Source: a virus (lineage: Duplodnaviria > Caudoviricetes). Taken from it: 59,045 bases of DNA. This document shows positions 1 to 59,045 of the stretch, piece by piece (positions within the stretch are counted from its first letter, which is position 1; every line of letters starts with the position of its first letter). The notes under the pieces were generated by a model. The model ran no database searches. It was given only the letters and a program-made list of their open reading frames with translations, and had not been told where the DNA came from. The stretch lies in the IMG/VR virus record IMGVR_UViG_3300025151_000040, positions 1 through 59,045 of that record, one strand, 5' to 3'. Both the position numbers and the translations under genes were made by a program.

Positions 1-1
1 T

Positions 2-241
2 TCTGGAGACACCTTTAGTGGTATTATATTTGGTGATACGTTTGACGTAGGTGCTCCAACAGACGCAACGGTGACAGCAGCTAAATTAACAAGTATTAAC
101 GGGGCGTATAGAAACGTACAAACATTAACAGGAGGATTATCTGTTTCATCTTCTGAAAATGCTAGTATAGTAGGTCCTGTAACGGTGTCCTCAGGACAGA
201 CAATAAACGTAGCTAGTGGTGGAACACTAGTGATATTATAG
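2..241 (+). CDS. 3' part of a tail/virion protein (5' truncated), paralogue of 58595..59035
   Basis: Open frame to TAG at 239-241: SGDTFSGIIFGDTFDVGAPTDATVTAAKLTSINGAYRNVQTLTGG..ASIVGPVTV..GTLVIL. It aligns by eye with ..NGVFENLQTIT..AFLAGPVTF..GNLTVV. Confidence 0.75.
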   Translation, partial: SGDTFSGIIFGDTFDVGAPTDATVTAAKLTSINGAYRNVQTLTGGLSVSSSENASIVGPVTVSSGQTINVASGGTLVIL

Positions 242-250
242 GAGTAAATA

Positions 251-619
251 GTGGCAGATTGTGCACAAGCAATACAGTCCATCGGCACTTACGAATTTGT
301 TATTCGTGGTAATGTGACTACTGAAGCTGAGTTCAACTCAAACGTTGAATGGGTTGTCGGTAAAGACTCCAATGACACAGCTATCATGGGCGCAAAGCCA
401 GACGCTGTTACTTGGGCAAAAGTCAAAGCTGATATGGACAAACAGGATGCATTCGCATCACAAAAAATAATTAACGAAACAGCAAGAGCTTATCTTGCAT
501 CAACTGACTGGATGTCAGTCAGAGAAGCAGAGGGCGGAACTGCTATGCCTTCTGATGTAAAAACAAAAAGAGCAGAAGAACGTGCTAAGGTTGTGGATTA
601 CGCAAACTTTAGCGGATAG
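251..619 (+). CDS. tail fibre-associated/assembly chaperone-like protein
   Basis: GGAG RBS and GTG start; C-terminal ARAYLASTDW..VR..E motif typical of tail fibre chaperones; tail context. Confidence 0.55.
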   Translation: MADCAQAIQSIGTYEFVIRGNVTTEAEFNSNVEWVVGKDSNDTAIMGAKPDAVTWAKVKADMDKQDAFASQKIINETARAYLASTDWMSVREAEGGTAMPSDVKTKRAEERAKVVDYANFSG

Positions 620-627
620 GAGAAAAA

Positions 628-981
628 ATGGCATCATTAGCAACAAAGGTAAAACTTTACTGTGAAGCAAACTCAAAGACTGTAGACTTTACAAAGGATG
701 TTTTACTTCAGGATGATTCTGACGGTAAAGGTCCTTACATTAAAGAATGGAATATTTCTGGTTTGGACAAACCTACAGACTCACAACTCGCTGCACAAGA
801 AACAGCAGGTAATACTGAAGAGAAAAACAATCAAGTTAGAGCTACAAGAAGAGCAGGTTACGGAGATATCGGTGATCAGCTAGATCTGTTATATAAAGAT
901 TTGGTAGCAGGTAAAGTAGACTCAACAGGTGAGTGGGCAAAAAAAATTAAAACTGTCAAAGACGCAAACCCTAAATCATAA
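628..981 (+). CDS. XkdW-like tail fibre-associated protein
   Basis: LQDDSDGKGPYIKEWN..KPT N-terminal motif; R..GY....DQLD.LY..W...IK.VK...PK C-terminal motif. Confidence 0.6.
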   Translation: MASLATKVKLYCEANSKTVDFTKDVLLQDDSDGKGPYIKEWNISGLDKPTDSQLAAQETAGNTEEKNNQVRATRRAGYGDIGDQLDLLYKDLVAGKVDSTGEWAKKIKTVKDANPKS

Positions 982-991
982 GGAGTAAATA

Positions 992-1537
992 GTGGTATCG
1001 CAGTTAAAGGTAAATGAGATTATAAAGCAGTCAGGCTCATCAATTACGATTGGGGAGGACGGAGATACTTTATCTGGACCTTTTACTAATACCCCTGCTT
1101 TTTATGCAGAACTTACTACAGATTACGGAATTAGCGATAACACCTCTACTTTAATAAAATGGCAAACTACTATATTTGATACAGATACAGGATATAGCTC
1201 TAGTACAGGTAGATATACAATTCCTACAGGAAAGGGCGGTAAATATGTTTTATTTGTAGGTGCTTTGATACAATCAGGTGCAGACCAAAACATGGCTAAT
1301 GCCGTTATTTATTTAAAAAAGAATGGTACTATTGTTAATAGTAATCTTAACTATTACAACTCTACAAGAATACATTATAAAACATTTAACACCATTCATT
1401 ATGAAACTTGTGCTGCGGGTGATTACATAGAAGCATATTGTTTGTGTGATACTCAGAATGGCGGTGGTGCTAGTGTGTTAGGCAATGCAAATGCAGGATA
1501 TTCACATTTTGGAGCATACAGGATTATAGGAGCATAG
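992..1537 (+). CDS. C1q/TNF-like trimeric receptor-binding (tail fibre tip) protein
   Basis: PAF..FD..Y...TGRYTIP..GKY..L.KNG..GDYIE..F..Y pattern of C1q-like beta sandwich. Confidence 0.7.
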   Translation: MVSQLKVNEIIKQSGSSITIGEDGDTLSGPFTNTPAFYAELTTDYGISDNTSTLIKWQTTIFDTDTGYSSSTGRYTIPTGKGGKYVLFVGALIQSGADQNMANAVIYLKKNGTIVNSNLNYYNSTRIHYKTFNTIHYETCAAGDYIEAYCLCDTQNGGGASVLGNANAGYSHFGAYRIIGA

Positions 1538-2074
1538 ATGACCAGTAAACTAAAAGTAAATATACTCGCTGATGGTGGTGATAATGCGATCTTGACTTCC
1601 GATGGATCAGGCTCTTTAACTATTAATAATGCTGCGTTAAAAAATACTCCGGCTTTTTCTGTTAGACTAAGTAGCAATCAGACATTATCAAACAATACTC
1701 TTACAAAAATTACATTAGATACTGAAGATTACGATACAGATAATGCTTTTGCGTCTAACAAATTTACAGTACCTAGTGGTGGTGCTGGTAAATATAAGAT
1801 TACATTAAATATATATTGGAGTTTTGGTAATACTGAAAGTGCCTCTGAAATACAATTACATTTGTATAAAAATGGTTCATCAGTACAAAGAGAATGGATT
1901 TCATTTAATCCTAGTGGCAGAATGTCAGGTGCGGCTCAAACATTAACTATGGATATGAGTTTAGCAGCATCTGATTATTTAGAAATGTACGCACGTGGTT
2001 ATACTGGTGGTGCTTCTATTGCCGCTGTAGATACACAAACAAGAATGCACGGATTTAGGTTAATAGGAGCATAG
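1538..2074 (+). CDS. C1q/TNF-like receptor-binding protein, paralogue of 992..1537
   Basis: NTPAF..DTD..FTVP..GKY..LYKNG..DYLE..R(L/I)IGA shared with the upstream gene. Confidence 0.7.
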   Translation: MTSKLKVNILADGGDNAILTSDGSGSLTINNAALKNTPAFSVRLSSNQTLSNNTLTKITLDTEDYDTDNAFASNKFTVPSGGAGKYKITLNIYWSFGNTESASEIQLHLYKNGSSVQREWISFNPSGRMSGAAQTLTMDMSLAASDYLEMYARGYTGGASIAAVDTQTRMHGFRLIGA

Positions 2075-2075
2075 C

Positions 2076-3194
2076 ATGCCACTGAACACGATCCCCAATA
2101 AAGGTTTAACGAGTAGAGGTTATCCAAGCGATAGAATTGTAACTCCTTTAATTATAAACGGAGATATGTCCGTGGCTCAGAGAGGTACATCTGCTACAGG
2201 ATTAACAAATGGTAGCAGTGGGTTTCACACAGTTGATAGATTTAGATATTCAGAAGCTGGTGCTCCTAGTTCACAAATAACGATGACACAAGATACAAAT
2301 GTACCTACAGGACAAGGTTTTGTAACAGCTATGAAATTTGATGTAACCACAGCACAAGGCTCAATGTCCGCTGCAGACAGAGTTACTTTTGACCAAAAAA
2401 TAGAAGCACAAAATTTACAATTATTAAAATATGGAACATCAAATGCAGAAAAATTAACTTTATGTTTTTGGGTTAAAGCAACCAAAACAGGAACTTATGT
2501 AGTGTGGATTTATTCACCTGATGGCACTAGAAGTGTAGCAAAGCAATATACAGTGAGTGCATCTGATACTTGGGAAAAAAAGACAATTAATATACCTGCG
2601 GATACAGGCGGAACAATTAATAATGATAATGGAGAGGGTTTTAGAGTAAGTTGGTTTATAGCAGCAGGTTCTAATTTTACCAGTGGAACATTAGCATCAT
2701 CTTGGGAATCTCATACCGCTGCTAATACAGCGGTGGGTCAAGTAAATGCCACAGATAGTACATCTAATAATTGGCATATAACAGGCATACAACTCGAAGT
2801 CGGTGAGTTTGATTCCACAACCATACCTAGTTTTCCTTTTGAGAGTTATGCGAATAGTTTAGAAAAATGTCAAAGGTATTATTTCGAAGAGGGTAACAAT
2901 GCACAAAGTTTTGTTGCAGGTGCTTTTAATGCCTCTGATTCACCTTTCAGATATCAATTTATGAAACCAATGAGAGCAGCGCCTTCAGGTTCAATAGGTG
3001 GCTCAATAAACACAGATTTAAAACTTTATAGTGCGGGAAGTGATAAAACTTTGACTGCTGTATCTTTTGCAGCTATTACTACACATGGTGCAAGAGTAGA
3101 AATATCCTCTTCTGGTGCATTTACTGCGGGTCAGACAGGACATTTTTATTTACTAAATAATACAGGAAAATTAAAATTTGATGCGGAGTTATAG
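2076..3194 (+). CDS. tail fibre protein with carbohydrate-binding jelly-roll domain
   Basis: IINGDM.VAQRG..DRF..TGIQLEVG..FE..L.KCQRYY motifs common in phage tail fibres. Confidence 0.7.
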   Translation: MPLNTIPNKGLTSRGYPSDRIVTPLIINGDMSVAQRGTSATGLTNGSSGFHTVDRFRYSEAGAPSSQITMTQDTNVPTGQGFVTAMKFDVTTAQGSMSAADRVTFDQKIEAQNLQLLKYGTSNAEKLTLCFWVKATKTGTYVVWIYSPDGTRSVAKQYTVSASDTWEKKTINIPADTGGTINNDNGEGFRVSWFIAAGSNFTSGTLASSWESHTAANTAVGQVNATDSTSNNWHITGIQLEVGEFDSTTIPSFPFESYANSLEKCQRYYFEEGNNAQSFVAGAFNASDSPFRYQFMKPMRAAPSGSIGGSINTDLKLYSAGSDKTLTAVSFAAITTHGARVEISSSGAFTAGQTGHFYLLNNTGKLKFDAEL

Positions 3195-3368
3195 ATGATA
3201 CAGACAGTAACAAAAATTATAAGTGCAATTGATAATTCAATTACATATAAAGTTGTTTCTCAAGATAATTCAACAATCTATGTACCTCACGACACTGCAA
3301 ACCGACACTATCAAGAGATTCTTGAGTGGGTTGCTGCGGGTAATACAATAACCGACCCAGGGTCGTAA
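3195..3368 (+). CDS. 57-aa tail fibre assembly-like protein (not in ORF track)
   Basis: MIQTVTKIISAIDNSITYKVVSQDNSTIYVPHDTANRHYQEILEWVAAGNTITDPGS; fills the intergenic gap; P.D..NRHY..L.W...GN motif. Confidence 0.75.
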   Translation: MIQTVTKIISAIDNSITYKVVSQDNSTIYVPHDTANRHYQEILEWVAAGNTITDPGS

Positions 3369-3371
3369 TAA

Positions 3372-4634
3372 ATGAATTTTGCGAGATTAGCATTCGCTGA
3401 AGCCCCTTTCTCTGCGGAAGGTGGAACTAGTATAGCAGTCGCTGTTACTGGTCAAGCCCTCACTACTACATTAAATAGTGTATCAGTTGACGTAACTACC
3501 GGTGTTGCAGTCACTGGTCAAGCCCTCACTACTACATTAAATAGTGTAATTGTATCAGCTCAAGGAGAGATCTCAGCTTCAGGACAAGCTCTTACTGGAT
3601 CTGTAAACAATGTCGTAGTAGCAGGACAAGCTGTTATAAGTGAAACAGGTTTTGGTTTAACTTCAACATTAGGAGATGAATCAGTAGCTATTAACATAGC
3701 TATTGCTCAAGTAGGACAAGAATTAACTTCAACTTTATCTGACGAAGTTGTTGTAGGATCTGCAGTAGTTGTAGAAACAGGAGTTCAAGGAAATACAAGT
3801 TTAGGAAGTGTTGCTGTTCAAATCCCTGGTGATGTAGTTATAAATGGACAAGAAGCTACAGTTTCTCAAGGAAATGAAACTGCAATTGGCTCAGCTTTAG
3901 TTGTTCCTAAAGGAGTAACTCAAACTTTCACTGTAACAGTAGCTTCAGTCGGAGGCGCTAATAAATACTTCATAGACGGAGTTCAACAGCCTACTCTTGA
4001 ATTAAAAGAAGGTAATGTTTACATATTCGATTGGTCAGCCGCTACAGGGCACCCTGTTAGGTTTTCTACCACTAGTGATGGTACACATAGTGGAGGTAGT
4101 GAATATACTACAGGGGTTGTAAAAGACGATAGTAATTATAAAACAACTATAACTGTTGCCGCTTCTGCTCCTACTCTATATTATTACTGTCAATATCATA
4201 GTGGTATGGGAGGTCAAGCTAATACTCCTACTAATACAGATTATCAAGGTCAATCTGCTACTACAAGTTTAGGAAGTGTTACAGTTGAGCTTGTAACCGA
4301 TATAGTTGTTACAGGTCAAGAATTAACTACATCATTAGGAAGCACTACTCAAGTTGGAAGTGCTGCAATTGCTGTTACTGGTCAAGCATTAACAACCACT
4401 TTAAACGATGTAGTAGTAAAGAATAATCAAGTATTCTCAGTAACAGGGCTTTCTGCAACTACATCTGTAGGAACTGTATCAATAGTAGGGCAACAAATTC
4501 TTTCAATTTCTGGATTTTCTGCTAATATTAATATAGGTTCACCTAATTTCTGGCAACCTATACCAGGGGCAAGTAATTCGTGGACTGAAGTAAACACTTC
4601 GAATACAAACACATGGAAGGACATAGCGGCATAA
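3372..4634 (+). CDS. repeat-rich virion protein with inserted cupredoxin-like domain
   Basis: ~22-aa VTGQ.LTT.L..V repeats interrupted by a domain with GHP..YYYCQYHSGMGG. Confidence 0.7.
   Translation: MNFARLAFAEAPFSAEGGTSIAVAVTGQALTTTLNSVSVDVTTGVAVTGQALTTTLNSVIVSAQGEISASGQALTGSVNNVVVAGQAVISETGFGLTSTLGDESVAINIAIAQVGQELTSTLSDEVVVGSAVVVETGVQGNTSLGSVAVQIPGDVVINGQEATVSQGNETAIGSALVVPKGVTQTFTVTVASVGGANKYFIDGVQQPTLELKEGNVYIFDWSAATGHPVRFSTTSDGTHSGGSEYTTGVVKDDSNYKTTITVAASAPTLYYYCQYHSGMGGQANTPTNTDYQGQSATTSLGSVTVELVTDIVVTGQELTTSLGSTTQVGSAAIAVTGQALTTTLNDVVVKNNQVFSVTGLSATTSVGTVSIVGQQILSISGFSANINIGSPNFWQPIPGASNSWTEVNTSNTNTWKDIAA
3447..3548 (+). repeat. 36-nt exact direct repeat x2 (66-nt period) within the repeat protein
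   Basis: actggtcaagccctcactactacattaaatagtgta at 3447 and 3513. Confidence 0.9.
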
Positions 4635-4635
4635 A

Positions 4636-5634
4636 ATGGCATCAACTTATTCAAGTAGATTAAAATTAGAATTAATGGAAGCTGGCGCAAATGCTGGCGT
4701 ATGGGGAAATAACACTAACGAAAATTTACAAGTTATCGATGCTGCAGTAGGAGGTTATTTAGCTAAATCTGTAGCAGGAAGTTCTAACGTTACTTTAACA
4801 AGTTCTAATAGAGATCCAGATGTTGAATCTACTAATGAAGCAGGTAATAAAGTAATTGAATTTACAGGAACACTATCTGGTAATATTTATGTCTTTTTAC
4901 CAGCAGTAGAAAAAGAATACATTATACATAATAATACTACAGGGTCTCATACTTTACATGTAGCTCCTACTGGTCATGCAGCTAATGGCATAGCTATTAC
5001 TCAAGGAACTCACACTGTTACCTACGTTAAAAACGGAGATGATATGGTAGATCTTTTTGCAGATGGCACTAGTTCTTTAGGAACTGTTAATGTTGCAGTA
5101 TTGAATGCAACTACAGTAACTGGTGATGGTTCAGCTTTAACAGGAATAGATGCTTTTCCTAGTTCAACTAAAATGTTATTTCAACAATCTGCAGCACCTA
5201 CTGGTTGGACTAAACAAACTACGCATAATAATAAAGCTTTACGTGTCGTATCAGGTTCCGTAAGTTCAGGTGGCTCTAATACTTTCGCTGCAGCGTTTAA
5301 TACTAATAATACTATTAGTGGAACTACTGGTGGCACCGCAGTTACTATATCGGGATCAACCGCTGGTCACTCAATCACACAAGCTGAACTACCAAACATA
5401 ACTCTAACTCCACAACAAAAAGCAAAAACAGAAGACAAAGGTCCTTTGAACAGAGGTTCTTCTTCTGGTGGAGGTGCTGGTTACGAATTTCTTGACATAC
5501 CTTTGGGTGGTTCAGGTACAGCTCACAGTCACGCTGCAGGATCATTAGCAGGTGGATCGCATACACATACTTTTTCTACTAACTTAAATCTAGATGTACA
5601 ATATGTAGATTTAATTATTGCAGCAAAAGATTAA
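4636..5634 (+). CDS. tail fibre protein with collar-like C-terminal region
   Basis: MASTYS..L.LEL..WG..TN.NL N-terminus; FP..TKMLFQQ.AAPTGWTK; HxH motifs. Confidence 0.7.
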   Translation: MASTYSSRLKLELMEAGANAGVWGNNTNENLQVIDAAVGGYLAKSVAGSSNVTLTSSNRDPDVESTNEAGNKVIEFTGTLSGNIYVFLPAVEKEYIIHNNTTGSHTLHVAPTGHAANGIAITQGTHTVTYVKNGDDMVDLFADGTSSLGTVNVAVLNATTVTGDGSALTGIDAFPSSTKMLFQQSAAPTGWTKQTTHNNKALRVVSGSVSSGGSNTFAAAFNTNNTISGTTGGTAVTISGSTAGHSITQAELPNITLTPQQKAKTEDKGPLNRGSSSGGGAGYEFLDIPLGGSGTAHSHAAGSLAGGSHTHTFSTNLNLDVQYVDLIIAAKD

Positions 5635-5905
5635 TTTGAAAATTGAAATTAAAGATAACTGTCCTCTCAATAATTTTACTCCTTGTAAAAAATTTGACTG
5701 TGCTTGGTTTACTCAAATAAGAGGAACTCACCCTCAAACTGGTGAAGAAATTGACGAGTATGGCTGTGCTATTGCTATGCTTCCTTTATTACTAATAGAA
5801 AATTCTAGACAAAGTAGTCAAGCTGGTGCTGCAATAGAAAGCTTTAGAAATGAAATGGTTAAAGCTAATAATCTTAGTAATTTATTAAAATTAAAGAAAA
5901 AGTAA
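5618..5905 (+). CDS. Cys-rich protein following the tail fibre (start may be TTG 5636)
   Basis: CPL..C.K.DCAWF.Q.RG..P.TG..GCAI..LP.LLIEN. Confidence 0.6.
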   Translation: MQQKINLKIEIKDNCPLNNFTPCKKFDCAWFTQIRGTHPQTGEEIDEYGCAIAMLPLLLIENSRQSSQAGAAIESFRNEMVKANNLSNLLKLKKK

Positions 5906-7764
5906 TGTACAACAAAGTTCAGTTTAGACCTGGTATAGATAAAGAAAATACTGAATATGGTGCTGAAGGTTCATGGATAGATTGTGATAAAGTAAGATTT
6001 AGATTTGGACTTCCTCAAAAAATAGGAGGCTGGCTTAAAGTAGCAAGTTCAGCTATGGTAGGAGTTGTTAGAGGAATTAAGACTTGGTTTGATTTAGACG
6101 GAAGTCGATATATAGGTTTAGGAACTAATAAAAAAGTTTACATATTTAACGGAGGTAACTTATATAATGTTACTCCTCTTAGACAGAGCAATACTTCTTT
6201 AACGAATATATTTACTACTACTAATGGAAGTGCTAATGTTACTGTAACTGTAAACAGTCATGGAACTAGTGCTGGTGATTTTGTTATATTCGATACTATA
6301 TCTTCATTAACTTCAGGTACTAATTTTACAGCTTCTAACTTTACAACAGGAGAATTTGAAGTACAAGGAGTAGCAAATGGAAACGCTTTTTTTATTCAAA
6401 TGCCGTCAGCTGAGTCTGGCTCTGGTATAACTAATAAAGGAAATGGAAACGCTAAATTTGAATTAAACGCAGAACCCGATGTTCAAACTTTAGGATATGG
6501 TTGGGGTACATCAACATGGAATACGGAAACATGGGGTACAGCTCGATCTACTTCTAACGTTACTTTAGATATGGGTATGTGGAGTTTCGATAATGCCGGT
6601 GAAGATTTATATGCTTGGAAAAAAAATGATAGTACATATTTATGGGATACTTCAGCAGGCTTAGCTAATAATCGTATGACCGCAGTTACTAATGCTCCTA
6701 CAGCTTCAGTTACTGGTTTAGTTTCTACTCCTGATAGACATTTAATTTGTTTTGGAACTGAGATAACTATAGGAACTCCTAGCACTCAAGATACCATGTT
6801 TATTAGATGGTCAGATCAAGAAAATTTTACTCAATGGACTCCTAGTACAACTAACACGGCAGGCTCTCAAAGATTAGGTGAAGGAAGTAGAATAATATCT
6901 GCAAAGAAAACTAGAAATGAAATTTTAGTATGGACTGATCAAGCACTTCATAGTATGCAGTTTATTGGTCCTCCTTTTACTTTTGGATTTAGATTACTAG
7001 GTACAGATTGTGGAGCTGTTGGTATGAATTCTACAGTAGTTGTTAATGATACAGCATACTGGATGTCAGAAGGTCGTTTTATGATTTATAGAGGAGGTAT
7101 ACAAGAACTTCCCTGTAGTGTGAAAAGTCATGTATTTGGTGATATTAATACTGCTCAAAATACTCAAGTATATGCTGGTGAAAATAATGAATTTAATGAA
7201 GTTATATGGTTTTATTGCTCGTCTAGTTCAAGTCAAGTAGATAAGTATGTTATTTATAATTATCAAGAACAAGTATGGTATGTAGGAAATTTAAGTAGAA
7301 GTGCATGGGTAGATCAAGGAGTATTTTCAGTTCCTCAAGCTACTGAATATGATTCTACTTCTACTGCAGCAACTTCAGATACTTTAAATGGAGTATCCGC
7401 TGGTCGTAGTTTTATATACGAACATGAAACAGGAACTTCAGATGATGGTAGCACTATGAATACGTTTTTAACTAGTGGAGATGTAGATATAGCAGACGGA
7501 GATCAATTTATGTTTATTAGAGGATATATACCAGATTTTAAAAATTTACAAGGAACTGTAAAAATGAATTTATTATCTAGAGATTTTCCTACAGATACTC
7601 AAACTCAATCTGGTAATATAGATATTACAACAAGCACTAAACAAGTTAATACTAGATCGAGAGGGAGACAAATCGCTGTAAAAATTAGTAGTGATTCAGG
7701 CACGAATGATCAATGGAGATTCGGAACGTTAAGAGTAAATGCTAGACCAGATGGTAAAAGATAA
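5905..7764 (+). CDS. tail nozzle / packaged-DNA stabilization protein (P22 gp10-like beta-propeller)
   Basis: 619 aa, beta-rich; IRWSDQE..W...TN.AG..L..GS; ends ..RFG..R...PDGKR; lies before GNAT and ejection genes. Confidence 0.7.
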   Translation: MYNKVQFRPGIDKENTEYGAEGSWIDCDKVRFRFGLPQKIGGWLKVASSAMVGVVRGIKTWFDLDGSRYIGLGTNKKVYIFNGGNLYNVTPLRQSNTSLTNIFTTTNGSANVTVTVNSHGTSAGDFVIFDTISSLTSGTNFTASNFTTGEFEVQGVANGNAFFIQMPSAESGSGITNKGNGNAKFELNAEPDVQTLGYGWGTSTWNTETWGTARSTSNVTLDMGMWSFDNAGEDLYAWKKNDSTYLWDTSAGLANNRMTAVTNAPTASVTGLVSTPDRHLICFGTEITIGTPSTQDTMFIRWSDQENFTQWTPSTTNTAGSQRLGEGSRIISAKKTRNEILVWTDQALHSMQFIGPPFTFGFRLLGTDCGAVGMNSTVVVNDTAYWMSEGRFMIYRGGIQELPCSVKSHVFGDINTAQNTQVYAGENNEFNEVIWFYCSSSSSQVDKYVIYNYQEQVWYVGNLSRSAWVDQGVFSVPQATEYDSTSTAATSDTLNGVSAGRSFIYEHETGTSDDGSTMNTFLTSGDVDIADGDQFMFIRGYIPDFKNLQGTVKMNLLSRDFPTDTQTQSGNIDITTSTKQVNTRSRGRQIAVKISSDSGTNDQWRFGTLRVNARPDGKR

Positions 7765-8015
7765 TGGCATTTAAAAGACCTCCTAGCCTTCCGATAGCTA
7801 GATCTGACGATGAATTAATGCAAGTATATAATCAAGCTATTGTTGATTTAGAACAGTATTTATTAGAAATTACTCAACCCGCAGATACGGGATTTACTAC
7901 TAGTAATGTAACTACTAATAAAGCTTTAGATCCTACATCTGCTAACTTAGCTACCGTAGCAAATACTTTAGCTACTTTAATAGATGCTTTAAAATCGAAA
8001 GGATTAATTGGTTAA
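7764..8015 (+). CDS. small virion protein
   Basis: Translationally coupled; C-terminal LATLIDALKSKGLI motif seen in virion fibre proteins. Confidence 0.55.
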   Translation: MAFKRPPSLPIARSDDELMQVYNQAIVDLEQYLLEITQPADTGFTTSNVTTNKALDPTSANLATVANTLATLIDALKSKGLIG

Positions 8016-8451
8016 TTATAGAAAAGCTACTTTAGAAGATGTAAAGCCGATTAGAAACTTACTTTTAAACTGGCTTGAAGAATCGCCTTTAAAATTAGGA
8101 AAACCTAATACTAGAAAGGGAGATTCTTACATATATGATATAATTTATAATAACTTCGTAATAGTGGCTGAAAAAGATAATAAAATCATAGGAACTATAT
8201 CAGTAATTGATGAAGATACTTGGTATACAGATAAAAAGTTTTTTAGAGTGAATTGGCTTTATGTAGATAGTAAAAAAAGAAATAGTAGAATAGCAAAAAA
8301 ATTGCTAGAATATGTTAAAGAATACGTTAAAATAAACAAAATGCCTTTGATACTTGAAATGACACAAGGACATGATATTGATAGAAAACATCAATGGTTA
8401 ATTAGACAAAACTTTGAATACCTTGGTGGAACATATGGAGATAATTTATAA
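8008..8451 (+). CDS. GNAT-family acetyltransferase (podovirus tail-module type)
   Basis: YRKATLED..VAEKDNKIIG..LYV...R.SRIAKKLL GNAT motif A. Confidence 0.75.
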   Translation: MVNYRKATLEDVKPIRNLLLNWLEESPLKLGKPNTRKGDSYIYDIIYNNFVIVAEKDNKIIGTISVIDEDTWYTDKKFFRVNWLYVDSKKRNSRIAKKLLEYVKEYVKINKMPLILEMTQGHDIDRKHQWLIRQNFEYLGGTYGDNL

Positions 8452-9551
8452 TGGGAAGTTTATTTAAACCAGCTACAACTGTTGTAGAGGCACCTAGTCA
8501 AAGTCAAGTACAATATGATATCCCACAGTATTTTAAAGATTTACAAGAAGATGTATTTGCTAGAGCCAATACAGCAAGTCGACAACCTTTTCAAGCTTAT
8601 CAAGGTGAACGTATAGCAGATTTAACTGCTCTTCAAAATGCTGCAATTACTCAAGCACAAACTAATTTAGGACAGTTCGGTCAATCTGGTGTAATACCTG
8701 AAGCTCAAAATAGAGTAAGAGATGCAGCTAATATAGCAGGAACTCAATTTACTACTAATATTGCAAATCAGTATATGAATCCTTTTATGGATACTGTAGC
8801 TAACAATGCAATAAGAAATTTACAAGAAGAATCTGCTAGAGCACAACAAACAGCTAGAGCACAAGCCGTTTCAAGAGGTGCATTTGGTGGAGCAAGACAA
8901 GGAATACAAGAAGCTACTCTTCAAGCTGAAACTGCAAAAAAAGCAGGAGATTTAACAGCTCAATTACAAGCACAAGCTTTTCAAGATGCAGCAAATAGAT
9001 TTGCTACTGATCGTGGTGTTGCAGCTCAAGGCCAATTAACTGCAGCTCAAGCAATCCCTGGTTTACAAGCTCAAGGTGGACAAGTCGGTTTACAAGAAGC
9101 GGCCGCTGCAACTCAATTTGGTGGACTACAACAAGCAATTCAACAGCAACGATTACTAGAAGATTACCGTGATTTTGTAGAACAACAAGGATTTGAAAGA
9201 GGACAATTAGGATTCTTATCAAGTATTCTTACAGGTGCTCCTATACGTTCTTACGGCGAAGAACGTTCAGGTACAGTAGGACAAGTTATAGGAGGTACTT
9301 CTCCTTTTGGTCAAATAGCAGGGGCTATTGGATCAGCTTATATGATGAGTGATTCTCGTTTAAAAGAAGATATTAAACTAGTAGGTAAATCTCCATTAGG
9401 AATAAATATCTATGAATTTAAATATATTAATAGCCCTGATAGATATCAAGGTGTAATGGCGCAAGAAGTGCCAGAAGCTTCTATTAATATTAATGGTTTC
9501 TTAGCTGTAGATTATAATAAAATAGATGTAGATTTTAAGAAGCTAAGGTAA
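8451..9551 (+). CDS. internal virion/DNA ejection protein with C-terminal peptidase S74-like chaperone domain
   Basis: Gln/Ala-rich helical body with YMNPF and GAFGG.R; C-terminus SDSRLKEDI..G..IY.F.Y..GVMAQEV..VDY. Confidence 0.75.
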   Translation: MGSLFKPATTVVEAPSQSQVQYDIPQYFKDLQEDVFARANTASRQPFQAYQGERIADLTALQNAAITQAQTNLGQFGQSGVIPEAQNRVRDAANIAGTQFTTNIANQYMNPFMDTVANNAIRNLQEESARAQQTARAQAVSRGAFGGARQGIQEATLQAETAKKAGDLTAQLQAQAFQDAANRFATDRGVAAQGQLTAAQAIPGLQAQGGQVGLQEAAAATQFGGLQQAIQQQRLLEDYRDFVEQQGFERGQLGFLSSILTGAPIRSYGEERSGTVGQVIGGTSPFGQIAGAIGSAYMMSDSRLKEDIKLVGKSPLGINIYEFKYINSPDRYQGVMAQEVPEASININGFLAVDYNKIDVDFKKLR

Positions 9552-9552
9552 T

Positions 9553-11481
9553 ATGTCAACAGCTTTAAATGTAAAAGAAGATTTTAATATTCTTCAAAAC
9601 TTCATAAAAGAAAATAATCAAGAAGGTATAGATCGTATTTACGAAAAATATGGTGGAGAAGAAAGATTTGAAAACGCCATAATGAATTATAATGAAGCAA
9701 ATGAACGTCCGCCTGGTGAAGACGAAGTAATGTCTACTGAAGAAGTTCTTGAATTAATGGACAAAAGAGCAGATGAGGGACAGGTAACTCAAGATGCTAC
9801 TTCTATTCTTTCTGATTTAGATAAGTTTAAAAACGCTGAAAAAGAATTTCAAAACTACGAAGAAAAAATAGCCCTTGCAGATAATATTATAAGTTTAGCT
9901 AATTTAAATGAACAGCAAGGAGATTTATTAAAAGAAAGTTTAGGGGCTAATAATAAAGGAATATTCGGAACAATTACAGATGGTGTTAAAAGCATAGGAG
10001 ATATCTTTACAGGTAGAACTGATTTTGATTTAGATACTTTTAGGGCCGCCGCACTTACAGCTGAAAAACTACCAATAGGTTCAGAGAATGTCGGATCACT
10101 TTACGGTGCTGCTTTTACTGATACGCCTGGTAAAGAAGTATTTAAAGATAGACTTATGGATCCTAGAACTCAATTCTTTTTACGATTAGCAAGAGAATCA
10201 GGAACACCTTCTTTCGCTTCTCCTTTTGCACGTGTCGCTAATGCTGCAGTTCAAACGGGTGAAGCTGAACAACAAAAATTATTAAACTTATTAAAGTATA
10301 GAGATAAAAATAAAACTACTGATAAAACAACAACTAAACAAATAAGATACACGATAAAAGCAAACGACCCTTACTTTTCAGATTTAGGTTTTGCGTCAGG
10401 AACACCTGGGTATGCCACTGTTCAATTAGAAAACGGAAAAATAACAAACTATTTAGATTTTGCTTTATCTACTCAAAAAGTAGCAGACGAAGAATTCGAT
10501 CCTCAAAAATTTCCTATAATTGAAAGTGAAGATAAAAGAATTTTTACAGAATTTGATTTAGATTCAAATATAACACAAAGAAATATATTACAAGAAAATG
10601 TTAGATTAGCTTCACAACTAGACGGACAAAAAGGTGTAACTAACGCAGATCAACTTTTATCGCCTATTGTAGAATTTGTAGCTCAAAAAAGTCCAGATCT
10701 TGCTAATACTCTTGCAGGAATAGTTAATAGAGAAGTAAAAGATTTTGAAATATTTAAAGATTTAGAAGCTAATGTGTTTGATCTTTTATTAGACGATCTT
10801 AAAAATTTATACCCTGTATCTGATAACGATATGAGAGTTATTAAAGCATCTAAACCTTTAGGGGCTTTTGGATTTGGTTTACGTTCATCTCAATTATTAG
10901 CTTTTAAAGAATATGATATTTTAAAAAATCAAGCTGAAAGAGAATTCATAATAAAGAATGGTCAATTAAATCAACAACCAACTTCCTTTTCAAATAAAGG
11001 CATAGAGTATAACGGTAAAATGTATTATACAGCGTCTAACTATGGAAATGCTGTCTTACAAGATAGAATAAATGCTGAGTGGAAAAAATCAGGAATTACA
11101 GATGAACAAATGGATAAGTGGGGTTTTAGAAAAGAAGATGGACAATACAATAATGTTACTAAATTAATAGCTATAAACGGAGTAGAAGTTGCTGAAGCAT
11201 TCGGAGAACCTAGCGATAAGATATTCTTATCAAAAAGTAAAGAAGCTGAAAGCTTATTAGACACTTTAAATTTACCAGCTGACCCTGACGATTTAACTAC
11301 GCCTTTAGTTTTAAGTTTAGCAGAGGGAGAGAAAGCGAGACAAGAAATATTAAGATTAGATTCAGGACCAGGTGATGCTATATATGACGCTTGGGTAGAA
11401 AAATATCCAGGTTTAGATGTTAATACGTCAATTATTATTCAACTTTATCCTAATTACGATGTTGATGTTGATATTGAATAA
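9553..11481 (+). CDS. putative internal virion/ejection protein
   Basis: 642 aa; position between ejection genes; no recognisable motif. Confidence 0.5.
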   Translation: MSTALNVKEDFNILQNFIKENNQEGIDRIYEKYGGEERFENAIMNYNEANERPPGEDEVMSTEEVLELMDKRADEGQVTQDATSILSDLDKFKNAEKEFQNYEEKIALADNIISLANLNEQQGDLLKESLGANNKGIFGTITDGVKSIGDIFTGRTDFDLDTFRAAALTAEKLPIGSENVGSLYGAAFTDTPGKEVFKDRLMDPRTQFFLRLARESGTPSFASPFARVANAAVQTGEAEQQKLLNLLKYRDKNKTTDKTTTKQIRYTIKANDPYFSDLGFASGTPGYATVQLENGKITNYLDFALSTQKVADEEFDPQKFPIIESEDKRIFTEFDLDSNITQRNILQENVRLASQLDGQKGVTNADQLLSPIVEFVAQKSPDLANTLAGIVNREVKDFEIFKDLEANVFDLLLDDLKNLYPVSDNDMRVIKASKPLGAFGFGLRSSQLLAFKEYDILKNQAEREFIIKNGQLNQQPTSFSNKGIEYNGKMYYTASNYGNAVLQDRINAEWKKSGITDEQMDKWGFRKEDGQYNNVTKLIAINGVEVAEAFGEPSDKIFLSKSKEAESLLDTLNLPADPDDLTTPLVLSLAEGEKARQEILRLDSGPGDAIYDAWVEKYPGLDVNTSIIIQLYPNYDVDVDIE

Positions 11482-11483
11482 AA

Positions 11484-14441
11484 ATGTCCAAAGAATTATT
11501 AAAAAAAATAGAAAATTCTAGTACAAGTGAACTAGATACACTTATAAATGAATTAGATACTACAAGGAAAGAAGAAAAACAACCGAATGTTTTAGGCTAC
11601 GATGTTGACGTCATGAAGCAAGGCATTGACGATTACAATAAAGAATTAGAAGAATATTTAATAGAAAAAGAAGTAAGATTTAAATTTCCTTTACAACCAG
11701 GAACAGAAGAGTTCACTAATGCAATAGTGCCAGAAAACGTTAAATTAGAATTTTTAGGAGATTTTCAACCTAGTAAAACTACATCTTTAAAAATGTTAGG
11801 GTTAAACAGTCAAGAAACTGACAGTTATGCTAACTTCATGTACAATCTAATGTACGGCGCTTCTTCAAACATGGGTCCAGATACAGTTAAAGAATATGTA
11901 GGAAATGTTATTCAAACGTTTAACCCTGGTGAAGATATTCAAATGTCATATGCTAGTGAGTTAGAACCAGAATCGCCTAGAGATATAAACAGAATTCAAG
12001 AATTAAAAGATGCTGGATTTAACGTAGATGTAGATGATAATTTATTATTATATAAAGTAGGAGATGGTAATTGGTCAGTCGTAAATGAGCCTGGATTTTC
12101 TGAAGGTGATTTAGGATACTTTACTAAAGATATTGCAAGTGTTTTATTAGAAATACCAGCGTATGCTAAAGGCGGACCAGTAGGGGCCGGTTTAGCTGCA
12201 GGATTTGTAGAGTCAGTAGCTCAAATGGGTGCTTACATGACTAATCAAAAATTAGCAGGGAAAGAAGTAACTGCAGAAGAATTTAGAGATAAATTCATAA
12301 ACTCTTTACCAGATGCTGCATTTGCAGGAGTAAGTACAGCGGTACTAACTAAGGTAGCAGATAAAGCATACAAGTTTATTATGAATAAATTAGGATCTCC
12401 TAAACAAAAACTTAAAGATGATGAAATAGAAGAAAGCACTGCGGCTGTTGAATCAGGTTCTACAACTATAAATAAATTAGACGAAATTAATAAAGACATA
12501 CAAGAAGTAACGGGTAATACTTCAGCTAAAGTTCAATTAACCTTAGGAGAGGCTACTGGTAGTTACGACTTACTTGCAAAGGAAAATAGCATACAAAAAA
12601 TACCTGAATTAGCTGATAAATATAATCAAGCTTATAAACAAAAAATAATTTTATCTCAAAATAGTTTAGAAGAATATACAACTAAAATTTTAGGAGAAGA
12701 ACCCACTCCTAAAACTCAAGTAGTAAGTGAGTTAGGAGAGAACATACAAACAGGAGTAAGTGAAGGTTTAGAAAAAAACACTCAAAAAATATTAGATAAT
12801 TATACTCAAGATTTTTCAAGTTTTAGTAAAATATATGATTTAATAAATAAAAGTTCTGACGGAGGTATAGATTTATTAGAAAACACTAACTTTATTACAA
12901 ATATATTTAATCAACAAAAAAAATTACTTAACACTGAATTAGAAGCAATTGAAGGTAACGTATCTAGAATATTAGGTAATTACTCTGAAGAGATAACTAA
13001 TAATTTAGTTACTTTAAGTAGTTTTAGAAAAACTTTAAATTTAATAGACAACAATAGAAGTTTCTTAAGAGAATTAGATCCTAAAAGTGCTGAATATAGC
13101 ATATTTAAAAATTTCTTAGATTTTACTAAAGAAGGTAGAAAAACTAAAACATTAAGCTTAGAACAAACTCAACAGCTTATACAGTATGTAGATGCTTTAT
13201 CTTCAGATAGTTTTTCTGCTGCATTAAAAAATGTACCAGATGCTAAGAAAGCAGAGTTTAGACAGTTATTATCTGCGTTAAGAAGAGATCTAAGAAGAGG
13301 AGTTAATAAAAATTTAAGTAAAAATGATGCTAATGAATTATTTGCTAGTTACGATAATTTAAGAAATCTAAGAAAAGATTTCGATAATAATGTTATTAAT
13401 GAATTATTCATACAATCTAAATCCGGCAAAGTAAAATTAGCAGACGGTCATATTATAAACCACGTGCTATCTAATGAAAGATTTGCTATTGAGATGGCAA
13501 GTATCTTAAATCAAACTCCTAACTTAGCTAAAAAAGCAGTATTTGAACAAGCTATAATAGATGATTATATAAAAAATGTTTTAGGTGATTTAGGTATTCC
13601 TTCAAGCGAACTTGCTAAGAGAGCAGATAAGTGGTTTGCTTCAAACAAATACATAGACAATTTTTTTACAGGAGAAAATAGAAACATTATAAAACTAATG
13701 CAATCTCCTAGAAAATTTGATCAATACGTTAAAACAATGAATAAAAGAAAAGAAAGTGCTTTAGGAAGAGTAAATAAAGAATATGAAGAATTTACTAGCA
13801 TGGACCCTGCAAACTACTTAGATTATTTTAAAAAAAATCCTACTCAATTTAATAAAATAATTAGTATTATTAGATCAGGAGATTCAGCACTAGCTAATCA
13901 AGTGCGTAGACAAACTCAACAATTCTTTTTAAGAGAATTTTATGATGCAACAACATCTTATGATGCTAGAGCTGGTATGTATGCGTTTGATGGAGCCAAG
14001 CTTTTAGAGTTTTTAAAAGTTAATAATAATAGAGAAATGTTATTAAATATCTTTGGTGAACAAAGAGGCGCTAAATTCATAGGTGCTTTTGACGATATTG
14101 GAAATATTTTATTAAATTTTCAAAAGAAAATTACAGATATAGAAAAGGAACCAGTAATAACTAGAGCAGGGCTTGATATAGTTTTTGGTCCTTTAAATAG
14201 AAAAAGAACAATCTTAAGAGGAATTACTAGAGCAGTAAAATTATTTGGTGCTGAAGATTATATGGATAACGTGTTAGATGTAGAAACGTATATAAAAACT
14301 TTACTTGATCAAGAAAAACTAGGAACAGTAACCGCTGTATCAGGAACTCAAGCAATTGAAGCAGATCAAGAACCACCTAAGCCAACTTCAATGGTCGATA
14401 AAATAGTGGATAGTGTAGGTTCGTTAGAGATATTTAATTAG
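11484..14441 (+). CDS. large internal virion/ejection protein
   Basis: 985 aa helical protein with a Gly/Ala hydrophobic segment (GGPVGAGLAAGF); last gene of the virion module. Confidence 0.55.
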   Translation: MSKELLKKIENSSTSELDTLINELDTTRKEEKQPNVLGYDVDVMKQGIDDYNKELEEYLIEKEVRFKFPLQPGTEEFTNAIVPENVKLEFLGDFQPSKTTSLKMLGLNSQETDSYANFMYNLMYGASSNMGPDTVKEYVGNVIQTFNPGEDIQMSYASELEPESPRDINRIQELKDAGFNVDVDDNLLLYKVGDGNWSVVNEPGFSEGDLGYFTKDIASVLLEIPAYAKGGPVGAGLAAGFVESVAQMGAYMTNQKLAGKEVTAEEFRDKFINSLPDAAFAGVSTAVLTKVADKAYKFIMNKLGSPKQKLKDDEIEESTAAVESGSTTINKLDEINKDIQEVTGNTSAKVQLTLGEATGSYDLLAKENSIQKIPELADKYNQAYKQKIILSQNSLEEYTTKILGEEPTPKTQVVSELGENIQTGVSEGLEKNTQKILDNYTQDFSSFSKIYDLINKSSDGGIDLLENTNFITNIFNQQKKLLNTELEAIEGNVSRILGNYSEEITNNLVTLSSFRKTLNLIDNNRSFLRELDPKSAEYSIFKNFLDFTKEGRKTKTLSLEQTQQLIQYVDALSSDSFSAALKNVPDAKKAEFRQLLSALRRDLRRGVNKNLSKNDANELFASYDNLRNLRKDFDNNVINELFIQSKSGKVKLADGHIINHVLSNERFAIEMASILNQTPNLAKKAVFEQAIIDDYIKNVLGDLGIPSSELAKRADKWFASNKYIDNFFTGENRNIIKLMQSPRKFDQYVKTMNKRKESALGRVNKEYEEFTSMDPANYLDYFKKNPTQFNKIISIIRSGDSALANQVRRQTQQFFLREFYDATTSYDARAGMYAFDGAKLLEFLKVNNNREMLLNIFGEQRGAKFIGAFDDIGNILLNFQKKITDIEKEPVITRAGLDIVFGPLNRKRTILRGITRAVKLFGAEDYMDNVLDVETYIKTLLDQEKLGTVTAVSGTQAIEADQEPPKPTSMVDKIVDSVGSLEIFN

Positions 14442-14725
14442 TGTCTCTGAGTAAATCGGTCAAAGGAACATCATCAGAGCATGCCGGAATTTCTTGGTTA
14501 TTAAAACAAGGCTATCATGTATTTAAAAATGTACATGTTACTGGTTTTATAGACGTAGTTATATTTAATGGTAAAGAACTAATAGGTATAGATATTAAAA
14601 GTGAAACATTTAGAAAGAAAAACGGACAAAAGATCTATAGAAAACCTACTAGTAAACAAGATGAATATGGTGTAAAATTGTTATTCGTAAAAAAAGACGG
14701 AGAGTGTTATTTTGGAAACCATTAA
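14441..14725 (+). CDS. small PD-(D/E)xK nuclease-like protein
   Basis: G..SE..L..GY.VF..G.ID....IDIKS. Confidence 0.6.
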   Translation: MSLSKSVKGTSSEHAGISWLLKQGYHVFKNVHVTGFIDVVIFNGKELIGIDIKSETFRKKNGQKIYRKPTSKQDEYGVKLLFVKKDGECYFGNH

Positions 14726-15134
14726 AGAACGTATAATTAAACACGAAGGTAAAATAAATAAGATATATAAAGATTCTTTAGGTCTTAAAACCTTTGGTGT
14801 AGGACATTTAGTATTACAATCTGATGATTTAGAAGAAAATGTAGAATATTCAGATGACGTTGTTATGAGATATTTTGAAAAAGACTTTGAAACTGCAGTA
14901 GGAGATGCCGATAAATTCATAGATAAGAACGAACATCCAGAAGATATTTATGGTGTTATAATCGAAATGTGTTTTCAACTAGGATATCCTCGTCTTTGTG
15001 GCTTTAAAAAGTTTAAGGCCGCTTTAGAAAATAAAGATTATGTAACAGCTTCAGCAGAAATGTTAGACAGCCGATGGGCTAAACAAACACCTAATCGAGC
15101 AAATGGTTTAGCAGATATTGTGAGGAACGTATAA
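14712..15134 (+). CDS. endolysin, GH24 (T4-type) lysozyme
   Basis: HEG..Y.DSLG..TFGVGH catalytic E/D/T; SRWAKQTPNRA. Confidence 0.9.
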   Translation: METIKERIIKHEGKINKIYKDSLGLKTFGVGHLVLQSDDLEENVEYSDDVVMRYFEKDFETAVGDADKFIDKNEHPEDIYGVIIEMCFQLGYPRLCGFKKFKAALENKDYVTASAEMLDSRWAKQTPNRANGLADIVRNV

Positions 15135-15520
15135 TGCTTTTAAATTTAGTTCCTACAATTTTAAAAGGAGTTGTTGACGTTGTTAAAACTAAAACCGAAA
15201 CTAAAAAACTTATGGCTCAAGCTGAGCAAACGCATGTTAGAAAAATGGCTGAAGGTGAAATTGATTACGCCATCGCAACACAAAAAAATATGCAAAATTC
15301 TTGGCGTGACGAATGGTTCACAATTATCCTCTCGATTCCACTCATTATAGTTTTTGCTGCAATATTTTTAAATAAACCTGAATGGATTACAAAATTAAAA
15401 GATGGATTCATAACTTTAGATGAGTTACCTGACTGGTACATATGGGCGTTATTGGCAGCTATAGCTAGTTCGTTTGGATTAAAAGTATCAGATCTTGCTA
15501 TTAAAAAATTTAAAAAGTAA
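15134..15520 (+). CDS. holin
   Basis: Follows the lysozyme; SWRDEW, TM segments, LP.WY..SFG, basic C-terminus. Confidence 0.75.
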   Translation: MLLNLVPTILKGVVDVVKTKTETKKLMAQAEQTHVRKMAEGEIDYAIATQKNMQNSWRDEWFTIILSIPLIIVFAAIFLNKPEWITKLKDGFITLDELPDWYIWALLAAIASSFGLKVSDLAIKKFKK

Positions 15521-15562
15521 TGGCCGATCCAAAAAAAAGGAAGTGGTAGAAGATTATTAAGA
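15520..15562 (+). pseudogene. possible remnant of a deleted small basic gene
   Basis: Coupled ATG gives MADPKK, then GSGRRL in another frame; resembles the start of a DPK.GTGKKPKGSGRRL phage family recalled from memory. Confidence 0.35.
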
Positions 15563-15922
15563 ATGAAAATATCAGATCAAACAAGTATCTCCATGCCAAT
15601 GAGAAACTTGTTGAGTATTCTCGCAGCAGTAGCAATAGGTGTGTGGGCATACTTTGGAGTCATTGAACGATTAAATAATATTGAAACAAGACAAACTTTA
15701 TTTGAAGAAGACTTAGTTAAAGGTGCTGATCAAACGCCAGTCGATCAAGAACAGTTTATGTTATTAGAATTTGTATCAGGACAAGTAGAAGGTATGTCAG
15801 AAGATTTAGAAAATATGGCACATAACAAAGTTAATATACAAAGATTACAAACTGACATGGAAAAAGCACTTGAAGATATTGAAGAACTAAAAGATAAAAT
15901 AAGGGCAGCAAATGGTCACTAA
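15563..15922 (+). CDS. membrane-anchored coiled-coil protein
   Basis: N-terminal TM (LLSILAAVAIGVWAYFG) followed by heptad repeats. Confidence 0.6.
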   Translation: MKISDQTSISMPMRNLLSILAAVAIGVWAYFGVIERLNNIETRQTLFEEDLVKGADQTPVDQEQFMLLEFVSGQVEGMSEDLENMAHNKVNIQRLQTDMEKALEDIEELKDKIRAANGH

Positions 15923-16130
15923 AGTAATTATAGCTTTAATTTTATTTTCTGGTGGTACTATGATTGAACATACTGTAACAGATGGTGTTAAAGACTGCCT
16001 TGAAAAGAAAAGAATTATAGAACGCAACATGCAATCTGATACTGCAAGAGTATCTTGTGCTAAAGTTGAAGCACAAATAGAAACTATAGAAGGTGTGGAA
16101 TTTATTAGATCTTTGAGTAAGGTGGATTAA
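15912..16130 (+). CDS. small exported protein with two Cys
   Basis: Hydrophobic N-terminus; CLEKKR..SC. Confidence 0.55.
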   Translation: MVTKVIIALILFSGGTMIEHTVTDGVKDCLEKKRIIERNMQSDTARVSCAKVEAQIETIEGVEFIRSLSKVD

Positions 16131-16696
16131 TGGGGAATTGGTTTCTCTATTTAATAAGTTGTCTTATATTAACTTTAGTATTCGTTATTGGTGGCACAAA
16201 AAATTTTTACGCTGAAACGAACACTGTATCTAGTACAGTAGTAACTAATAGCACACCTCCTACTGCAAATGCTCCTACAATTATGAATAATAATAGTGAT
16301 ATATGTAAAGTTGGTGTGGGAGCCAGTGTGCAAAATAATGTAGTTGGTGTAGCTACAGGTGTAGTTATAGATGATGAATTATGTCAAAAATTAAAGCTAA
16401 GTCGTAGTCTATATGCTTACGGTATGAAGGTTGCGGCAGTATCCGTCTTATGTCAAGACTCTCGTGTTTGGGACGCTATGACTGATGCAGGAACCCCGTG
16501 CCCTGCTAGAGGTTCTATCGGAATAGAAGCTCAACAGTATTGGTCTAATAATCCTGATGAAATACCAGACGGCAGTAAATACAAATCAGAATATATTGCC
16601 GAAAATAAACCACCAGAAAAGGAGTTTAGTGATGCACAAAATGCTGCTCTATTTAAAACTTTGTTTATTCTTACTACTGGTATCCTTTTATTCTAA
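16130..16696 (+). CDS. exported Cys-containing protein
   Basis: Signal peptide; PPTA.AP..DIC..C.KLKLSR.L...GMKVAAVS.LCQD.RV..AM..AGTPCP; hydrophobic C-terminus. Confidence 0.65.
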   Translation: MGNWFLYLISCLILTLVFVIGGTKNFYAETNTVSSTVVTNSTPPTANAPTIMNNNSDICKVGVGASVQNNVVGVATGVVIDDELCQKLKLSRSLYAYGMKVAAVSVLCQDSRVWDAMTDAGTPCPARGSIGIEAQQYWSNNPDEIPDGSKYKSEYIAENKPPEKEFSDAQNAALFKTLFILTTGILLF

Positions 16697-18059
16697 AGCA
16701 GATACTTGTCTACCAGATGTAGAAGGTCTTTGCACGCCAGGAGTTACGATTGATGAACAAGTTACTGTAGAAAAAACTGAAGAAGATAAGGGAACAGAAA
16801 TTATCTATACAACGACTACCACGACTACAACTACGACTACAACAGTAACGAATGAAGATTCTGGAGACATCCTAGACGGAGGTAATGGATATGTATCATC
16901 TAACAAAGAAGGCGATATGGATATTGATTGGGGTGGCCAGGGTCCAGCATCCATGCCTTCAGGTAATTCTTGTTACGCTTTAGGTTCTGATAAGTGTGCT
17001 CAGATAACAGGAAGTGGTAATAATACTTCTACAATGGGAGTTGATGGCATGGGAACTACTTTTGTAAATACTATTGACATATCAGATTTAAATATAGACA
17101 ATGGTGGTCAAGTAAAGTATTCAATCGAAGTTGATAAAAGAGATGCTCAAGATAGAATATACATGCACGTTTCAGGATTTAACGGAACTACTTCAGTCTT
17201 TTCAGGTACTGACATCTTGTCTGACACTGGCATTGCATCAGGTTACCAATCATACAATGGGTCTTTCGATTTCAGTGGCATTTTAAATAAAGTTACTATT
17301 GAAATTGGTGGAAGAGACATAAATTTAGCTATTGGTCCACTATTTGATGATGTGACTGTTAATGTATTATATAATGTAATTGATACAATTATTACTCAAC
17401 AGATAACTTCTGTTGAAGAAATAGTTTATTTAAACATAGGAAATCCTACAGAATTAGATCTAATCGAAGAGATTATTGAATATAATGATATTACAATTGA
17501 CGAGTCAGGTGAAATTGAATTTGTTCCCATAGAAACTCCACAAGAAGATATTACTTACGAAACTGTAGAAATAGAAATAGATTTTGAGGTAGAAAATATA
17601 GAACCTGAAATAGAAGTGCAAGTTGCTTCTATAGAAGCTGAAATGGAAGCTGAAATAGAAATGGTTGAAGCTGAGGAAGAAATTACAGAAGAACCTCAAG
17701 AAGAATTACAAGAACCAGAACAAGAAACACCACAAACAGTACAAAAAGAAGAAGATTCAGAAGAAACGGTAGAAGAAGAGAAATCATCTGAACCTAAGAT
17801 ATCAGATAAGGAAAAAGCTGCTACTAAAATAGTAAAGAAGATTGATGATAAAGCTAGATATGACGATGCTGCTCAAACTAAAACTTTAATCGTAATGCAG
17901 ATACTTGGTAATACTAAAACGTTTTTTGATTCACAAGCAACAATTACTGATACTAATGTAGAAGAATATTTGTTAAAGACAATAGATGACAAATATGGTA
18001 TATTGTTTAGCAATTCACAAAATAACATAATGGAACAAATGATCAATGGCCAGTATTGA
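16632..18059 (+). CDS. large acidic exported protein (likely start ATG 16632)
   Basis: GGAG upstream of 16632; signal peptide; poly-Thr linker; Glu-rich C-terminal half. Confidence 0.65.
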   Translation: MHKMLLYLKLCLFLLLVSFYSKADTCLPDVEGLCTPGVTIDEQVTVEKTEEDKGTEIIYTTTTTTTTTTTTVTNEDSGDILDGGNGYVSSNKEGDMDIDWGGQGPASMPSGNSCYALGSDKCAQITGSGNNTSTMGVDGMGTTFVNTIDISDLNIDNGGQVKYSIEVDKRDAQDRIYMHVSGFNGTTSVFSGTDILSDTGIASGYQSYNGSFDFSGILNKVTIEIGGRDINLAIGPLFDDVTVNVLYNVIDTIITQQITSVEEIVYLNIGNPTELDLIEEIIEYNDITIDESGEIEFVPIETPQEDITYETVEIEIDFEVENIEPEIEVQVASIEAEMEAEIEMVEAEEEITEEPQEELQEPEQETPQTVQKEEDSEETVEEEKSSEPKISDKEKAATKIVKKIDDKARYDDAAQTKTLIVMQILGNTKTFFDSQATITDTNVEEYLLKTIDDKYGILFSNSQNNIMEQMINGQY

Positions 18060-18528
18060 ATATCAAGGTATAAAGTTTAGTGGTGGTAAATTCTTTATTA
18101 TACTATCTCTATTAGGAGCAATCGTAGGTGGAGGTTGGTCAGCTTATAAATTTTATGACGATTATCTAGATATGAAAGCGCAGATACAAAATTTTGTAGC
18201 TCCTGATCTTAGTGATTTCGATAAAAAAATCGCACTAGTAGAACAAGAATTAGAAATAATAAAAACTGAAATACCTATGATATTAGAAGAAGTAAGCTTA
18301 GTTGCTTCTACTGCAAAAGAATTAAAAGATGATTTGAAAGCAGACTTACGCCAAATGGAAGGCGATATTAGACATATAACTGAAATTGTAAATGATGTAG
18401 AAGATCGACAGAAAGAAGATGCTAGAGAACTTCTTGATGAAATGAAATTACTAGAAGAAAGTCTTGACTTAAAGATAGATAAAGCTTTAAATAATCCGTT
18501 GAATAATATGTCGGCTACTGTAAAATAA
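18046..18528 (+). CDS. membrane-anchored coiled-coil protein
   Basis: TM FIILSLLGAIVGGGW followed by coiled coil; C-terminal NNPL. Confidence 0.6.
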   Translation: MASIEYQGIKFSGGKFFIILSLLGAIVGGGWSAYKFYDDYLDMKAQIQNFVAPDLSDFDKKIALVEQELEIIKTEIPMILEEVSLVASTAKELKDDLKADLRQMEGDIRHITEIVNDVEDRQKEDARELLDEMKLLEESLDLKIDKALNNPLNNMSATVK

Positions 18529-18532
18529 TACC

Positions 18533-18757
18533 ATGAACATAGATCTCAAGATAGCTACTCCATATATTGTAATGGTAGTAGGTTTTGCTATGACTTGGGG
18601 TATGTGGAAATCTAGATTAGAAGCTGTAGAAACTAAGGTAGATACTATTACTCAAATGCAGTTAGACGTAGCTGTAATAAAAGAAAAAATAGTTCAAATG
18701 GACGATAAGATGGCTTGGATAGAAGAATTCTTAATTAAAAATTATAAAGAATATTAA
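18533..18757 (+). CDS. small membrane protein with coiled coil
   Basis: TM YIVMVVGFAMTWG followed by heptads. Confidence 0.55.
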   Translation: MNIDLKIATPYIVMVVGFAMTWGMWKSRLEAVETKVDTITQMQLDVAVIKEKIVQMDDKMAWIEEFLIKNYKEY

Positions 18758-20229
18758 ATCCATTCTTTCCAATTATCCCCTGTAATACTATCAGCTAAAG
18801 ACTTTTTATTGCGTAAAGCTTCGAATATCTTTTCATCAATAGTTTTAGGAGTTACAAAATCTATATAAGTAACTTTATTAGTTTGGCCTATTCTATGAGG
18901 TCTATCTTCCGATTGTAGTCTAACTTCTAAATCATAGCTATTAGCATAATAAATAACAGTAGTGGCGTTAGTTAAAGTTAATCCGTAACCACCAGTTCTA
19001 GGTTGTCCTATAAAATAATCTATTTCGCCAGCTTGAAATTGTGTAACTATTTCCTGTCTATCTTCAGATTTTGTGTCGCCATAATAAGTGGCGCATGTTT
19101 TATTAGGTAGATGTTTCTTTATAGCGTTTTCTATATCGTGAATAGATCTAGTATAGTTAGACCAAATAATAACTTGGCCTTCCGTTTCTTCAAGCACTTG
19201 AATTAATTCTGTTATTCGAGGGTTTACTTTATCTATTTCTTCTTCTCTTCCGTCATCATACTTTACGAAACCACACATGATTTGTTGTAATCTTAATAAT
19301 CGAGTAATAATAAGAGGAGCCGTTACAGATTTTTCTTCCGACAATTCTATATATGCTTTACGTCTTAATATATCATATACTTTCTTTTGTTTAGAAGTCA
19401 TTTCAATCTCTCGCTTTATGTAAATTTTATCTGGTAAATCTAAACATTCAGCTTTCGTTACACGATAAGAATAAGGTTTAATTATATCTTGTAGTTCATC
19501 TAAGTTTTGATAATCAACTATTTCATCAAACGTTCTCATATTAATAGTTCGCCTTCGTAAGACACAATAACGATTACGAAAACCATAAAAAGAAGATTGT
19601 AAGATATTATCAGAAAGAAAAGACATCTGAGTATAGATATCTATTGGCCCTGCAGTTACAGGTGTTCCTGTTAATATTCTACGATACTTTGCCATATTCG
19701 CAATCTTTAATAGATTCTTTGTTCTTCGAGCAGTTTTATGTTTTATCGTTGATGATTCATCTATAACAACCATAGACTTATGAACATTAAGAAAACGTTG
19801 AGTGTAGTGAAGTCCTTTTAGTGTACTAAAAGCTTCTATATTAATAATAAAGACTTTAAGACCGTTATGGCTAGACTTCATAAATTCGGTTAATCGTTCA
19901 ATATTCTTTTTCGTTTCAATAGGGTTCCATAACTCCATATAAATAGAATCAAGAACATCATCTGGCATATGTATAGGTATTTCTAACTTTAACCAGTTAC
20001 GATAAACACCTTTAGGTGCTACAATAATAGCACTATCTATACTGCCTTTTCTTGCAAGATAAGTTATCGTGTCTACAATAACTTTTGATTTACCAGTTCC
20101 TTGTTCCATAAATAGAGCATAATACTCTTCATCACGAGAAGTTTTAAAAACTTCCCATTGATGTTTAAATGGTTTCGTTTTATACTTATAGTCTATAAAT
20201 TCTTCATTACTAAAAGATACTTGCGTCAT
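18754..20229 (-). CDS. SNF2-family (SF2) helicase
   Basis: EQGTGKS, VIDESS, LTGTP, GLTLT, QSEDRPHRIGQ. Confidence 0.92.
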   Translation of the reverse strand: MTQVSFSNEEFIDYKYKTKPFKHQWEVFKTSRDEEYYALFMEQGTGKSKVIVDTITYLARKGSIDSAIIVAPKGVYRNWLKLEIPIHMPDDVLDSIYMELWNPIETKKNIERLTEFMKSSHNGLKVFIINIEAFSTLKGLHYTQRFLNVHKSMVVIDESSTIKHKTARRTKNLLKIANMAKYRRILTGTPVTAGPIDIYTQMSFLSDNILQSSFYGFRNRYCVLRRRTINMRTFDEIVDYQNLDELQDIIKPYSYRVTKAECLDLPDKIYIKREIEMTSKQKKVYDILRRKAYIELSEEKSVTAPLIITRLLRLQQIMCGFVKYDDGREEEIDKVNPRITELIQVLEETEGQVIIWSNYTRSIHDIENAIKKHLPNKTCATYYGDTKSEDRQEIVTQFQAGEIDYFIGQPRTGGYGLTLTNATTVIYYANSYDLEVRLQSEDRPHRIGQTNKVTYIDFVTPKTIDEKIFEALRNKKSLADSITGDNWKEWI

Positions 20230-20298
20230 TATATTATTCTTTCTGTTTAAATTTAAAAATTAATTTATATTATACTAAAAAATAAGAAAGGAGAAACA
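20230..20298. promoter_or_regulatory. divergent promoter region (helicase / replication operon)
   Basis: AT-rich gap; TGTTTAAA..TATTATACT..AGAAAGGAG on + strand. Confidence 0.55.
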
Positions 20299-20637
20299 AT
20301 GAGTTCTAAAGTATACATAGTACAAGAGAATCCATCGGTAAATGTTATGCCTGCCGCTAGATTCGGAGAACTAGATGTTATCTTTCCTTTCGGAAGTCAA
20401 ATAGTGTTTTCATCAAATAGAGCTATTTCTACTGTTAGAAAGAAATTAAAAAACTTTACAGATGAAGATTTCGTATTAGCTATGGGAGATCCGGCAGCAA
20501 TCGCTATAACGGCCATGGTAGCCGGTGAAATTAATAATGGCTATATGAAATTACTAAAATGGGATAAGCAAACTAAAGCTTATTATTCAGTAACAATTGA
20601 CTTATTCGGAAGAAAGGAGAAAGCTAATGTCAAGTGA
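20299..20637 (+). CDS. phage replication-module hypothetical protein
   Basis: Strong RBS; VYIVQE..A..FGEL..D.VL..GDP. Confidence 0.65.
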   Translation: MSSKVYIVQENPSVNVMPAARFGELDVIFPFGSQIVFSSNRAISTVRKKLKNFTDEDFVLAMGDPAAIAITAMVAGEINNGYMKLLKWDKQTKAYYSVTIDLFGRKEKANVK

Positions 20638-21208
20638 AATATTTAGTAGTCTTGAAGAAGATGCTAAACAACAACGTGAGATACCGACAGATGAAAAGTT
20701 AGGAAAACTAAATTTAGTTTGTCGTAAACTCGTAGAAAAAGAACGTCAGTATGCTGAGTATAAATCTTTAGCCAGTAAAACATATGAAGAAATTAAAGAT
20801 GTTAAGGAAAAAGAAATACCAGATGTAATGGCTTCTTTAAACATTAGTAAGTTCGTTATGGACGATGGCACTGAAATAGCTATAAAAGATGAGTTATACG
20901 CAAGTGTTAAAGAAGATAAGAGAACAGAAGCTTTAGAGTGGCTTGACTCTCAAGGTTTAGGAGATATTATTAAACATGATATAACTTTATCTTTTGCTCG
21001 TGGTGAGCATGAAGAAGCTGAGAGAATAAAAGACGTTTTAGAAAATAACGGTCAAAATAGCTACTTAGAAAAAGCTACTGTACATCCTCAAACTTTAAAA
21101 GCTACTTTTAAAGATTTAAGAAATAAAGGTGAAGATATACCGGAAGAATTATTTAATTGGTATGAAACACCTTTAGCTAAAGTAAAACTATCGAAAGGAG
21201 AAAAATAA
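20627..21208 (+). CDS. replication-module protein (likely start ATG 20627)
   Basis: AGAAAGGAGAAAG RBS before 20627; IP..M..WL...G.GDIIK..VHPQTLKA motif. Confidence 0.7.
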   Translation: MSSEIFSSLEEDAKQQREIPTDEKLGKLNLVCRKLVEKERQYAEYKSLASKTYEEIKDVKEKEIPDVMASLNISKFVMDDGTEIAIKDELYASVKEDKRTEALEWLDSQGLGDIIKHDITLSFARGEHEEAERIKDVLENNGQNSYLEKATVHPQTLKATFKDLRNKGEDIPEELFNWYETPLAKVKLSKGEK

Positions 21209-21212
21209 CGAT

Positions 21213-21971
21213 ATGTCAGAGCAAAAGCAAGTTGCTAAAAAAGAAGCAACAAACGTAGTTTTATCTGAATTAGCTGATGAAATATTAGCTGACGCAGGTA
21301 AAGGACTTCAGAATGTTACAACTGAAGATATGAGTATTCCTAGATTGGCTATTGTTCAATCAGGAAGTCCTCAAAGGAAAAAGAAAGACGACAAGTATAT
21401 AGAAGGTGCTGAAGAAGGGCACGTCTTTAATACAGTAACTAATACTCTATATAGAGGGTCGATTAAAGTTGTTCCTTGTGAGTTTATGAAATCCTATGTA
21501 GAATGGATTCCTAGAGAGAAAGGTGGTGGTTTAGTTCAAACACATGAATCTAGACCTTCCGATCTAACGAAGAATGAGAACGGTCGCTTTGTACTTCCTA
21601 ATGGAAATGAAGTTGCTGATACAGCAGATCATTACGTTATGATTATTAATGAAGATGGTTCCTACGAACCTGCTGTAATGTCGATGACAGGGTCTCTTTT
21701 ATCCGTTTCTAGAAACTGGTTAACTAGAATGAAGTTACAAAAAGAAGTAATTGGTGGTAAAATGATTGAACCTCCGACATTCTATTACGCATGGGAAATC
21801 TCTACAAGAGAGAAAGATAATGATAAGGGTTCATGGTTCATTTACAATGTAGGAGATCCATCACCTATTACTAACGCAGATTTATATAAAGATGCGAAAG
21901 CTTTATCGGAATCTATTAAAAGAGGTGAGAAAAAAGCTGCAGCAGTAGATGGCGATGACATTCCATTCTAA
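21213..21971 (+). CDS. single-stranded DNA-binding protein
   Basis: IPRL.I.Q..SP, N.KGSWF; acidic SSB-type tail DGDDIPF. Confidence 0.7.
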   Translation: MSEQKQVAKKEATNVVLSELADEILADAGKGLQNVTTEDMSIPRLAIVQSGSPQRKKKDDKYIEGAEEGHVFNTVTNTLYRGSIKVVPCEFMKSYVEWIPREKGGGLVQTHESRPSDLTKNENGRFVLPNGNEVADTADHYVMIINEDGSYEPAVMSMTGSLLSVSRNWLTRMKLQKEVIGGKMIEPPTFYYAWEISTREKDNDKGSWFIYNVGDPSPITNADLYKDAKALSESIKRGEKKAAAVDGDDIPF

Positions 21972-23488
21972 TGCTTGCAGAAAATTTTTATAATTTATTT
22001 AGTGGCTTAGACCGTGCTTACGGCAGATATGATTTAGATACAGATCAATCTGGCGTAAAGCGGTCTGGTACTGCAAGAACGATAGCTGAAAAGCTAACGT
22101 TAAAGCAATGGGAACTACACTTATTAGGTACGCAAGGACTTGGTGTAGTTCCTATTCGTGATGACGCAAAAGTTTTATGGGGAGCAATAGACATTGACGA
22201 GTATGATTTAGACGTAGATACACTCTCAAAGGGCCTAGGAACATCCCCTTTTATACCTTGTTTAACTAAATCTGGTGGAATACACTTATACATATTTTTT
22301 AAAAAAGCAATATCAGCTAAATTAGTTGTTGATAAGTTAAGACAAATTACTTCAGCATTAGGAAAACCTAGTGCAGAGATATTTCCTAAACAAATAAAAT
22401 TAGTTACTGATCGAGGAGATGTAGGAAATTGGATTAATATGCCATACTTCGGCGGTAAACGTTCTACGAGATATGCTGTATATAATGGAGAACATATTAC
22501 TAATCCTGAAGATTTTATTAAATTAGCTGACATTCGAAAGATAGATAGTATTGATGAAATAAAAATTCCACAACTTAAAGAGCAAGATAAGAAATTATTA
22601 CCAGATGGTCCACCTTGTTTAAAGTATTTACTTCAACATGGATTCCCAGAGGGTACAAGAAATAATTCATTATATAACATAGGAGTATATTTAAAGAAAG
22701 CACACCCTGACGAATGGGAAGAAAAGATAGAGGAGTACAATCATAATTATATGGAACCTCCTTTAAAATCTAAAGAAGTTCAAACAATTATTAAATCTTT
22801 AGAAAAGAAAGATTACAATTATATGTGCTCAGAGCAACCTATTAATGCGTTCTGTAATAAACCAGTGTGCTTAACTTGTAAATTTGGTATTAGCGATAAT
22901 GGAAATCTACCTGCGATTAGTGGAATTACTAAGATCAATACGGATCCTCCTACTTATTTCGTTACAGTGAATGATCAGAGAATTGGCCCTATCGATAGCT
23001 TAGAGATTATTAATCAAAAAAACTTTCAAAGGGTCGTATTCGAGAATATGAATACTCTTATGCCTATTGTAGCACAGCCACTTTGGCTTGAAACTATTAA
23101 CGAATTAATGGAAAAAATGGAGATTGTAGAGGTAAATTCCGATAGTTCTAACAGAGGAAGATTACTAGAATTATGCGAAAGGTTTTGTACAGGAAGCACT
23201 TCTTCTGATATAATCGAAGATCTATTACGAGGTCATGCAGTAACGCAAGATAACGTAACAATGTTTAGGATTAACGATTTTATGGAATTCCTAGAAAAAC
23301 ATAGATTCAAGGAATTTAAGTTACATGAAGTAACTGCTCATTTAAAAGAGTTTGGTGCTGAACACATGACTAAGAAGATTAAAGGAAAACATGTTAATTT
23401 ATGGTCAATGGCTAAGTTTGAAAGACAAGAAGAAGAGTTTACAAAGCCTGAAATTAACCATGATGATTATGGAGAAATAACTTTCTAA
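21971..23488 (+). CDS. AEP-family primase (prim-pol) with PriCT-like domain
   Basis: IDID, TKSGGIHLY, GNWINMPY; PPCL..EGTRNNSL; Cys cluster. Confidence 0.8.
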   Translation: MLAENFYNLFSGLDRAYGRYDLDTDQSGVKRSGTARTIAEKLTLKQWELHLLGTQGLGVVPIRDDAKVLWGAIDIDEYDLDVDTLSKGLGTSPFIPCLTKSGGIHLYIFFKKAISAKLVVDKLRQITSALGKPSAEIFPKQIKLVTDRGDVGNWINMPYFGGKRSTRYAVYNGEHITNPEDFIKLADIRKIDSIDEIKIPQLKEQDKKLLPDGPPCLKYLLQHGFPEGTRNNSLYNIGVYLKKAHPDEWEEKIEEYNHNYMEPPLKSKEVQTIIKSLEKKDYNYMCSEQPINAFCNKPVCLTCKFGISDNGNLPAISGITKINTDPPTYFVTVNDQRIGPIDSLEIINQKNFQRVVFENMNTLMPIVAQPLWLETINELMEKMEIVEVNSDSSNRGRLLELCERFCTGSTSSDIIEDLLRGHAVTQDNVTMFRINDFMEFLEKHRFKEFKLHEVTAHLKEFGAEHMTKKIKGKHVNLWSMAKFERQEEEFTKPEINHDDYGEITF

Positions 23489-23634
23489 TGGAAAAATGTA
23501 ATAAATGTGATTGCCCTTGTCATAAAGATATGACTTGTATGTGTGAATGTGCAGTTTGTGATTGTAAAAACTGTCAGCCACCAAAAGATGCTACTGTACA
23601 AGTAACAGGAGTATCGTTAGATTTAAAGTCATGA
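23488..23634 (+). CDS. 48-aa metallothionein-like protein (not in ORF track)
   Basis: MEKCNKCDCPCHKDMTCMCECAVCDCKNCQPPKDATVQVTGVSLDLKS; coupled to the primase stop and the next start; GGAG upstream. Confidence 0.7.
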   Translation: MEKCNKCDCPCHKDMTCMCECAVCDCKNCQPPKDATVQVTGVSLDLKS

Positions 23635-23759
23635 AAAAAGGTTTATGGGCAAATATTCATGCTAAGAGGAAGCGAGGAGCAAAGATGAGAAAGAAAGGAA
23701 GTAAAGGTGCGCCTACTAAAAAAGCTTTTGAACGTGCTAAAGCGACTTCGAAAAAGTAA
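23631..23759 (+). CDS. 42-aa very basic protein (not in ORF track)
   Basis: MKKGLWANIHAKRKRGAKMRKKGSKGAPTKKAFERAKATSKK; ATGA overlap. Confidence 0.75.
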   Translation: MKKGLWANIHAKRKRGAKMRKKGSKGAPTKKAFERAKATSKK

Positions 23760-23817
23760 AAAAGAGGACGAACATAGCGAACATTGGGGCATTGGCTCTT
23801 AAAAGAAAGGAAGTGCT

Positions 23818-24600
23818 TTGTATTTATTTTTTGACACAGAAACGAACGGCTTGTGGCGCCGTGATCTAGAAGCCACTGATCCAAAACAACCACATCTAGT
23901 ACAAATAGCTGCACAGTTAGTAGATGAAAATGAAAAAGTTATTAATCAATGTTCGATACTTATACGACCAGAAGGTTGGACTATTCCTAAAGATGCTGAA
24001 GATGTTCATGGCATCTCCAATGAGAAGGCAGCTACTTATGGTGTACCTCTTATTAGTGCCCTTTCTGTGTTTAATTCTATGGCAGCTTCGGCTCATACAC
24101 TTATCGCACATAACTTAGCTTTTGATTTGCAAATAATTGCAAGAGATTTTCATTATTTAAAAAAATCTTTTAAACAACCTAAAGACTTGCATTGTACTAT
24201 GATGAGTACAAAAGATATTCTTAAATTAGAAAGTGATTTTGACGATTACAAATTTCCTAAACTAGTTGAAACTTATGAACACTTTTTTAATGTAGCCTAT
24301 TTCGATTGGCACGATGCTTTAGCTGACGTTCAAGTATGTAGAATTATATATTTTCATTTAAAAAATAAAGGAATTGACTTAAAAGCACCGAGAGAACTTC
24401 CTAAAAAGTTGATTAAAGTAATGAATAATGACGATTACGAGGAATTAATCGGTTTAATTTCATCTATAAATAGAGATAATATAAGCGATTGGGAAAGCAA
24501 TTTTCTCAAAGACCAAGAAGAAAGAATTGACAAATACAAAGAAAAAGTGATGATATCTGATAAACAAATGAACATAATAAGGAGAATGGCAGAAAAATGA
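23818..24600 (+). CDS. DEDDh 3'-5' exonuclease (DnaQ-like)
   Basis: FFDTETNG, IAHNLAFD, HDALADV. Confidence 0.88.
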   Translation: MYLFFDTETNGLWRRDLEATDPKQPHLVQIAAQLVDENEKVINQCSILIRPEGWTIPKDAEDVHGISNEKAATYGVPLISALSVFNSMAASAHTLIAHNLAFDLQIIARDFHYLKKSFKQPKDLHCTMMSTKDILKLESDFDDYKFPKLVETYEHFFNVAYFDWHDALADVQVCRIIYFHLKNKGIDLKAPRELPKKLIKVMNNDDYEELIGLISSINRDNISDWESNFLKDQEERIDKYKEKVMISDKQMNIIRRMAEK

Positions 24601-25553
24601 AAACAGTTGTAGTAACAGGAGCCGCAGGATTCTTAGGAAGAAACTTGTGTGAACATTTATTAAATAAAGATTATAAAGTTGTTGGTATAGATAATTTTTT
24701 AACTGGTAGTGAACGTAATGTATTTGAACATGAAAACTATTACTTTTATGAAGCAGATATCGTTAAAGACGATTTATCAATGCTTCTTCGAGATCACAAT
24801 AAAAAAGGAATTAATTACATATATAACTTAGCTTGTCCTGCTTCACCAGATCATTATAAAACTCATGCTTTTCAAACGTTAGAAGCTTGTTATACAGGAT
24901 TAAAAAACATGATTACATATTCATTAGAGCAAGGAAATGTTAGAATGCTTCATACTTCTACAAGTGAAGTTTACGGAGATCCTCAAGTAGATGAACAGGA
25001 AGAGAAGTATTGGGGAAACGTAAATTCTTTCGGACCACGTGCTTGTTATGATGAAGGTAAAAGAGTTGGTGAAGCTTTAATCTATGAATCAATAAATAAA
25101 TTAAAATCAAATATAGGAATCGCAAGAATCTTTAATACTTATGGTCCTTATATGGCGATTAACGATGGTAGAGTTATATCTAATTTTATTACAGAAGGCT
25201 TAAAAGGCAATAATCTTATCATATACGGAGGCGGTTTTCAATCTAGATCTTTTTGTTATGTTGATGATACTATAAAAGGTTTAGTTAAAATTTGTGAAAG
25301 CGATTATAAAGAAATATTTAATGTAGGAAATCCTGATCGTTATACAATAGTTGAGATAGCTGAAATAATAGCAGAAAAAACAGATGCACCTGGTTGGAAA
25401 AATACTAACCCTTCACCAGACGATCCTTTACATAGAAAGCCTAACATTAAGAAAATACAAAATATGTTAGATTGGTCGCCTCAAATTTCTTTAGACAGTG
25501 GACTTGAAAGCACTATAGATTATTTTAAGCATGCTCTCGAAAGACAAAACTAA
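24597..25553 (+). CDS. UDP-glucuronate decarboxylase (UDP-xylose synthase), extended SDR
   Basis: TGAAGFLG, YNLACPASP, STSEVYGDP, YWGNVN..GPRACYDEGKR, RIFNTYGP, DGRVISNF, DDP..RKP. Confidence 0.85.
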   Translation: MKTVVVTGAAGFLGRNLCEHLLNKDYKVVGIDNFLTGSERNVFEHENYYFYEADIVKDDLSMLLRDHNKKGINYIYNLACPASPDHYKTHAFQTLEACYTGLKNMITYSLEQGNVRMLHTSTSEVYGDPQVDEQEEKYWGNVNSFGPRACYDEGKRVGEALIYESINKLKSNIGIARIFNTYGPYMAINDGRVISNFITEGLKGNNLIIYGGGFQSRSFCYVDDTIKGLVKICESDYKEIFNVGNPDRYTIVEIAEIIAEKTDAPGWKNTNPSPDDPLHRKPNIKKIQNMLDWSPQISLDSGLESTIDYFKHALERQN

Positions 25554-27045
25554 AATAATATTAGGTCCACCTGGCACTGGTAAAACAACTACATTATTAA
25601 ATATTTTAGAAGAAGAAATAGAAAGTGGGATAGCACCAGAACGCATTGGCTTTGTATCTTTTACACGCAGAGCAATTAAAGAAGCTAGAGATAGAACACT
25701 AGAAAAATTTAAAGACATTGATAAAGATCAATTAGATTATTTTAGAACACTTCATAGTTTATGTTTTAGATCGTTAGGCTTAAATAGTGAAAGAATATTT
25801 AAAGGCTTACATATTACAGAGTTTAAAAAAATATTAAGAATAGATATGACTGGTGATGTTGACGAAGAACAGATTGTATCTAATGGTGCTAGTTTAGGAG
25901 ATCGTATGTTATTTTGCGATCAGTTAGCTAGGGCAAAGATGTGCCCTCTAAAAGATACATGGAGAGAGTTGAAGTGTGATTACTTATGGGAAGAACAGAA
26001 GTTATTCTCAGATACACTTGTTGATTTTAAAATGAAAAGAAATCTTCTTGACTTTACTGATATGTTAAGTTCTTTTTTAGATTCTGAGTACACTCCTGAT
26101 ATAGATATTTTATTTGTTGACGAGGCGCAAGACTTAACGAAGCTACAGTGGAAAGTAATTGATAAATTATCTAACTCTGTAAAAACTATTTATATAGCAG
26201 GAGATGACGATCAAGCTATATATAAGTGGGCAGGAGCTGACGTAGAAACTTTCTTAAATCTTGACGGAGAGATTAGAATATTACCTTTCAGTTATAGATT
26301 AAAAAAACGTGTTTTTGATTTAGCAAATCAAGTTACTAAAAGAATTATGCAAAGATACGATAAAGATTGGTCTAGCAGTGAGGAACAGGGATCAGTTAAT
26401 TATATTGAATCTTATGAATATGCGGATATGTCTCAAGGAGGTTGGTTAATTTTAGCAAGAAATAATTATCAATTGTATCCTATAGAAAAATATCTAAAGC
26501 AAAAAGGATATGTATTTGAAAGAAAGTTCGGTGGATTTAGAGCTAATAAACATGTTGTAGCAATTAGAACTTGGCTTCAGTTAAGTAAGGGTGATGAAGT
26601 TTCTTATGATTCTATAATGAAACTATATAGTTGTATAAGAACAGGAGAGGGAATTAAAAGAGGTTTTAAAAACGGAAACAGTTTAGATAAAGAAAAATCT
26701 TATACATATCAAGACTTAAGAAATAATCATGGTTTAATAGCAATGGGAAAGTGGGAAGAAGCTTTAGGATTAATTCCTGACGATGATAAATATTATTATC
26801 AAGCTTTAGAAAAAACAGGAGATTTATTTTACAATGAACCGAGAATAAGACTTAGCACTATACATGGAAGTAAAGGCGCTGAAGCTGAAAATGTTATGCT
26901 TCTTACAGATGTATCTTATGCTACATGGAAAAACATAAATGATCAATCAGATGATGAACATCGTGTTTTTTATGTAGGAATTACTAGAACAAAGAATAAT
27001 TTATTTATAGTGAATCCACAAGGGCTATATAGTTATCCGATATGA
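25531..27045 (+). CDS. UvrD/Rep-like SF1 helicase
   Basis: GPPGTGKT, VDEAQD, GDDDQAIY, STIHGSKG.E, YVGITR. Confidence 0.92.
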   Translation: MLSKDKTKIILGPPGTGKTTTLLNILEEEIESGIAPERIGFVSFTRRAIKEARDRTLEKFKDIDKDQLDYFRTLHSLCFRSLGLNSERIFKGLHITEFKKILRIDMTGDVDEEQIVSNGASLGDRMLFCDQLARAKMCPLKDTWRELKCDYLWEEQKLFSDTLVDFKMKRNLLDFTDMLSSFLDSEYTPDIDILFVDEAQDLTKLQWKVIDKLSNSVKTIYIAGDDDQAIYKWAGADVETFLNLDGEIRILPFSYRLKKRVFDLANQVTKRIMQRYDKDWSSSEEQGSVNYIESYEYADMSQGGWLILARNNYQLYPIEKYLKQKGYVFERKFGGFRANKHVVAIRTWLQLSKGDEVSYDSIMKLYSCIRTGEGIKRGFKNGNSLDKEKSYTYQDLRNNHGLIAMGKWEEALGLIPDDDKYYYQALEKTGDLFYNEPRIRLSTIHGSKGAEAENVMLLTDVSYATWKNINDQSDDEHRVFYVGITRTKNNLFIVNPQGLYSYPI

Positions 27046-27689
27046 AAACAAAAAAAGAAATATTAGATTTATTTTTAAATCACATAGATTCAGAAATCTA
27101 TGAAGAACCTTACTCGAACATGCATGATGGTATTATAAGACAACAAGCTGACATATTTTTAGAAAGATTTTCTATATTAAAAGAAGATAAGATACTTGAC
27201 GTAGGTTGTGGCTTTGGTTTATTTCAACAATACTTAGCTCAAAAAGGATATCACAACACGATAGGAATTACAAAAGCTAAAAAAGATATAGATAATTTAA
27301 TAGAAACTAAAACACCTTTTAGAGAAACTGATATAACATTTACAGGTTTAGATAAAGATTATGTGAATCATATATGGTGTAGACATTGTATTGAACATAG
27401 TCCTTTTCCTTATTTAACGTTATTAGAGTTTAACAGAATTATGAAAAAAGATGGTTATTTATATTTAGAAATGCCAGCACCAGAACAGGCTGCTATACAA
27501 GAACATAAACAAAATCATTACTCTGTATTACCTAAAGAAATGTGGGCTAGTTTATTAATAAGATCTGGATTTAAAATTAAAAACTTTGAAACTATTGATT
27601 TAATGTTACAAAAGAAAAACGGAGAACAATATTCTGAATCGTGGTATTTTTATATGGCGCAAAAGACTTTAGAAAAATCTTTGTTTTAA
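27042..27689 (+). CDS. class I SAM-dependent methyltransferase (small-molecule/sugar type)
   Basis: ILDVGCGFG; HCIEH..P...L.E..R..K..G. Confidence 0.85.
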   Translation: MKTKKEILDLFLNHIDSEIYEEPYSNMHDGIIRQQADIFLERFSILKEDKILDVGCGFGLFQQYLAQKGYHNTIGITKAKKDIDNLIETKTPFRETDITFTGLDKDYVNHIWCRHCIEHSPFPYLTLLEFNRIMKKDGYLYLEMPAPEQAAIQEHKQNHYSVLPKEMWASLLIRSGFKIKNFETIDLMLQKKNGEQYSESWYFYMAQKTLEKSLF

Positions 27690-27728
27690 AATAAAAATAA
27701 GTTATTATTATACTAATTAGAAAGGAGC
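27682..27728 (+). promoter_or_regulatory. putative promoter and RBS of the nucleotide-modification operon
   Basis: TTTAAA-N18-TATACT then AGAAAGGAG; same TATTATACTAA..AGAAAGGAG layout as 20268-20293. Confidence 0.5.
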
Positions 27729-27742
27729 ATTAATAAATAACT

Positions 27743-28792
27743 ATGAACGCAATCGGAAGTCATATCTTTGCTGGTGGGTTTACACTCGGAGTAGAGAAAC
27801 ATTTCAATGTACTAGCACATTTTGAAGGTGATGGCGCATATGGCGCTGACACGTTTTCTTTAAATAGACCTAATATACCAGTTTACTCTGGTCCTGCCGA
27901 CTGGCCTATTAAAGACTTTGAGGGTAAAATTGATTTCGTTTATGGTAACCCTCCTTGTGCTCCTTGGTCAACACTAGGAACGGGTGGTCGCAAAGATCTA
28001 GACTGGCGAGATGATCCTCGCATTGAAGCATGGTCTCATGTCTTTTCACTCCTTAATGACTTACAGCCAAAAGCTTTAGCGATTGAGTCCGTTCCTAGAG
28101 TATTTGCTAAAACAGGAGGTCGTCCTATGATTGACGACTTTACTAATAAAGCTATAAACTTAGGGTACAATGTTACTCATTTCTTACTTGACGGTCAGTA
28201 TACAAATTTAAATCATAGTCGTAGAAGATTCTTTTTTATGGCGCATAAAGGCGGTTTATCTTTTCCTAGATTGAATTGGAATCCAGCACCTACTATACAA
28301 GAAGTTTTAGGAGAAGTACCAGAACCTGGATACTGTAATTCATTTACTAAAACTGAAGCTGAGTTAGTACCTCAGTGCGGTCAAGGAGAACAGTTGAGAA
28401 CTGTATGGGAAAAATTAAATCCACCTGAAACTTGGGTAAGATCTGAAAAAGGAAGAAGAGGTGTAAAAGGTAGACCTCAATTTATGAAATGGAGATTACG
28501 AGCAAATAAACCTGCAGGAGTTATTGCTGGTGGATTCTACATTCACCCTACTGAACATCGATTATTAGGACATAAAGAATTAGCACACTTCGCAGGTTAT
28601 CCTCAAGACTATCAATGGGCAGGCTCTCCGACTGGTATAGGATCTTTAATCGCAAGAGGAGTTATGCCACCAGTAGGTGAATTTATAGGAAGAGTTGTAA
28701 AGAATTCTATAGCTGAAAATGAAGAAGCAAAGGAACAAGTACAGATGGTTGACTATACTAAACCACCTCAAATGGAAGATTTATTTACATGA
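27743..28792 (+). CDS. divergent DNA cytosine-C5 methyltransferase-like protein
   Basis: Motif I IFAGGF, IV GNPPC, VI ESV (normally ENV), VIII SRRR, IX RLL..E....GYP, X ARGV (normally GNAV/GNSV). Confidence 0.75.
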   Translation: MNAIGSHIFAGGFTLGVEKHFNVLAHFEGDGAYGADTFSLNRPNIPVYSGPADWPIKDFEGKIDFVYGNPPCAPWSTLGTGGRKDLDWRDDPRIEAWSHVFSLLNDLQPKALAIESVPRVFAKTGGRPMIDDFTNKAINLGYNVTHFLLDGQYTNLNHSRRRFFFMAHKGGLSFPRLNWNPAPTIQEVLGEVPEPGYCNSFTKTEAELVPQCGQGEQLRTVWEKLNPPETWVRSEKGRRGVKGRPQFMKWRLRANKPAGVIAGGFYIHPTEHRLLGHKELAHFAGYPQDYQWAGSPTGIGSLIARGVMPPVGEFIGRVVKNSIAENEEAKEQVQMVDYTKPPQMEDLFT

Positions 28793-29166
28793 GCCAGTAT
28801 AAAGATATTGATTCTTTTCATAAAAAATTTAAATTTAATCAAGGCAAAGGAATTGAATCAATGAATTATAATTTTGGTAACTGGCGTGTTGACTTTCTTA
28901 TGGAAGAGATTGCTGAGTTGACCGATGCTTTAGATAATAAAGATGATGTAGAAATACTAGATGCTTTAGTTGATATCTGTTATGTAGCTATGGGAACAGC
29001 TTGGTTAATGGGTTTACCATTTGAGAAAGCATGGAAAGAAGTACAACGGTCTAATATGGAAAAGATTAGACAAGCTAGTGATCGATCTGAATTTGACGTA
29101 GTTAAACCTGAAGGTTGGAAAAAACCAGATATAAAAGGAATAGTTAAAAAATGGCGAAAATCTTAG
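28789..29166 (+). CDS. MazG-like/all-alpha NTP pyrophosphohydrolase
   Basis: EEIAE..DALVD..YV..G..EV..SNM.K..KPEGW..PD. Confidence 0.85.
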   Translation: MSQYKDIDSFHKKFKFNQGKGIESMNYNFGNWRVDFLMEEIAELTDALDNKDDVEILDALVDICYVAMGTAWLMGLPFEKAWKEVQRSNMEKIRQASDRSEFDVVKPEGWKKPDIKGIVKKWRKS

Positions 29167-30191
29167 TTACAGGATTCACTGCTAAAGGAATTGGTAGTGG
29201 TGATAATAAATTAAATATCGCAACAAGTGCGAATCTACTTCCGAAAGCATTAAAGATGGTAGGACATGAAGTAATTCAAAGACCTATTATACCAGGTGAT
29301 GATGTTTCACAATACGATCATGTATTTGTATTTATGTTTCCACCGAATAGTTTACCAAGTGCTTATACTTATGGCGCAATGTATACATTAGCTAAAAGAC
29401 CAGACGCTGTTTGCTGTCTTGACGATTGGCAAACTAAAGATGTACCGTCAGGGTTTGCTACATTTGCAAGAGAAGGCCACTGGCGTTTATGGAAAACCCA
29501 TACACAATCTGGTGCGCCTATGAAAAAACGATATTACAACGAAGCACTAGAGTATAAACAAGAACTAAACGACTTGTGCACTACAATGGGATTTGAAGAA
29601 TGGCCGTATAGATGTCTTGCACCAGTGTATAGAACTGGTAATATTGAAGCATTAGGTATAAAAGCGAAAGAATTAATTGCATGGGATCCTACTCCTATTT
29701 GCGATTCCTATATGGAAACGCCTACAGATCTATTTAGTATTGATCAACAAGTTGACGTTAAAAATAAAGAAAAGAAATGGGTTTATGCTTCTCTCATTCA
29801 AAAGCCAGGTTGGTTAGAAAGAACACCTGGCGATTGGGAAGTACAAGCTTATGGTAATAAAAATTTAGGACAGGAAAGAATTAGTGAACATGAACTGTAT
29901 AAAATATATCAGAAATCATGGGGAGTATTAGTACCTCCTCACTATCACACTTTAAAGAAAAGCGGTTGGTGGAGAGTTCGTTATGGAATGATTAAAGATG
30001 CTGAATGTATTACTTGTGGAGATCCTACGGAACTATCAATCTTCTTTGAAGATAGAGTTAAACCTAGAAAAGCGATAGAATTGATGAGTGATAGTGAATT
30101 AAAAGATTATCGCAATAAACAGTTATTAGATTACGAAGACGTATTTTGGTCTAAAGAGGAATTAAAAAACTTTATAATAGATTTATTATGA
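29151..30191 (+). CDS. GT-B glycosyltransferase, T4 beta-glucosyltransferase-like (putative DNA glycosyltransferase)
   Basis: Rossmann-like start KILVTG; L...G.EV..YDHVFV....NS; DDW; C-terminal Y..SWGVL....WW.VR; context among nucleotide enzymes. Confidence 0.55.
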   Translation: MAKILVTGFTAKGIGSGDNKLNIATSANLLPKALKMVGHEVIQRPIIPGDDVSQYDHVFVFMFPPNSLPSAYTYGAMYTLAKRPDAVCCLDDWQTKDVPSGFATFAREGHWRLWKTHTQSGAPMKKRYYNEALEYKQELNDLCTTMGFEEWPYRCLAPVYRTGNIEALGIKAKELIAWDPTPICDSYMETPTDLFSIDQQVDVKNKEKKWVYASLIQKPGWLERTPGDWEVQAYGNKNLGQERISEHELYKIYQKSWGVLVPPHYHTLKKSGWWRVRYGMIKDAECITCGDPTELSIFFEDRVKPRKAIELMSDSELKDYRNKQLLDYEDVFWSKEELKNFIIDLL

Positions 30192-30739
30192 ACGGAATAT
30201 TAATTGTAGAAGGACCAGATGGTGCTGGTAAGACTACATTAATAAATCAACTTAGAGAACACTGGTTATTTAAAACTCGCTACATGCATCTGCGAGTTCA
30301 TAAAGAAATGGAAAAGTGGCACTGCGCTACTGCGAGAAGAGCCATTCGATTATCAAAAGATTATCTTGTTATCTTAGATAGACATTGGCCTAGTGAACAA
30401 ATCTATTCTTATGAACGATCACCTGGTCCAAGCTACGATCCTACGAATATGGTTGATTGGCTAAAGAGTCATGGTGCAATCTATATATGGGCTATACCAG
30501 AAGATTATCAAAGGTTGATTGAAGAACATAAAACTAGAAGAGAAGAAAGACATGAAGAGTACCACGATATAACGAAAGTTGTTAAAAGATATTACGATCA
30601 TTGGTACGGTACTTATGAAGGGCCAGATAATTATTTAAAGAAGATACAACCATTAAATAAAAGAAATGACTTCATACGATACGATCGGTTTACTGATAAA
30701 GATATCTTAGATAAAATAATAGATAGATTAAGACCATAG
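30188..30739 (+). CDS. P-loop dNMP kinase (thymidylate kinase-like)
   Basis: IVEGPDGAGKTT; LDR..PSE..Y. Confidence 0.85.
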   Translation: MNGILIVEGPDGAGKTTLINQLREHWLFKTRYMHLRVHKEMEKWHCATARRAIRLSKDYLVILDRHWPSEQIYSYERSPGPSYDPTNMVDWLKSHGAIYIWAIPEDYQRLIEEHKTRREERHEEYHDITKVVKRYYDHWYGTYEGPDNYLKKIQPLNKRNDFIRYDRFTDKDILDKIIDRLRP

Positions 30740-30752
30740 AAAGGAGAACTTA

Positions 30753-31538
30753 ATGCCTATGAATCATGCTAATGAAGTCTACCGTAATCTAATTGATGAA
30801 GTAGTAGACAGAGGATACGGAGCAGATCCTCGTGGTATGTTTACGAAAGAAATTATAGGACACACGACTAGATGTTCTATGAGTTCACCTATCGTTACGA
30901 TACCAGAAAGAGAACTCGGATATAAATTCATGTTCGCTGAAGCACACTGGATACTCTCTGGCGATAACCGAGTATCAACAATTAAACCTTACTCGAAAGC
31001 TATTAAAAGATTTAGTGATGACGGAGTATTTTATTTCGGAGCCTACGGTCCTAAGATCGTAGATCAACTACCTTATATATGTAAAGCTTTAAATGACGAT
31101 TTAACGACACGTCAAGCTTGTATTAATATATGGAGAGAGAAACCACCAGTATCGAGAGATATACCTTGCACGTTATCTTTACAATTTCTAATTCGAAGAG
31201 ATACCTTATATGTTATATCTAATATGAGAAGTAATGACGTATGGCTCGGTTGGCCTTACGATAACTTTAATTTTAGTATGATCGGTTTATCTGTCTGTCT
31301 CCTAATGAGACAAATGCATAATAAGAAACTTAAACTAGGAATGCTTATTAATAATGCTGGTAGTAGACATCTTTACAAGGAGAACTTCGAAAAAGCTTAT
31401 AAAGTTGCCGATTCAACAGCTTTAGGTTTTGGCTATGAAACTATTACGCCTGAAAGATTTAGTAGTTTTGAGGACTTAAAAAACGAATTAAAAGTATACA
31501 AGGATAACCCAAGTGAATTCCTCTTCGCACACACTTAG
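30753..31538 (+). CDS. thymidylate synthase-family enzyme, probably dCMP (hydroxy)methylase type
   Basis: YGP, TRQA, DIPC (catalytic Cys), MRSNDVWLGWPYD, HLY. Confidence 0.85.
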   Translation: MPMNHANEVYRNLIDEVVDRGYGADPRGMFTKEIIGHTTRCSMSSPIVTIPERELGYKFMFAEAHWILSGDNRVSTIKPYSKAIKRFSDDGVFYFGAYGPKIVDQLPYICKALNDDLTTRQACINIWREKPPVSRDIPCTLSLQFLIRRDTLYVISNMRSNDVWLGWPYDNFNFSMIGLSVCLLMRQMHNKKLKLGMLINNAGSRHLYKENFEKAYKVADSTALGFGYETITPERFSSFEDLKNELKVYKDNPSEFLFAHT

Positions 31539-31983
31539 ACCTAGTAAAGACGAATACTTTATGGACATGTGCTTTCTTGTATCTCAACGTAGCACGTGCA
31601 TGAGAAGGCAAGTAGGAGCTGTTTTAGTTAATAAGAGAAAACATGTTCTTGCTACAGGATATAACGGTGTAGCTGCAGGTCAACCTCATTGTTTAGATAT
31701 ACCTTGTATCGGTGCAAAATCTGTTAGTGGTACAGATTTAGAATTATGCGAAGCTGTTCATGCAGAACAAAATGCTCTACTTCAGTGTCAAAATGTGTTT
31801 GAAATAGATACATGTTACGTTACAGTATCTCCTTGTATGACGTGTACTAAGTTATTATTAAACACAAGTTGCCAAACGATAATCTATGCTGAAGATTACG
31901 TTGATCAGAATGCAAGAAAGTTATGGGAACGACACGATAGAAAGTGGGTAAGATTTGACGACGGATCTTTTCAAACCCACTAG
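31513..31983 (+). CDS. dCMP deaminase
   Basis: STC.RRQVGA, TGYNG, HAEQNA, SPC..C zinc motif. Confidence 0.92.
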   Translation: MNSSSHTLRPSKDEYFMDMCFLVSQRSTCMRRQVGAVLVNKRKHVLATGYNGVAAGQPHCLDIPCIGAKSVSGTDLELCEAVHAEQNALLQCQNVFEIDTCYVTVSPCMTCTKLLLNTSCQTIIYAEDYVDQNARKLWERHDRKWVRFDDGSFQTH

Positions 31984-33820
31984 CGATTGGACTCCACCTA
32001 CAGTATTACCAGATCTTTCTTCTTCGAAGATTATCGGTATTGACTTAGAAACATTCGACCCTGGTTTAAAAAAACATGGACCTGGAAGCATCAGGAAAGA
32101 TGGACATGTTTCTGGTATTAGTATAGCAGGAGATAATTACAAGGGTTACTATCTTCCTATCGCACATCAAGACGGTGGTAATCTTCCTAAACCTTTAGTT
32201 ATAAATTATTTAAAAGAATTGTTTTCTACAGATACTCCTAAAGTATTTGCTAATGCTCTCTACGATTTAGAATGGTTGCATAATTTAGGAATAAAAGTAA
32301 ATGGTAAATGCTATGACGTTCAATTACTAGAACATCTTATTGATGAGAATCAAAAAGATTATTCTCTAAAAGCATTAGGTCTAAAGTATGTTGGTGAGGG
32401 TAAAGATGAAACTTTATTAGTTGACGCCGTTAGATCAATCTTAGGAAAGAAAGATGTAAAAGGAAACTTATGGCGACTTCACAGTAGCTATGTTGGACCG
32501 TATGCTGAACAAGATGCTATCTTACCTGTAAAGATATTAAAAGAACAATGGAAGAAAATAAAAAAACAAGAATTAAATCGTATTGTACAATTAGAAACTG
32601 ATCTTACTCCTTTACTGCTAGATATGAGAGTACAAGGAGTTAATGTTGACTTAGATAATGCGGATCAAGTATCTAAAAGATTAGAAAGACAAGAACATGA
32701 AGCTCAAGATATTTTAAACAAGAAGTCAGGAATTGACTGTAACGTATGGGCAAATGAAAGTTTAGGAAGAGCATACGATAACTGCAGTATTCCTTATGGT
32801 AGAACTCCTACAGGGAAACCTAGCTTTACTCAAAGCTTTCTTGACTATGCTGAAGATGAATTATCAAGTTTAGTTTTAAAGGTAAGAAAACTAAACAAAC
32901 TAAGAACTACTTTTATTCACGGCATGATATTAGAAAAGCACGTAAACGGAAGAGTACATTGTCAATTTAATGCGAGAGGTGCTGTTACGGGTAGATTTAG
33001 TTCTAGTAACCCTAATCTTCAACAAGTACCTGCTCGTGATGAAGAACTGTCTAAATTAATACGAGGCCTCTTCTTGCCTGAAGAAAATGAAAAATGGTAT
33101 TGTATTGATTACGCACAACAAGAACCTAGACTTCTAGTTCATTTTGCTTCACGACTAAAATTACCAGAAAGTGTTACTGCTTTATCAGCTTATAAGAATG
33201 ATGAGACAACTGACTTTCATACGATGGTCGCTTCTATGGCAGGAATAAAAAGAAAACAAGCTAAGACGATTAACTTAGGTTTGTTTTATGGTATGGGTAA
33301 AAAGAAATTAGCCAATCAATTAGGATTAGAAACTAACGATGCTGAGAAATTATTTCGTCAGTACCATACTCGTGTTCCTTTCGTAAGAGGTCTTTACGAT
33401 AGAATGTTGAACTATGCGTCAAAGAACGGATACATAAAAACTTTACTTGGTCGTAAAAGACATTTCGATCTATGGGAAAATGCTAACGACTTCGGAAGCA
33501 TGGGTCATCCGTTAGAGAAAGCAAAAGAGATTTATAAAGGAAAACCTATTAGACGTGCATATACACATAAAGCACTTAATTCTTTAATACAAGGAAGTGC
33601 GGCTGACGTAACGAAAGCTGCAATGTTAAAAGTATACAAAGCAGGGTTATTGACTCCTCTCATTACAGTTCATGATGAACTTGACTTCTCTATTCCACAA
33701 GACGATAAGGGAAAAGAACAATTAAAAGAGATAGTGCATGAAATGAAAAACTGTGTTGACTTAGATCTTCCTCTTCAGGTTGACGTAGAATCTGGTAGTA
33801 ATTGGGGTAACATTGAGTGA
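31955..33820 (+). CDS. polA: family A DNA polymerase with 3'-5' exonuclease domain
   Basis: IDLET, TGRFSSSNPNLQ, DYAQQEPR, AKTINLGLFYG, IQGSAAD, VHDE. Confidence 0.95.
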   Translation: MTTDLFKPTSDWTPPTVLPDLSSSKIIGIDLETFDPGLKKHGPGSIRKDGHVSGISIAGDNYKGYYLPIAHQDGGNLPKPLVINYLKELFSTDTPKVFANALYDLEWLHNLGIKVNGKCYDVQLLEHLIDENQKDYSLKALGLKYVGEGKDETLLVDAVRSILGKKDVKGNLWRLHSSYVGPYAEQDAILPVKILKEQWKKIKKQELNRIVQLETDLTPLLLDMRVQGVNVDLDNADQVSKRLERQEHEAQDILNKKSGIDCNVWANESLGRAYDNCSIPYGRTPTGKPSFTQSFLDYAEDELSSLVLKVRKLNKLRTTFIHGMILEKHVNGRVHCQFNARGAVTGRFSSSNPNLQQVPARDEELSKLIRGLFLPEENEKWYCIDYAQQEPRLLVHFASRLKLPESVTALSAYKNDETTDFHTMVASMAGIKRKQAKTINLGLFYGMGKKKLANQLGLETNDAEKLFRQYHTRVPFVRGLYDRMLNYASKNGYIKTLLGRKRHFDLWENANDFGSMGHPLEKAKEIYKGKPIRRAYTHKALNSLIQGSAADVTKAAMLKVYKAGLLTPLITVHDELDFSIPQDDKGKEQLKEIVHEMKNCVDLDLPLQVDVESGSNWGNIE

Positions 33821-34214
33821 AGCTAATCTATGGACTCTTGCTCGTAAGCATCTTAATGATTTCTTTCTACAGCGCATTGAAACTGCCATTGAACGAGGAA
33901 TCCCTGATCTATTTTACTGTTCCCCTACTGGCGTTTCCGGTTGGATAGAAGGTAAATATGCTGATAAACCAGTTAAAGAAACATCTAAAGTTAGACTAAA
34001 GATATCTGTTGAGCAAATCGCTTGGCATCGATCATTTTCTCGATATAAAGGGCGTGTATATATCTTAGCTAAAGTCAGTAAGGAAATATATTTATACCGG
34101 CCAGAAATGGCTGAAAAGCTGATTTCTGGCGTTATTTATACCGATTTAAAGGAATTATCTATCGCATCTGATTGGAAATCAATAAAAAAGGCCCTCTCCG
34201 AAGAGAAGGCCTAA
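33813..34214 (+). CDS. PD-(D/E)xK nuclease (VRR-NUC/Holliday junction resolvase-like)
   Basis: SE..RIE...GIPD..WIEGK..Q..W. Confidence 0.75.
   Translation: MSEANLWTLARKHLNDFFLQRIETAIERGIPDLFYCSPTGVSGWIEGKYADKPVKETSKVRLKISVEQIAWHRSFSRYKGRVYILAKVSKEIYLYRPEMAEKLISGVIYTDLKELSIASDWKSIKKALSEEKA
34184..34212 (-). terminator. intrinsic terminator on minus strand
   Basis: Minus strand GGCCUUCUC-UUCG-GAGAGGGCC-UUUUUU; C(UUCG)G loop; one pair is G-U only in the minus orientation. Confidence 0.85.
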
Positions 34215-34270
34215 AAGGAGTACTCACATCTTATTGTTATAATCTAGGAGGACTATATGAACAAGAATAA
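34184..34270 (-). ncRNA. candidate anti-Shine-Dalgarno sRNA (~85 nt)
   Basis: Minus-strand terminator with no adjacent minus-strand CDS; TACAAT -10 at 34281-34276; contains CAUAUAGUCCUCCU and GUACUCCUUUU. Confidence 0.5.
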
Positions 34271-34356
34271 ACTTTATTGTACTTATAATTAAAATAATTG
34301 CGACAAAATTCTTTCAATCGTATATAATAAATTTAATATAAAGAAAGGAGAATCAA

Positions 34357-35121
34357 ATGGCCGACATTGAAGCTATTAAAAAGAAGATCGCAAAACTACT
34401 TGCGATGGCTAACGATTCAGGTGCTTCCGAAGCTGAAGCGCAGATGGCTTTTGAAAAAGCACAGGAATATCTTGCGGAATATAATTTAAACGCAGAAGAT
34501 GTTACTAACGATTTAGAACATGAAGATATTACTGACGAAGCTTTTACAGAGCAAGTAAGAGAGAACTGGCAGATTAGTTTACGAACTGCTACTGCTCGTC
34601 TTTACTTTTGTAAATACTATTACTCAACAGGAGTGCTAGATGAGAACTACAAGAAAGCTACGGAACATAACTACGTTGGTAGACCTCATAATATAGCGGT
34701 TGCGAAATCGATGGTATCGTATCTTATTAATACAATAAAGAAACTAGGAGAAGAACACGTAGCACCTATACCTGGCGATAAACGTACACTTAACGGTATT
34801 CGAAGAAACTTCGAATTAGGTTGCGCTTCTAAAGTTACAGCAAGGGTAAACGAAAGATACCGAGAGATAGAGCAACAAGATCCAGGGCACTATCAAATCG
34901 CAGGAGAGAAAAGTAATCTTCCTGCTCTTTATAAATCAGAGTTAGCTTTATGCCAAGATCATTTAAAGAATCAAGGTATTCATCTTACCACTTCGAAATC
35001 AAGACGTAACGTTACGAATGGTATGGCTTATTCACGAGGTAGAACAGCTGGTGAAAAAGTATCGATAAATACACAAATATCTGGTAAATCAGCTAGTCGA
35101 TATATGTTAGGAAATGGCTAG
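34357..35121 (+). CDS. DUF2786-like domain protein
   Basis: KKIAKLLAMA....EAEA..A..KA..L...YN. Confidence 0.75.
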   Translation: MADIEAIKKKIAKLLAMANDSGASEAEAQMAFEKAQEYLAEYNLNAEDVTNDLEHEDITDEAFTEQVRENWQISLRTATARLYFCKYYYSTGVLDENYKKATEHNYVGRPHNIAVAKSMVSYLINTIKKLGEEHVAPIPGDKRTLNGIRRNFELGCASKVTARVNERYREIEQQDPGHYQIAGEKSNLPALYKSELALCQDHLKNQGIHLTTSKSRRNVTNGMAYSRGRTAGEKVSINTQISGKSASRYMLGNG

Positions 35122-35392
35122 AAAATACAAAGACTTCGATTTAACAAAATGTGATCTCGTTCATGTTACCTGGTTAGATGCTTTCGATGCATTAGGAACC
35201 GGGTGGCATGAATGGGAGGATATCGAAAAAAAAGCGGTACTAGCAAAGTGTAATAGTGTAGGATATTTGTTTAAGGAAGATGACGAAAAGATCGTGCTTG
35301 TCGCCGATGAAACTGGCGAGTTCGGAAGTAGGATCACGGTCATCCCTAAAAGCTGGCAAATTGATATTAAATATTTGAAGAAACCGAAATGA
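35114..35392 (+). CDS. phage hypothetical protein
   Basis: V.W.DA....W..C.SVGYL..IPK motif. Confidence 0.7.
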   Translation: MARKYKDFDLTKCDLVHVTWLDAFDALGTGWHEWEDIEKKAVLAKCNSVGYLFKEDDEKIVLVADETGEFGSRITVIPKSWQIDIKYLKKPK

Positions 35393-35616
35393 GAACTGTT
35401 TATCCATATCTGGTAAAACTTTACTATGTTAAAAGTGGTGAACTAAAAAGCATAGAGTTTCAAGAATATGACGACCTAGAGTATTCTAATATCGGTCGTA
35501 TTGTTCAACGCATGGAAGATAAGCTAGGTGTTGATACAGTTAAAAACATATTAGTAAAGCCTGATATTTCTAATATTACAATTACAGGTTATCAAACTCC
35601 TCTCACTATTCATTAG
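35389..35616 (+). CDS. hypothetical protein
   Basis: ATGA-coupled ORF. Confidence 0.6.
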   Translation: MRTVYPYLVKLYYVKSGELKSIEFQEYDDLEYSNIGRIVQRMEDKLGVDTVKNILVKPDISNITITGYQTPLTIH

Positions 35617-35619
35617 CGG

Positions 35620-35648
35620 TTTATACTGTTTCGATTCGTATTTATAAT
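35620..35648 (+). promoter_or_regulatory. sigma70-like promoter
   Basis: TTTATA-N17-TATAAT. Confidence 0.6.
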
Positions 35649-35671
35649 CTATTATAAGAAAGGAAAACATT

Positions 35672-35950
35672 ATGAAAATACGATATGCCCATAGAACTCT
35701 TTTAGAGTTTATTAACCAGTGGTCCTTGCAGCATCACGATCACGGCTATAACGAAAAGTGTTTTAAAGATCTAGAATTAGACATGAACTTCCCTGTAAAA
35801 GAAGTTAAAGATGTTAAGAATAATAATAAGGTAAAGTATGTTACATTTCTTCTTGACGATGAAGGAAAGCATGCTCATTTTTATATGAGAGTCAAAGATT
35901 TCGATGCTCTTCCTATATTCGATACAGGAGAAAGTATTACACTTCACTAA
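35672..35950 (+). CDS. hypothetical protein
   Basis: AGAAAGGA RBS. Confidence 0.65.
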   Translation: MKIRYAHRTLLEFINQWSLQHHDHGYNEKCFKDLELDMNFPVKEVKDVKNNNKVKYVTFLLDDEGKHAHFYMRVKDFDALPIFDTGESITLH

Positions 35951-35953
35951 TTA

Positions 35954-36157
35954 ATGAAATGGTTTTTAGTAGGCTGGATCTGTTTAGGAGCAGGGGTTGA
36001 TCAGAAATGTGTGCGTATGGGATCTGAAGTTATCCATGAGTCATATAATGAATGTAATGAATACTTTAAGGTAATCAGAGAAGATTTTTCTGATGTAGAA
36101 AACCTTGAATGGAGATTCAGTTGCGTTGAAGCAGGGTTGATTGAAGATGCTTTATAA
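35954..36157 (+). CDS. small exported Cys protein
   Basis: Hydrophobic N-terminus; 4 Cys. Confidence 0.6.
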   Translation: MKWFLVGWICLGAGVDQKCVRMGSEVIHESYNECNEYFKVIREDFSDVENLEWRFSCVEAGLIEDAL

Positions 36158-36319
36158 AGTTCTTCTTACATAATTAGGAAGAGTGCCATCTTCCTTGTAT
36201 TGATGATAGGCAGCAATCCAATCTTTTTTATATTCAGCTTGTAAGAATTGTTTTAACGCACTATCAACAGTAGGCTCCATAACGAAATAACCACTAATTA
36301 TTTTTAAAAATTTTATCAT
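36152..36319 (-). CDS. 55-aa protein (not in ORF track)
   Basis: MIKFLKIISGYFVMEPTVDSALKQFLQAEYKKDWIAAYHQYKEDGTLPNYVRRTL; fills the gap, stop converges with the upstream gene. Confidence 0.65.
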   Translation of the reverse strand: MIKFLKIISGYFVMEPTVDSALKQFLQAEYKKDWIAAYHQYKEDGTLPNYVRRTL

Positions 36320-36487
36320 GTTGACTTTATACTTTTGTTTATTTAAAAAGATTAGTGTTTATTTTGCACAACTGACATGATAAAAAATAATCGGCGGCAT
36401 TTAATAAAAATAAATCCGTGTATATATAGCAAAAAATCACTAGTCGTCTATCCTCGATTAGTTTGTGCCGCCACTTAAATATTCTTG

Positions 36488-36516
36488 TTTAAACTGTTCT
36501 AAAATTTATTTATTAT
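36488..36516 (+). promoter_or_regulatory. sigma70-like promoter
   Basis: TG-TTTAAA-N17-TATTAT, then AAGGAGAAAG RBS. Confidence 0.6.
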
Positions 36517-36540
36517 AAAGAAATAAGGAGAAAGACACAT

Positions 36541-36855
36541 ATGACTAAAAAAGCAGTGTACGTTGTTCATAGCAACGATCAAGAACTTCCTAAAGCTATT
36601 GGCGATAAGAAGCCAGATCTTAAGGAACTTCAAGAACACGTCGGCGGTTATATTCAAATATTACCAGGTCGACTTAACGGTAGATCTTGTTCTATCGTTA
36701 TTAATGAAGAGGGTAAAATCTACGGAATGCCTCCTAATAAACTTGCTACGGAATATTGGCACGAGTATTACAAGTGGAAATTCAAGGCGAAAGCTGAGGA
36801 TCTCATAGACGTAATAGCTGGCCCTGCTGTTATACTAGAGGGTTACCGTTTATGA
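36541..36855 (+). CDS. DUF3846-like protein
   Basis: L.ELQ..VGGYI..NEEGK....PN..AT..IAGPAV. Confidence 0.75.
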   Translation: MTKKAVYVVHSNDQELPKAIGDKKPDLKELQEHVGGYIQILPGRLNGRSCSIVINEEGKIYGMPPNKLATEYWHEYYKWKFKAKAEDLIDVIAGPAVILEGYRL

Positions 36856-37169
36856 ACGGCCAATACAAAGCTTTAGATACGGTTCGAGATTACTTGAGCC
36901 GTATTCTTCATAGTGATAGGCCAGATAATATGGATCTACTAATGTTCGATGACGAAGTTGTTATCGGTTATTCTCAGGCTGAAGGCTACTACTATTTTCG
37001 TTGTTATGAAGATACGAAATGGGGTGGCTCAGAATCTGTTCGAGGGTGGCTCGATGATATTAAAGATCAAACTATTATTAAAAGGTTTAACGATCTCATG
37101 GCTCATTACGACTATCAAGGATTTGAGATCCTTGAGGAATTATACGGAGTGTTTTATGGCGACAAATGA
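36852..37169 (+). CDS. hypothetical protein
   Basis: ATGA-coupled ORF. Confidence 0.6.
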   Translation: MNGQYKALDTVRDYLSRILHSDRPDNMDLLMFDDEVVIGYSQAEGYYYFRCYEDTKWGGSESVRGWLDDIKDQTIIKRFNDLMAHYDYQGFEILEELYGVFYGDK

Positions 37170-37431
37170 TAAAGACTATATGGCCAGTTATATGCGTGGC
37201 TATATGAGAAACAAGAAGGTATATTACCTGAATGACATCACGAGTGCTTGTATGGAAAAGATTTTATACCATTGGCAGCGCCGTGCGGAAAAAGAAGGGA
37301 TAGTAGGAAAGATTACAAAAAACTTAATCTTAAACCATATTGTCCAAGACTATATGAAGAAATCGGTTCCTAATGGTAAGGAATTTCTTTATAATAAAAT
37401 AAAGGAGAAAGATAATGCAACAGAAAGTTAA
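37156..37431 (+). CDS. hypothetical protein (likely start ATG 37156)
   Basis: GGAG before 37156; YM..YMR.YMR motif. Confidence 0.55.
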   Translation: MATNDKDYMASYMRGYMRNKKVYYLNDITSACMEKILYHWQRRAEKEGIVGKITKNLILNHIVQDYMKKSVPNGKEFLYNKIKEKDNATES

Positions 37432-37645
37432 GACTATACATCGTGTAGAAAGTATTAGCACATCTTCTATAGAGAATCAATTAGAGGGTATCTTTCGTGC
37501 TCATGTTAATATGTGTAATGAGATATCAACTTTAAGAAAATGTCTTAATTCAATTATGGGTAAGATTTTAATTGAAAAGGAGGTAGAGATTGTCAACGAT
37601 AAAACGAATACACATCAATCAGTCGATCCTTCGCCGAAATCATAA
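37415..37645 (+). CDS. hypothetical protein
   Basis: AAAGGAGAAAG RBS. Confidence 0.6.
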   Translation: MQQKVKTIHRVESISTSSIENQLEGIFRAHVNMCNEISTLRKCLNSIMGKILIEKEVEIVNDKTNTHQSVDPSPKS

Positions 37646-37871
37646 GACAGGAGATCGAGAAGCTTGCATCACGATTAAGACGAGAGGTCGATCTATCTAT
37701 GCGCAGAACGTAGATATTATGGGTAAATCGGAAGTTGTCTACTCACACGATAAACCTCTTAAATGCGGTGCTAGAATATGGATAGAAACGACAGCGCCCG
37801 TTTGGTATTTACCACCAGGGTATAAAAGTATGGTATTATTAGCAGAGAAAGGAGAAAGTGATCATGTATAA
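37590..37871 (+). CDS. phage hypothetical protein
   Basis: IHINQ....N.K..ITIK..VVYS...PL.CGAR.WIET; GGAGG RBS. Confidence 0.7.
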   Translation: MSTIKRIHINQSILRRNHKTGDREACITIKTRGRSIYAQNVDIMGKSEVVYSHDKPLKCGARIWIETTAPVWYLPPGYKSMVLLAEKGESDHV

Positions 37872-37971
37872 ATATACACATATCGCAGATGTACTTATTA
37901 ATAAGTACGGTTGGCAACGAGTTCCGTGGTTTAAAAGTTGGAGGGAGGTCTATATTGTCAGACGAGTATAG
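37864..37971 (+). CDS. 35-aa protein (not in ORF track)
   Basis: AGAAAGGAGAAAG RBS; MYKYTHIADVLINKYGWQRVPWFKSWREVYIVRRV. Confidence 0.6.
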   Translation: MYKYTHIADVLINKYGWQRVPWFKSWREVYIVRRV

Positions 37972-38299
37972 CAAATATAGAAATATCGAGCATTGGGTAA
38001 CTGATACTCAGAGCAAACAGACGATTCGAGAAATCTCTAATCACGGTTGCGTTTCGGGTATCGTTACGGAACTGATCTATTATAGTGATACAGTGAAGTT
38101 TTATAATGCTTTTGAGGACGAGATATGGAATCGATTAGATGCTGCCGCTACGAATATAGGAAGCAGTGATATCATTTCATTTATCGGAACATATCTTGAT
38201 ACTAAGCATATCGGAAGCTTAACCCAATTCAAGAATGCTTTAGCTTGGTGGGCAGTCGAAGATGTAGCAAACGATTTAGGTAATAGAGAAGAGATATGA
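37955..38299 (+). CDS. early protein (likely start TTG 37955)
   Basis: GGAGG before TTG; HGC.SG.V..LIYY.DT..F......EI..KN.LAW..VE. Confidence 0.65.
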   Translation: MSDEYSKYRNIEHWVTDTQSKQTIREISNHGCVSGIVTELIYYSDTVKFYNAFEDEIWNRLDAAATNIGSSDIISFIGTYLDTKHIGSLTQFKNALAWWAVEDVANDLGNREEI

Positions 38300-38514
38300 T
38301 GGGTATATATAGTCTACCGACTAGGTTGTTTAAGCTAGAAATAAGGCTCAGGCATCAGCTAAGTAAACAAATATTAGAAGGTAGAACTAATGAAGGCATT
38401 CTTGTACGAGGAATAAAGAATGAGAACAGATTTAATACACTAATGCAACGATATCATGTAGTAACGAAACATGTTCGTGAGTATTTGGACAGTCATGAAA
38501 GGAGTACAAAATGA
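38296..38514 (+). CDS. hypothetical protein
   Basis: Coupled ORF. Confidence 0.55.
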   Translation: MMGIYSLPTRLFKLEIRLRHQLSKQILEGRTNEGILVRGIKNENRFNTLMQRYHVVTKHVREYLDSHERSTK

Positions 38515-38717
38515 TAAATCCAGAGGTAGTAGTAGATAAAGTAGGACGTATTTTTGATAAACTTAATGTAAACGAAAAGTACAGATTTACATATAAAGAA
38601 ATGCAATTGTTAAAAGAAGCTGCAATGTTAGATTTACTAACATCTAGTCAATTACGAGGCTTAATTTTAGTTCTTGCTGATGAATATATCTTAAAACCCG
38701 AATTTACTAGTGATTAA
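38511..38717 (+). CDS. hypothetical protein
   Basis: GAAAGGAG RBS. Confidence 0.6.
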   Translation: MINPEVVVDKVGRIFDKLNVNEKYRFTYKEMQLLKEAAMLDLLTSSQLRGLILVLADEYILKPEFTSD

Positions 38718-38732
38718 AAAAGCAATTGAGAA

Positions 38733-38908
38733 AATCAGTAAATCTTAATCGCTAAATGGCAATCCCTAATCCTAAATGGTTATTATTATTGTATATCAAT
38801 AAGAATAAAGGGATTAGTATAGAATTCAGAGGCAATCCAGGCAATCCACACGGAGGCCATTCAGAGGCCAAATGATGAATTGTATTTATATAAAAAGGCC
38901 TCTATATA
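38733..38908. repeat. iteron-like repeat cluster flanking an AT-rich core (candidate origin)
   Basis: GGCAATCC at 38758, 38831, 38840; CTAAATGG x2; ATTCAGAGGC x2; AGGCC x3. Confidence 0.55.
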
Positions 38909-38927
38909 GTATAGAAAGGAGATTTGT

Positions 38928-38990
38928 ATGGATATACTATTGTGGGCTGTAGTAATTATAGGCGCTTATATTGTGCTACACTTAAATTAA
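38928..38990 (+). CDS. 20-aa hydrophobic peptide
   Basis: AGAAAGGAG RBS; MDILLWAVVIIGAYIVLHLN. Confidence 0.6.
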   Translation: MDILLWAVVIIGAYIVLHLN

Positions 38991-38998
38991 TAAAAATG

Positions 38999-39027
38999 TT
39001 TACTACGGCGGTTTTTCGTATTAGTAT
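38999..39027 (+). promoter_or_regulatory. sigma70-like promoter
   Basis: ATG-TTTACT-N17-TAGTAT. Confidence 0.6.
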
Positions 39028-39054
39028 TAAAAAAATAGAAAGGAGAAAGCAGTT

Positions 39055-39417
39055 ATGTCTGTTTCAACTAATACCCAAAAGGGTAAATCTAAAACTCCTA
39101 AGGCTGTAAAAGCCAAAGGTGTTAAAGCTAAGAGTAAGGTTGCACCTACTCCTAGAGAAAAACAGGGCACATATAAATACGACAGAGATGCTCGTATACA
39201 GATATGTGTAGAGAAAAACCCAAAGAGAGAAGGCTCTAAGGGTTATAAGATGTTTGAGATCTACAAGAATGGTCTTACTATTCGAGAGTTCTTAGCATCT
39301 GGTGGTAGAACCATCGATATCGATTGGGATAGAGAACGAGGTTTTATCGCTACAGAAGATAGAGATAAAGAGGGTATGGCAAGTAAAACCCCTAAAGCTA
39401 CCTTTACTTTAAAGTAA
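39055..39417 (+). CDS. basic early protein, NPK..GSK family paralogue 1
   Basis: Lys-rich N-terminal tail; NPKREGSK..F..Y..G.TI.E....G..IDI.WD. Confidence 0.75.
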   Translation: MSVSTNTQKGKSKTPKAVKAKGVKAKSKVAPTPREKQGTYKYDRDARIQICVEKNPKREGSKGYKMFEIYKNGLTIREFLASGGRTIDIDWDRERGFIATEDRDKEGMASKTPKATFTLK

Positions 39418-39454
39418 TTGTATACTTTGTTTTTATTATTCTTAGTATTATTTT

Positions 39455-39505
39455 ATATTCATTTTCTTTTTCTGATAGGGGTCGTATTCCGGCCCCTGTC
39501 TATTA
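39455..39505 (+). ncRNA. candidate antisense sRNA against early-gene start regions
   Basis: TAGTAT -10 at 39443; pyrimidine seed UAUUCAUUUUCUUUUUCU; 11-bp hairpin 39474-39500. Confidence 0.5.
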
Positions 39506-39527
39506 ATCATAAACCAAGGAGGCTTAT

Positions 39528-39713
39528 ATGGCAAACACTGTAGAAGATATTATCAACGATATAGTATGCGATAAGGTTGAGGAAGAAGTCAACAACGCAG
39601 ATATTGAAACTATGGTCGAAGATAAGGTCGGCGAATACTTAGACGACAATATTGTTGAACTAATCAAAAACAACTTAGATGATATAGTTAAACTGCTGAA
39701 AGACAAGTTATGA
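39528..39713 (+). CDS. small acidic protein
   Basis: AAGGAGG RBS; D/E-rich helical sequence. Confidence 0.7.
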   Translation: MANTVEDIINDIVCDKVEEEVNNADIETMVEDKVGEYLDDNIVELIKNNLDDIVKLLKDKL

Positions 39714-39784
39714 GATTAAATCAGCAAACTACCATAATTGTACTGTTATTACTGTTAGTCTTAAAACAGTACGGTGTCTTATGA
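39710..39784 (+). CDS. 24-aa hydrophobic peptide
   Basis: ATGA overlaps at both ends; MRLNQQTTIIVLLLLLVLKQYGVL. Confidence 0.55.
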   Translation: MRLNQQTTIIVLLLLLVLKQYGVL

Positions 39785-40311
39785 ATATCTTTGCTCTTTC
39801 ACGATGTGCTCAAACGTCAGCTGAATGGCTATGCGATAAGCATGTCGTGAAGATGATATTAGAAACAGGCCAGATGTTATCGACAGCTCATCATGAGTTA
39901 AAATCTAAACATCTTGGTAGATATAAATATTATGAACCAGCATATGTAAATCACCCATGTACTGTATGGGCTAGAACTTCTCATGCTAATTACTTCTGGT
40001 TATACGAACACTTTGAAAGACTATGTCAACTGTACGAAGAGATATACCACAGAACTCATAAGACATGGGTTAAACTTCACAAAGCTTGTAGTATGAGTCC
40101 ATTCGAATTAACTGGTCCTTTTAAAACACCTGATAGTAGCTTGATTGACTTGACTGAGTTTCCTCAATGTATGCCAGATAAATACAAAGATACAGATTCA
40201 CACTTAGCATATCGAAGATATTACATAGGTGAAAAGCTACATTTCGCAGAGTACAAGAGTAGAAAGATTCCTGCGTGGATTGCTTCAAAAGATGTTTATC
40301 TTGATAATTAA
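39781..40311 (+). CDS. pyrimidine-dimer glycosylase (DenV/Pyr_excise)-related protein
   Basis: MNIF.L..A...CDKHVVKMILE..QMLSTAH..HPC..W.R.S..NY.WL..PQCMP. Confidence 0.7.
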   Translation: MNIFALSRCAQTSAEWLCDKHVVKMILETGQMLSTAHHELKSKHLGRYKYYEPAYVNHPCTVWARTSHANYFWLYEHFERLCQLYEEIYHRTHKTWVKLHKACSMSPFELTGPFKTPDSSLIDLTEFPQCMPDKYKDTDSHLAYRRYYIGEKLHFAEYKSRKIPAWIASKDVYLDN

Positions 40312-40343
40312 TTCTTTATTATAAAATTATAAGGAGAAAGAAT

Positions 40344-40553
40344 ATGGCAGATCATTGTAATATATGCGATACTCGTAGACCAGAAGGTGGTACGAAAGCG
40401 ATGGTACTTTCTAACAATATAGGAAGTCAATGGGTTGAGTTCTGTAACGATTGTGCAGATACTCAAATGCGTAATGAAGAAACAAAAGAAGTAATTACAG
40501 TTAAAGAACTGTACGACAGAATAACTTTAAGGAGGACTCAACATGATACTTAA
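40344..40553 (+). CDS. small zinc-finger-like protein
   Basis: CxxC..CxxC; AAGGAGAAAG RBS. Confidence 0.65.
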   Translation: MADHCNICDTRRPEGGTKAMVLSNNIGSQWVEFCNDCADTQMRNEETKEVITVKELYDRITLRRTQHDT

Positions 40554-40767
40554 ATGTAGAGCACAAATACCATACGACCCTACTACTATTAACGATCAAA
40601 CTAGGTTTTATTATATAACTGTAGAAATACCTTGCAAGACTTTCGAAGATGGTAAGAGAGAATTTTATGACACGTTAGAAACTATTTGTCCAGCACTCGA
40701 TGGTAGCAGGTTATGGAAAGACAGATACTACATGAAAGAATTTAAAGATGTTTCATTAGGTAGTTAA
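40543..40767 (+). CDS. hypothetical protein
   Basis: AAGGAGG RBS. Confidence 0.6.
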   Translation: MILKCRAQIPYDPTTINDQTRFYYITVEIPCKTFEDGKREFYDTLETICPALDGSRLWKDRYYMKEFKDVSLGS

Positions 40768-40779
40768 ATACTTTATAAT
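40751..40779 (+). promoter_or_regulatory. sigma70-like promoter
   Basis: ATG-TTTCAT-N17-TATAAT. Confidence 0.65.
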
Positions 40780-40800
40780 AAACAAAAGGAGAAAGAAAAA

Positions 40801-41193
40801 ATGCGTGACGAATATCAAAACTTAGAAGATCAACTTATTGACTCTGTTCGATACTTTAAATCTGGTAGCAAACTACAAGATAGGGCTTTTAAAAAGGCTT
40901 ACACTATGTTGATATATAAACAGATGGACGAAGTTAATCTTGCTATATCTAGATTACAGAGTTTAGTTAATTCATGGGAATGTTGCGATGGTATGGACGA
41001 TATAAACGAACTACCTGGCTTCTGCGATAACTACCCATTCAAACATTCATTAGATGAAATGGATACTATGTGGGGCGATATGACTGAAGAGCAGAAGAGA
41101 GAATATAACAGCTTGCAGTTTCAAGCATTAAAAGAAAGACGCAGAAAACTAGGAGACAAGAAATATATACCAGATGAAAAAGGAGACAAATAA
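40801..41193 (+). CDS. hypothetical protein, paralogue of 41194..41526
   Basis: KAY..LPGFCDNYPFKHSL..WG. Confidence 0.7.
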   Translation: MRDEYQNLEDQLIDSVRYFKSGSKLQDRAFKKAYTMLIYKQMDEVNLAISRLQSLVNSWECCDGMDDINELPGFCDNYPFKHSLDEMDTMWGDMTEEQKREYNSLQFQALKERRRKLGDKKYIPDEKGDK

Positions 41194-41526
41194 ATGGACG
41201 TAAAAAAGATTTGGCAAGAAAAAGTAGTTAATTTTACAATGACTGAAATGTTGGCTCAGAACTATGAAGAAGCGCAACATAGAGCGAAAGCATATCATTA
41301 TATGGCAATCATAAACGAATGTATTAAAGAACTACAACAAATCCAAGAGAAGTATTGGGTTAATATGTTAGCTAGTGATGTTAGCGACATGAAGCTAGAA
41401 GATATTCCAGGTTTTGGTTATAATTATCCATTCAAATGCGATCTAGCAGATATAAAACCTAAATGGGGTGAGTTCCCATGCTTCGAACATGAAGTAGAAA
41501 AAAAGGTTTCATCTGGTAAAGAATAA
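41194..41526 (+). CDS. hypothetical protein, paralogue of 40801..41193
   Basis: KAY..IPGFGYNYPFKCDL..WG. Confidence 0.7.
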   Translation: MDVKKIWQEKVVNFTMTEMLAQNYEEAQHRAKAYHYMAIINECIKELQQIQEKYWVNMLASDVSDMKLEDIPGFGYNYPFKCDLADIKPKWGEFPCFEHEVEKKVSSGKE

Positions 41527-41535
41527 TTATATAAT
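41507..41535 (+). promoter_or_regulatory. sigma70-like promoter
   Basis: G-TTTCAT-N17-TATAAT. Confidence 0.65.
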
Positions 41536-41563
41536 AAACAAACTTAAAGAAGAAAGGTTAACA

Positions 41564-41833
41564 ATGAAAGCATACGCAGTATTCGAGAATATCAACAATA
41601 CTATTTCTAATGGTGTTACCGAAAATCAATTTCATTTGCATTTGTCTATTCCTACTTTAGCTTGGCACGATAGTTCTGGTGGAATAGTAACATGGCGTAA
41701 AGAAACCAAAAGACTGTCTCACTTCGTTTTGTTCGCCACTAAAGAAGGAGCAGAAGAACACATGTTCGAAAGACAAGACGAAGCCCCTGGCGATTATATT
41801 ATCAAGGAAATAGATATAACAATTAACGATTAA
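41564..41833 (+). CDS. hypothetical protein
   Basis: AGAAAGG RBS downstream of a promoter. Confidence 0.6.
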   Translation: MKAYAVFENINNTISNGVTENQFHLHLSIPTLAWHDSSGGIVTWRKETKRLSHFVLFATKEGAEEHMFERQDEAPGDYIIKEIDITIND

Positions 41834-41878
41834 AACCTAGTATTTACTTATCTGGCCTTTTAGTTTATAGATAATTCT

Positions 41879-42340
41879 ATGGATAAAGGACCAGATAATA
41901 TTATTGATTTTACTAGTGCCGAAAGTAAGATTTTATCCGACAAGGAAAAGAAGTTTGTCGAATATATCTTTCAAGGTTTAGGTAAGAAACAAGCGGCTTT
42001 AGAAGCCGGTTACGCACAATCTGCAGCGCACGTTCAAGCTACCCGCCTACTAAAGAAGGATAAAATACGCAAGGCCCTTGATCGTTTGCGCTCTCTTCAA
42101 CATCAACAAACCATTCATACTATGGACAAGGAGATCGAATCGATTGATGCCATGATCCAAGAAGCTAGAGAAAGAGGGCAAATAGGTGCAGCGGTTCAAG
42201 CTGCCAGGCTCAAGGCACAAATGTTAGGGTACCTTGTTGATAAGAAAGAGATCAAGACAACAAACCTTGACACCATGAGCGATGACGACATAGCCCAATA
42301 CCTTGATTCCCTAAAAGCATCCTACAGCAACCCACAATAA
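41879..42340 (+). CDS. terS: terminase small subunit
   Basis: LS.K...FV......QAA..AGY...SA...A.RLL HTH; C-terminal A...A...G..V.K. Confidence 0.85.
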   Translation: MDKGPDNIIDFTSAESKILSDKEKKFVEYIFQGLGKKQAALEAGYAQSAAHVQATRLLKKDKIRKALDRLRSLQHQQTIHTMDKEIESIDAMIQEARERGQIGAAVQAARLKAQMLGYLVDKKEIKTTNLDTMSDDDIAQYLDSLKASYSNPQ

Positions 42341-42455
42341 GTGGTTGATGGTTGTTGACTGTTGACCCTAGGACCTAGAATCTATACTGTACAATCATGT
42401 ACCAGTAGTTCGTAGTACGAGGTACACGTCTGTACAACCCTGTACAACCAGTCAA
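42341..42455. repeat. GTTGA and (T)GTAC short-repeat cluster downstream of terS
   Basis: GTTGA x3; GTAC x6 in 42389-42445, including tandem CTGTACAACC x2. Confidence 0.7.
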
Positions 42456-42484
42456 AAGTTTTCCACAACTTTAAAATAAAGATG

Positions 42485-42513
42485 TTTACTTTTGTTATTT
42501 ATTTTAGTAAAAT
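42485..42513 (+). promoter_or_regulatory. sigma70-like promoter
   Basis: ATG-TTTACT-N17-TAAAAT. Confidence 0.7.
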
Positions 42514-42539
42514 AAAACCACAATAAAGGAGAAAGAAAA

Positions 42540-42893
42540 ATGAAAAAAGCAAAACTACCTAAAGTAACTACTATGATCGGCAACGACAAAGTATTATTTA
42601 AACTTGTTAACCCTAAGCAGCAAGGAAGTAAATCACATGAGATTTATGGAAAAGCACAGAAAGCTACCACAGTTAAGGAAGCATTCGAACAGGGTTATAG
42701 ATCAATAGATATCGCATACGATACTATGAATAATGGCAAATTTAAAAAGCCTAATGTTCTTATCGCAAGATATCTTAAGAAAGACCACAAGGAATTATAT
42801 TTGACATTCCTTAAGGAATTCGAAGGCGCAAAGCTAAGTAAGGAAATGCAAGACAACCTTAACGAATTCACAAAAATAATCAGTAAGTTATAA
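42540..42893 (+). CDS. basic early protein, NPK..GSK family paralogue 2
   Basis: NPKQQGSK..Y......TV.EA...G..IDI.YD; monocistronic. Confidence 0.75.
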   Translation: MKKAKLPKVTTMIGNDKVLFKLVNPKQQGSKSHEIYGKAQKATTVKEAFEQGYRSIDIAYDTMNNGKFKKPNVLIARYLKKDHKELYLTFLKEFEGAKLSKEMQDNLNEFTKIISKL

Positions 42894-42899
42894 TATAAC

Positions 42900-42925
42900 A
42901 AGGGGCCTTCGGGCCCCTTTTTTTT
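42900..42925 (+). terminator. intrinsic terminator
   Basis: AAGGGGCC-TTCG-GGCCCCTT followed by a T run. Confidence 0.92.
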
Positions 42926-42927
42926 AA

Positions 42928-43025
42928 CCTTGATCGTTGATCACCGTTGATCTGTTGACTCTTGATCACAGCTTTTGCTGTTTAAGTAGGGAGTAGGGAG
43001 TAGGAGGTATATATAATATATATAA
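42928..43025. repeat. TTGATC x4, AGTAGG x3 and TA-rich repeat cluster (candidate pac/end region)
   Basis: cttgatcgttgatcaccgttgatctgttgactcttgatcac; agtagggagtagggagtagg; tatatataatatatataa. Confidence 0.7.
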
Positions 43026-43126
43026 CAATTATTATGGCGCAAGTCGGCGCATCTCTGATCAACTATAATATATATATGTTTCAAATTGTTTTAATTTTTT
43101 ATATTCTAATTTTAGAAAGGAAAAAG

Positions 43127-43192
43127 ATGGATACTATAATTTATCTATTATTTATGGGGTTTTTGTTTTATTTATCCTCACATTTTTTTTAA
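43127..43192 (+). CDS. 21-aa hydrophobic peptide
   Basis: AGAAAGGA RBS; MDTIIYLLFMGFLFYLSSHFF. Confidence 0.55.
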   Translation: MDTIIYLLFMGFLFYLSSHFF

Positions 43193-43281
43193 AAAAAAGA
43201 TGAAAAATAATTTTACTTTTTTCGAAAAGTATGAAATAAATATACTATCTTTAATATAAAGATAGAAAGGAGAAAGAGAAA

Positions 43282-43671
43282 ATGAGTAAATCTAAAGTAG
43301 ATGAAAAAGGAAAAGGAAAACTAAATAAATTTCCTTCTTCTTTAATTAGAATTAAAGATAATTTAATTCTTCATCGTTTAGTAAACGATAAAAAAGGAAA
43401 ATCGTTTATTAGATTAGAGAATTATAAATTCTCTACTACTATTGAAAATTCCGTTAAAAACGGAATGAGTAAAGACGATTACGATTATAATACTTCTAAG
43501 CTTAAAACTATCTATTCGATAGATTTAAAAAATCTTAATAAAGATTTTAAATTAAGATACTTAGATACTATTAATCTAAATCTTTCATTTCTTAAAGATA
43601 CTAAAATTTCTAATAAGGAAGAATTAGTAAATTTAAATAAGAAAGCTTTAGAGATAGTAAATAAATTATAA
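43282..43671 (+). CDS. basic early protein, divergent NPK-family paralogue 3
   Basis: LVNDKKGKS..Y..STTIE....G....DYDY; ends IVNKL versus IISKL in paralogue 2. Confidence 0.7.
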   Translation: MSKSKVDEKGKGKLNKFPSSLIRIKDNLILHRLVNDKKGKSFIRLENYKFSTTIENSVKNGMSKDDYDYNTSKLKTIYSIDLKNLNKDFKLRYLDTINLNLSFLKDTKISNKEELVNLNKKALEIVNKL

Positions 43672-43686
43672 TCTAAGTTAATTTTT

Positions 43687-43717
43687 TTCTACGAGGAAAA
43701 TAAAATTCCTCGTAGAA
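43687..43717. terminator. 12-bp perfect inverted repeat after the early gene (no U-tract)
   Basis: TTCTACGAGGAA-7nt-TTCCTCGTAGAA. Confidence 0.5.
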
Positions 43718-43844
43718 TATTCGTATTAAGTTTAACGAAAAACTTCGTATAAGTTTCAGAAAAAACAGGTGCCTGTGCCTGTAGGAGCGAGTAGCGACTG
43801 AACAAATAGCTTTTATATGTATAAATTTCATATATAAATAATTG

Positions 43845-44495
43845 ATGGCTTTTCTCGTAGCAAACATTCCACCTATTGAAGTTTATGTAAAAAAAGAGTA
43901 TCTTTATGACCATGAAAAAGGTCATGGAGAATTTGAAAAAGGTGTTTGGGTCACTGCTAAGTCGATTACCGGCAGAGCTTTGTATTTCGAAACGTACTTA
44001 TATAATTCTGGCGCTCTTTTTGATAAGCTGCCTATATCTGCTTTCTGCTCAAAGCCAGTAAAGCCAGAAGAAAGTTTACCATTAGAAGAGTTACAGTTAT
44101 GGGATTGTTTCAGTTACCACATTTCTGTTATAGAAAAGTGTAACGCAGGAACAGGTCGTTGTAAGTATTTCTCACCAAATAAAAATTGGCATTACGGAGT
44201 TTATCTGTTTACGATAGATTCTGCACACGCCGATCCTAACATTCCTAACTGTGGTTACTCAGAAGTTCCTAGTCAACATAAGTCTTTCAATATTATTGAA
44301 TTAGATAATGGTCATTATGCAGCTCAACCAAATAATCGAGTTATATTTTACGATAAAAGTTTGTCTCCGAAAGAAATGACGTTCCCTGATTATAAAGTTT
44401 CTACTATTGAATATAGTGTCGAGCATCATTCTAAATGGGTTGCAGGAGATGATGAAAGTTTCTTTTATGAACTTAGAGATACTACAAAAAGCTGA
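43845..44495 (+). CDS. phage hypothetical protein
   Basis: ANIPP..V.KEYLYD..GE..KLPISAF..LQLWDCFSY..HKS..QPNNR. Confidence 0.8.
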   Translation: MAFLVANIPPIEVYVKKEYLYDHEKGHGEFEKGVWVTAKSITGRALYFETYLYNSGALFDKLPISAFCSKPVKPEESLPLEELQLWDCFSYHISVIEKCNAGTGRCKYFSPNKNWHYGVYLFTIDSAHADPNIPNCGYSEVPSQHKSFNIIELDNGHYAAQPNNRVIFYDKSLSPKEMTFPDYKVSTIEYSVEHHSKWVAGDDESFFYELRDTTKS

Positions 44496-45975
44496 ACAGA
44501 TATTACTAGATAAAAAGGCTCCTCAAGAGATTCGAGAGAAAGCTTTTCTTGTAATTAAAAATCAAAAAGAAAAACAGGAAGTATCTGGAGCACAAACTTC
44601 TGTACTAAAGTTTGCTCAACATATGTATAACGGCTATAGTACTCCTGCTCATATACAATTAATTGCTAAAAGTTTAGAGGCTCTTGAACGAGATGAATTT
44701 GATCGTCTAGCTATATTCATGCCACCAAGACATGGAAAGTCTATGTTATGTTCCGAGATGTTTCCTGCCTGGTTCCTTGGTCGTAATCCTAAAAACTTTG
44801 TTATTCAATCTACTTATGCTCAAGAACTAGCTGATGACTTTGGACGCAAGGTTCGTAACCATGTGAAATCGGAAGAGTTCCTTAAAGTTTTTCCGAACAC
44901 GACACTTCGAGATGATTCTACTTCAGCGAAACGTTTTCATACAGTTCAAGGTGGAACATACTCAGCGGTCGGTGCGGGTGGTGCAATTACAGGTCGTGGT
45001 GCACACTTGTTAATTATTGATGATCCGATAAAAGGGCGAGAAGATGCTGAATCTCAAGTTCAAAGAAGAAATCTTATCGAGTGGTATAAATCGGTCGCAT
45101 TCACACGATTAATGCCTGGCGGAAAAGTAATCATCATTCAAACGAGATGGCACGAAGAAGATCTCGCAGGTTGGGTTTTAGAAAACGAACCAGGAGCATG
45201 GAAAGTTTTAGATCTCCCTGCGCTTAACGATAACGGGGATGCCCTGTGGCCAGAAGCTTATCCCGTAGAAAAATTAAAAAAGATTCAAGCGACAGTCGGA
45301 GAAAGAGTTTGGCAAAGTTTGTACCAGCAGAAACCGAGTGCGGAGCAAGGACAAATTTTAAAAAGAGATTGGTGGCGTGTATGGGAGAAAAAAAGATTAC
45401 CAGGATGTCATACGATTATTCAATCGTGGGATACTGCGTTTAGTGCGAAAGAAACTGCAGACTATTCAGCTCGAACTACATGGGGAGTGTTTACACATAT
45501 AGACGAAGAAGGAAGAGATCAAGCTTGTATAATTTTATTAGAGATGTGGCGTAATCGTGTCGAGTATCCTGAACTAAGAAAAGAAGCTCAACAATCTTTT
45601 TTCGATTGGAAGCCCGATGTCGTCTTAGTCGAGAAACGAGCATCAGGACAGAGCTTACTTCAAGATTTAAGAAGAGCAGGTGTTCCTGTAAAAGAATTTA
45701 CACCAGATCGAGATAAAGTTTCGAGAGCCCATGTCGTAGCATCAATGTTAGAAACAGGATTAGTTTGGGTTTTAAATGAAGCGTGGGTCGATGATTTAAT
45801 TCAAGAATGTGCTTCCTTTCCTTATGGAAAGCACGACGATTTAGTAGATACAACTACTCAAGCGTGGCAACTTATACGAGATAACTATTTAGTTTCTCAC
45901 CCTTTAGATCCAGAAGATGAAGAATGGGACGATAAACCTTATCGCTTAGTACAGAAAAAGTCCTTTTACAGTTAA
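44467..45975 (+). CDS. terL: terminase large subunit (start uncertain, 44449-44467)
   Basis: MPPRHGKS Walker A, LLIIDDP Walker B, QTRWH, WDTA, HDDLVD nuclease. Confidence 0.95.
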   Translation: MNLEILQKAEQILLDKKAPQEIREKAFLVIKNQKEKQEVSGAQTSVLKFAQHMYNGYSTPAHIQLIAKSLEALERDEFDRLAIFMPPRHGKSMLCSEMFPAWFLGRNPKNFVIQSTYAQELADDFGRKVRNHVKSEEFLKVFPNTTLRDDSTSAKRFHTVQGGTYSAVGAGGAITGRGAHLLIIDDPIKGREDAESQVQRRNLIEWYKSVAFTRLMPGGKVIIIQTRWHEEDLAGWVLENEPGAWKVLDLPALNDNGDALWPEAYPVEKLKKIQATVGERVWQSLYQQKPSAEQGQILKRDWWRVWEKKRLPGCHTIIQSWDTAFSAKETADYSARTTWGVFTHIDEEGRDQACIILLEMWRNRVEYPELRKEAQQSFFDWKPDVVLVEKRASGQSLLQDLRRAGVPVKEFTPDRDKVSRAHVVASMLETGLVWVLNEAWVDDLIQECASFPYGKHDDLVDTTTQAWQLIRDNYLVSHPLDPEDEEWDDKPYRLVQKKSFYS

Positions 45976-46001
45976 TAAAATATCGTTATAGTATTTTCAT
46001 T

Positions 46002-46235
46002 ATGGCAAGTATGTACAAAGCGACCAAACCTATGCCGGCGAAATCTAGTCCTAATTATGCGAAAGCTTTAATAGATGAAGATGATCGTTTCTACGATAAA
46101 TATCCAGCGTGTCGTCAAGATGATGAAATGCTCGTTGAAGCTATGAACAATCCAGGAAAAGAAATTACCAGCGAAAGCATGCAAGAAACACCTATGAAAG
46201 TAAGTGGCATGATGGTCATTAAAATTAAGGGGTAA
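46002..46235 (+). CDS. hypothetical protein
   Basis: First ORF after terL; promoter-like TTTACA-N16-TATAGT upstream. Confidence 0.6.
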   Translation: MASMYKATKPMPAKSSPNYAKALIDEDDRFYDKYPACRQDDEMLVEAMNNPGKEITSESMQETPMKVSGMMVIKIKG

Positions 46236-46238
46236 ATT

Positions 46239-46412
46239 ATGAAAGGCGATTTAAACAAAGACGGCAAGATGTCATCTTATGAAAAGAAACGTTCAATGGC
46301 TATTGAAAAAGCTATGATGAAAAAGGGCGGCAAGAAAAAGAAGATGACTAAAAAGAAAATGTCTAAAAAAGACATGATGAAAAAACTAATGAAGATGAGG
46401 AAGAAAAAATAG
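46239..46412 (+). CDS. 57-aa Lys/Met-rich protein with EF-hand-like loop (not in ORF track)
   Basis: MKGDLNKDGKMSSYEKKR..KKGGKKKKMTKKKMSKKDMMKKLMKMRKKK. Confidence 0.7.
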   Translation: MKGDLNKDGKMSSYEKKRSMAIEKAMMKKGGKKKKMTKKKMSKKDMMKKLMKMRKKK

Positions 46413-46414
46413 TC

Positions 46415-46540
46415 ATGGGCGGAAGTAGATATGATGAATTAAGAGCACTTCTAGAGGAAGCACAAGAAGCAGGAGATGATGATAAGATTATAGAAATCGA
46501 ATCTGATATTGCAAAAGAATTCCCAGAAGATGATGATTAA
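46415..46540 (+). CDS. 41-aa acidic protein (not in ORF track)
   Basis: MGGSRYDELRALLEEAQEAGDDDKIIEIESDIAKEFPEDDD; TAATG coupling. Confidence 0.65.
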   Translation: MGGSRYDELRALLEEAQEAGDDDKIIEIESDIAKEFPEDDD

Positions 46541-46824
46541 TGGCTCGAAAACGAGATAAGCAACCTCCTAAGACGAAGAAATATTTTCGCTCTACGAAAA
46601 GTGGTGCGGGTATGACTAAGGCGGGTGTAGCTCGTTATCGAAGAGAGAACCCAGGTTCTAAATTAAAAACTGCTGTTACAGGGAAAGTTAAAAAAGGAAG
46701 TAAGGCAGCTAAGAGAAGAAAATCTTACTGTGCTCGTTCCGCAGGACAAATGAAGAAGTTTCCTAAAGCAGCCAAAGATCCTAATTCTAGATTACGTCAA
46801 GCTAGAAGAAGGTGGAAATGCTAA
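46540..46824 (+). CDS. very basic protein
   Basis: G.T.AGVA.YRRENPGSKLK.AV..RRKS.CAR..DPNSRL..ARRRW.C. Confidence 0.75.
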   Translation: MARKRDKQPPKTKKYFRSTKSGAGMTKAGVARYRRENPGSKLKTAVTGKVKKGSKAAKRRKSYCARSAGQMKKFPKAAKDPNSRLRQARRRWKC

Positions 46825-46851
46825 GAGCATTATTTACGAAACAGATATCTA

Positions 46852-47085
46852 ATGGCAAAAAGAAAAAAACTAAAAAGAGCACCAAAAGAAAAAGGCGTTC
46901 CAAAAAAATATCTTAGTGGAACTTCTGGTAAATTAAGATCAAGAAGAGCTGCAGCTATTAGAAAAAGAGGAAAAGATTATAAGGGAGAGGGAGCACTTCC
47001 TGGCGATCTTGATTCAAAAGGAAGATACAAGGGCGGTGCTAAAAAAAGTAAACACACAGCAAAATTTAAAAGGATGTACGGATAA
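46852..47085 (+). CDS. very basic protein
   Basis: VPKKYLSG..LPGD..KSKHT..F...YG. Confidence 0.7.
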   Translation: MAKRKKLKRAPKEKGVPKKYLSGTSGKLRSRRAAAIRKRGKDYKGEGALPGDLDSKGRYKGGAKKSKHTAKFKRMYG

Positions 47086-47366
47086 TGTCTAAAGTAACTA
47101 AAGCACTTCAAAATAAAGCAAAGAAAACAGGTAAGTCTGTATCTACGTTAAGAAAAATATATAATCGAGGGCTAGCAGCTCATAGAACTTCGGGACACCG
47201 CACGGGTGCTTCTCCACACGCATGGGCGATGGCTAGAGTTAATTCAGCTACTACGGGTGGTAAAGCCGCTAAAGTAGATGCTGATATTTTAAAGGGTAAA
47301 AAAAGTAAAAATAGAAACCCAGATGGTACGAAGAAAAAAACTAAAAAGAAAGGCAAGAAAAAATAA
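47085..47366 (+). CDS. very basic protein
   Basis: L..KA..TG....LR.IY.RG.AA..SGHR.G.....WA.ARVNS. Confidence 0.7.
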   Translation: MSKVTKALQNKAKKTGKSVSTLRKIYNRGLAAHRTSGHRTGASPHAWAMARVNSATTGGKAAKVDADILKGKKSKNRNPDGTKKKTKKKGKKK

Positions 47367-47626
47367 TGACAAAAAATGAAGCTCTGTTAGAATCGCAAAG
47401 GAAACAAATTAAAAAATTAGAAAAAGAAATAGTTAAATATCAATCACGAGAATCTCAAAAGAACGAAGCACTAAAAGAAAAAGATTTGCATATAAAATTT
47501 TTAACAGATCGCTTATCTCAATGGGCAGATAAATTTTTTGACTTACGAACCAACTTTATAAATTTACCTTTATCAAAACAAATAGAAAAACAAAGAGAGA
47601 TGCAAAGTGGCGGAATCGGACAATAA
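47366..47626 (+). CDS. coiled-coil protein
   Basis: Coupled ORF with heptads. Confidence 0.55.
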   Translation: MTKNEALLESQRKQIKKLEKEIVKYQSRESQKNEALKEKDLHIKFLTDRLSQWADKFFDLRTNFINLPLSKQIEKQREMQSGGIGQ

Positions 47627-49928
47627 TATAGAAGATATATTATCTGTATCTGAAGATGGATCTGTAGAAGTAGATATTTCTGAAGAAGAGCAGGAAGAAG
47701 AGGAATTTGTAAATCCTTATGAAACAGATCATTATGCTAATTTAGCAGACGGATTAGATAAAGATAGACTAGCAGAAATTTCTTCAGATCTTCTAACTAA
47801 ATTTGAAAACGATAAATCTTCTAGAAAAGATTGGGAAGATCAATACTCTAAAGGATTAAAAATGTTAGGAGTTATTTCTGAAGATAGAGATGACCCATTT
47901 CCTGGTGCTTCAGGTGTACACAATCCTTTAATGGCAGAAGCAGCAACTCAGTTTCAAGCTAGAGCTGTAGCTGAGATGTTTCCACCAGGAGGCCCTGCTA
48001 AAACTCAGATCATAGGAAAGATAACTGAAGAAAGAGAACGTCAAGCTCAAAGAGTACAAGAGTTTATGAACTATCAGATTACTCAACTAATGCCAGATTA
48101 CTTTAGCGAGTTAGATCAGATGTTATTTAACTTATCTCTTGCAGGTTCAGCATTTAAAAAAGTATATTACGATACTGCTACAGATCAAGTATGTGCAAAG
48201 TTCATACCTGCTGAAGATTTAGTAGTTTCATATACCACCACTGAATTAGATACTAGTCCTCGATATACGCAGATTATGAAATTAACTACTAATGATGTTA
48301 AAAAATACATGAAATCTGGTTTTTATCGAAACATAAAACTATCAGATCCAAGTGATGATGGTGAAGAAAGTCGTGTTCAACAAACTTTAGATGAAATAGA
48401 CGGAATTACAGGAAGCTTAAGTGATCAAAATAGACAAGTTTTAGAATTTCATGTCGATTATAATTTAGAAGATAACGAAGAAGAAATAGAATTACCTTAC
48501 ATTATTACGATAGATCGTGCTACATCACAAGTTTTAGCTATTAGACGTAACTACAAAGAAGATGATAAACTAAAAAATAAGCGAGTTTACTTTATTCATT
48601 ATAAATATTTACCTGGTTTAGGCTTTTACGGCTTTGGTTTAATACATATGATAGGTGGATTACAGCATGCAAGCACTGGTGCGTTACGTGCATTACTAGA
48701 TAGTGCAGCTTTCGCTAACTTAAACGGAGGATTTAAGGCAAAAGGTGCTAGAATTGAAGGTGGAGATATAACTGTATCGCCTGGTGAATGGGTAGAAGTA
48801 GAAGCTTATGGCGATGATTTAAGAAAATCGTTTATTCCTCTTCCATTTAAAGAACCATCGCCTACTTTAATGCAGTTATTAGGAATTTTAACTGAATCTG
48901 GTAGAAGATTTTCGTCTATTGCTGATGCTATGGTCGGAGATGCAGCTTCATCTGCTCCTGTAGGAAGCATTGTAGCTCAAATAGAGCAAGGTTCTAAGGT
49001 ATTTAGTGCTATACATAAGCGATTACACATGTCTCAAGGTAAAGAACTAAGACTAATTGGAGAATTAAACGGAGAATTTTTAGATAATGAGTATCCTTAC
49101 GAAGTTATAGGCGATGAAAAGATGGTAAGACGAAAAGATTTCGATGGACGTGTAGATATTATACCCGTTAGTGACCCAAATATCTTTTCTGCTTCTCAAA
49201 GAATAGCGATGGCGCAAACTGAACTTCAATTAGCTCAATCTGCTCCTCAAATTATAGATGTAAAGAAAGCTTATGAAAGATTAATTAGAGCTTTAAACAT
49301 ACCAGAGCCTGAAGAATTACTAATTGAAGAAATGGAACCTAAAAGAATGGACCCCGTATCTGAAAACATGGCACTTTTAAATGGAAAACCAATAAAATCT
49401 TTTGCTGATCAAAATCACACAGCTCATTTAGCCGTTCATCAACAATTTTTAGCAGATCCACGATTTGGTGGAAATAAACAGGCACTTGAAGCTATATTAG
49501 GTCCTATGTTAGCTCATATGGGAGAACATTTAGCGTATCAATATAAAGGAACAATGCAAAGTATAGGACAACAAGCAGGATTACCAGTTAATATTCCTGA
49601 TATGAGTTCAGATGAAGAACAACAAGAATTATCTCCTGAAGCTGAAAATGCTTTATCACAATTTGAAGCTCAAACTGCTCAATTATTAGCTCAAAGTCAA
49701 CCACCTAATGAAGAACAAATGAAAGAGCAAAGAGAATCTCAAAAAGATCAAGCTGAACTTGCATTAAAAGGAAAAGAAATGCAAATAAGAGAAGCACGTT
49801 TCGTTGAGGGAGTTAAAAAAGACGCTAGAGTTCAAGATAGATTAGAAAGAGAATCTAAGCTAAAAGCGGTCGATCAAGCTATAAAAATAGCAGAAAGGAA
49901 AGATGCTGCAAGGAAAGAAAAGTCTTAG
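47607..49928 (+). CDS. portal protein (P22-like, long)
   Basis: 773 aa after terL; SR..WE, PF.GASG, GSAFKKVYYD, PG.GFYG.G; Gln-rich barrel C-terminus. Confidence 0.88.
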   Translation: MAESDNNIEDILSVSEDGSVEVDISEEEQEEEEFVNPYETDHYANLADGLDKDRLAEISSDLLTKFENDKSSRKDWEDQYSKGLKMLGVISEDRDDPFPGASGVHNPLMAEAATQFQARAVAEMFPPGGPAKTQIIGKITEERERQAQRVQEFMNYQITQLMPDYFSELDQMLFNLSLAGSAFKKVYYDTATDQVCAKFIPAEDLVVSYTTTELDTSPRYTQIMKLTTNDVKKYMKSGFYRNIKLSDPSDDGEESRVQQTLDEIDGITGSLSDQNRQVLEFHVDYNLEDNEEEIELPYIITIDRATSQVLAIRRNYKEDDKLKNKRVYFIHYKYLPGLGFYGFGLIHMIGGLQHASTGALRALLDSAAFANLNGGFKAKGARIEGGDITVSPGEWVEVEAYGDDLRKSFIPLPFKEPSPTLMQLLGILTESGRRFSSIADAMVGDAASSAPVGSIVAQIEQGSKVFSAIHKRLHMSQGKELRLIGELNGEFLDNEYPYEVIGDEKMVRRKDFDGRVDIIPVSDPNIFSASQRIAMAQTELQLAQSAPQIIDVKKAYERLIRALNIPEPEELLIEEMEPKRMDPVSENMALLNGKPIKSFADQNHTAHLAVHQQFLADPRFGGNKQALEAILGPMLAHMGEHLAYQYKGTMQSIGQQAGLPVNIPDMSSDEEQQELSPEAENALSQFEAQTAQLLAQSQPPNEEQMKEQRESQKDQAELALKGKEMQIREARFVEGVKKDARVQDRLERESKLKAVDQAIKIAERKDAARKEKS

Positions 49929-50118
49929 GCCTACAGGAGAGGAAATTAGACAAGCTAAAAAATTTCTTCAAAATAAAAAAGTAAAGCCTCAAGTTATTAA
50001 GCCTAACTTATTTGCTATGGCTTCAAAAGAAATAAATAAAGATTATGATCAAACTTTGCAATCTATTTTAGAAATATTAAATGCTAAAAATAACAGAAGC
50101 AATTCAAGAAGAAATTAA
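49903..50118 (+). CDS. hypothetical protein
   Basis: ORF with GAAAGGA RBS. Confidence 0.55.
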   Translation: MLQGKKSLRPTGEEIRQAKKFLQNKKVKPQVIKPNLFAMASKEINKDYDQTLQSILEILNAKNNRSNSRRN

Positions 50119-50284
50119 AAAACTTAGAAGAGATTTATCTGAACGAACAGTTAATCCAGGTTTTAATACTAACGAACAATATATTAAAACTATCGGAATT
50201 GTTTATGGTTTAGATAGAGCCAGAGATATTATTAAAGATATTTCTGAACGATACATGAAAGGAGATATACTCGAAGATGAGTAA
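50081..50284 (+). CDS. small head-module protein
   Basis: Y...IG.V.GL motif; lies before GroES. Confidence 0.6.
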   Translation: MLKITEAIQEEIKKLRRDLSERTVNPGFNTNEQYIKTIGIVYGLDRARDIIKDISERYMKGDILEDE

Positions 50285-50651
50285 TATTGTCATGAATAAC
50301 GATTGGCATACAGATAATGATATAGCCGATCCTAAAGAACTACCGATACCATGCGGTTATCGAATACTTATTCGACCAGTTGCACCTATTAAAAAAACTC
50401 AAGGTGGAATTATTCTAACTGATAAAGCTGTAGAAGATCAAACGTATCTTAACAGTAAAGGAAGAGTTATAGCTATGGGAAGTGAGTGTTACGACACAAA
50501 AAATCCATGGTGCAAAATTGGAGATTTTGTAGTATATGGTAGATATGCAGGAAGTAAGATTGACGTTGGTGGCGTTAAGATGCTCCTGATAAATGATGAT
50601 GAAGTATTAGCTGTTCTACCGAACCCTGATATTTTAACGACTAAAGTATAA
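50277..50651 (+). CDS. groES: co-chaperonin GroES-like protein
   Basis: P.GYRILIRP..KT.GGIIL..G.V.A.G..GD.V....YAG..IND.EVLA. Confidence 0.9.
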   Translation: MSNIVMNNDWHTDNDIADPKELPIPCGYRILIRPVAPIKKTQGGIILTDKAVEDQTYLNSKGRVIAMGSECYDTKNPWCKIGDFVVYGRYAGSKIDVGGVKMLLINDDEVLAVLPNPDILTTKV

Positions 50652-50692
50652 ACACGTGATTCACCCTCACGCAATACATGGGAGGTTAAACC

Positions 50693-51643
50693 ATGATAGA
50701 CGAAGAACTAAAAGAAGTCGAGGTAACCCTCGATGAAGAAAAAGAAGAACAGGACAATCAAAATCCAATTGAAAAAGCAATCAATGAAGAACAGTTGGAT
50801 TCTGAAGGAGATTCTGTATCGGAAGCAGTGGGAGAAGAAAAGCCTGCACTAGAAACCGAACTTTCTACAATTAAATCTGAAATAGAAGAAATAAAAAAAG
50901 AACCTTATTCTGAAAGAGTAAAAAAACGTATTGCTAAAGAAGTTGCAAAGACTAGAGCTGCAACAGAAAAAGCTAAGCTACTTGAAGAAAGGTTAGCTAA
51001 GATAGAATCTTCTATGGAAGAAAAAGAAAAAGAAGAGAAGGAAGTTCAATATAAAACCGTGTCCCAACAGTTAAAAGAAGCTATCGAATCTGGTGAAACT
51101 GATAGACAAGTTGAATTAATGGAAGCTATGTCAGATCTAAGACAAAATAAAGTTAAAGAATCAGTGCAACCAAAAACTGAAACAGCTGAAGATAAAATTA
51201 AGGCAGTTCCAGAATTAGCTAAAGGTTGGATAGAAAATAATAAACACTGGTGGAATCAACCTGGTTTTAGAGAGGCTACGTCTTTATCTTTTGGTATTGA
51301 TACTCAATTAGTAGAAGAAGGTTTTGACGTAAATGATCCGGAATATTACGAAGAATTAGATAAAAGAATATCTAAGTTTTTTCCTGATTTGATAAAACCA
51401 CAGGAAACAGCCGATAAAAACACTTCACAAGATGATAAAAAAACTGTATCTTCAGAACAGAAGAGAGTGCAATCGCCAGTTGCAGGTGTTTCTCGATCTA
51501 CATCGGGTTCTGCTAAAAGCGTTAAGCTGTCGTCTGATGATTTAGCAAATGCTAAAAAATTCGGAATAGATATTAGCGATCCAGCGGCACTGAAAAGATA
51601 TGCAAAAGAAGTTGCAAGTCTTTCAATACAGGACAAACAATAG
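50693..51643 (+). CDS. capsid scaffolding protein
   Basis: Acidic N-terminus; YSERVKKRI coiled coil; W...N.WW; EYY.ELD.R; position before the capsid gene. Confidence 0.7.
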   Translation: MIDEELKEVEVTLDEEKEEQDNQNPIEKAINEEQLDSEGDSVSEAVGEEKPALETELSTIKSEIEEIKKEPYSERVKKRIAKEVAKTRAATEKAKLLEERLAKIESSMEEKEKEEKEVQYKTVSQQLKEAIESGETDRQVELMEAMSDLRQNKVKESVQPKTETAEDKIKAVPELAKGWIENNKHWWNQPGFREATSLSFGIDTQLVEEGFDVNDPEYYEELDKRISKFFPDLIKPQETADKNTSQDDKKTVSSEQKRVQSPVAGVSRSTSGSAKSVKLSSDDLANAKKFGIDISDPAALKRYAKEVASLSIQDKQ

Positions 51644-51657
51644 AAGGAGCCTGATAA

Positions 51658-52089
51658 ATGACAACTAAAGAAACACGAGATGAGCTTTCTCGTAAAAAAG
51701 CTTGGAGACCGCCATCATTGTTAGAGGCGCCACCAGCGAGGCCAGGATATAGGCAACGTTGGGTAGCGACTAGCATTTTAGGTCAAGATAACCCAACTAA
51801 TTGGGCAAAACGAATGCGAGAAGGTTGGCAACCTAGAGATCCTAAAAATTTACCAAAGGATTTTCCGGTTGCTACAATTGAACATGGAAAATTTGCCGGT
51901 TACATTGGCGTTGAAGGAATGGTTCTCTGCGAAATGCCAGAGGAAATGGTTGCTGAACGTAATAATTATTATGCTCAAAAAACACACAACCAAGAACTTG
52001 CAGTCAGTAATGACTTACATAGAGTAGAACAACCAGGTAATCCTATCCAACGAGAACATAGATCTAAAACGACAACAGGTGGTGAGTAA
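51658..52089 (+). CDS. head-module protein
   Basis: W.PPS.L.APP...G...RW..REGW..G.VLC..P. Confidence 0.7.
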   Translation: MTTKETRDELSRKKAWRPPSLLEAPPARPGYRQRWVATSILGQDNPTNWAKRMREGWQPRDPKNLPKDFPVATIEHGKFAGYIGVEGMVLCEMPEEMVAERNNYYAQKTHNQELAVSNDLHRVEQPGNPIQREHRSKTTTGGE

Positions 52090-52121
52090 GGCAATGGCAA
52101 TTTTAAGGAGGTAAAAATAAA

Positions 52122-52691
52122 ATGGCTAACGCAAATCAACCACAAGGTTTTGTGCCACTAAGACACTTAACCGGCGGCATGATTAGAGCCAATGAATACC
52201 TAATCGAAAACGGTCAAGCTCAAAATTTCTTTTCTGGCGATATCGTAGATCTCGGAGCAGATGGATTTTTAGATAGCTTTGCTAATGCAGATAAAGCGAT
52301 TGGTGTATTTTACGGCGTTGAGTATGTCGATGAAACTACAGGTGATGTGAAGTTCTTAAAAAAATGGGCTTCAGGCACCACTGTGAAAGCAGGAACAGAA
52401 GTAAAGGCTTATGTATATGATGATCCAATGATTACCTATAAAATACAAGCAGGAAACGGTTCAATAGCTCAAGCTAATATTGGTGAGACAGCTAATGTAT
52501 TATTAACTGCAGGTAATTCTACTTATGGATACTCACAACATGAGTTAGACAATGATACTCTTTCAAATGGATCAAGAGTCCTAAGAGTATTAAGATTAAT
52601 TGATATGCCAGAAAATGATTTCGGTGCTGATGCGAAAGTTGAAGTTACTATTAATCAACATAGATTGGCAGTTCAAGGCGCAGGAATCTAA
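52122..52691 (+). CDS. capsid decoration/minor head protein
   Basis: MAN...P.GF.P..GD.V..GVF.GV.Y..DDP; directly upstream of the MCP. Confidence 0.6.
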   Translation: MANANQPQGFVPLRHLTGGMIRANEYLIENGQAQNFFSGDIVDLGADGFLDSFANADKAIGVFYGVEYVDETTGDVKFLKKWASGTTVKAGTEVKAYVYDDPMITYKIQAGNGSIAQANIGETANVLLTAGNSTYGYSQHELDNDTLSNGSRVLRVLRLIDMPENDFGADAKVEVTINQHRLAVQGAGI

Positions 52692-52701
52692 GGAGTAAGT
52701 T

Positions 52702-53610
52702 ATGGCATTAAATAGATCTTTATTTACAAAACAACTTAACTTAGGCCTCAACACTATTTTTGGTATGGAATATGACCGTTACCCAGAGCAGTGGAGAGAA
52801 TTATTTTCTGTTGAACAATCACAAAAAGCTTTTGAAGAAGATGTACAAATGATTGGTTTCGGTGCAGCTCCTACTAAAGCAGAAGGCGCAGCCATCTCTT
52901 ACGAATCAGGAAGAGAAGGTACCGTATCAAGATACACACACGAGACAATCGCATTAGCATTCTCAATTACTGAGGAAGCTGAAGAAGATGGTCTTTACGG
53001 TTCTCTTGGTGCAAAATACGCTAAAGCTTTAGCAAGATCAATGCAGCACACAAAAGAAATTAAAGGTGCGAACATCTTAAACAACGGCTTTAACACAGTA
53101 ACAGGCGGTGATGGAGTAAGCATGCTTAACTCAGCTCACCCACTTGGCGGTGGCGGAACAGCTTCTAACATTTTAGGAACTGCAGCTGACTTATCCGAAA
53201 CATCTCTAGAAACTATGTTAATTCAGATTTCTGAAATGACAGATGACAGAGGTATTCCGGTTGCAGCAACAGGTCAAAAATTGATCGTTCCACCAGAGCT
53301 AATGTTTATTGCTGAAAGAATCGTAAACAGTAATTTAAGACCAGGAACAGCTGATAACGATATTAACGCTATGAAATCTATGGGTATGATCCCAGGTGGA
53401 GTAGCAGTTAATCAACGTTTAACTGATCCAGATGCGTTCTTCTTAATGACAGATGTGCCAGATGGCTTGAAGCATTTCGTAAGACGTAACTTAAAGAAAG
53501 CTGTTGAAGGTGATTTTGAAACAGGAAACTTACGCTACAAAGTATCTGAAAGATACTCTTTCGGTTTTACCGATTGGAGAGGAATCTTCGGAACTCCAGG
53601 CGCAGCCTAA
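52702..53610 (+). CDS. major capsid protein (HK97 fold, Mu gpT-like)
   Basis: L..GLN..FG.EY..S.KAFEE..Y.H.T.AL.F.ITEEA.ED..L.VPP.L..ERYSFG..DWRG. Confidence 0.9.
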   Translation: MALNRSLFTKQLNLGLNTIFGMEYDRYPEQWRELFSVEQSQKAFEEDVQMIGFGAAPTKAEGAAISYESGREGTVSRYTHETIALAFSITEEAEEDGLYGSLGAKYAKALARSMQHTKEIKGANILNNGFNTVTGGDGVSMLNSAHPLGGGGTASNILGTAADLSETSLETMLIQISEMTDDRGIPVAATGQKLIVPPELMFIAERIVNSNLRPGTADNDINAMKSMGMIPGGVAVNQRLTDPDAFFLMTDVPDGLKHFVRRNLKKAVEGDFETGNLRYKVSERYSFGFTDWRGIFGTPGAA

Positions 53611-53620
53611 TAATTAATTA

Positions 53621-53645
53621 AAGTGAGGGTGATATGCCCTCACTT
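53621..53645 (+). terminator. hairpin after the MCP (partial terminator or stabiliser)
   Basis: AAGTGAGGGT-GATAT-GCCCTCACTT; weak U-tract. Confidence 0.55.
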
Positions 53646-53681
53646 CCCTAAGACATAAATGACTACTAAGGAGGTAGACTA

Positions 53682-54137
53682 ATGGGTACAACAACTTTTT
53701 CTGGCCCGATAAAAGCCGGAACAATTAGAGATACATCAGGTACAACAGTTGGAACTGATGTAACAAATGTAGGTTCTGTCGTAATGGCACAATCTAAAGT
53801 AATCGATATTATAGGAGCAGACGCAAACGATCAAGTATGCGCAACTATTCCTGCTAACTCTCAGATTATAGACGTAATTTTAAACGTTACCACAGTTAAT
53901 AACGATGGTGGTGCTGCTACTGTTAGCGTAGGAACTTCAGCTGATCCAAATGCATTTCTTAATGCAGTAAATGTAAAAGCTTTAGCAACTACTCATGGAA
54001 CTTTAGATACTGAAGCTACTGATGTAGGAACTACAGATATACAGGTTTTAGCAGATTTTGCTGCCGCCAGTAACGATGGTACTACTGGTGCAGCTACTGT
54101 AACTGTACTATACATTCAAAATAATAACTTATCTTAA
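53682..54137 (+). CDS. virion structural protein
   Basis: M.TTTFSGPI.AG..IPANSQI..G.A.VTV.Y.Q. Confidence 0.7.
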   Translation: MGTTTFSGPIKAGTIRDTSGTTVGTDVTNVGSVVMAQSKVIDIIGADANDQVCATIPANSQIIDVILNVTTVNNDGGAATVSVGTSADPNAFLNAVNVKALATTHGTLDTEATDVGTTDIQVLADFAAASNDGTTGAATVTVLYIQNNNLS

Positions 54138-54144
54138 TATAAAT

Positions 54145-54170
54145 AGGGCCTTTTAAAGGCCCTTTTATTT
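54145..54170 (+). terminator. intrinsic terminator
   Basis: AGGGCCTT..AAGGCCCT-TTTATTT. Confidence 0.75.
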
Positions 54171-54186
54171 GTATATAGTTAACATT

Positions 54187-54651
54187 ATGGCGAAAGGTTT
54201 AGATAAATTAATTTACGATCCTAGTTTAGAACAACAACCAGACTTTTTTGAAATACAAAAGAAATTACAAGAAAAAAATAAAGATATAAAATCTTCTGAA
54301 GAAGAAGAAGTTCTAGACGTAGATCTTGGTGCAGATAGCGATTCAGATGACTCTAGTGATAAAGTAGATGACTCTAGTGATAAAGTAGATGAAGCAGCTT
54401 CTCAATTAGCTAAATATGCGGATGCTTATAAAAAAATATCTGCAAATTCATCAGCAATAAAACCAAAAGCAGGAGCAAACTTAATGGGAGCAACTAGATC
54501 TATGAGCCCATTTGGTGCATTAGGAAAAGTAGAACAATCTTCAAGCCCATATTTTGCTTCTCAAGGAGCATTAACTAATGCTAAATTTAAAGATATAAAT
54601 AATAAAATTCAAACTTTAAGAAAAATTTTACAAGGAGGTGTAAATGTCTAG
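54187..54651 (+). CDS. hypothetical protein (likely start ATG 54187)
   Basis: ORF after the terminator; contains DDSSDKV x2. Confidence 0.55.
   Translation: MAKGLDKLIYDPSLEQQPDFFEIQKKLQEKNKDIKSSEEEEVLDVDLGADSDSDDSSDKVDDSSDKVDEAASQLAKYADAYKKISANSSAIKPKAGANLMGATRSMSPFGALGKVEQSSSPYFASQGALTNAKFKDINNKIQTLRKILQGGVNV
54345..54392 (+). repeat. 21-nt tandem repeat (2.3 copies)
   Basis: agatgactctagtgataaagt x2 plus agatga. Confidence 0.9.
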
Positions 54652-54931
54652 TTCAGATATTTTCGCTAAGAGCACTACTACAACAGGAAGCGATGTTACT
54701 TTATTCGCTGGACCAGCAAGAATAAAAGGTTTTATTGTAACTCCTACAGGAACTGCTGGTACTGTTACTTTTAAAGACGGAAGTTCAACACTATTTGCGT
54801 TAAGCACAGCTGCGTCTGCAGCTTCTGGTCCAGTTCAGATTTCTTTACCATCTGAAGGGATTAAGTGTTCAACTAACGTTGCAGTAAATTTAACTGCAGG
54901 TGTATCAGCGATAACAGTATTTATGGCGTAA
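54644..54931 (+). CDS. small virion protein
   Basis: GPARIKG..G.V.F.DG..P..GI..TVF; AGGAGG RBS. Confidence 0.65.
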   Translation: MSSSDIFAKSTTTTGSDVTLFAGPARIKGFIVTPTGTAGTVTFKDGSSTLFALSTAASAASGPVQISLPSEGIKCSTNVAVNLTAGVSAITVFMA

Positions 54932-55614
54932 TGGCTACATCAGGTACAGCTACTTTTAACTTAACGGTTACTGATGCGATTGAAGAAGCTTTAGATCGTA
55001 TTGGTGGAAATCCTATTTTAGGTTATGATATACGTTCAGCGAAACGTAGTCTTAACGTTATGTTTGCAGATTGGGCTAATCGAGGAGTTAATCAGTGGAC
55101 ATTAGAAAAGAAAACTTTATCTTTAACTGCGAATACATCTTCATATACTTTAGATAGAGATACTGTAGATATAGTCGATTTATATGTAACTAGAGATACT
55201 ACAGATTTCGCTGTTCAAAGAATTAGTTTAACTGACTATAACGCATATCCTAATAAAGCAACTACAGGAAGAGTAACTCAATACTATTTACAAAAAGATA
55301 AAACCCCTGTTTTATTTTTTTACCCAGCACCAGAAAATGCTACAGACACAGTTACATATTGGAGAATAAGAAAAATACAAGACGTTTCAGCTTTAAGTTC
55401 TAGTGGTAGTGAGCAAGATATTGATATTCCTTTTAGATTTTATGAATGTATGGTAGCAGGATTAGCATACTATATGGGAATGAAAAGAGCAGGAATAGAT
55501 TTAACTAAAATATCTTTTTTAAAAGCTGAATATGAAACTGCTTTTACTAGAGCAAAAGACGCAGATCTAAATGAAACATTTAGAATAGTTCCAGGTTATA
55601 GAAGTGGTTTTTAA
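54931..55614 (+). CDS. head-tail adaptor/neck protein
   Basis: MATSGT..F.L...IEEA..R..SA.RSLN....WANRG.N.W..P.P..P.RF....GLAYY. Confidence 0.7.
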   Translation: MATSGTATFNLTVTDAIEEALDRIGGNPILGYDIRSAKRSLNVMFADWANRGVNQWTLEKKTLSLTANTSSYTLDRDTVDIVDLYVTRDTTDFAVQRISLTDYNAYPNKATTGRVTQYYLQKDKTPVLFFYPAPENATDTVTYWRIRKIQDVSALSSSGSEQDIDIPFRFYECMVAGLAYYMGMKRAGIDLTKISFLKAEYETAFTRAKDADLNETFRIVPGYRSGF

Positions 55615-55981
55615 CAATAGACGTAGACCAGTAAAAGCACCTTCTTTTCCTTTTGCAAGGGGAACGTATGCTAGAGCTATTTCAGATCGTTCAGGTTTAG
55701 AATATCCATATAGAGAAATGGTTCGTGAATGGAATGGATTATTAGTTCATATAAGCGAGTATGAACCTAAACATCCTCAATTAGATCCTATTGTATTTAA
55801 TGATCCAGAAGCGTTAAAAAATGCTAGACCACAAGCACCTCTTTCAGCTACAGGAGGTGTACCAAATCAAATATCAGTAACTTTCCCTGGCACGTTTGGA
55901 GACACAGGTAAAAACGTAGCGGTAGCTACAGGGAATTCAATCGGATTGGAGTTAGGAAATGTCTCAGTCGTTATCAGCTGA
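55604..55981 (+). CDS. neck-module protein
   Basis: G..A.AISDRSG...PY..M..EW.G..V...E.EPKHPQL..DP..L...RP. Confidence 0.65.
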   Translation: MVFNNRRRPVKAPSFPFARGTYARAISDRSGLEYPYREMVREWNGLLVHISEYEPKHPQLDPIVFNDPEALKNARPQAPLSATGGVPNQISVTFPGTFGDTGKNVAVATGNSIGLELGNVSVVIS

Positions 55982-56744
55982 TAATGCATATCTTATGTTA
56001 TGCACACCTTGTTATGGTGGCGTAATGCACGAAGCTTATTTTCATAGCGTTGTAAAATTATTACAAGAAGCTAAAAATAATAATTATAAAATTCACATTA
56101 ACACAATGGGAAATGAAAGTCTTATTACTAGAGGAAGAAACACTATGGTTTCTCAATTTATGGATAGCGAATACTGTACTCATTTACTATTTATAGATGC
56201 TGATATAGCGTTTAGACCTGAATTAGTTACTAAATTAATAAATTTTGATAAAGACGTAGTTACAGCTGTGTATCCTAGAAAATCTATTGAATGGCAAAAT
56301 CTTAATTACTATTTAAAAAAAGGAAATACAGATTCGATAGAACAGAAATTATTAGGATATAATTTGAATTTTGCAGATCCTTTAAATATAGAAGTAGATA
56401 ATGGTTTCGTAGAAGTATTAGATGCTGCAACTGGATTTATGTTAATTAAAAAAGATGTATTTGTAAAAATGAGAGAAAGTTATCCAGAGTTAAAATATAA
56501 ATCAGATCAGATTATTAATAATAAATCTTATTCAAGCGATTGGTGTTATTCCTTTTTTGATTGTATGATAGATCCAGATAGCAAACGATATTTAAGTGAA
56601 GATTACACATTTTGTCGAAGATGGCAAAAAATAGGCGGTAAAATATACTCAGAAATACAAAGCCCTTTAACTCATTTTGGCACATATGCATTTAAAGGAA
56701 ATGTATCGCATAAATTTGCAAAAAAAGATAATATAGACATATAA
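55959..56744 (+). CDS. GT-A fold (GT2-like) glycosyltransferase
   Basis: TPCYGG, ESLITRGRN, LLFIDADI (DxD), ATGFMLI, YLSEDY.FC..W. Confidence 0.8.
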   Translation: MSQSLSADNAYLMLCTPCYGGVMHEAYFHSVVKLLQEAKNNNYKIHINTMGNESLITRGRNTMVSQFMDSEYCTHLLFIDADIAFRPELVTKLINFDKDVVTAVYPRKSIEWQNLNYYLKKGNTDSIEQKLLGYNLNFADPLNIEVDNGFVEVLDAATGFMLIKKDVFVKMRESYPELKYKSDQIINNKSYSSDWCYSFFDCMIDPDSKRYLSEDYTFCRRWQKIGGKIYSEIQSPLTHFGTYAFKGNVSHKFAKKDNIDI

Positions 56745-57397
56745 TGGCAACGACATACTCAGATCTAAAAACGGACATTCAAACTTGGATGCAAAACACT
56801 GGTACTGATTTTACTAATCAATTAGACACTTTTATTAATAATACAGAACAACGATTACTAAGAGAAATTGATCCTGAAGCTTTTACATTTAATAAATTTA
56901 GTACTTTAACTAGTGGAAATAGGTTTATGAATAACCCAGATGATCTTTTAATTATAAAAAACCTTTTAATACAAAACGGAGATGATAGAATCTTTCTTGA
57001 GATGAAAACTGATGAATTTATATATGAATTTTGGCCTGACGCAAGTCAAACAGGAGTGCCTAAATTTTTTGCAAATTTTGATGACGATTCTACTTTAATA
57101 GCGCCGACACCGAATTCTAATTTTACAGTAGAAATGCAATACATAGCCCGTATACCAACTCTTTCAGGATCTAATACAACTAATTGGTTAACTGAATACG
57201 CTGACGATGCATTATTATACGGTTGTTTATCTGAAGCTTCTATATTTACAAAAAATATGGAAGATTATGCGTTATATGATAAAAGATATCAGGAAATTGT
57301 TCTAGGATTGAATAATCAATCTCGAAGAAGAAGAAGAACTGACTACGAATTTCCTGCTAGTCCGGCTGGTACGGATACCTTAACAGGAAGCCAATAA
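56744..57397 (+). CDS. neck/tail adaptor protein
   Basis: TY..L...I..FI...E.R..G.PK.F..APTP..Y..NWL....D.LLYG.L.EA. Confidence 0.7.
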   Translation: MATTYSDLKTDIQTWMQNTGTDFTNQLDTFINNTEQRLLREIDPEAFTFNKFSTLTSGNRFMNNPDDLLIIKNLLIQNGDDRIFLEMKTDEFIYEFWPDASQTGVPKFFANFDDDSTLIAPTPNSNFTVEMQYIARIPTLSGSNTTNWLTEYADDALLYGCLSEASIFTKNMEDYALYDKRYQEIVLGLNNQSRRRRRTDYEFPASPAGTDTLTGSQ

Positions 57398-57408
57398 GGA
57401 GGTAAGAC

Positions 57409-57828
57409 ATGGCAATAACACAAGCACTCTGCACTGTATTTAAAGAGGACTTAATGAACGCAGGAAGAAATCTAACTTCTGATACATTAAAGTTAGCTTT
57501 ATATACAAGTTCAGCATCACTAGGAGCAGCAACAACTGCTTATTCTACATCGAATGAAATATCTGGTTCAGGTTATTCAGCAGGTGGCGCAACACTATCT
57601 AGCGTAGCTGTTACTACTGACGGAACTACAGCAATCTTCGATGCAGCAAACGTAACGTTTACTAGTGCTACAATTACAGCAAGAGGAGCATTGATTTATA
57701 ATAGCTCAAATTCTAACTCAGCTATTTGCGTATTAGATTTTGGTAGTGATAAATCATCTTCAAATGGAACTTTTGAAATACAGTTTCCTGCTGCTAATGC
57801 TAGTAATGCTTTAATTAGAATCGCATAG
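57409..57828 (+). CDS. tail structural protein
   Basis: MAITQA.C..FK..KLALYT..TTAY..NE..G.GY.AGG..TARGALIYN..LDFG.DK. Confidence 0.75.
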   Translation: MAITQALCTVFKEDLMNAGRNLTSDTLKLALYTSSASLGAATTAYSTSNEISGSGYSAGGATLSSVAVTTDGTTAIFDAANVTFTSATITARGALIYNSSNSNSAICVLDFGSDKSSSNGTFEIQFPAANASNALIRIA

Positions 57829-57837
57829 GAGTTTTAA

Positions 57838-58218
57838 TTGGCATTTGTAGTAAACGATAGAGTAAAGGAAGAAACAACCACGACAGGAACTGGCACAGTA
57901 AACTTAGCCGGAGCCGTTGCAGGTTTTGAATCTTTTGTATCAGGAATAGGTAATAGTAATAATACCTATTACGCTATCGTAAGTGATTCAGCATTTGAGG
58001 TAGGTATAGGAACAGTTACTGATGCTAGTCCTGATACATTATCGAGAGATACGATAATTAGTAGTTCAAATTCTGATAGTGCTGTCAATTTCGGAGCAGG
58101 AACTAAAACTGTATTTTGCACTTTACCTGCTTCTAAAACAATATACATTGATAATAACGGCGATGCCGTAGGAGCAGCCTCTCCGGCTTTCGCTACTAAA
58201 ATGGCATTAATGCTATAA
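57838..58218 (+). CDS. tail structural protein
   Basis: DRVKE.T.TTGTG..FEVG.G..LSR.T..SS..F.AG.K.VF.T.PA. Confidence 0.75.
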   Translation: MAFVVNDRVKEETTTTGTGTVNLAGAVAGFESFVSGIGNSNNTYYAIVSDSAFEVGIGTVTDASPDTLSRDTIISSSNSDSAVNFGAGTKTVFCTLPASKTIYIDNNGDAVGAASPAFATKMALML

Positions 58219-58229
58219 ATGAGGAAATA

Positions 58230-58586
58230 ATGGCACAAGATTTTGAAAGAAAAATACCATATAATTCATCAGGAAATATTGCGATCGGTACGACAGCTAG
58301 AACAGTTTTAACATCTAACTCAGATGACACTATTATAGGAATTAGATTAACTAACATTACTAACGCTACAATAAAAGCGAATGTTTATATTACAAGTACA
58401 GCTAGTGGTGGATCTGCTGATTCATTTTTAGCTTATCAATATCCTATCGCAGCAGGAGGTGGAGTAGAGTTAATAGATGGTGGTTCTAGAATTGTATTAC
58501 AAAGTGGCGATGTTTTAAAAGTTCAAAGCGATACAGCTTCTAGCTTACATGGTTGGGTATCTTTAGTTGATTCAGCAAGCACGTAG
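58230..58586 (+). CDS. virion beta-sandwich protein
   Basis: IG..L.N..L.....I..GG..E......IVL..GD.L.V. Confidence 0.65.
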   Translation: MAQDFERKIPYNSSGNIAIGTTARTVLTSNSDDTIIGIRLTNITNATIKANVYITSTASGGSADSFLAYQYPIAAGGGVELIDGGSRIVLQSGDVLKVQSDTASSLHGWVSLVDSAST

Positions 58587-58594
58587 GAGATAGT

Positions 58595-59035
58595 ATGGGC
58601 TACTTAGGAAATCCAGTTACAAAAAATTTCACAACCACCACATCAGTTCAAACATTAACCGGTGATGGTTCTGTATCATACGCACTTTCTGCAGCGGCAG
58701 CCGTGCCGGAAGATATTGCGGTTTTGCGTAATGGCGTTCGTCAAAAACCAACGACAGACTATTCAGTCAACGGTGCGCAAATTACTTTTACTACAGCTTT
58801 AGCATCAAGTGATACTTGTTTTGTTATTTTCTTAAACGGAATTTTATTAGATCAAAACACACCAGGTGCAAACAGTATTCAACCAAGCATGATGACATCA
58901 TTTAATGGCGTCTTTGAAAATTTACAAACTATAACCGCTACGACTACAGTAGCGTCAACCGATAACGCATTCTTAGCGGGACCTGTGACATTTACAGGAA
59001 CAATTACAGTGGAGGGTAATCTTACAGTCGTATGA
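58595..59035 (+). CDS. tail/virion protein
   Basis: GYLGN..GDGS...L..NGV.Q.P..DY...G..ITF. Confidence 0.7.
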   Translation: MGYLGNPVTKNFTTTTSVQTLTGDGSVSYALSAAAAVPEDIAVLRNGVRQKPTTDYSVNGAQITFTTALASSDTCFVIFLNGILLDQNTPGANSIQPSMMTSFNGVFENLQTITATTTVASTDNAFLAGPVTFTGTITVEGNLTVV

Positions 59036-59045
59036 GTACACTTGA

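Follow-up and report, generated by a model that had tools for sequence, protein, structure and literature searches.

An uncultured phage of about 59 kb (IMG/VR record IMGVR_UViG_3300025151_000040, Caudoviricetes; all 59,045 nt, called the window here, were analyzed) appears to carry the genes for a sugar-bearing cytosine. The block from 27743 to 33820, which we call the cassette, encodes a C5-methylase-like protein, a MazG-like protein, a transferase, a kinase, a thymidylate synthase (TS) homolog, a deaminase and PolA. Judged from the sequence, the DNA product is likely a glycosylated 5-hydroxymethylcytosine (hmC). As best explanation of the whole we favor a T4-like cassette for cytosine replacement and decoration, which would end in xylosyl-hmC, and we give this complete reading a little less than an even chance. 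The identities of the genes, the signature residues, the synteny and the fused domains were observed directly, and each chemical step is what we infer from them.

A T4-like gene set in the replication operon

All ten ORFs for which the original prediction had claimed protein families could be confirmed at exactly the claimed starts, with neighboring genes overlapping or abutting. The claimed translational coupling is borne out by overlaps of 4–29 nt at eight of the ten junctions between 23818 and 33820, the other two being gaps of 53 nt and 13 nt. The overlapping chain opens with an RNase T-like 3′–5′ exonuclease gene (23818..24600, +; PF00929, 5.9e-15). This gene is the upstream flank of the insertion point of a UDP-xylose synthase (UXS) gene, and in relatives lacking UXS it is directly followed by the UvrD/Rep-type helicase gene of the replication module (25531..27045, +; PF00580, 2.5e-31; phrog_1967, 3.3e-83). 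A family A DNA polymerase with a 3′–5′ exonuclease domain (31955..33820, +; PF00476, 2.1e-71; PF01612, 3.2e-9) completes the cassette. No terminator-like site was found on the plus strand between 21423 and 36000. A GC-rich hairpin of 10 bp (34189..34212, unstranded), listed as a terminator-like site on the minus strand, lies at the 3′ end of ORF 33813-34214; it marks where the gene chain ends and is likely an operon boundary.

The only TS homolog of the genome (30753..31538, +; PF00303, 1.3e-18) has the CMP hydroxymethylase MilA as its closest solved relative (1.5e-19) and is predicted to be a dCMP hydroxymethylase of the T4 gp42 type. We compared the residues at E. coli ThyA positions 143, 146, 147, 165–169, 173 and 177, following the criteria of Lee et al. 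2026 (PMC13326640). The phage has D C T M R S N D G D, in agreement with T4 gp42 at all ten positions, and RB69 gp48 has E C T M R S Q N V D. Relative to ThyA this means L143D and N177D with D169 kept, and the dCMP-type Asp that had been predicted is indeed present at the N177 position. The change D169N is the mark of RB69-type 5-hydroxy-dCMP synthases (PMC13326640); as it is absent here, the base made is predicted to be hmC. D169 is retained in 75/75 viral-contig loci whose TS fragment spans the position, and among the TS homologs compared D169N occurs only in the isolate Morganella Rgz1. From these residues we consider it highly probable that hmC is made and incorporated.

The kinase gene (30188..30739, +; phrog_761, 8e-11) encodes a Tmk-like P-loop (d)NMP kinase and a candidate hm-dCMP kinase, in which the match to the Pfam family Thymidylate_kin is confined to the P-loop, as is the similarity to RB69p045. 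The MazG-like all-alpha NTP pyrophosphohydrolase (28789..29166, +; PRA-PH, 1.7e-14; phrog_671, 1.7e-30; nearest solved structure DR2231, 3e-8) is a candidate dCTPase or dUTPase without detectable pairwise similarity to T4 gp56. T4 gp56 matches Pfam dUTPase_2, and in one protein (P0101) a dUTPase_2 domain is fused to a domain of the 29151 transferase type. The dCMP deaminase lies at 31513..31983 (+; PF00383, 7.2e-22; phrog_174, 2.2e-41). The T4-like logic originally proposed thus holds up, with the hm-dCMP synthase carrying the gp42 signature and the kinase, NTP pyrophosphatase, deaminase, transferase and own polymerase fitting it.

In the pathway we propose, the TS homolog would turn dCMP into 5-hydroxymethyl-dCMP, which the Tmk-like kinase would phosphorylate and a host NDP kinase would finish to hm-dCTP. 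The MazG-like enzyme would hydrolyze the competing canonical triphosphate, the deaminase would supply dUMP for the host thymidylate synthase, and the phage PolA would incorporate hmC. Every one of these genes, taken singly, has an ordinary family assignment, and one could read them as an ordinary thymidylate or dCMP-methyl synthase, a Tmk, a house-cleaning MazG and a C5 methylase in a phage without DNA hypermodification. This reading is hardly credible. At the N177 and L143 positions of ThyA, which has Asn and Leu there, the TS homolog carries Asp like T4 gp42, and both the conserved gene order and the fusions to domains of the 29151 type point to a single pathway.

The putative transferase and its C5-methylase-like partner

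The gene at 29151..30191 (+; phrog_14998, function unknown) encodes a putative DNA (hmC) glycosyltransferase. Its viral family is large and unnamed, with 885 cluster representatives at E<=1e-3. No sequence match was obtained in Pfam, NCBIfam or the PDB, not even with a profile or with 45 members of the family, and no similarity to RB69 p047 was detectable. Residues 1–69 match the T4 beta-glucosyltransferase (beta-GT) family (hhalign 92%, E 6.5e-7) with only about 60 N-terminal columns covered; by this profile match the N-terminus is homologous to beta-GT, in a distant kinship. Protein-language-model (atlas) neighbors include clusters carrying PF13524 and PF09198. The former description as a BGT-like GT-B enzyme is based on the N-terminal match and the context, and the GT-B fold is a candidate only.

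TS homologs lie beside the family in all ten locus groups (A–J), and four kinds of sugar-nucleotide genes are found next to it: UXS; UDP-glucose dehydrogenase (Ugd) together with UXS (L056, L055); UDP-galactopyranose mutase, which adjoins the homologs of DSL-LC01 and Erwinia FBB1; and an arabinose-5-P isomerase/NDP-sugar pyrophosphorylase cluster. The homolog gp40 of Morganella Rgz1 sits within an arabinosylation cluster. Tandem paralogs also occur, a pattern resembling that of multi-step glycosylation. On this homology and gene context 29151 probably glycosylates DNA. After replication it would move the sugar from a UDP-sugar onto the hmC hydroxyl, together with the C5-methylase-like protein.

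The latter (27743..28792, +; PF00145, 1e-23) had been called a degenerate C5 methylase. Its membership in the C5-methylase family is correct, and its cofactor motifs I and X are atypical, differing from what we take to be the C5-methylase consensus (motif X is A-R vs G-N in DNMT1). The catalytic motifs, however, are intact: PPC (C72), E115-S-V, R160/R162 (R-x-R) and motif IX are invariant across 24 homologs. Nor is the protein a bystander. In 14 of 20 long relatives a PF00145 domain is N-terminal to the 29151-type domain, three of them with a UDG-superfamily domain in between, and fused ORFs were directly observed in L049 and L053. We therefore regard 27743 and 29151 as partners, and the fusions of the 29151-type domain to C5-methylase-like, dUTPase_2 and SAM-methyltransferase domains tie the neighbors into one module. 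With full replacement of cytosine, a C5-methylase would lack an ordinary substrate, which we counted against the best explanation.

The same fusions, the invariant catalytic Cys, Glu and Arg of 27743, its motif X unlike the G-N of DNMT1 and the missing sequence match of 29151 to any glycosyltransferase family would also suit a different chemistry: 29151 might not be a conventional glycosyltransferase and might, with its partner, produce a different C5-modified cytosine or hmC, for instance via covalent C6 activation of the base, the sugar-nucleotide genes being linked only indirectly. We consider this unlikely, given the beta-GT homology of the N-terminus and the repeated adjacency to the four kinds of sugar-nucleotide genes. 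Moreover, the 29151 family and a TS homolog are found without a C5-methylase-like gene in group J (0/21 loci have one), in L055 and around Rgz1 gp40, so that the family can act alone.

An accessory class I SAM-dependent methyltransferase (27042..27689, +; Methyltransf_23, 6.9e-14) is present in the window and in L009, L012 and L014–L020. It is missing from the UXS-bearing loci L007 and L010 and from 30/30 clade C loci, and within this lineage it occurs only in UXS-bearing genomes. P0087 and P0116 also join a domain of this Pfam family to one of the 29151 type, but their methyltransferase domains are not closely related to 27042.

A possible source of the sugar

The protein encoded at 24597..25553 (+; SDR/Epimerase, 7.6e-42), the sole SDR of the genome, is a genuine UDP-glucuronate decarboxylase, as had been proposed. 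Its closest solved relative is human UXS1 (5.5e-78; next family 6.8e-29), and T122, S123, E124, Y151, K155 and R280 correspond to hUXS1 T118, S119, E120, Y147, K151 and R277, i.e., six of six active-site hallmarks. Unlike human UXS1 and the bacterial Uxs enzymes it is encoded by a phage, as a cassette accessory within a DNA replication and modification operon, and no partner UDP-glucose dehydrogenase was found in the genome. As the phage makes its own UDP-xylose, the sugar on the DNA may be xylose.

The proposed xylose link stood in part. Three separate lineages have UXS beside the cassette, in two cases accompanied by UDP-glucose dehydrogenase, and the genes of L055 and L056 are true UXS genes as well (1e-97 and 8e-93). 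The UXS-bearing transferases form a single clade (SH-aLRT 95), and the 15 fixed differences from transferases without UXS are scattered and uninformative. On the other side, none of the 24 sister-clade loci covering the site has UXS, although the order C5MT–MazG–transferase–kinase–TS–deaminase–PolA is retained there, and among the 80 best viral UXS loci only five, all of this lineage, have the cassette within 10 kb. UXS is thus dispensable for the cassette and common in viruses without it; the cassette uses a host sugar in the sister clade and may do so here.

These counts speak for hmC-DNA glycosylated with a host sugar such as glucose, with UXS as an unrelated auxiliary for host surface glycan remodeling or for a GT-A-like protein of the virion module. 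The latter, a rival consumer of UDP-xylose (55959..56744, +; phrog_1574, 2.8e-43, function unknown), matches the PHROG phrog_34859, annotated glycosyltransferase, at 8e-8 and has a weak Anp1 match (6.9e-5) under the cut-off. Its gene is conserved in five of five relatives, two of which lack UXS, so that it does not track UXS either; like 29151 it is a core gene present with and without UXS, and co-occurrence with UXS, by which the original prediction would have told the two apart, favors neither. In the distant lineages G006–G008, which have UXS by the cassette, it was found in none of five records, these being only 27–83% complete. UXS itself is embedded within the early overlapping replication chain, 31 kb away from the virion gene, and in L056 two transferase paralogs and the NTP pyrophosphatase gene are directly followed by the C5MT-like gene, Ugd and UXS. 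On balance we find the host-sugar account rather doubtful.

UDP-xylose could also be an intermediate only, converted by a host UDP-xylose 4-epimerase to UDP-L-arabinose, with arabinosyl-hmC as the result. Such a Uxs/Uxe route is known in Sinorhizobium and was once proposed for RB69 (PMC6024577), and Rgz1 gp40 belongs to an arabinosylation cluster. The phage, however, has a single SDR and no epimerase, and the phage arabinosylation known from PMC13326640 proceeds via arabinose-5-P isomerase, AfhE and AfhF to UDP-arabinofuranose and 5-hydroxycytosine; none of these three genes is among the window ORFs scanned. We judge this route very improbable.

For xylosyl-hmC, UXS would in this sub-lineage convert host UDP-glucuronate to UDP-xylose as the most likely donor, and the end product would perhaps be methylated by the SAM methyltransferase. 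From the gene neighborhoods UDP-xylose as the donor is possible, somewhat short of evenly balanced.

Comparison with known systems

The T4 glucosyl-hmC pathway consists of the dCMP hydroxymethylase gp42, the kinase gp1, the dCTPase gp56, the cd deaminase and the alpha- and beta-glucosyltransferases. Our phage shares with it the identical TS active-site signature, the presence of a dNMP kinase, an all-alpha NTP pyrophosphatase, a dCMP deaminase and a transferase, and the beta-GT homology of the latter's N-terminus. It differs in having PolA where T4 has PolB, a Tmk-like kinase, a pyrophosphatase of the PRA-PH/MazG type and a transferase without a PF09198 match. The C5-methylase-like partner, the SAM methyltransferase and the phage UXS have no T4 counterpart.

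Burke et al. in 2021 reportedly described phage cytosine hypermodification by TET, C5-methylase and glycosyltransferase. Our phage likewise combines the genes of a C5-cytosine methylase-like protein and a putative glycosyltransferase. No TET/JBP oxygenase was found in this genome, and unlike in the TET systems hmC should arise before replication via the TS homolog.

RB69-type phages had been cited beside T4 as users of arabinose; the base of RB69 is now known to be 5-hydroxycytosine and not hmC (Lee et al. 2026, PMC13326640). Like the glycosylated 5-hydroxycytosine systems of RB69, DLP3 and RL38J1, this phage has a clustered triad of kinase, glycosyltransferase and TS homolog and a phage-encoded sugar-nucleotide supply, in line with the idea of "glycodiverse" cytosines (PMC13326640), and the 29151-family member Rgz1 gp40 lies inside a cluster of this kind. 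Unlike in these systems D169N is missing, so the expected acceptor is hmC in place of 5-hydroxycytosine; the sugar would come via UXS from UDP-glucuronate and not via arabinose-5-P isomerase, AfhE and AfhF.

In agreement with the original prediction we found no xylosylated DNA base described in the literature, and if our reading is true, xylose on DNA would not have been shown previously. The nearest case is the Shewanella phage Thanatos with a deoxypentose on cytosine, "putatively xylose," whose identity as xylose is not established (PMC12838424). Thanatos, too, makes UDP-xylose with a phage enzyme; there, unlike in our phage, it comes from the pyrophosphorylase TH1_063 in an RB69-like cluster, the sugar is attached to the base itself through an O-linkage (PMC12838424), and the TS homolog is reported to make 5-hydroxycytosine (PMC13326640).

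The gene chain and the predicted base

The genome is an entire IMG/VR virus record (59,045 bp, estimated completeness 96%) and carries nearly all of its genes on the + strand. A megablast search against known phages gave no close relative of the window, and judged by the large terminase the nearest isolates are aquatic phages with 39–44% identity (phage 023Pt_psg01, the Pelagibacter phages HTVC027P and HTVC023P, DSL-LC04, Pseudanabaena phage Pam1 and Roseobacter phage CRP-901). Directly upstream of the large terminase and overlapping it there is a 217-aa ORF (43842–44495, + strand) which matches phrog_3704, "ferredoxin" in the auxiliary metabolic gene category (4.1e-94), and no Pfam family. 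Against the prevailing + orientation a SNF2-family helicase (18754–20229) is encoded on the minus strand, where no other long ORF has a family match; it just precedes genes that resemble gp32, gp33 and gp34 of Pam3 (20299–21971). For most of the large ORFs of the left arm (1–16700 and 16557–18528; e.g., those of 985, 642, 619, 500 and 420 aa) Pfam gave no match, and for the 985- and 500-aa ORFs PHROGs gave none either; the sole match in this arm, a weak Peptidase_S74 chaperone at 8451–9551, suggests tail fibres.

The genes of interest follow each other on the + strand and start at 24597 (SDR, the presumed UDP-xylose synthase, UXS), 25531 (UvrD helicase), 27042 (SAM-MTase; Methyltransf_23), 27743 (C5 DNA methylase-like, C5MT-like; PF00145, 1e-23), 28789 (PRA-PH/MazG-like pyrophosphohydrolase), 29151 (putative transferase without Pfam family), 30188 (Tmk-like P-loop kinase), 30753 (TS homolog; PF00303, 1.3e-18), 31513 (dCMP deaminase) and 31955 (PolA). 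The last seven of these we call the cassette. All ORF starts and families are as named in the original prediction. Between 23818 and 33820 the genes overlap by 4–29 nt at 8 of the 10 junctions, no terminator-like site was found on the + strand from 21423 to 36000, and a 10-bp hairpin lies at the end of the chain (34189–34212). The number of promoter-like matches (74) does not exceed what chance would give (64 ± 7).

The modified base is predicted from the TS homolog 30753, the only one in the genome. In its passages on viral TS homologs the study of Lee et al. (2026; PMC13326640) gives residue rules in the numbering of E. coli ThyA: N177D selects dCMP, L143D/E accompanies a hydroxymethyl and not a methyl product, the acidic residue letting water in, and D169N is the mark of the flavin-dependent 5-hydroxy-dCMP synthases of RB69, DLP3 and RL38J1. 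Nine metaviromic TS homologs were tested in that study, and relatives of the window phage might be included among them. We aligned 30753 with E. coli ThyA, T4 gp42, RB69 gp48 and the TS homologs of related loci. At the positions corresponding to ThyA 143, 146, 147, 165–169, 173 and 177 it reads D C T M R S N D G D and is identical to T4 gp42, whereas RB69 gp48 and the TS homolog of Morganella phage Rgz1 read E C T M R S Q N V D. The catalytic Cys is kept in alignment with ThyA C146, Asp is found at the N177 position and also at the L143 position, there as in T4 gp42 and MilA, and D169 is retained where RB69 gp48 and Rgz1 have N. An alignment to solved ThyA with HMMER gave the same three substitutions independently, and the best solved relative is the CMP hydroxymethylase MilA (1.5e-19). 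Since the residues are identical to those of gp42 and D169 is kept, the predicted product is 5hm-dCMP and not 5ho-dCMP, and 30753 is predicted to be a dCMP hydroxymethylase of the T4 gp42 type. This signature agrees with the earlier reading of a TS homolog with a dCMP-type Asp and a possible hydroxymethylcytosine, and it sets the phage apart from the RB69 group. With the diagnostic D169N missing, 30753 is not predicted to be a 5-hydroxy-dCMP synthase of the RB69 gp48 type; a TET-dependent route to hmC is rejected, because no Tet_JBP oxygenase match is found in the window genome.

The nearest solved relative of the MazG-like protein 28789 is DR2231 (3e-8), and there is no pairwise similarity to T4 gp56. 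PF08761 (dUTPase_2) is matched by T4 gp56 and by the cassette enzyme of the viral locus L056, whereas 28789 is PRA-PH/MazG-like. In view of the missing homology to gp56 we infer a candidate dCTPase from the position of the gene. The kinase 30188 resembles Tmk and RB69p045 around the P-loop only.

The putative transferase family and its C5-methylase-like partner

The putative transferase 29151 gave no match in Pfam, NCBIfam or PDB, neither with the single sequence (phmmer) nor with a 45-member profile, and Pfam scans of each of the 45 family members were equally without match, PF09198 included. The family is large, with 58 close clusters and, with its profile, 885 cluster representatives at E ≤ 1e-3, 773 at 1e-10 and 500 at 1e-30. 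When the family alignment was compared by hhalign with a 28-member alignment of T4 beta-glucosyltransferase a match with 92% probability (E 6.5e-7) was obtained, covering only 59 N-terminal columns; against the single T4 sequence the value was 27%, and RB69 p047 (arabinosyltransferase 1) was not matched by 29151. What speaks for the earlier label "BGT-like" is this N-terminal profile match together with the genomic context; membership in PF09198 was not found. The 30 nearest named clusters of a protein-language-model Atlas are leads only: 16 of the 30 hits lie in clusters with 12% PF13524 members and two in clusters with 40% members of PF09198, the T4 glucosyltransferase family. Fixed differences between transferases with and without an associated UXS, compared in search of donor-specificity residues, number 15 and are scattered without a pattern.

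The strongest support for a putative glycosyltransferase function of 29151 is the genomic context of its family members. In Morganella phage Rgz1 the homolog gp40 (hhalign 99.85%) is flanked by arabinose-5-phosphate isomerase and NDP-sugar pyrophosphorylase genes within an RB69-like arabinosylation cluster; as Rgz1 also encodes an RB69-type arabinosyltransferase 1, gp40 would be an extra transferase. The homolog of Actinomycetia phage DSL-LC01 is annotated as glycosyltransferase and is followed by a UDP-galactopyranose mutase, and in Erwinia phage FBB1 a UDP-galactopyranose mutase abuts the family match. Tandem paralogs are present in L056 and DSL-LC01 (12 of 12 loci of that group), an arrangement resembling multi-step glycosylation. 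In Gordonia phage GodonK (L005) and DSL-LC01 (L004) the transferase family is accompanied by a MazG-like gene, a 415–425-aa "methyltransferase" and further glycosyltransferases, and the "methyltransferase" of DSL-LC01 matches the window C5MT-like protein with 22%. The cultured carriers of the family, among them Gordonia phages of the GodonK/GMA2 type, DSL-LC01, Erwinia phage FBB1 and T4-like phages of Aeromonas, Providencia and Morganella, make the DNA chemistry directly checkable.

Many of the longer family members are fused to a C5-methylase-like domain. Among the 150 best family representatives 21 have at least 550 aa, and 20 of these were scanned; 14 of the 20 carry PF00145 at the N-terminus and the 29151-type domain at the C-terminus. 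A UDG-superfamily domain lies between both parts in three of the 14 fusions (P0071, P0074 and P0085), and the methylase-like domain of two fusions (P0071, 1409 aa; P0096, 1222 aa) contains an intein with a LAGLIDADG homing endonuclease. The other long relatives end in Methyltransf_23 (two) or dUTPase_2 (one) or have no Pfam match (three). Fused ORFs of 988 and 870 aa are also found in the loci L049 and L053, beside TS homologs, MazG and deaminase, the genes being fused in three of the four loci of this group. A related-locus search with two fused proteins as query returned no loci, and a C5-methylase fused to a 29151-type transferase was not found in a literature search.

The window protein 27743 had been called a degenerate C5-methylase. 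Its PPC, Glu-Ser-Val, Arg-x-Arg and motif IX do not vary across 24 homologs, and it is a conserved protein and not a relic; in the alignment to DNMT1 PPC corresponds to motif IV, E-S-V to motif VI and S-R-R-R to motif VIII. Of the SAM-binding motifs, X has Ala-Arg opposite Gly-Asn of DNMT1, and motif I, F-x-G-x-G in canonical C5-methylases, departs from this pattern with F-A-G-G-F. We read 27743 as probably catalytic and as the predicted functional partner of the transferase 29151. This partnership is not obligatory, as the C5MT-like gene is present in 0 of 21 loci of one group and not in L055, despite transferase and TS homolog. DNA fully substituted with hmC offers a C5-methylase no normal substrate; the role of 27743 may be the methylation of residual cytosine, the flipping or activation of hmC for the transferase, or new chemistry. 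In L012 (3972–5025), a relative with 55% identity, two ORFs of 204 and 145 aa take the place of the single C5MT-like ORF of about 350 aa, perhaps through a frameshift or a mistake in assembly.

UDP-xylose and its possible consumers

The short-chain gene 24597 matches human UXS1 with 5.5e-78 and 265 bits, the next family, a UDP-glucuronate epimerase, reaching 104 bits; ArnA, UDP-GlcA epimerase and dTDP-glucose dehydratase are all more distant from it than UXS, and in the NCBIfam scan no model was above the cut-off. The part of Eixelsberger et al. (2012; PMC3438964) that treats the UXS group describes a Thr118/Tyr147/Lys151 triad together with Ser119, Glu120 and Arg277, with Glu120 and Arg277 replaced in epimerases. 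Aligned to human UXS1, 24597 has all six hallmarks (T122, S123, E124, Y151, K155 and R280), which are invariant among 6 phage UXS sequences, and its identification as UDP-xylose synthase is upheld. Since the window genome has no UDP-glucose dehydrogenase, UDP-glucuronate would be supplied by the host. It likewise has no second SDR, so that UDP-xylose would be the end product unless a host epimerase acts; an epimerase encoded by the phage is ruled out.

We retrieved 87 viral-contig loci with 29151 and its alignment and scanned them with the window proteins and HMMs. The gene order in the relatives is exonuclease, UXS, UvrD, SAM-MTase, C5MT-like, MazG, transferase, kinase, TS, deaminase and PolA, with UXS and SAM-MTase in some lineages only. 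Among the close relatives (transferase at least 88% identical to that of the window) UXS is present in all three loci reaching the site and the SAM-MTase in one of three. In a second clade (52–55%) all seven loci reaching the site have UXS, and the SAM-MTase is found in these seven and in L020, where the UXS site is uncovered. The third clade (46–50%) has UXS in 0 of 24 loci covering both flanks and the SAM-MTase in 0 of 30, while all other genes of the order are kept, which shows that no phage UXS is needed for the cassette to work. A quick maximum-likelihood tree of the transferases unites the UXS-bearing rows in a single clade (14 rows, SH-aLRT 95), with the UXS-less rows as its sister clade (29 rows, 99), and within the window lineage the association with UXS thus counts as one event. 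A different SDR, 23–26% identical to the window UXS, is found in the UXS-less loci L025, L035 and L048 (about 6–7 kb downstream of the transferase) and in genome record G005 (9035–9730); it may be another sugar-nucleotide enzyme.

Two more distant, independent lineages have UXS near the cassette. In L055 a UXS (1e-97 to human UXS1) is followed by a truncated UDP-glucose dehydrogenase, and in L056 and L073 there are the transferase, a paralog and dUTPase_2 and, further on, a C5MT-like gene, UDP-glucose dehydrogenase and UXS (8e-93). Of all single observations, this full route from UDP-glucose to UDP-xylose immediately behind the C5MT-like gene argues best for a supply of UDP-xylose to the cassette. 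In the stretch 488–2214 of L055 (record G006) the UXS is given with one in-frame TGA, and most of the N-terminal domain is missing from the 266-aa UDP-glucose dehydrogenase after it; decay, sequencing error or recoding may be the cause. A DenV-like pyrimidine-dimer DNA glycosylase is encoded directly after UXS in L056 (17205–17729), near the cassette in DSL-LC01 and at 39781–40311 (+ strand) in the window.

The reciprocal search with the UXS alignment gave at least 575 viral UXS matches. Among the best 80 viral UXS loci, a transferase, TS homolog or C5MT-like gene lies within 10 kb in five, all from the window lineage, and many of the cassette-less loci are on very large contigs. The co-occurrence of UXS and cassette, proposed as a check, is thus seen in three lineages and breaks down in the sister clade (0 of 24) and in the 75 of 80 viral UXS loci without cassette. 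That UXS is dispensable for the cassette and common in viruses lacking it speaks against the xylose link. A candidate rival consumer of UDP-xylose is the GT-A-like protein 55959 of the virion module, which has a weak Anp1 match and matches phrog_34859, "glycosyltransferase" (8e-8). UXS is, however, held in the early overlapping chain, 31 kb away from the GT-A-like gene, and this position weakly favours a role in DNA modification. The GT-A-like gene is present in five of five related genomes, including G004 with no UXS match and G005 with only a 26%-identical SDR; because this gene and 29151 are both core, asking whether UXS tracks the virion glycosyltransferase cannot separate the two transferases. 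It was not found in three distant UXS-bearing records, which are only 27–71% complete.

Within the window lineage the SAM-MTase 27042 co-occurs only with UXS; it shares with the fused methyltransferase domains the Pfam family only, and an O-methylation of the sugar by 27042 is a guess. Of the original interpretation, the synthesis of hmC before replication followed by its glycosylation is likely. Xylose as the sugar is plausible and unproven, and we would entertain it rather than expect it.

Glycosylated cytosines in other phages

To our knowledge the only chemically established glycosyl-cytosines carry glucose on hmC, or arabinose and galactose/glucose on 5-hydroxycytosine. Phage DNA is shielded by its glycosylated cytosines against both restriction enzymes and CRISPR nucleases; type IV restriction takes these bases as its targets. 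As had been stated originally, a xylosylated DNA base is undescribed in so far as none was found in the full-text literature; an earlier mention outside the searched text is possible. The nearest claim concerns Shewanella phage Thanatos, for which PMC12838424 mentions a deoxypentose, "putatively xylose", in O-linkage to cytosine. For the TS homolog of this phage Lee et al. (2026; PMC13326640) report 5hoC as the product.

Xylosyl-hmC, if true, would be a new sugar in the hmC branch. The element most deserving attention is the large unnamed transferase family with its recurrent C5-methylase-like fusion. Being found beside UXS, UDP-glucose dehydrogenase plus UXS, UDP-galactopyranose mutase or arabinose genes, the family could be a general entry to new DNA sugars, and the fusion poses the question which job a C5-methylase fold has on DNA already substituted at C5. 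As a speculation that we think improbable, 27743, with intact covalent catalysis and an altered cofactor pocket, and the beta-GT-related 29151 might constitute an undescribed two-part, often fused enzyme acting on hmC-DNA. With the UDP-xylose and the SAM-MTase of the phage it would yield xylosyl- or O-methyl-xylosyl-hmC, and family members that come with different sugar-nucleotide genes would account for a whole range of glycosylated cytosines, so far undescribed, in aquatic and actinobacterial phages not yet cultured.

In its logic the system resembles the T4 pathway to glucosyl-hmC, and its TS homolog has the gp42 residues. With the RB69-type 5-hydroxycytosine systems, whose D169N the window does not share, it has in common the clustering of kinase, transferase and TS homolog and a sugar supply encoded by the phage.

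Follow-up and report, generated by a model that had tools for sequence, protein, structure and literature searches.

The principle of modified cytosine in phage DNA has been textbook material since T4, and published work has mapped it in metaviromes. The T4 hydroxymethylcytosine (hmC) pathway comprises gp42, the gp56 dCTPase, the gp1 dNMP kinase, the cd deaminase and a beta-glucosyltransferase (BGT). MilA, from Streptomyces rimofaciens, is a CMP 5-hydroxymethylase of known structure (PDB 5b6d, 5jnh). With regard to active-site residues, numbered here as in E. coli ThyA, mutagenesis is described in which Asn177Asp switches preference to dCMP; the same source reports that Leu143Asp/Glu accompanies hydroxymethyl products and that Asp169Asn marks 5-hydroxy-dCMP (5hodCMP) synthases, all of the proven 5-hydroxycytosine (5hoC) makers described there having Asn (PMC13326640). 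A limited set of tested enzymes stands behind the Asp169Asn rule. Activity of T4 gp42 is reported to be lost in a D145N variant (PMC6400193). At the level of gene content, a dCMP deaminase, an Asp-type thymidylate synthase (TS) homologue, a PRA-PH protein and PolA are described as typical of modified-cytosine metavirome contigs (bioRxiv 10.1101/2024.12.05.627091).

We analysed a stretch of 59,045 nucleotides (the window) that makes up positions 1 to 59,045 of the IMG/VR virus record IMGVR_UViG_3300025151_000040 (Duplodnaviria; Caudoviricetes). The record represents a whole virus (CheckV 96%) with a single TS homologue, and no second TS, ThyX or DHFR was found in it. The genes relevant to the present analysis are the following:

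24597..25553, plus strand: homologue of UDP-glucuronate decarboxylase (UDP-xylose synthase) that may supply a sugar donor; human UXS1 (4gll), 5.5e-78, residues 2-317
27743..28792, plus strand: C5-cytosine DNA methyltransferase homologue; Pfam PF00145, 1e-23
28789..29166, plus strand: MazG-like all-alpha NTP pyrophosphohydrolase, candidate dCTPase/dUTPase; Pfam PRA-PH, 1.7e-14; PDB DR2231, 3e-8
29151..30191, plus strand: GT-B protein of 346 aa with the fold of T4 BGT, candidate DNA (5hmC) glycosyltransferase
30188..30739, plus strand: thymidylate-kinase-like P-loop kinase for dNMPs, candidate 5hm-dCMP kinase; PHROG thymidylate kinase, 8e-11
30753..31538, plus strand: ThyA-fold pyrimidine C5 transferase of 261 aa, predicted dCMP 5-hydroxymethylase; matches PF00303 and MilA
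31513..31983, plus strand: dCMP deaminase; Pfam dCMP_cyt_deam_1, 7.2e-22; PDB 2hvv, 6.9e-20; T4 cd, 1.4e-14
31955..33820, plus strand: family A DNA polymerase with 3'-5' exonuclease (PolA); Pfam DNA_pol_A, 2.1e-71

The core of this region, read in the order MazG, glycosyltransferase (GT), dNMP kinase, TS homologue, dCMP deaminase and PolA, mirrors the T4 hmC pathway. The kinase gave weak Pfam and NCBIfam dTMP-kinase P-loop matches that lie under the cut-offs, and its match to RB69 gp45 is confined to the P-loop (24 residues). At the DNA level, the module matched isolated phages only in short patches, in pelagiphages and polymerase genes. When the two methyltransferases of the window were compared by BLASTP with the methyltransferases that lie ahead of the NTP-PPase in MW202510, PW916 and AXL3, and with the 'capping protein' that MW202621 has in the same position, no match was obtained at E 1e-3, indicating that the upstream methyltransferase of such modules is not one conserved family. 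In addition, Pfam and PHROG scans of the window found no aGPT-Pplase-like family; given this and the presence of Asp instead of Asn in the TS homologue, the thymidine route (Wittmers et al.) was rejected.

The ORF at 30753-31538 starts with an ATG that has a Shine-Dalgarno-like AAAGGAG on its 5' side. Its product matches the Pfam family Thymidylat_synt PF00303 (E 1.3e-18; 67.5 bits, the cut-off being 24.3; 64.3 bits in a whole-genome Pfam scan), and its AF2 model has a pLDDT of 95.1. Characteristic residues of the ThyA fold are kept, with Cys139, Glu63, Tyr98, Arg159, His206 and Tyr208 corresponding to the ThyA catalytic Cys, Glu58, Tyr94, Arg166, His207 and Tyr209. The first-pass annotation had located D170 at the codon listed below and had named C139 as catalytic, which translation and alignment bear out, and had lined up the surrounding motif with the E. 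coli ThyA motif that ends in N177. This alignment holds: the motif RSNDVWLGWPYD, residues 159-170, pairs with RSCDVFLGLPFN of E. coli ThyA without a gap, so that Asp170 stands opposite Asn177 and Cys139 opposite Cys146. Four codons are central to the assignment:

31158..31160, plus strand: Asp136; E. coli Leu143, T4 gp42 Asp145; marker of hydroxymethyl versus methyl products
31167..31169, plus strand: catalytic Cys139 (TGC); E. coli Cys146; present in 121/121 sequences
31236..31238, plus strand: Asp162; E. coli Asp169, on the folate side; Asn in 5-hydroxy-dCMP synthases
31260..31262, plus strand: Asp170 (GAT); E. coli Asn177, T4 gp42 Asp179; cytosine versus uracil selector

Asp170 occurs in all 121 aligned sequences (the query and its best 120 homologues), as does Asp162, and the four residues are invariant in 48/48 aligned family members with identity down to 36%. 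Asp170 is a feature of the clade and no chance substitution. In the stretch Asp136-Ile-Pro-Cys139, the acidic residue precedes the catalytic Cys by three positions, as in C5-hydroxymethylases.

To compare active sites, we read a signature off the alignment at E. coli positions 143/147/165/168/169/177. The signature of the ORF 30753-31538 protein, D/T/M/N/D/D, is identical to that of T4 gp42, while the related enzymes have N/P/L/S/D/D (Xp12 and PaMx74, 5mC), E/T/M/Q/N/D (RB69 gp48, 5hoC), D/N/N/N/D/N (dUMP hydroxymethylases) and L/H/Q/C/D/N (E. coli ThyA). The RSND motif is likewise the same as in T4 gp42, RB69 having RSQN. Four ThyA residues, Leu143, His147, Gln165 and Trp80, are replaced by Asp, Thr, Met and Ile, and the C-terminal lid of ThyA is missing (alignment gaps at positions 262-264). 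None of seven NCBIfam thymidylate synthase equivalog models reached its cut-off (26-50 bits against 108-427), the best model scoring 50.2 bits where 327 are required. Arg120 and Ser160 are of the deoxyribose-preferring type, unlike Lys133/Ala176 of MilA, according to the rule for deoxyribose versus ribose preference given in PMC5175136. At the Ser94-x-Tyr96 signature of T4 gp42, the protein has Gly96-Ala97-Tyr98, in which Tyr is kept and Ser absent, a pattern also present in MilA and the dUMP hydroxymethylases. Because this Ser is absent, we filed the enzyme as gp42-like in action and not as a gp42 orthologue.

The first-pass annotation had proposed a phylogeny with T4 gp42, Xp12 and an SPO1-type enzyme, and in such a tree the protein groups with hydroxymethylases and hydroxylases, apart from the methyl-forming enzymes. 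A careful maximum likelihood (ML) tree of 35 rows contains a split, with support 99/94, between E. coli ThyA, VR26 td, Xp12 and PaMx74 on one side and a hydroxymethylase/hydroxylase half on the other, the latter comprising T4 gp42, RB69 gp48, three dUMP hydroxymethylases and the ORF 30753-31538 clade, with the dUMP hydroxymethylases inside the same polytomy as that clade. A quick tree of 45 rows recovered the same split with an SH-aLRT of 91. The branches of T4 and RB69 are long, which leaves their exact place within the hydroxymethylase half unsure. In these comparisons VR26 'td' stood in for T4 td, the gene of which has an intron; as VR26 td itself has Asp at 177, it is an unclean dTMP synthase control and E. 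coli ThyA is the sole canonical reference.

Structural searches led to MilA. It was the best PDB sequence match (1.5e-19), occupied Foldseek ranks 1-7 (E about 1e-20, the first TS following at 7e-16) and was the top structural match of the model by VIA (Z 27.9 versus 24.4). By BLAST, the closest characterised phage enzymes were dUMP hydroxymethylases (25-29% identity, E 1e-16 to 5e-19), and T4 gp42 gave a local match only (35% over 78 residues, E 1.4e-8). In its action the enzyme would be gp42-like, but within the ThyA superfamily it would sit on another branch, closer to MilA and to the dUMP hydroxymethylases of phages. The local nature of the identity to T4 gp42 and the absence of a Ser94 equivalent are observations that count against the dCMP hydroxymethylase reading.

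Upstream of the kinase, the 346-aa product of ORF 29151-30191 gave no match in Pfam and NCBIfam scans and belongs to phrog_14998, a family of unassigned function in PHROGs. Its AF2 model (pLDDT 88.9) retrieved T4 BGT entries at Foldseek ranks 1-6, and by VIA it aligned with T4 BGT over 295/346 residues (Z 18.6, rmsd 4.0; next family 15.6). Comparison of the family profile with the T4 BGT sequence by hhalign was not significant (probability 12%), and profile comparison with RB69 gp52 gave nothing significant. The apparent kinship with BGT is thus one of predicted fold, and sugar transfer to 5hmC is a candidate function to which genomic linkage with Asp-type TS homologues points. Among 80 viral loci holding a relative of this GT, 66 have a TS homologue and 53 the kinase. 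Asp177 is present in 63/63 readable GT-linked TS homologues, 61 of which have D143/T147/D169/D177, and Asp169 is kept in 64/64. We found no description of this module or glycosyltransferase family in the literature, which is not proof of absence.

Taken as a whole, these data are best explained by a folate-dependent dCMP 5-hydroxymethylase in a pathway to glycosylated 5hmC, a reading to which we give a probability of roughly 0.78. The residues, the tree position and the neighbouring genes together point to the hydroxymethyl product. The first-pass annotation had argued for a dCMP-modifying enzyme rather than a dTMP synthase, and the replacement of Asn177, Leu143, His147, Gln165 and Trp80 and the loss of the ThyA C-terminus support it. 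Of the methylase, hydroxymethylase and hydroxylase that it had offered as options, the hydroxymethylase fits best, considering Asp136, the Asp at position 169, the side of the tree, the BGT-like neighbour and the lack of DHFR.

In the proposed reaction, Cys139 would attack C6 of dCMP, with Asp170 recognising cytosine at N3/N4 and protonating it there, and one carbon would be passed to C5 from methylene-THF. Water positioned by Asp136 would then hydrate the exocyclic methylene with no hydride transfer, so that the products would be 5hm-dCMP and THF, not DHF. Gene content and order suggest how the remaining steps might follow: the MazG-like enzyme would convert dCTP to dCMP, the TS homologue dCMP to 5hm-dCMP, the adjacent P-loop kinase would form the diphosphate and host NDP kinase 5hm-dCTP, which phage PolA would incorporate, and the BGT-like glycosyltransferase would add a sugar to 5hmC in the DNA. 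The phage lacks a thymidylate synthase of its own, so the dCMP deaminase would supply dUMP to that of the host. The outcome would be DNA shielded from restriction enzymes with G/C in their recognition sites. Given the gp42-type active site encoded by its one TS-like gene and the T4-like DNA sugar-transferase beside that gene, this marine phage most likely makes DNA that contains hydroxymethylcytosine tagged with sugar, which would be a new setting for a known anti-restriction trick.

A co-travelling C5 methyltransferase homologue, found in 49/80 GT loci, has intact catalytic motifs and counts against this reading: FAGGF, NPPCA, ESV and RxR are conserved in 43/45 sequences, with gaps in the other two. 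If every cytosine were already 5-substituted, such an enzyme would have nothing to do. The UDP-glucuronate decarboxylase homologue, for its part, is syntenic in 10/10 close loci with enough upstream DNA. It is conceivable, though we think it unlikely, that the phage and its closest relatives decorate 5hmC with a pentose (xylose) and not with glucose. The BGT-like transferase would then use UDP-xylose from the phage's own decarboxylase, and the methyltransferase homologue, with its unusual PCA/ESV motifs, would act in a further step or on residual cytosines. If true, this would amount to an undescribed DNA base in a group of uncultured marine podoviruses.

An Xp12-type dCMP methylase would instead make 5-methyl-dCMP, so that 5mC replaces C, and the deaminase would turn 5-methyl-dCTP into dTTP, thereby explaining the source of thymidine in a phage without a dTMP synthase. 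Asp177 also marks dCMP methylases, the MazG-like protein (39-45% identical) and the deaminase (31-32%) are homologous to the neighbours of the Xp12 and PaMx74 TS homologues, and 5/7 deaminase-linked Asp-type TS homologues tested in a study on 5mC-selective deaminases are reported to have made 5-methyl-dCMP (bioRxiv 10.1101/2024.12.05.627091). We nevertheless regard a methylase as improbable: position 143 is Asp, as opposed to Asn in Xp12 and PaMx74 and Leu in ThyA, positions 147/165 are T/M and not P/L, and the 99/94 split parts the clade from Xp12, PaMx74 and ThyA. Furthermore, both 5mC phages keep a DHFR beside the gene, which is absent here, and the adjoining glycosyltransferase would have no acceptor on 5mC.

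A 5-hydroxy-dCMP synthase that depends on flavin, of the RB69 gp48/DLP3 gp80 type and with a sugar ether-linked directly to 5-hydroxycytosine, is similarly improbable. In its favour, the kinase, the GT-B glycosyltransferase and the TS homologue form a cassette resembling RB69 gp45-48 and RL38JI gp214-216, T/M/D at 147/165/177 is common to the protein and RB69 gp48, and a relative of the GT lies within the arabinosylation-type cluster of Morganella phage Rgz1. A flavin monooxygenase structure, 9iqc, matches the model as well (Z 24.1), but MilA scores about 3.5 Z units above it; MilA is also reported as the top structural match of hydroxylases. Asp169 is retained in all 121 aligned and all 64 GT-linked sequences, whereas the proven 5hoC makers described in PMC13326640 have Asn, and the RSND motif is that of T4 gp42, unlike RSQN of RB69. 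Finally, an ordinary dTMP synthase that tolerates Asp and receives dUMP from the dCMP deaminase directly downstream, as implied by public records naming relatives thymidylate synthase and by the lack of any other TS-like gene in the phage, is very improbable given five active-site positions unlike ThyA (143, 147, 165, 80, 177), the absent ThyA C-terminus, equivalog scores far under the cut-offs, the published Asn177Asp switch to dCMP, and a relative, AXL3, that has a separate ThyX in addition to G/C-modified DNA.

The glycosylated hydroxymethylcytosine reading implies that the label 'thymidylate synthase' in public records hides a DNA-modification system that is apparently widespread in viral metagenomes: we counted 2346 related clusters at 90% identity and 552 at 50% identity (E <= 1e-30), and the linked glycosyltransferase on 279 viral contigs. 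If the reading is true, glycosylated hydroxymethylcytosine would affect the restriction and CRISPR susceptibility of these phages, would bear on estimates of phage nucleotide demand and, in marine viromes, on sequencing and library bias, and would provide a function for a GT family without Pfam or NCBIfam match (phrog_14998). Since the principle is already known, the gain lies in annotation and scope, not in a new mechanism.

Each of the known systems shares part of this arrangement. The Xp12/PaMx74 dCMP methyltransferases have Asp177 and homologous MazG and deaminase neighbours, but differ in Asn143/Pro147/Leu165, fall opposite the present clade in the 99/94 split and have DHFR beside the TS homologue and deaminase. 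RB69 gp48 and DLP3 gp80 share Asp177, Thr147, Met165, an acidic residue at 143 and the kinase and glycosyltransferase cassette; they differ in having Asn169 where the ORF 30753-31538 protein has Asp. Phage dUMP hydroxymethylases (SPO1 gp29 type, SP10, M6/MP1412 type) have Asp143, Asp169 and the FSDDG motif in common with it, but their residues at 177, 147 and 165 are all Asn (uracil-specific), and their product goes into the hypermodification of thymidine. MilA resembles the protein in having Asp ahead of the catalytic Cys and at position 177, and in the region SxDG...AYGP; unlike it, MilA prefers the ribonucleotide (Lys133/Ala176) and serves antibiotic biosynthesis, not DNA. The TS homologue of phage AXL3 is 44% identical to the protein and has D/T/M/D/D at 143/147/165/169/177, with Ser at 168, and AXL3 carries a separate ThyX, which is lacking in the phage described here. 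AXL3 DNA is reported to have been resistant to 35/37 restriction enzymes, each of the 35 having a site that contains G/C (PMC7504290). Compared with T4, the kinase is thymidylate-kinase-like and not gp1-like, the pyrophosphatase is MazG/DR2231-like, the polymerase is of family A, td and frd are missing and the block includes a C5 DNA methyltransferase homologue. As in T4, however, the partner functions are all represented, and they lie here in one block: an NTP pyrophosphatase, a kinase, a deaminase and a GT-B enzyme folded like BGT.

The open reading frame (ORF) at 30753-31538 (+) translates to 261 residues, and its product, a thymidylate synthase (TS) homologue, exceeds the Pfam cut-off for Thymidylat_synt. 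In agreement with the first-pass annotation, the motif RSNDVWLGWPYD occupies residues 159-170 and aligns without gaps with RSCDVFLGLPFN of E. coli ThyA, Asp170 being encoded by GAT at 31260-31262 and Cys139 by TGC at 31167-31169. This aspartate corresponds to position 177 in E. coli ThyA numbering, used below for positions compared between enzymes, and was found in 121 of 121 sequences (the query and the best 120 of 2346 matches); its column was also invariant in a 48-row alignment with rows as low as 36% identity. Judged from these alignments, Asp is a fixed feature of the family.

We compared the active site with reference enzymes whose products are experimentally known, including E. coli ThyA, T4 gp42, RB69 gp48, the TS homologues of Xp12 and PaMx74, two phages with 5mC genomes, and the dUMP hydroxymethylases SPO1-type gp29, SP10 and MP1412.

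Residues at positions 143/147/165/168/169/177 and products of the window protein and reference enzymes
Window protein, 5hm-dCMP (predicted): D/T/M/N/D/D
T4 gp42, 5hm-dCMP: D/T/M/N/D/D
Xp12 and PaMx74, 5m-dCMP: N/P/L/S/D/D
RB69 gp48, 5ho-dCMP: E/T/M/Q/N/D
dUMP hydroxymethylases, 5hm-dUMP: D/N/N/N/D/N
E. coli ThyA, dTMP: L/H/Q/C/D/N

Cytosine is reported to be selected by Asp177, an acidic residue 143 to go with hydroxymethyl rather than methyl products, and Asn169 to mark flavin-dependent 5-hydroxy-dCMP synthases (PMC13326640); in T4 gp42, Asp145 lies three residues ahead of the cysteine, and the D145N variant is described as inactive (PMC6400193). Because its residues fit these rules for 177, 143, 169 and T4 Asp145, the window protein is, by these rules, a predicted dCMP hydroxymethylase. 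Its Arg120 and Ser160 match the Arg and Ser found in enzymes that act on deoxyribonucleotides, unlike Lys133 and Ala176 of MilA, the CMP 5-hydroxymethylase of Streptomyces rimofaciens, to which the CMP preference of that enzyme is attributed (PMC5175136). In the Ser94-x-Tyr96 feature of T4 gp42, the serine is replaced by glycine in the window protein, MilA and the dUMP hydroxymethylases, a sequence difference that counts against the hydroxymethylase reading. An FSDDG...AYG region is common to the window protein and the dUMP hydroxymethylases; MilA has the related form YSADG...AYG.

The phylogeny that the first-pass annotation had proposed as a check placed the window clade with the hydroxymethylase half of the family, apart from ThyA and Xp12. 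In a careful maximum-likelihood tree of 35 rows (13 references, the window protein, 10 of 66 homologues linked to a glycosyltransferase (GT) relative and 11 of 149 new representatives), E. coli ThyA, VR26 td, Xp12 and PaMx74 fell on one side of a split with support 99/94, and T4 gp42, RB69 gp48, three dUMP hydroxymethylases and the entire window clade on the other. A quick tree of 45 rows gave the identical split (SH-aLRT 91). The long branches of T4 and RB69 make their exact placement inside this half unreliable. By BLAST, the dUMP hydroxymethylases are the nearest characterised phage enzymes (25-29% identity), while T4 gp42 gave a local match only. Together, signature residues and tree support the earlier reading of a dCMP-modifying enzyme rather than a dTMP synthase and narrow it to a hydroxymethylase, and the Asp170 observation itself is confirmed.

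Two relatives carry Asp177 in other settings. The 'td' of Escherichia phage vB_EcoM_VR26, a T4-like Gaprivervirus (492-1352, +, of locus L009), has Asp at the Asn177 position and is otherwise ThyA-like (L143, H147, Q165 and the ThyA C-terminus), adjoining frd. A 363-aa homologue from an IMG/VR locus, about 5.6 kb upstream of a GT relative, clusters with the MP1412-type dUMP hydroxymethylase (98/94) and shares its Asn147 and Asn165, but has Asp177; from its sequence, this looks like an independent change to cytosine inside the hmU branch.

The AF2 model of the window protein was confident (pLDDT 95.1). Foldseek ranks 1-7 were all MilA (E about 1e-20, TM 0.76-0.82), followed by the first thymidylate synthase at 7e-16. 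VIA-align likewise gave Z 27.5-27.9 for MilA (rmsd 2.3-2.4, 246-248 aligned residues), against at most 24.4 for thymidylate synthases and 24.1 for the flavin monooxygenase 9iqc. The modelled fold thus argues against a plain TS; since MilA is also the top structural match of published hydroxylases, the fold does not separate hydroxymethylase from hydroxylase. At the sequence level, residue 169 does.

The virus record is complete or near-complete (59,045 bases; CheckV 96%) and carries tailed-phage genes for terminase, portal, capsid, SU10-type adaptors, AEP primase, helicases and a family A polymerase; gene by gene, its closest isolated relatives are pelagiphages and uncultured aquatic phages. 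Among the scanned ORFs of at least 80 aa, the plus strand holds nearly all those with a family match, an SNF2-family helicase (18754-20229, -) being the sole one on the minus strand. We also observed a pyrimidine-dimer DNA glycosylase homologue (39781-40311, +; Pyr_excise, 1.1e-6), a GroES-type co-chaperonin (50277-50651, +; Cpn10, 1.2e-14) and a 217-aa ORF (43842-44495, +) that overlaps the beginning of the ORF for the large terminase and matches phrog_3704 ('ferredoxin') at 4e-94, with no Pfam or NCBIfam family. The TS homologue lies in the following block.

Genes around the TS homologue
24597-25553, +, UDP-glucuronate decarboxylase homologue (5.5e-78 to human UXS1)
25531-27045, UvrD helicase
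27042-27689, +, class I SAM methyltransferase (Methyltransf_23/11), between UvrD helicase and C5 methyltransferase
27743-28792, +, C5-cytosine DNA methyltransferase homologue
28789-29166, MazG-like NTP pyrophosphohydrolase
29151-30191, +, 346-aa ORF without a family (phrog_14998, function unknown in PHROGs)
30188-30739, P-loop thymidylate-kinase-like kinase
30753-31538, +, TS homologue
31513-31983, dCMP deaminase
31955-33820, PolA

The record holds a single TS homologue, and neither DHFR nor ThyX was found in it; no aGPT-Pplase-type or TET/JBP-type family turned up when all 76 ORFs of at least 80 aa were scanned with Pfam and PHROG. DHFR adjoins the TS and deaminase genes of the 5mC phages Xp12 and PaMx74, which fits methylation because methylation oxidises folate and hydroxymethylation does not.

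The 346-aa ORF had no Pfam or NCBIfam match. Its AF2 model was confident (pLDDT 88.9), and the best solved relative was T4 beta-glucosyltransferase (BGT; Foldseek ranks 1-6), with VIA Z 18.6 across 295 of 346 residues, the next family three Z units lower and T4 alpha-glucosyltransferase at Z 15.4; sequence-profile comparison did not reveal this relationship. Family-invariant residues include D91, D92, H266, S271-G272-W273, R275, R277 and E294. The modelled fold makes the ORF a candidate DNA glycosyltransferase, a fold match being no proof of DNA as substrate. Its relatives in isolated phages adjoin sugar-nucleotide genes: gp40 of Morganella phage Rgz1 lies between DNA polymerase and arabinose-5-phosphate isomerase/NDP-sugar genes, and that of Actinomycetia phage DSL-LC01 adjoins UDP-galactopyranose mutase and a MazG gene.

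We examined linkage in the best 80 of 279 viral contigs encoding a relative of this ORF. A TS homologue lay inside the fetched flank in 66 of the 80 loci; three of the other 14 end less than 1.4 kb past the GT gene, and the remaining 11 belong to a distant subfamily (25-28% identity). Asp177 was present in all 63 readable homologues (three of the 66 were incomplete), and D143/T147/D169/D177 in 61 of them, the exceptions having one Asn143 and one Asn147. Since the linkage persists at 23-25% TS identity and 28% GT identity, it reflects more than common descent of one phage group. Partner genes recurred among the 80 loci (MazG 51, kinase 53, deaminase 44, PolA 55, C5 methyltransferase homologue 49, the last directly upstream of MazG), and the SAM methyltransferase of 27042-27689 was present in nine.

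On the basis of residues, fold, tree position and gene linkage, we propose that Cys139 would attack C6 of dCMP, with Asp170 reading the cytosine, methylene-THF giving one carbon and Asp136 steering water to the exocyclic methylene. The adjacent kinase and host NDP kinase would phosphorylate 5hm-dCMP, PolA would put the hydroxymethylated nucleotide into DNA, and the BGT-like enzyme would then glycosylate it there. The MazG enzyme would deplete dCTP, and the deaminase would provide dUMP for host thymidylate synthase, as T4 cd does. Because some deaminases of such neighbourhoods are reported to prefer 5-methyl- or 5-hydroxymethyl-dCTP (10.1101/2024.12.05.627091), this dCMP role is only a candidate one.

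Cultured Stenotrophomonas phage AXL3 encodes a protein, gp28, that is 44% identical to the window protein, with equal residues at 143/147/165/169/177. AXL3 DNA is reported to be uncut by 35 of 37 restriction enzymes, all 35 with G/C sites, and cut by two A/T-only enzymes, and the phage to encode a separate ThyX (PMC7504290). This shows that G/C-site modification exists in the window clade; the AXL3 data do not give its type. Against the hydroxymethylase reading, five of seven deaminase-linked Asp-type TS homologues are reported to have produced 5-methyl-dCMP (10.1101/2024.12.05.627091).

The conserved C5 methyltransferase homologue with its catalytic motifs also argues against that reading, and is odd for a phage predicted to replace cytosine. 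It carries NPPCA and ESV instead of PCQ and ENV, the usual motif forms of C5 DNA methyltransferases, and the motifs are kept in 43 of 45 sequences, with gaps in the remaining two. This conservation argues for some cytosines being left without a substituent, or for a different role of the enzyme.

The ORF at 24597-25553 (+), labelled 'nucleotide-sugar epimerase' in PHROGs, is instead closely homologous to UDP-glucuronate decarboxylase (UDP-xylose synthase). It was syntenic in 10 of 10 loci of the closest relatives with enough upstream DNA and in none of 43 in more distant groups. Pentose-decorated cytosines are already known from RB69 and Thanatos; we found no report in the literature of xylosyl-hydroxymethylcytosine, which might, at low probability, be a DNA base of this phage. 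Within the structural gene block, a 261-aa ORF (55959-56744, +; phrog_34859) matches Pfam Anp1 below the cut-off (6.9e-5); weakly glycosyltransferase-like, its product may also draw on a phage-made sugar nucleotide, as a second consumer.

Since T4, the principle has been known that an Asp-bearing TS homologue makes modified dCMP, aided by pyrophosphatase, kinase, deaminase and glycosyltransferase. Its spread in metaviromes has been published, including the neighbourhood of deaminase, TS(Asp), PRA-PH and PolA (PMC8670742; 10.1101/2024.12.05.627091), and TS genes of marine podoviruses have been discussed as thymidine hypermodification (PMC9599517). New here are the hydroxymethylase predicted from sequence as the narrowed call for the window clade, and the assignment, from its modelled structure, of the unannotated phrog_14998 as a putative partner with the BGT fold, in strict linkage with Asp-type TS homologues.

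Follow-up and report, generated by a model that had tools for sequence, protein, structure and literature searches.

To our knowledge, the phage riboregulators described so far derive almost entirely from a small number of cultured temperate phages that infect enterobacteria and vibrios. In bacteria, CpxQ, DapZ and MicL are small RNAs (sRNAs) derived from 3' untranslated regions (UTRs), and a typical sRNA seed spans 7–12 nt. The c4 antisense RNA of phages P1 and P7 is processed and presents its pairing boxes (a'/b') in loops. This RNA, from the immI operon, shares its strand with a target that lies downstream and does not overlap it; by pairing at the ribosome-binding region or close to it, the RNA blocks a downstream phage gene (PMC8198154). 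Most other riboregulators of phage genes act in cis: P22 sar, lambda OOP and aQ, P22 sas and BTP1 STnc6030 are antisense RNAs that repress the phage's own genes, several of them at the translation start (PMC12197685). The trans-encoded RNAs VpdS of phage VP882 and PreS/LPR1 of lambda are Hfq-dependent and directed largely at host mRNAs (PMC12197685; preprint). CisR is reported to act on the cep mRNA of CTXphi (PMC13250501).

Here we describe a candidate riboregulator in a phage outside these groups. The window, meaning the whole stretch of DNA that was analysed, is a complete phage genome of 59,045 bp on one contig, with nearly all open reading frames (ORFs) on the + strand; identified genes include a family-A DNA polymerase and a portal protein. 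Named phage collections hold no DNA relative of the window, and a prophage search found no close prophage. The best named TerL proteins are 41–44% identical and include those of Pelagibacter phages HTVC027P and HTVC023P. The region 38900–43800 was found, at least in part, in 24 runs from 17 studies among those listed, mostly marine metagenomes. The phage group is abundant, uncultured and marine.

The element of interest lies behind gene 39055 and comprises a U/C-rich antisense box followed by a hairpin (Table 1). Of the known systems, c4 is functionally the closest. As there, the box lies upstream of a non-overlapping target on the same strand, and its complementarity covers the spacer and AUG of that target. 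Unlike c4, with its loop-presented boxes, the element has one linear box of 18–19 nt beside a hairpin; the target sits 3.8 kb away behind a promoter-like element of its own, with no sign of an immunity region, and the window has no Rfam match (a search that covers c4 if the family is in the library). The proposed repression of the phage's own gene by base pairing recalls sar, OOP, aQ, sas and STnc6030, but those RNAs are encoded on the opposite strand with full complementarity, whereas this element lies elsewhere on the same strand and has limited complementarity. Like VpdS and PreS it is phage-encoded and would act in trans by base pairing; unlike them, its sole candidate target is a phage gene. 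It resembles 3'UTR-derived sRNAs in having a seed just 5' of a cassette-ending hairpin, with stronger conservation in the seed than in the remaining UTR, and a start region as its trans target, and differs from them in lacking a U-tail. Among the hallmarks of Hfq-type sRNAs, the element has a conserved single-stranded seed and lacks a terminator with a 3' U-tail, and its complementarity is longer than the typical seed.

Table 1. Positions of the element, its putative target and neighbouring features in the window
Feature	Position	Strand	Basis
Gene 39055, 120 aa	39055-39417	+	ORF with RBS; stop codon at 39415-39417
TTGTAT, possible -35-like element, directly after stop codon	39418-39423	+	inferred
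TAGTAT, possible -10-like element	39443-39448	+	inferred
U/C-rich antisense box ("seed") TATTCATTTTCTTTTTCT (RNA UAUUCAUUUUCUUUUUCU)	39456-39473	+	pairing, conservation
13-nt invariant seed core AUUUUCUUUUUCU	39461-39473	+	comparison of lineages A and B
GC-rich RNA hairpin, 11 bp, loop UAUUC	39474-39500	+	fold and covariation in relatives
SD (AAGGAGG) and ATG of gene 39528	39516-39530	+	sequence; possible cis partner of tract
Pyrimidine-dimer glycosylase	39781
terS	41879
TTTACT, -35-like hexamer before 43282	43212-43217	+	invariant in 19 distinct relatives
Small inverted repeat/hairpin CUAUCUUUA-AUA-UAAAGAUAG (DNA CTATCTTTA-ATA-TAAAGATAG)	43245-43265	+	target fold
Target site AGAAAGAGAAAATGAGTA (RNA AGAAAGAGAAAAUGAGUA): RBS spacer, AUG, codons 2-3 of 43282	43271-43288	+	pairing
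Gene 43282, 129 aa, proposed regulated gene	43282-43671	+	ORF; ATG at 43282
Terminator-like hairpin closing 43282 cassette	43687-43717	+	terminator scan
PHROG "ferredoxin" moron	43842
terL	44407

An antisense box matches the start region of gene 43282

The box and the start region of gene 43282 form 18 contiguous pairs, 16 Watson–Crick and 2 G–U, with a duplex energy of -20.4 kcal/mol. The first-pass annotation of this DNA had described TAGTAT, the seed, the hairpin, the target and the 18-nt pairing, and all of these sequence features proved to be correctly placed. The tract is unpaired in folds of the element, the target site has a predicted unpaired probability of 0.98, and cofolding gains -21.2 kcal/mol. 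Complementarity ends at 39455, which by our own reading is where a transcript starting 7 nt after TAGTAT would begin.

We compared the match with shuffled sequence at two scales, and the results diverge. For this tract, the pairing is better than shuffled: against 100 start regions (-25 to +12), none of 300 mononucleotide shuffles attained 18 pairs or an energy of -20.4 kcal/mol, a larger run gave 18 pairs in 6 of 2000 composition-matched shuffles, and the runner-up start region stands at -14.1 kcal/mol. Genome-wide, it is not. Eight sites on the whole + strand pair over at least 18 nt (G–U allowed) with some start region, against 0–6 such sites in each of 12 dinucleotide-shuffled genomes, which also gave 6–18 duplexes at or below -20.4 kcal/mol. 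Because shuffled genomes yield duplexes as strong, the pairing by itself lies within genome-wide chance. Composition is part of this background. Among tracts of at least 11 nt on the coding strand, 100 are purine and 13 pyrimidine; with the coding strand this purine-rich, any pyrimidine tract finds partners. The seed is of low complexity and purine-rich start regions are abundant, which counts against specific pairing. Intergenic pyrimidine tracts of at least 11 nt on the + strand number only two, the seed and one in the terminator at 42900.

Gene 43282 alone stands out as a partner. The first-pass annotation had envisaged a shut-off RNA for several early genes, with additional pairings at 42540 and at the 40801 start. 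Both pairings exist (-14.1 and -11.4 kcal/mol, respectively), yet neither is unusual: among 400 shuffles of the tract, 14% had a second-best energy at or below -14.1 kcal/mol and 18% had at least 15 targets at or below -10 kcal/mol. Regulation of several genes is thus not borne out, and neither is the label "early", given that 43282 sits between terS and terL.

The product of gene 43282 has close homologs only, all of them "hypothetical" (49 of 81 candidates at E ≤ 0.001). It has no Pfam or PHROG match, and a PDB profile search returned noise. AlphaFold gave a pLDDT of 87.7 in one of five models and 55–62 in the other four, and Foldseek found no match to the model at E ≤ 0.001 in PDB or BFVD. 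In the Atlas, the 43282 and 39055 proteins fall in unnamed viral clusters only. The small inverted repeat listed in Table 1 lies just 5' of the target site, upstream of the 43282 Shine–Dalgarno sequence (SD); its stems are kept among relatives while the loop letters vary, and it may serve as an operator or form a hairpin at the 5' end of the mRNA.

Relatives preserve the pairing

We gathered relatives by a TerL search of IMG/VR, in which four close relatives cover the region, and by pattern scans. The element is present at 35 loci, representing 15 distinct 135-nt variants, with two seed types only. Lineage A carries UAUUCAU and lineage B UUACUUAU, each followed by the same core. Between the two lineages, over the gapless 56 nt from stop codon to hairpin, the core is changed at 0 of 13 positions and the preceding 43 nt at 15 of 43. 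The window and the lineage A locus L097 have identical spacers (0 of 56 positions different) and differ at 17 of the last 120 nt of the gene.

Box and target occur together at 15 loci, counted by contig name and length as 12 distinct contigs including the window, in five seed/target combinations. Seed A is combined with target ..GGAAAAAGAAAAUGAAUAAAAC in four contigs, with ..GAGAAAAAGAAAAUGAAUAAAAC in three and with ..GAGAAAGAGAAAAUGAGUAAAUC in one, the window; seed B is combined with ..GAGAAAAAGAAAAUGAGUAAAUC in two and with ..GAGAAAGAGAAAAUGAGUAAAUC in two. Each of the 12 contigs retains 18–19 contiguous pairs at -20.2 to -21.4 kcal/mol, the 19th being an extra pair in lineage B. Variation falls on paired positions in ways that keep the duplex. 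Pair 39458/43286 takes three forms: seven contigs have U-A, four have C-G and the window has U-G; pair 39460/43284 is C-G or U-G; and position 43276, opposite U, is A or G. The two combinations that would create a C·A mismatch (seed B with ..AAU..) do not occur among the 12 contigs. Covariation of seed and target, which had been proposed as a check, is seen in relatives as pairing kept in every contig with both partners, including one compensatory pair. With only two seed haplotypes, this pair may go back to one event that the contigs inherited by descent.

Among the relatives' own start regions, that of the 43282 homolog pairs best in six of eight loci, by a margin of 5.0–10.8 kcal/mol; in the remaining two the gene is cut by the contig end. 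Four element-bearing loci show no target and contain too little downstream DNA; for L161 this point was checked on L298, a longer locus. All 22 relatives found by BLAST retain the target core, their only variants being A/G, and conservation of the target spacer and first codons extends to sequences with an indel in the SD region (AAAGGAAAAAG versus AAAGGAGAAAAAG). In a further set of 19 distinct target segments the core is fixed by construction, these having been selected by pattern. It is the comparison with relatives, and that alone, that lifts this case above the chance background. Seed and RBS could each be conserved for separate reasons.

A candidate repressor of gene 43282

We propose, tentatively and at close to an even call, that the antisense box pairs with the 43282 start region and represses 43282 translation. 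The segment 39456-39500 would give rise to a + strand RNA element with a single-stranded U/C-rich box followed by a stable hairpin. The box would pair in trans with the SD–AUG spacer, the AUG and codons 2–3 of 43282. The resulting duplex of 18–19 bp would abut the hairpin and occlude the 30S binding site, so that translation of 43282 would be repressed; the duplex might also be cleaved. The structure, the complementarity and the conservation of both are observed; production of the RNA, contact between the two RNAs and the negative direction of the effect are inferences.

If confirmed, short antisense boxes beside cassette hairpins would control accessory ("moron"-like) genes, and box and target would make a compact, portable repressor-target pair. 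The element would be a riboregulator candidate with comparative backing from an uncultured marine phage group, to be read with the caution that equal complementarity arises by chance elsewhere in the genome.

The hairpin belongs to a family-wide module

The hairpin has two 11-nt arms, GATAGGGGTCG (39474-39484) and CGGCCCCTGTC (39490-39500), around the loop TATTC (39485-39489), with U·G at two of its 11 pairs. Its folding energy is -19.7 kcal/mol on the + strand, a z-score of -6.2 that 0 of 200 shuffles equalled, and -12.7 kcal/mol on the - strand. The orientation that had been assigned to it from its two G-U pairs thus stands, with good folding on the + strand only. Among 11 distinct relatives, in a set where the lower five pairs were free to vary and the upper six were fixed by the search pattern, 121 of 121 cells pair and three pairs are changed on both sides (A-U / G-C; C-G / U-G / U-A; A-U / G-C / G-U). 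No shuffle of 500 matched this, and slid registers were only 31–57% paired. These compensatory changes, together with wobble forms compatible with the + strand only, argue that the hairpin is a genuine + strand RNA structure. No Rfam family reached its gathering score across the window, and none scored E ≤ 1 within 38900-39800.

The hairpin is far more widespread than the box. At 88 loci with homologs of gene 39055, we compared the 130 nt that follow the gene; the set comprises 66 variants with 52–100% amino acid identity. All 66 carry a strong hairpin 27–74 nt after the stop codon, 48 of the 66 have TTGT[AG]T at most 14 nt from the stop, and 26 have an SD-led start codon 10–33 nt past the hairpin. 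Its presence in all 66 variants suggests that the hairpin module is old and general, serving as a cassette end, as a leader for the gene that follows, or as both. To this module the window's clade adds the antisense box, placed between the -10-like TA[GA]TAT and the hairpin and specific to that clade. Other clades have other additions, such as a small covarying hairpin plus UUCCUCC in the L124 and L125 types. These UUCCUCC tracts have no convincing start-region partner: the best in L125 is a 14-nt run with 3 G-U, and L124 has none of at least 11 nt. The product of gene 39055 has no Pfam or PHROG match. The gene had been called paralogous; 39055 and 43282 show no direct match and are linked transitively, 39055 to 42540 at E 7e-8 and 42540 to 43282 at E 4e-4.

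The main alternative is that the hairpin ends the 39055 cassette, by terminating, attenuating or stabilising its RNA, or else stabilises the following mRNA at its 5' end, while the tract is kept for local reasons and its match to 43282 is coincidental, a low-complexity sequence meeting a purine-rich RBS. We consider this unlikely, though a serious contender. Most of the 66 hairpin-bearing family variants lack this tract; the distant L036 clade has a proper U-tail, accounting for the 10 of 66 variants in which at least 5 of the 8 nt past the hairpin are U; hairpins likewise close the sister genes 42540 and 43282; and the eight sites that reach 18 pairs in the genome, with 0–6 in shuffled genomes, leave room for coincidence. 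The same alternative sits poorly with the rarity of the tract's match (6 of 2000 shuffles), with the finding that every seed/target change seen keeps or lengthens the pairing, and with a core unchanged at 13 positions beside a spacer changed at 15 of 43. The window's clade, moreover, has no U-tail: of the 8 nt that follow the hairpin, 4 are U in the window and 2–4 in close relatives, and in the family at large 35 of 66 variants have at most 2. A terminator scan did not list the hairpin at 39474-39500, which has the GC-rich stem of an intrinsic terminator and lacks the U-tract. Another strong hairpin without a U-tail lies at 53622-53645 (AGTGAGGG..CCCTCACTT), behind the 302-aa gene at 52702-53610, so tail-less hairpins are not unique to the element.

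The box as a possible leader of gene 39528

The tract lies upstream of gene 39528 as well, and could be an anti-SD that folds around the hairpin onto the 39528 SD/AUG and tunes 39528 in cis, its match to 43282 being a by-product of a shared RBS type. In four lineage A variants from relatives (seven loci), RNAfold pairs UUUUCUUU with AAAGGAGG and UUAUAU with AUAUGG (8 + 6 pairs, several of them G-U). The lineage B minimum-energy fold closes an insert by 12 pairs, with the tract on GAAAGGAGAAUA and a core unpaired probability of 0.20–0.32. The L125-type leader, with its UUCCUCC, folds onto its own downstream SD, and a start codon follows the hairpin at the same 10–33 nt in many clades. Set against this, the lineage A helix is short and G-U-rich (7–8 bp, 3 G-U) and is absent from the window's own minimum-energy folds, where the seed is mostly unpaired (P 0.6–0.7). 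In the L184/L233 variant the SD context is altered (AUAGGAGG) and the helix weakened while the seed is unchanged. Nor does cis folding explain the correspondence between AUGA[AG]UA of 43282 and the seed's 5' part, which is not pyrimidine. On this evidence we regard a purely cis role as rather improbable.

Cis and trans pairing could also be combined in a two-way switch, in which the box, as part of the 39055 3'UTR or 39528 leader, would mask the 39528 RBS in cis, and pairing with 43282 mRNA would silence 43282 and free 39528. We think this quite improbable. If true, two unrelated small genes would be coupled by mRNA-mRNA contact, with no Hfq-type sRNA, in a lytic marine phage.

Several observations concern the sequence between the hairpin and the next gene. 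Gene 39528 (39528-39713) encodes a very acidic protein of 61 aa, with many D and E residues, no family match and relatives of up to 97% identity. In lineage B, a non-coding, strongly folding insert of 200–300 nt (z -3.1) separates the hairpin from the 39528 homolog (L087:3663-3975; shorter in L102); we found no ORF, tRNA or Rfam family in this insert, the Rfam hits in L087 being noise. Elsewhere in the family, a conserved structured element of ~65 nt lies between the family hairpin and the RBS of the next gene (L306:5815-5885, with equivalents in L313, L314, L317, L321, L343 and L361). Variants of its outer stem are compensatory (GUAACAGAU..AUCUGUUAC, GUAAUAGGU..ACCUAUUAC) and its core CUGAUCACGCCAGUAUAAAACCC...CCUGCCAGG is invariant. 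It looks riboswitch-like, and an Rfam search with it returned only noise.

Two further readings do without a regulatory RNA. The tract might have no function as RNA and be either a relic of an inverted duplication of the 5' end of a paralog or a DNA-level inverted repeat at which recombination or inversion takes place. It does lie behind a paralog of the target's family, and its minus strand resembles an RBS spacer plus ATG. We nevertheless consider this origin very improbable: the similarity is confined to 18–19 nt (in the window, 25 of 200 shuffles score as high, and the scores in L091 and L087 rest on the core), the variants are wobble-compatible as + strand RNA only, the core is conserved next to diverged flanks, and the contigs aligned to the region show no strand-changing joint. 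We give almost no credence to a 41-aa hydrophobic peptide encoded by ORF 39418-39543 from a TTG start: the ORF is present and its product Phe/Leu-rich, as hydrophobic ORFs are the default outcome of U-rich DNA, but it has no SD, it is not conserved (an earlier stop in L091, in-frame TAA codons in lineage B), and the hairpin changes compensate structure, not coding.

Which RNA carries the box

Under the trans-acting reading, in which the box represses 43282, its carrier could be an RNA of ~50 nt with its own promoter at 39418-39448, the 39055 mRNA through its 3'UTR, or the 39528 mRNA through its leader. A discrete RNA behind a promoter-like element was the original proposal; the TAGTAT hexamer is present, as had been noted, and is conserved, but it is weak by sigma-70 consensus. 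A consensus scan did not list a TAGTAT promoter, the best reading being TTGTAT, 19 nt, TAGTAT. Lineage A, the L184/L233 variant (TAATAT) and lineage B (TAATAT) all have TA[GA]TAT at one fixed offset. TTGTAT is lost from lineage B, which reads AGGTTT. L184/L233 has an unaltered box, and the stretch separating it from TA[GA]TAT changes from UAUUUUA to UAAAAAA. The conserved TA[GA]TAT, together with the spacer unchanged within lineage A and the end of complementarity at 39455, suggests a promoter of the element's own; an RNA starting at about 39455 would begin with the antisense tract.

Both longer transcripts are live options. The first-pass annotation had itself allowed that the segment could be the 5' UTR of 39528, and the 3' UTR of 39055 is likewise a candidate: the box lies between the 39055 stop codon and the closing hairpin, and a stop followed by a hairpin is the layout of all 66 family variants. 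In modelled leaders of lineage A the seed has an unpaired probability of 0.60–0.71, and the box would be exposed in a short RNA, a 39055 3'UTR or a 39528 leader alike. Given functional pairing with 43282, we put the chance that the carrier is a discrete, independently transcribed sRNA at under half.

In the RNA run X24, available as assembled contigs only, the window is matched by one contig of 266 nt, at 42564-42829, and by three pieces of 31 nt. These contigs give no cover at 39418-39505 and are uninformative either way for that segment. The 266-nt contig, from a seawater metatranscriptome, equals the gene 42540 sequence with 0 differences; DNA carry-over is possible.

Promoter-like layouts and repeats around the cassettes

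A promoter-like layout, TTTACT-N17-TAnnAT, recurs at 30689, 38999, 42485 and 43212, preceding genes 30753, 39055, 42540 and 43282, and a similar one with TTTACA lies at 45965. TAGTAT has 22 copies on the + strand, 6 of them within the small intergenic fraction. Just after terS, TTGAT/TTGAC-type direct repeats at 42345-42365 and 42930-42969 flank the 42540 cassette ~600 nt apart, and GTAC-rich repeats occupy 42387-42452. The repeats around this cassette may be a packaging or protein-binding array, or scars of cassette insertion.
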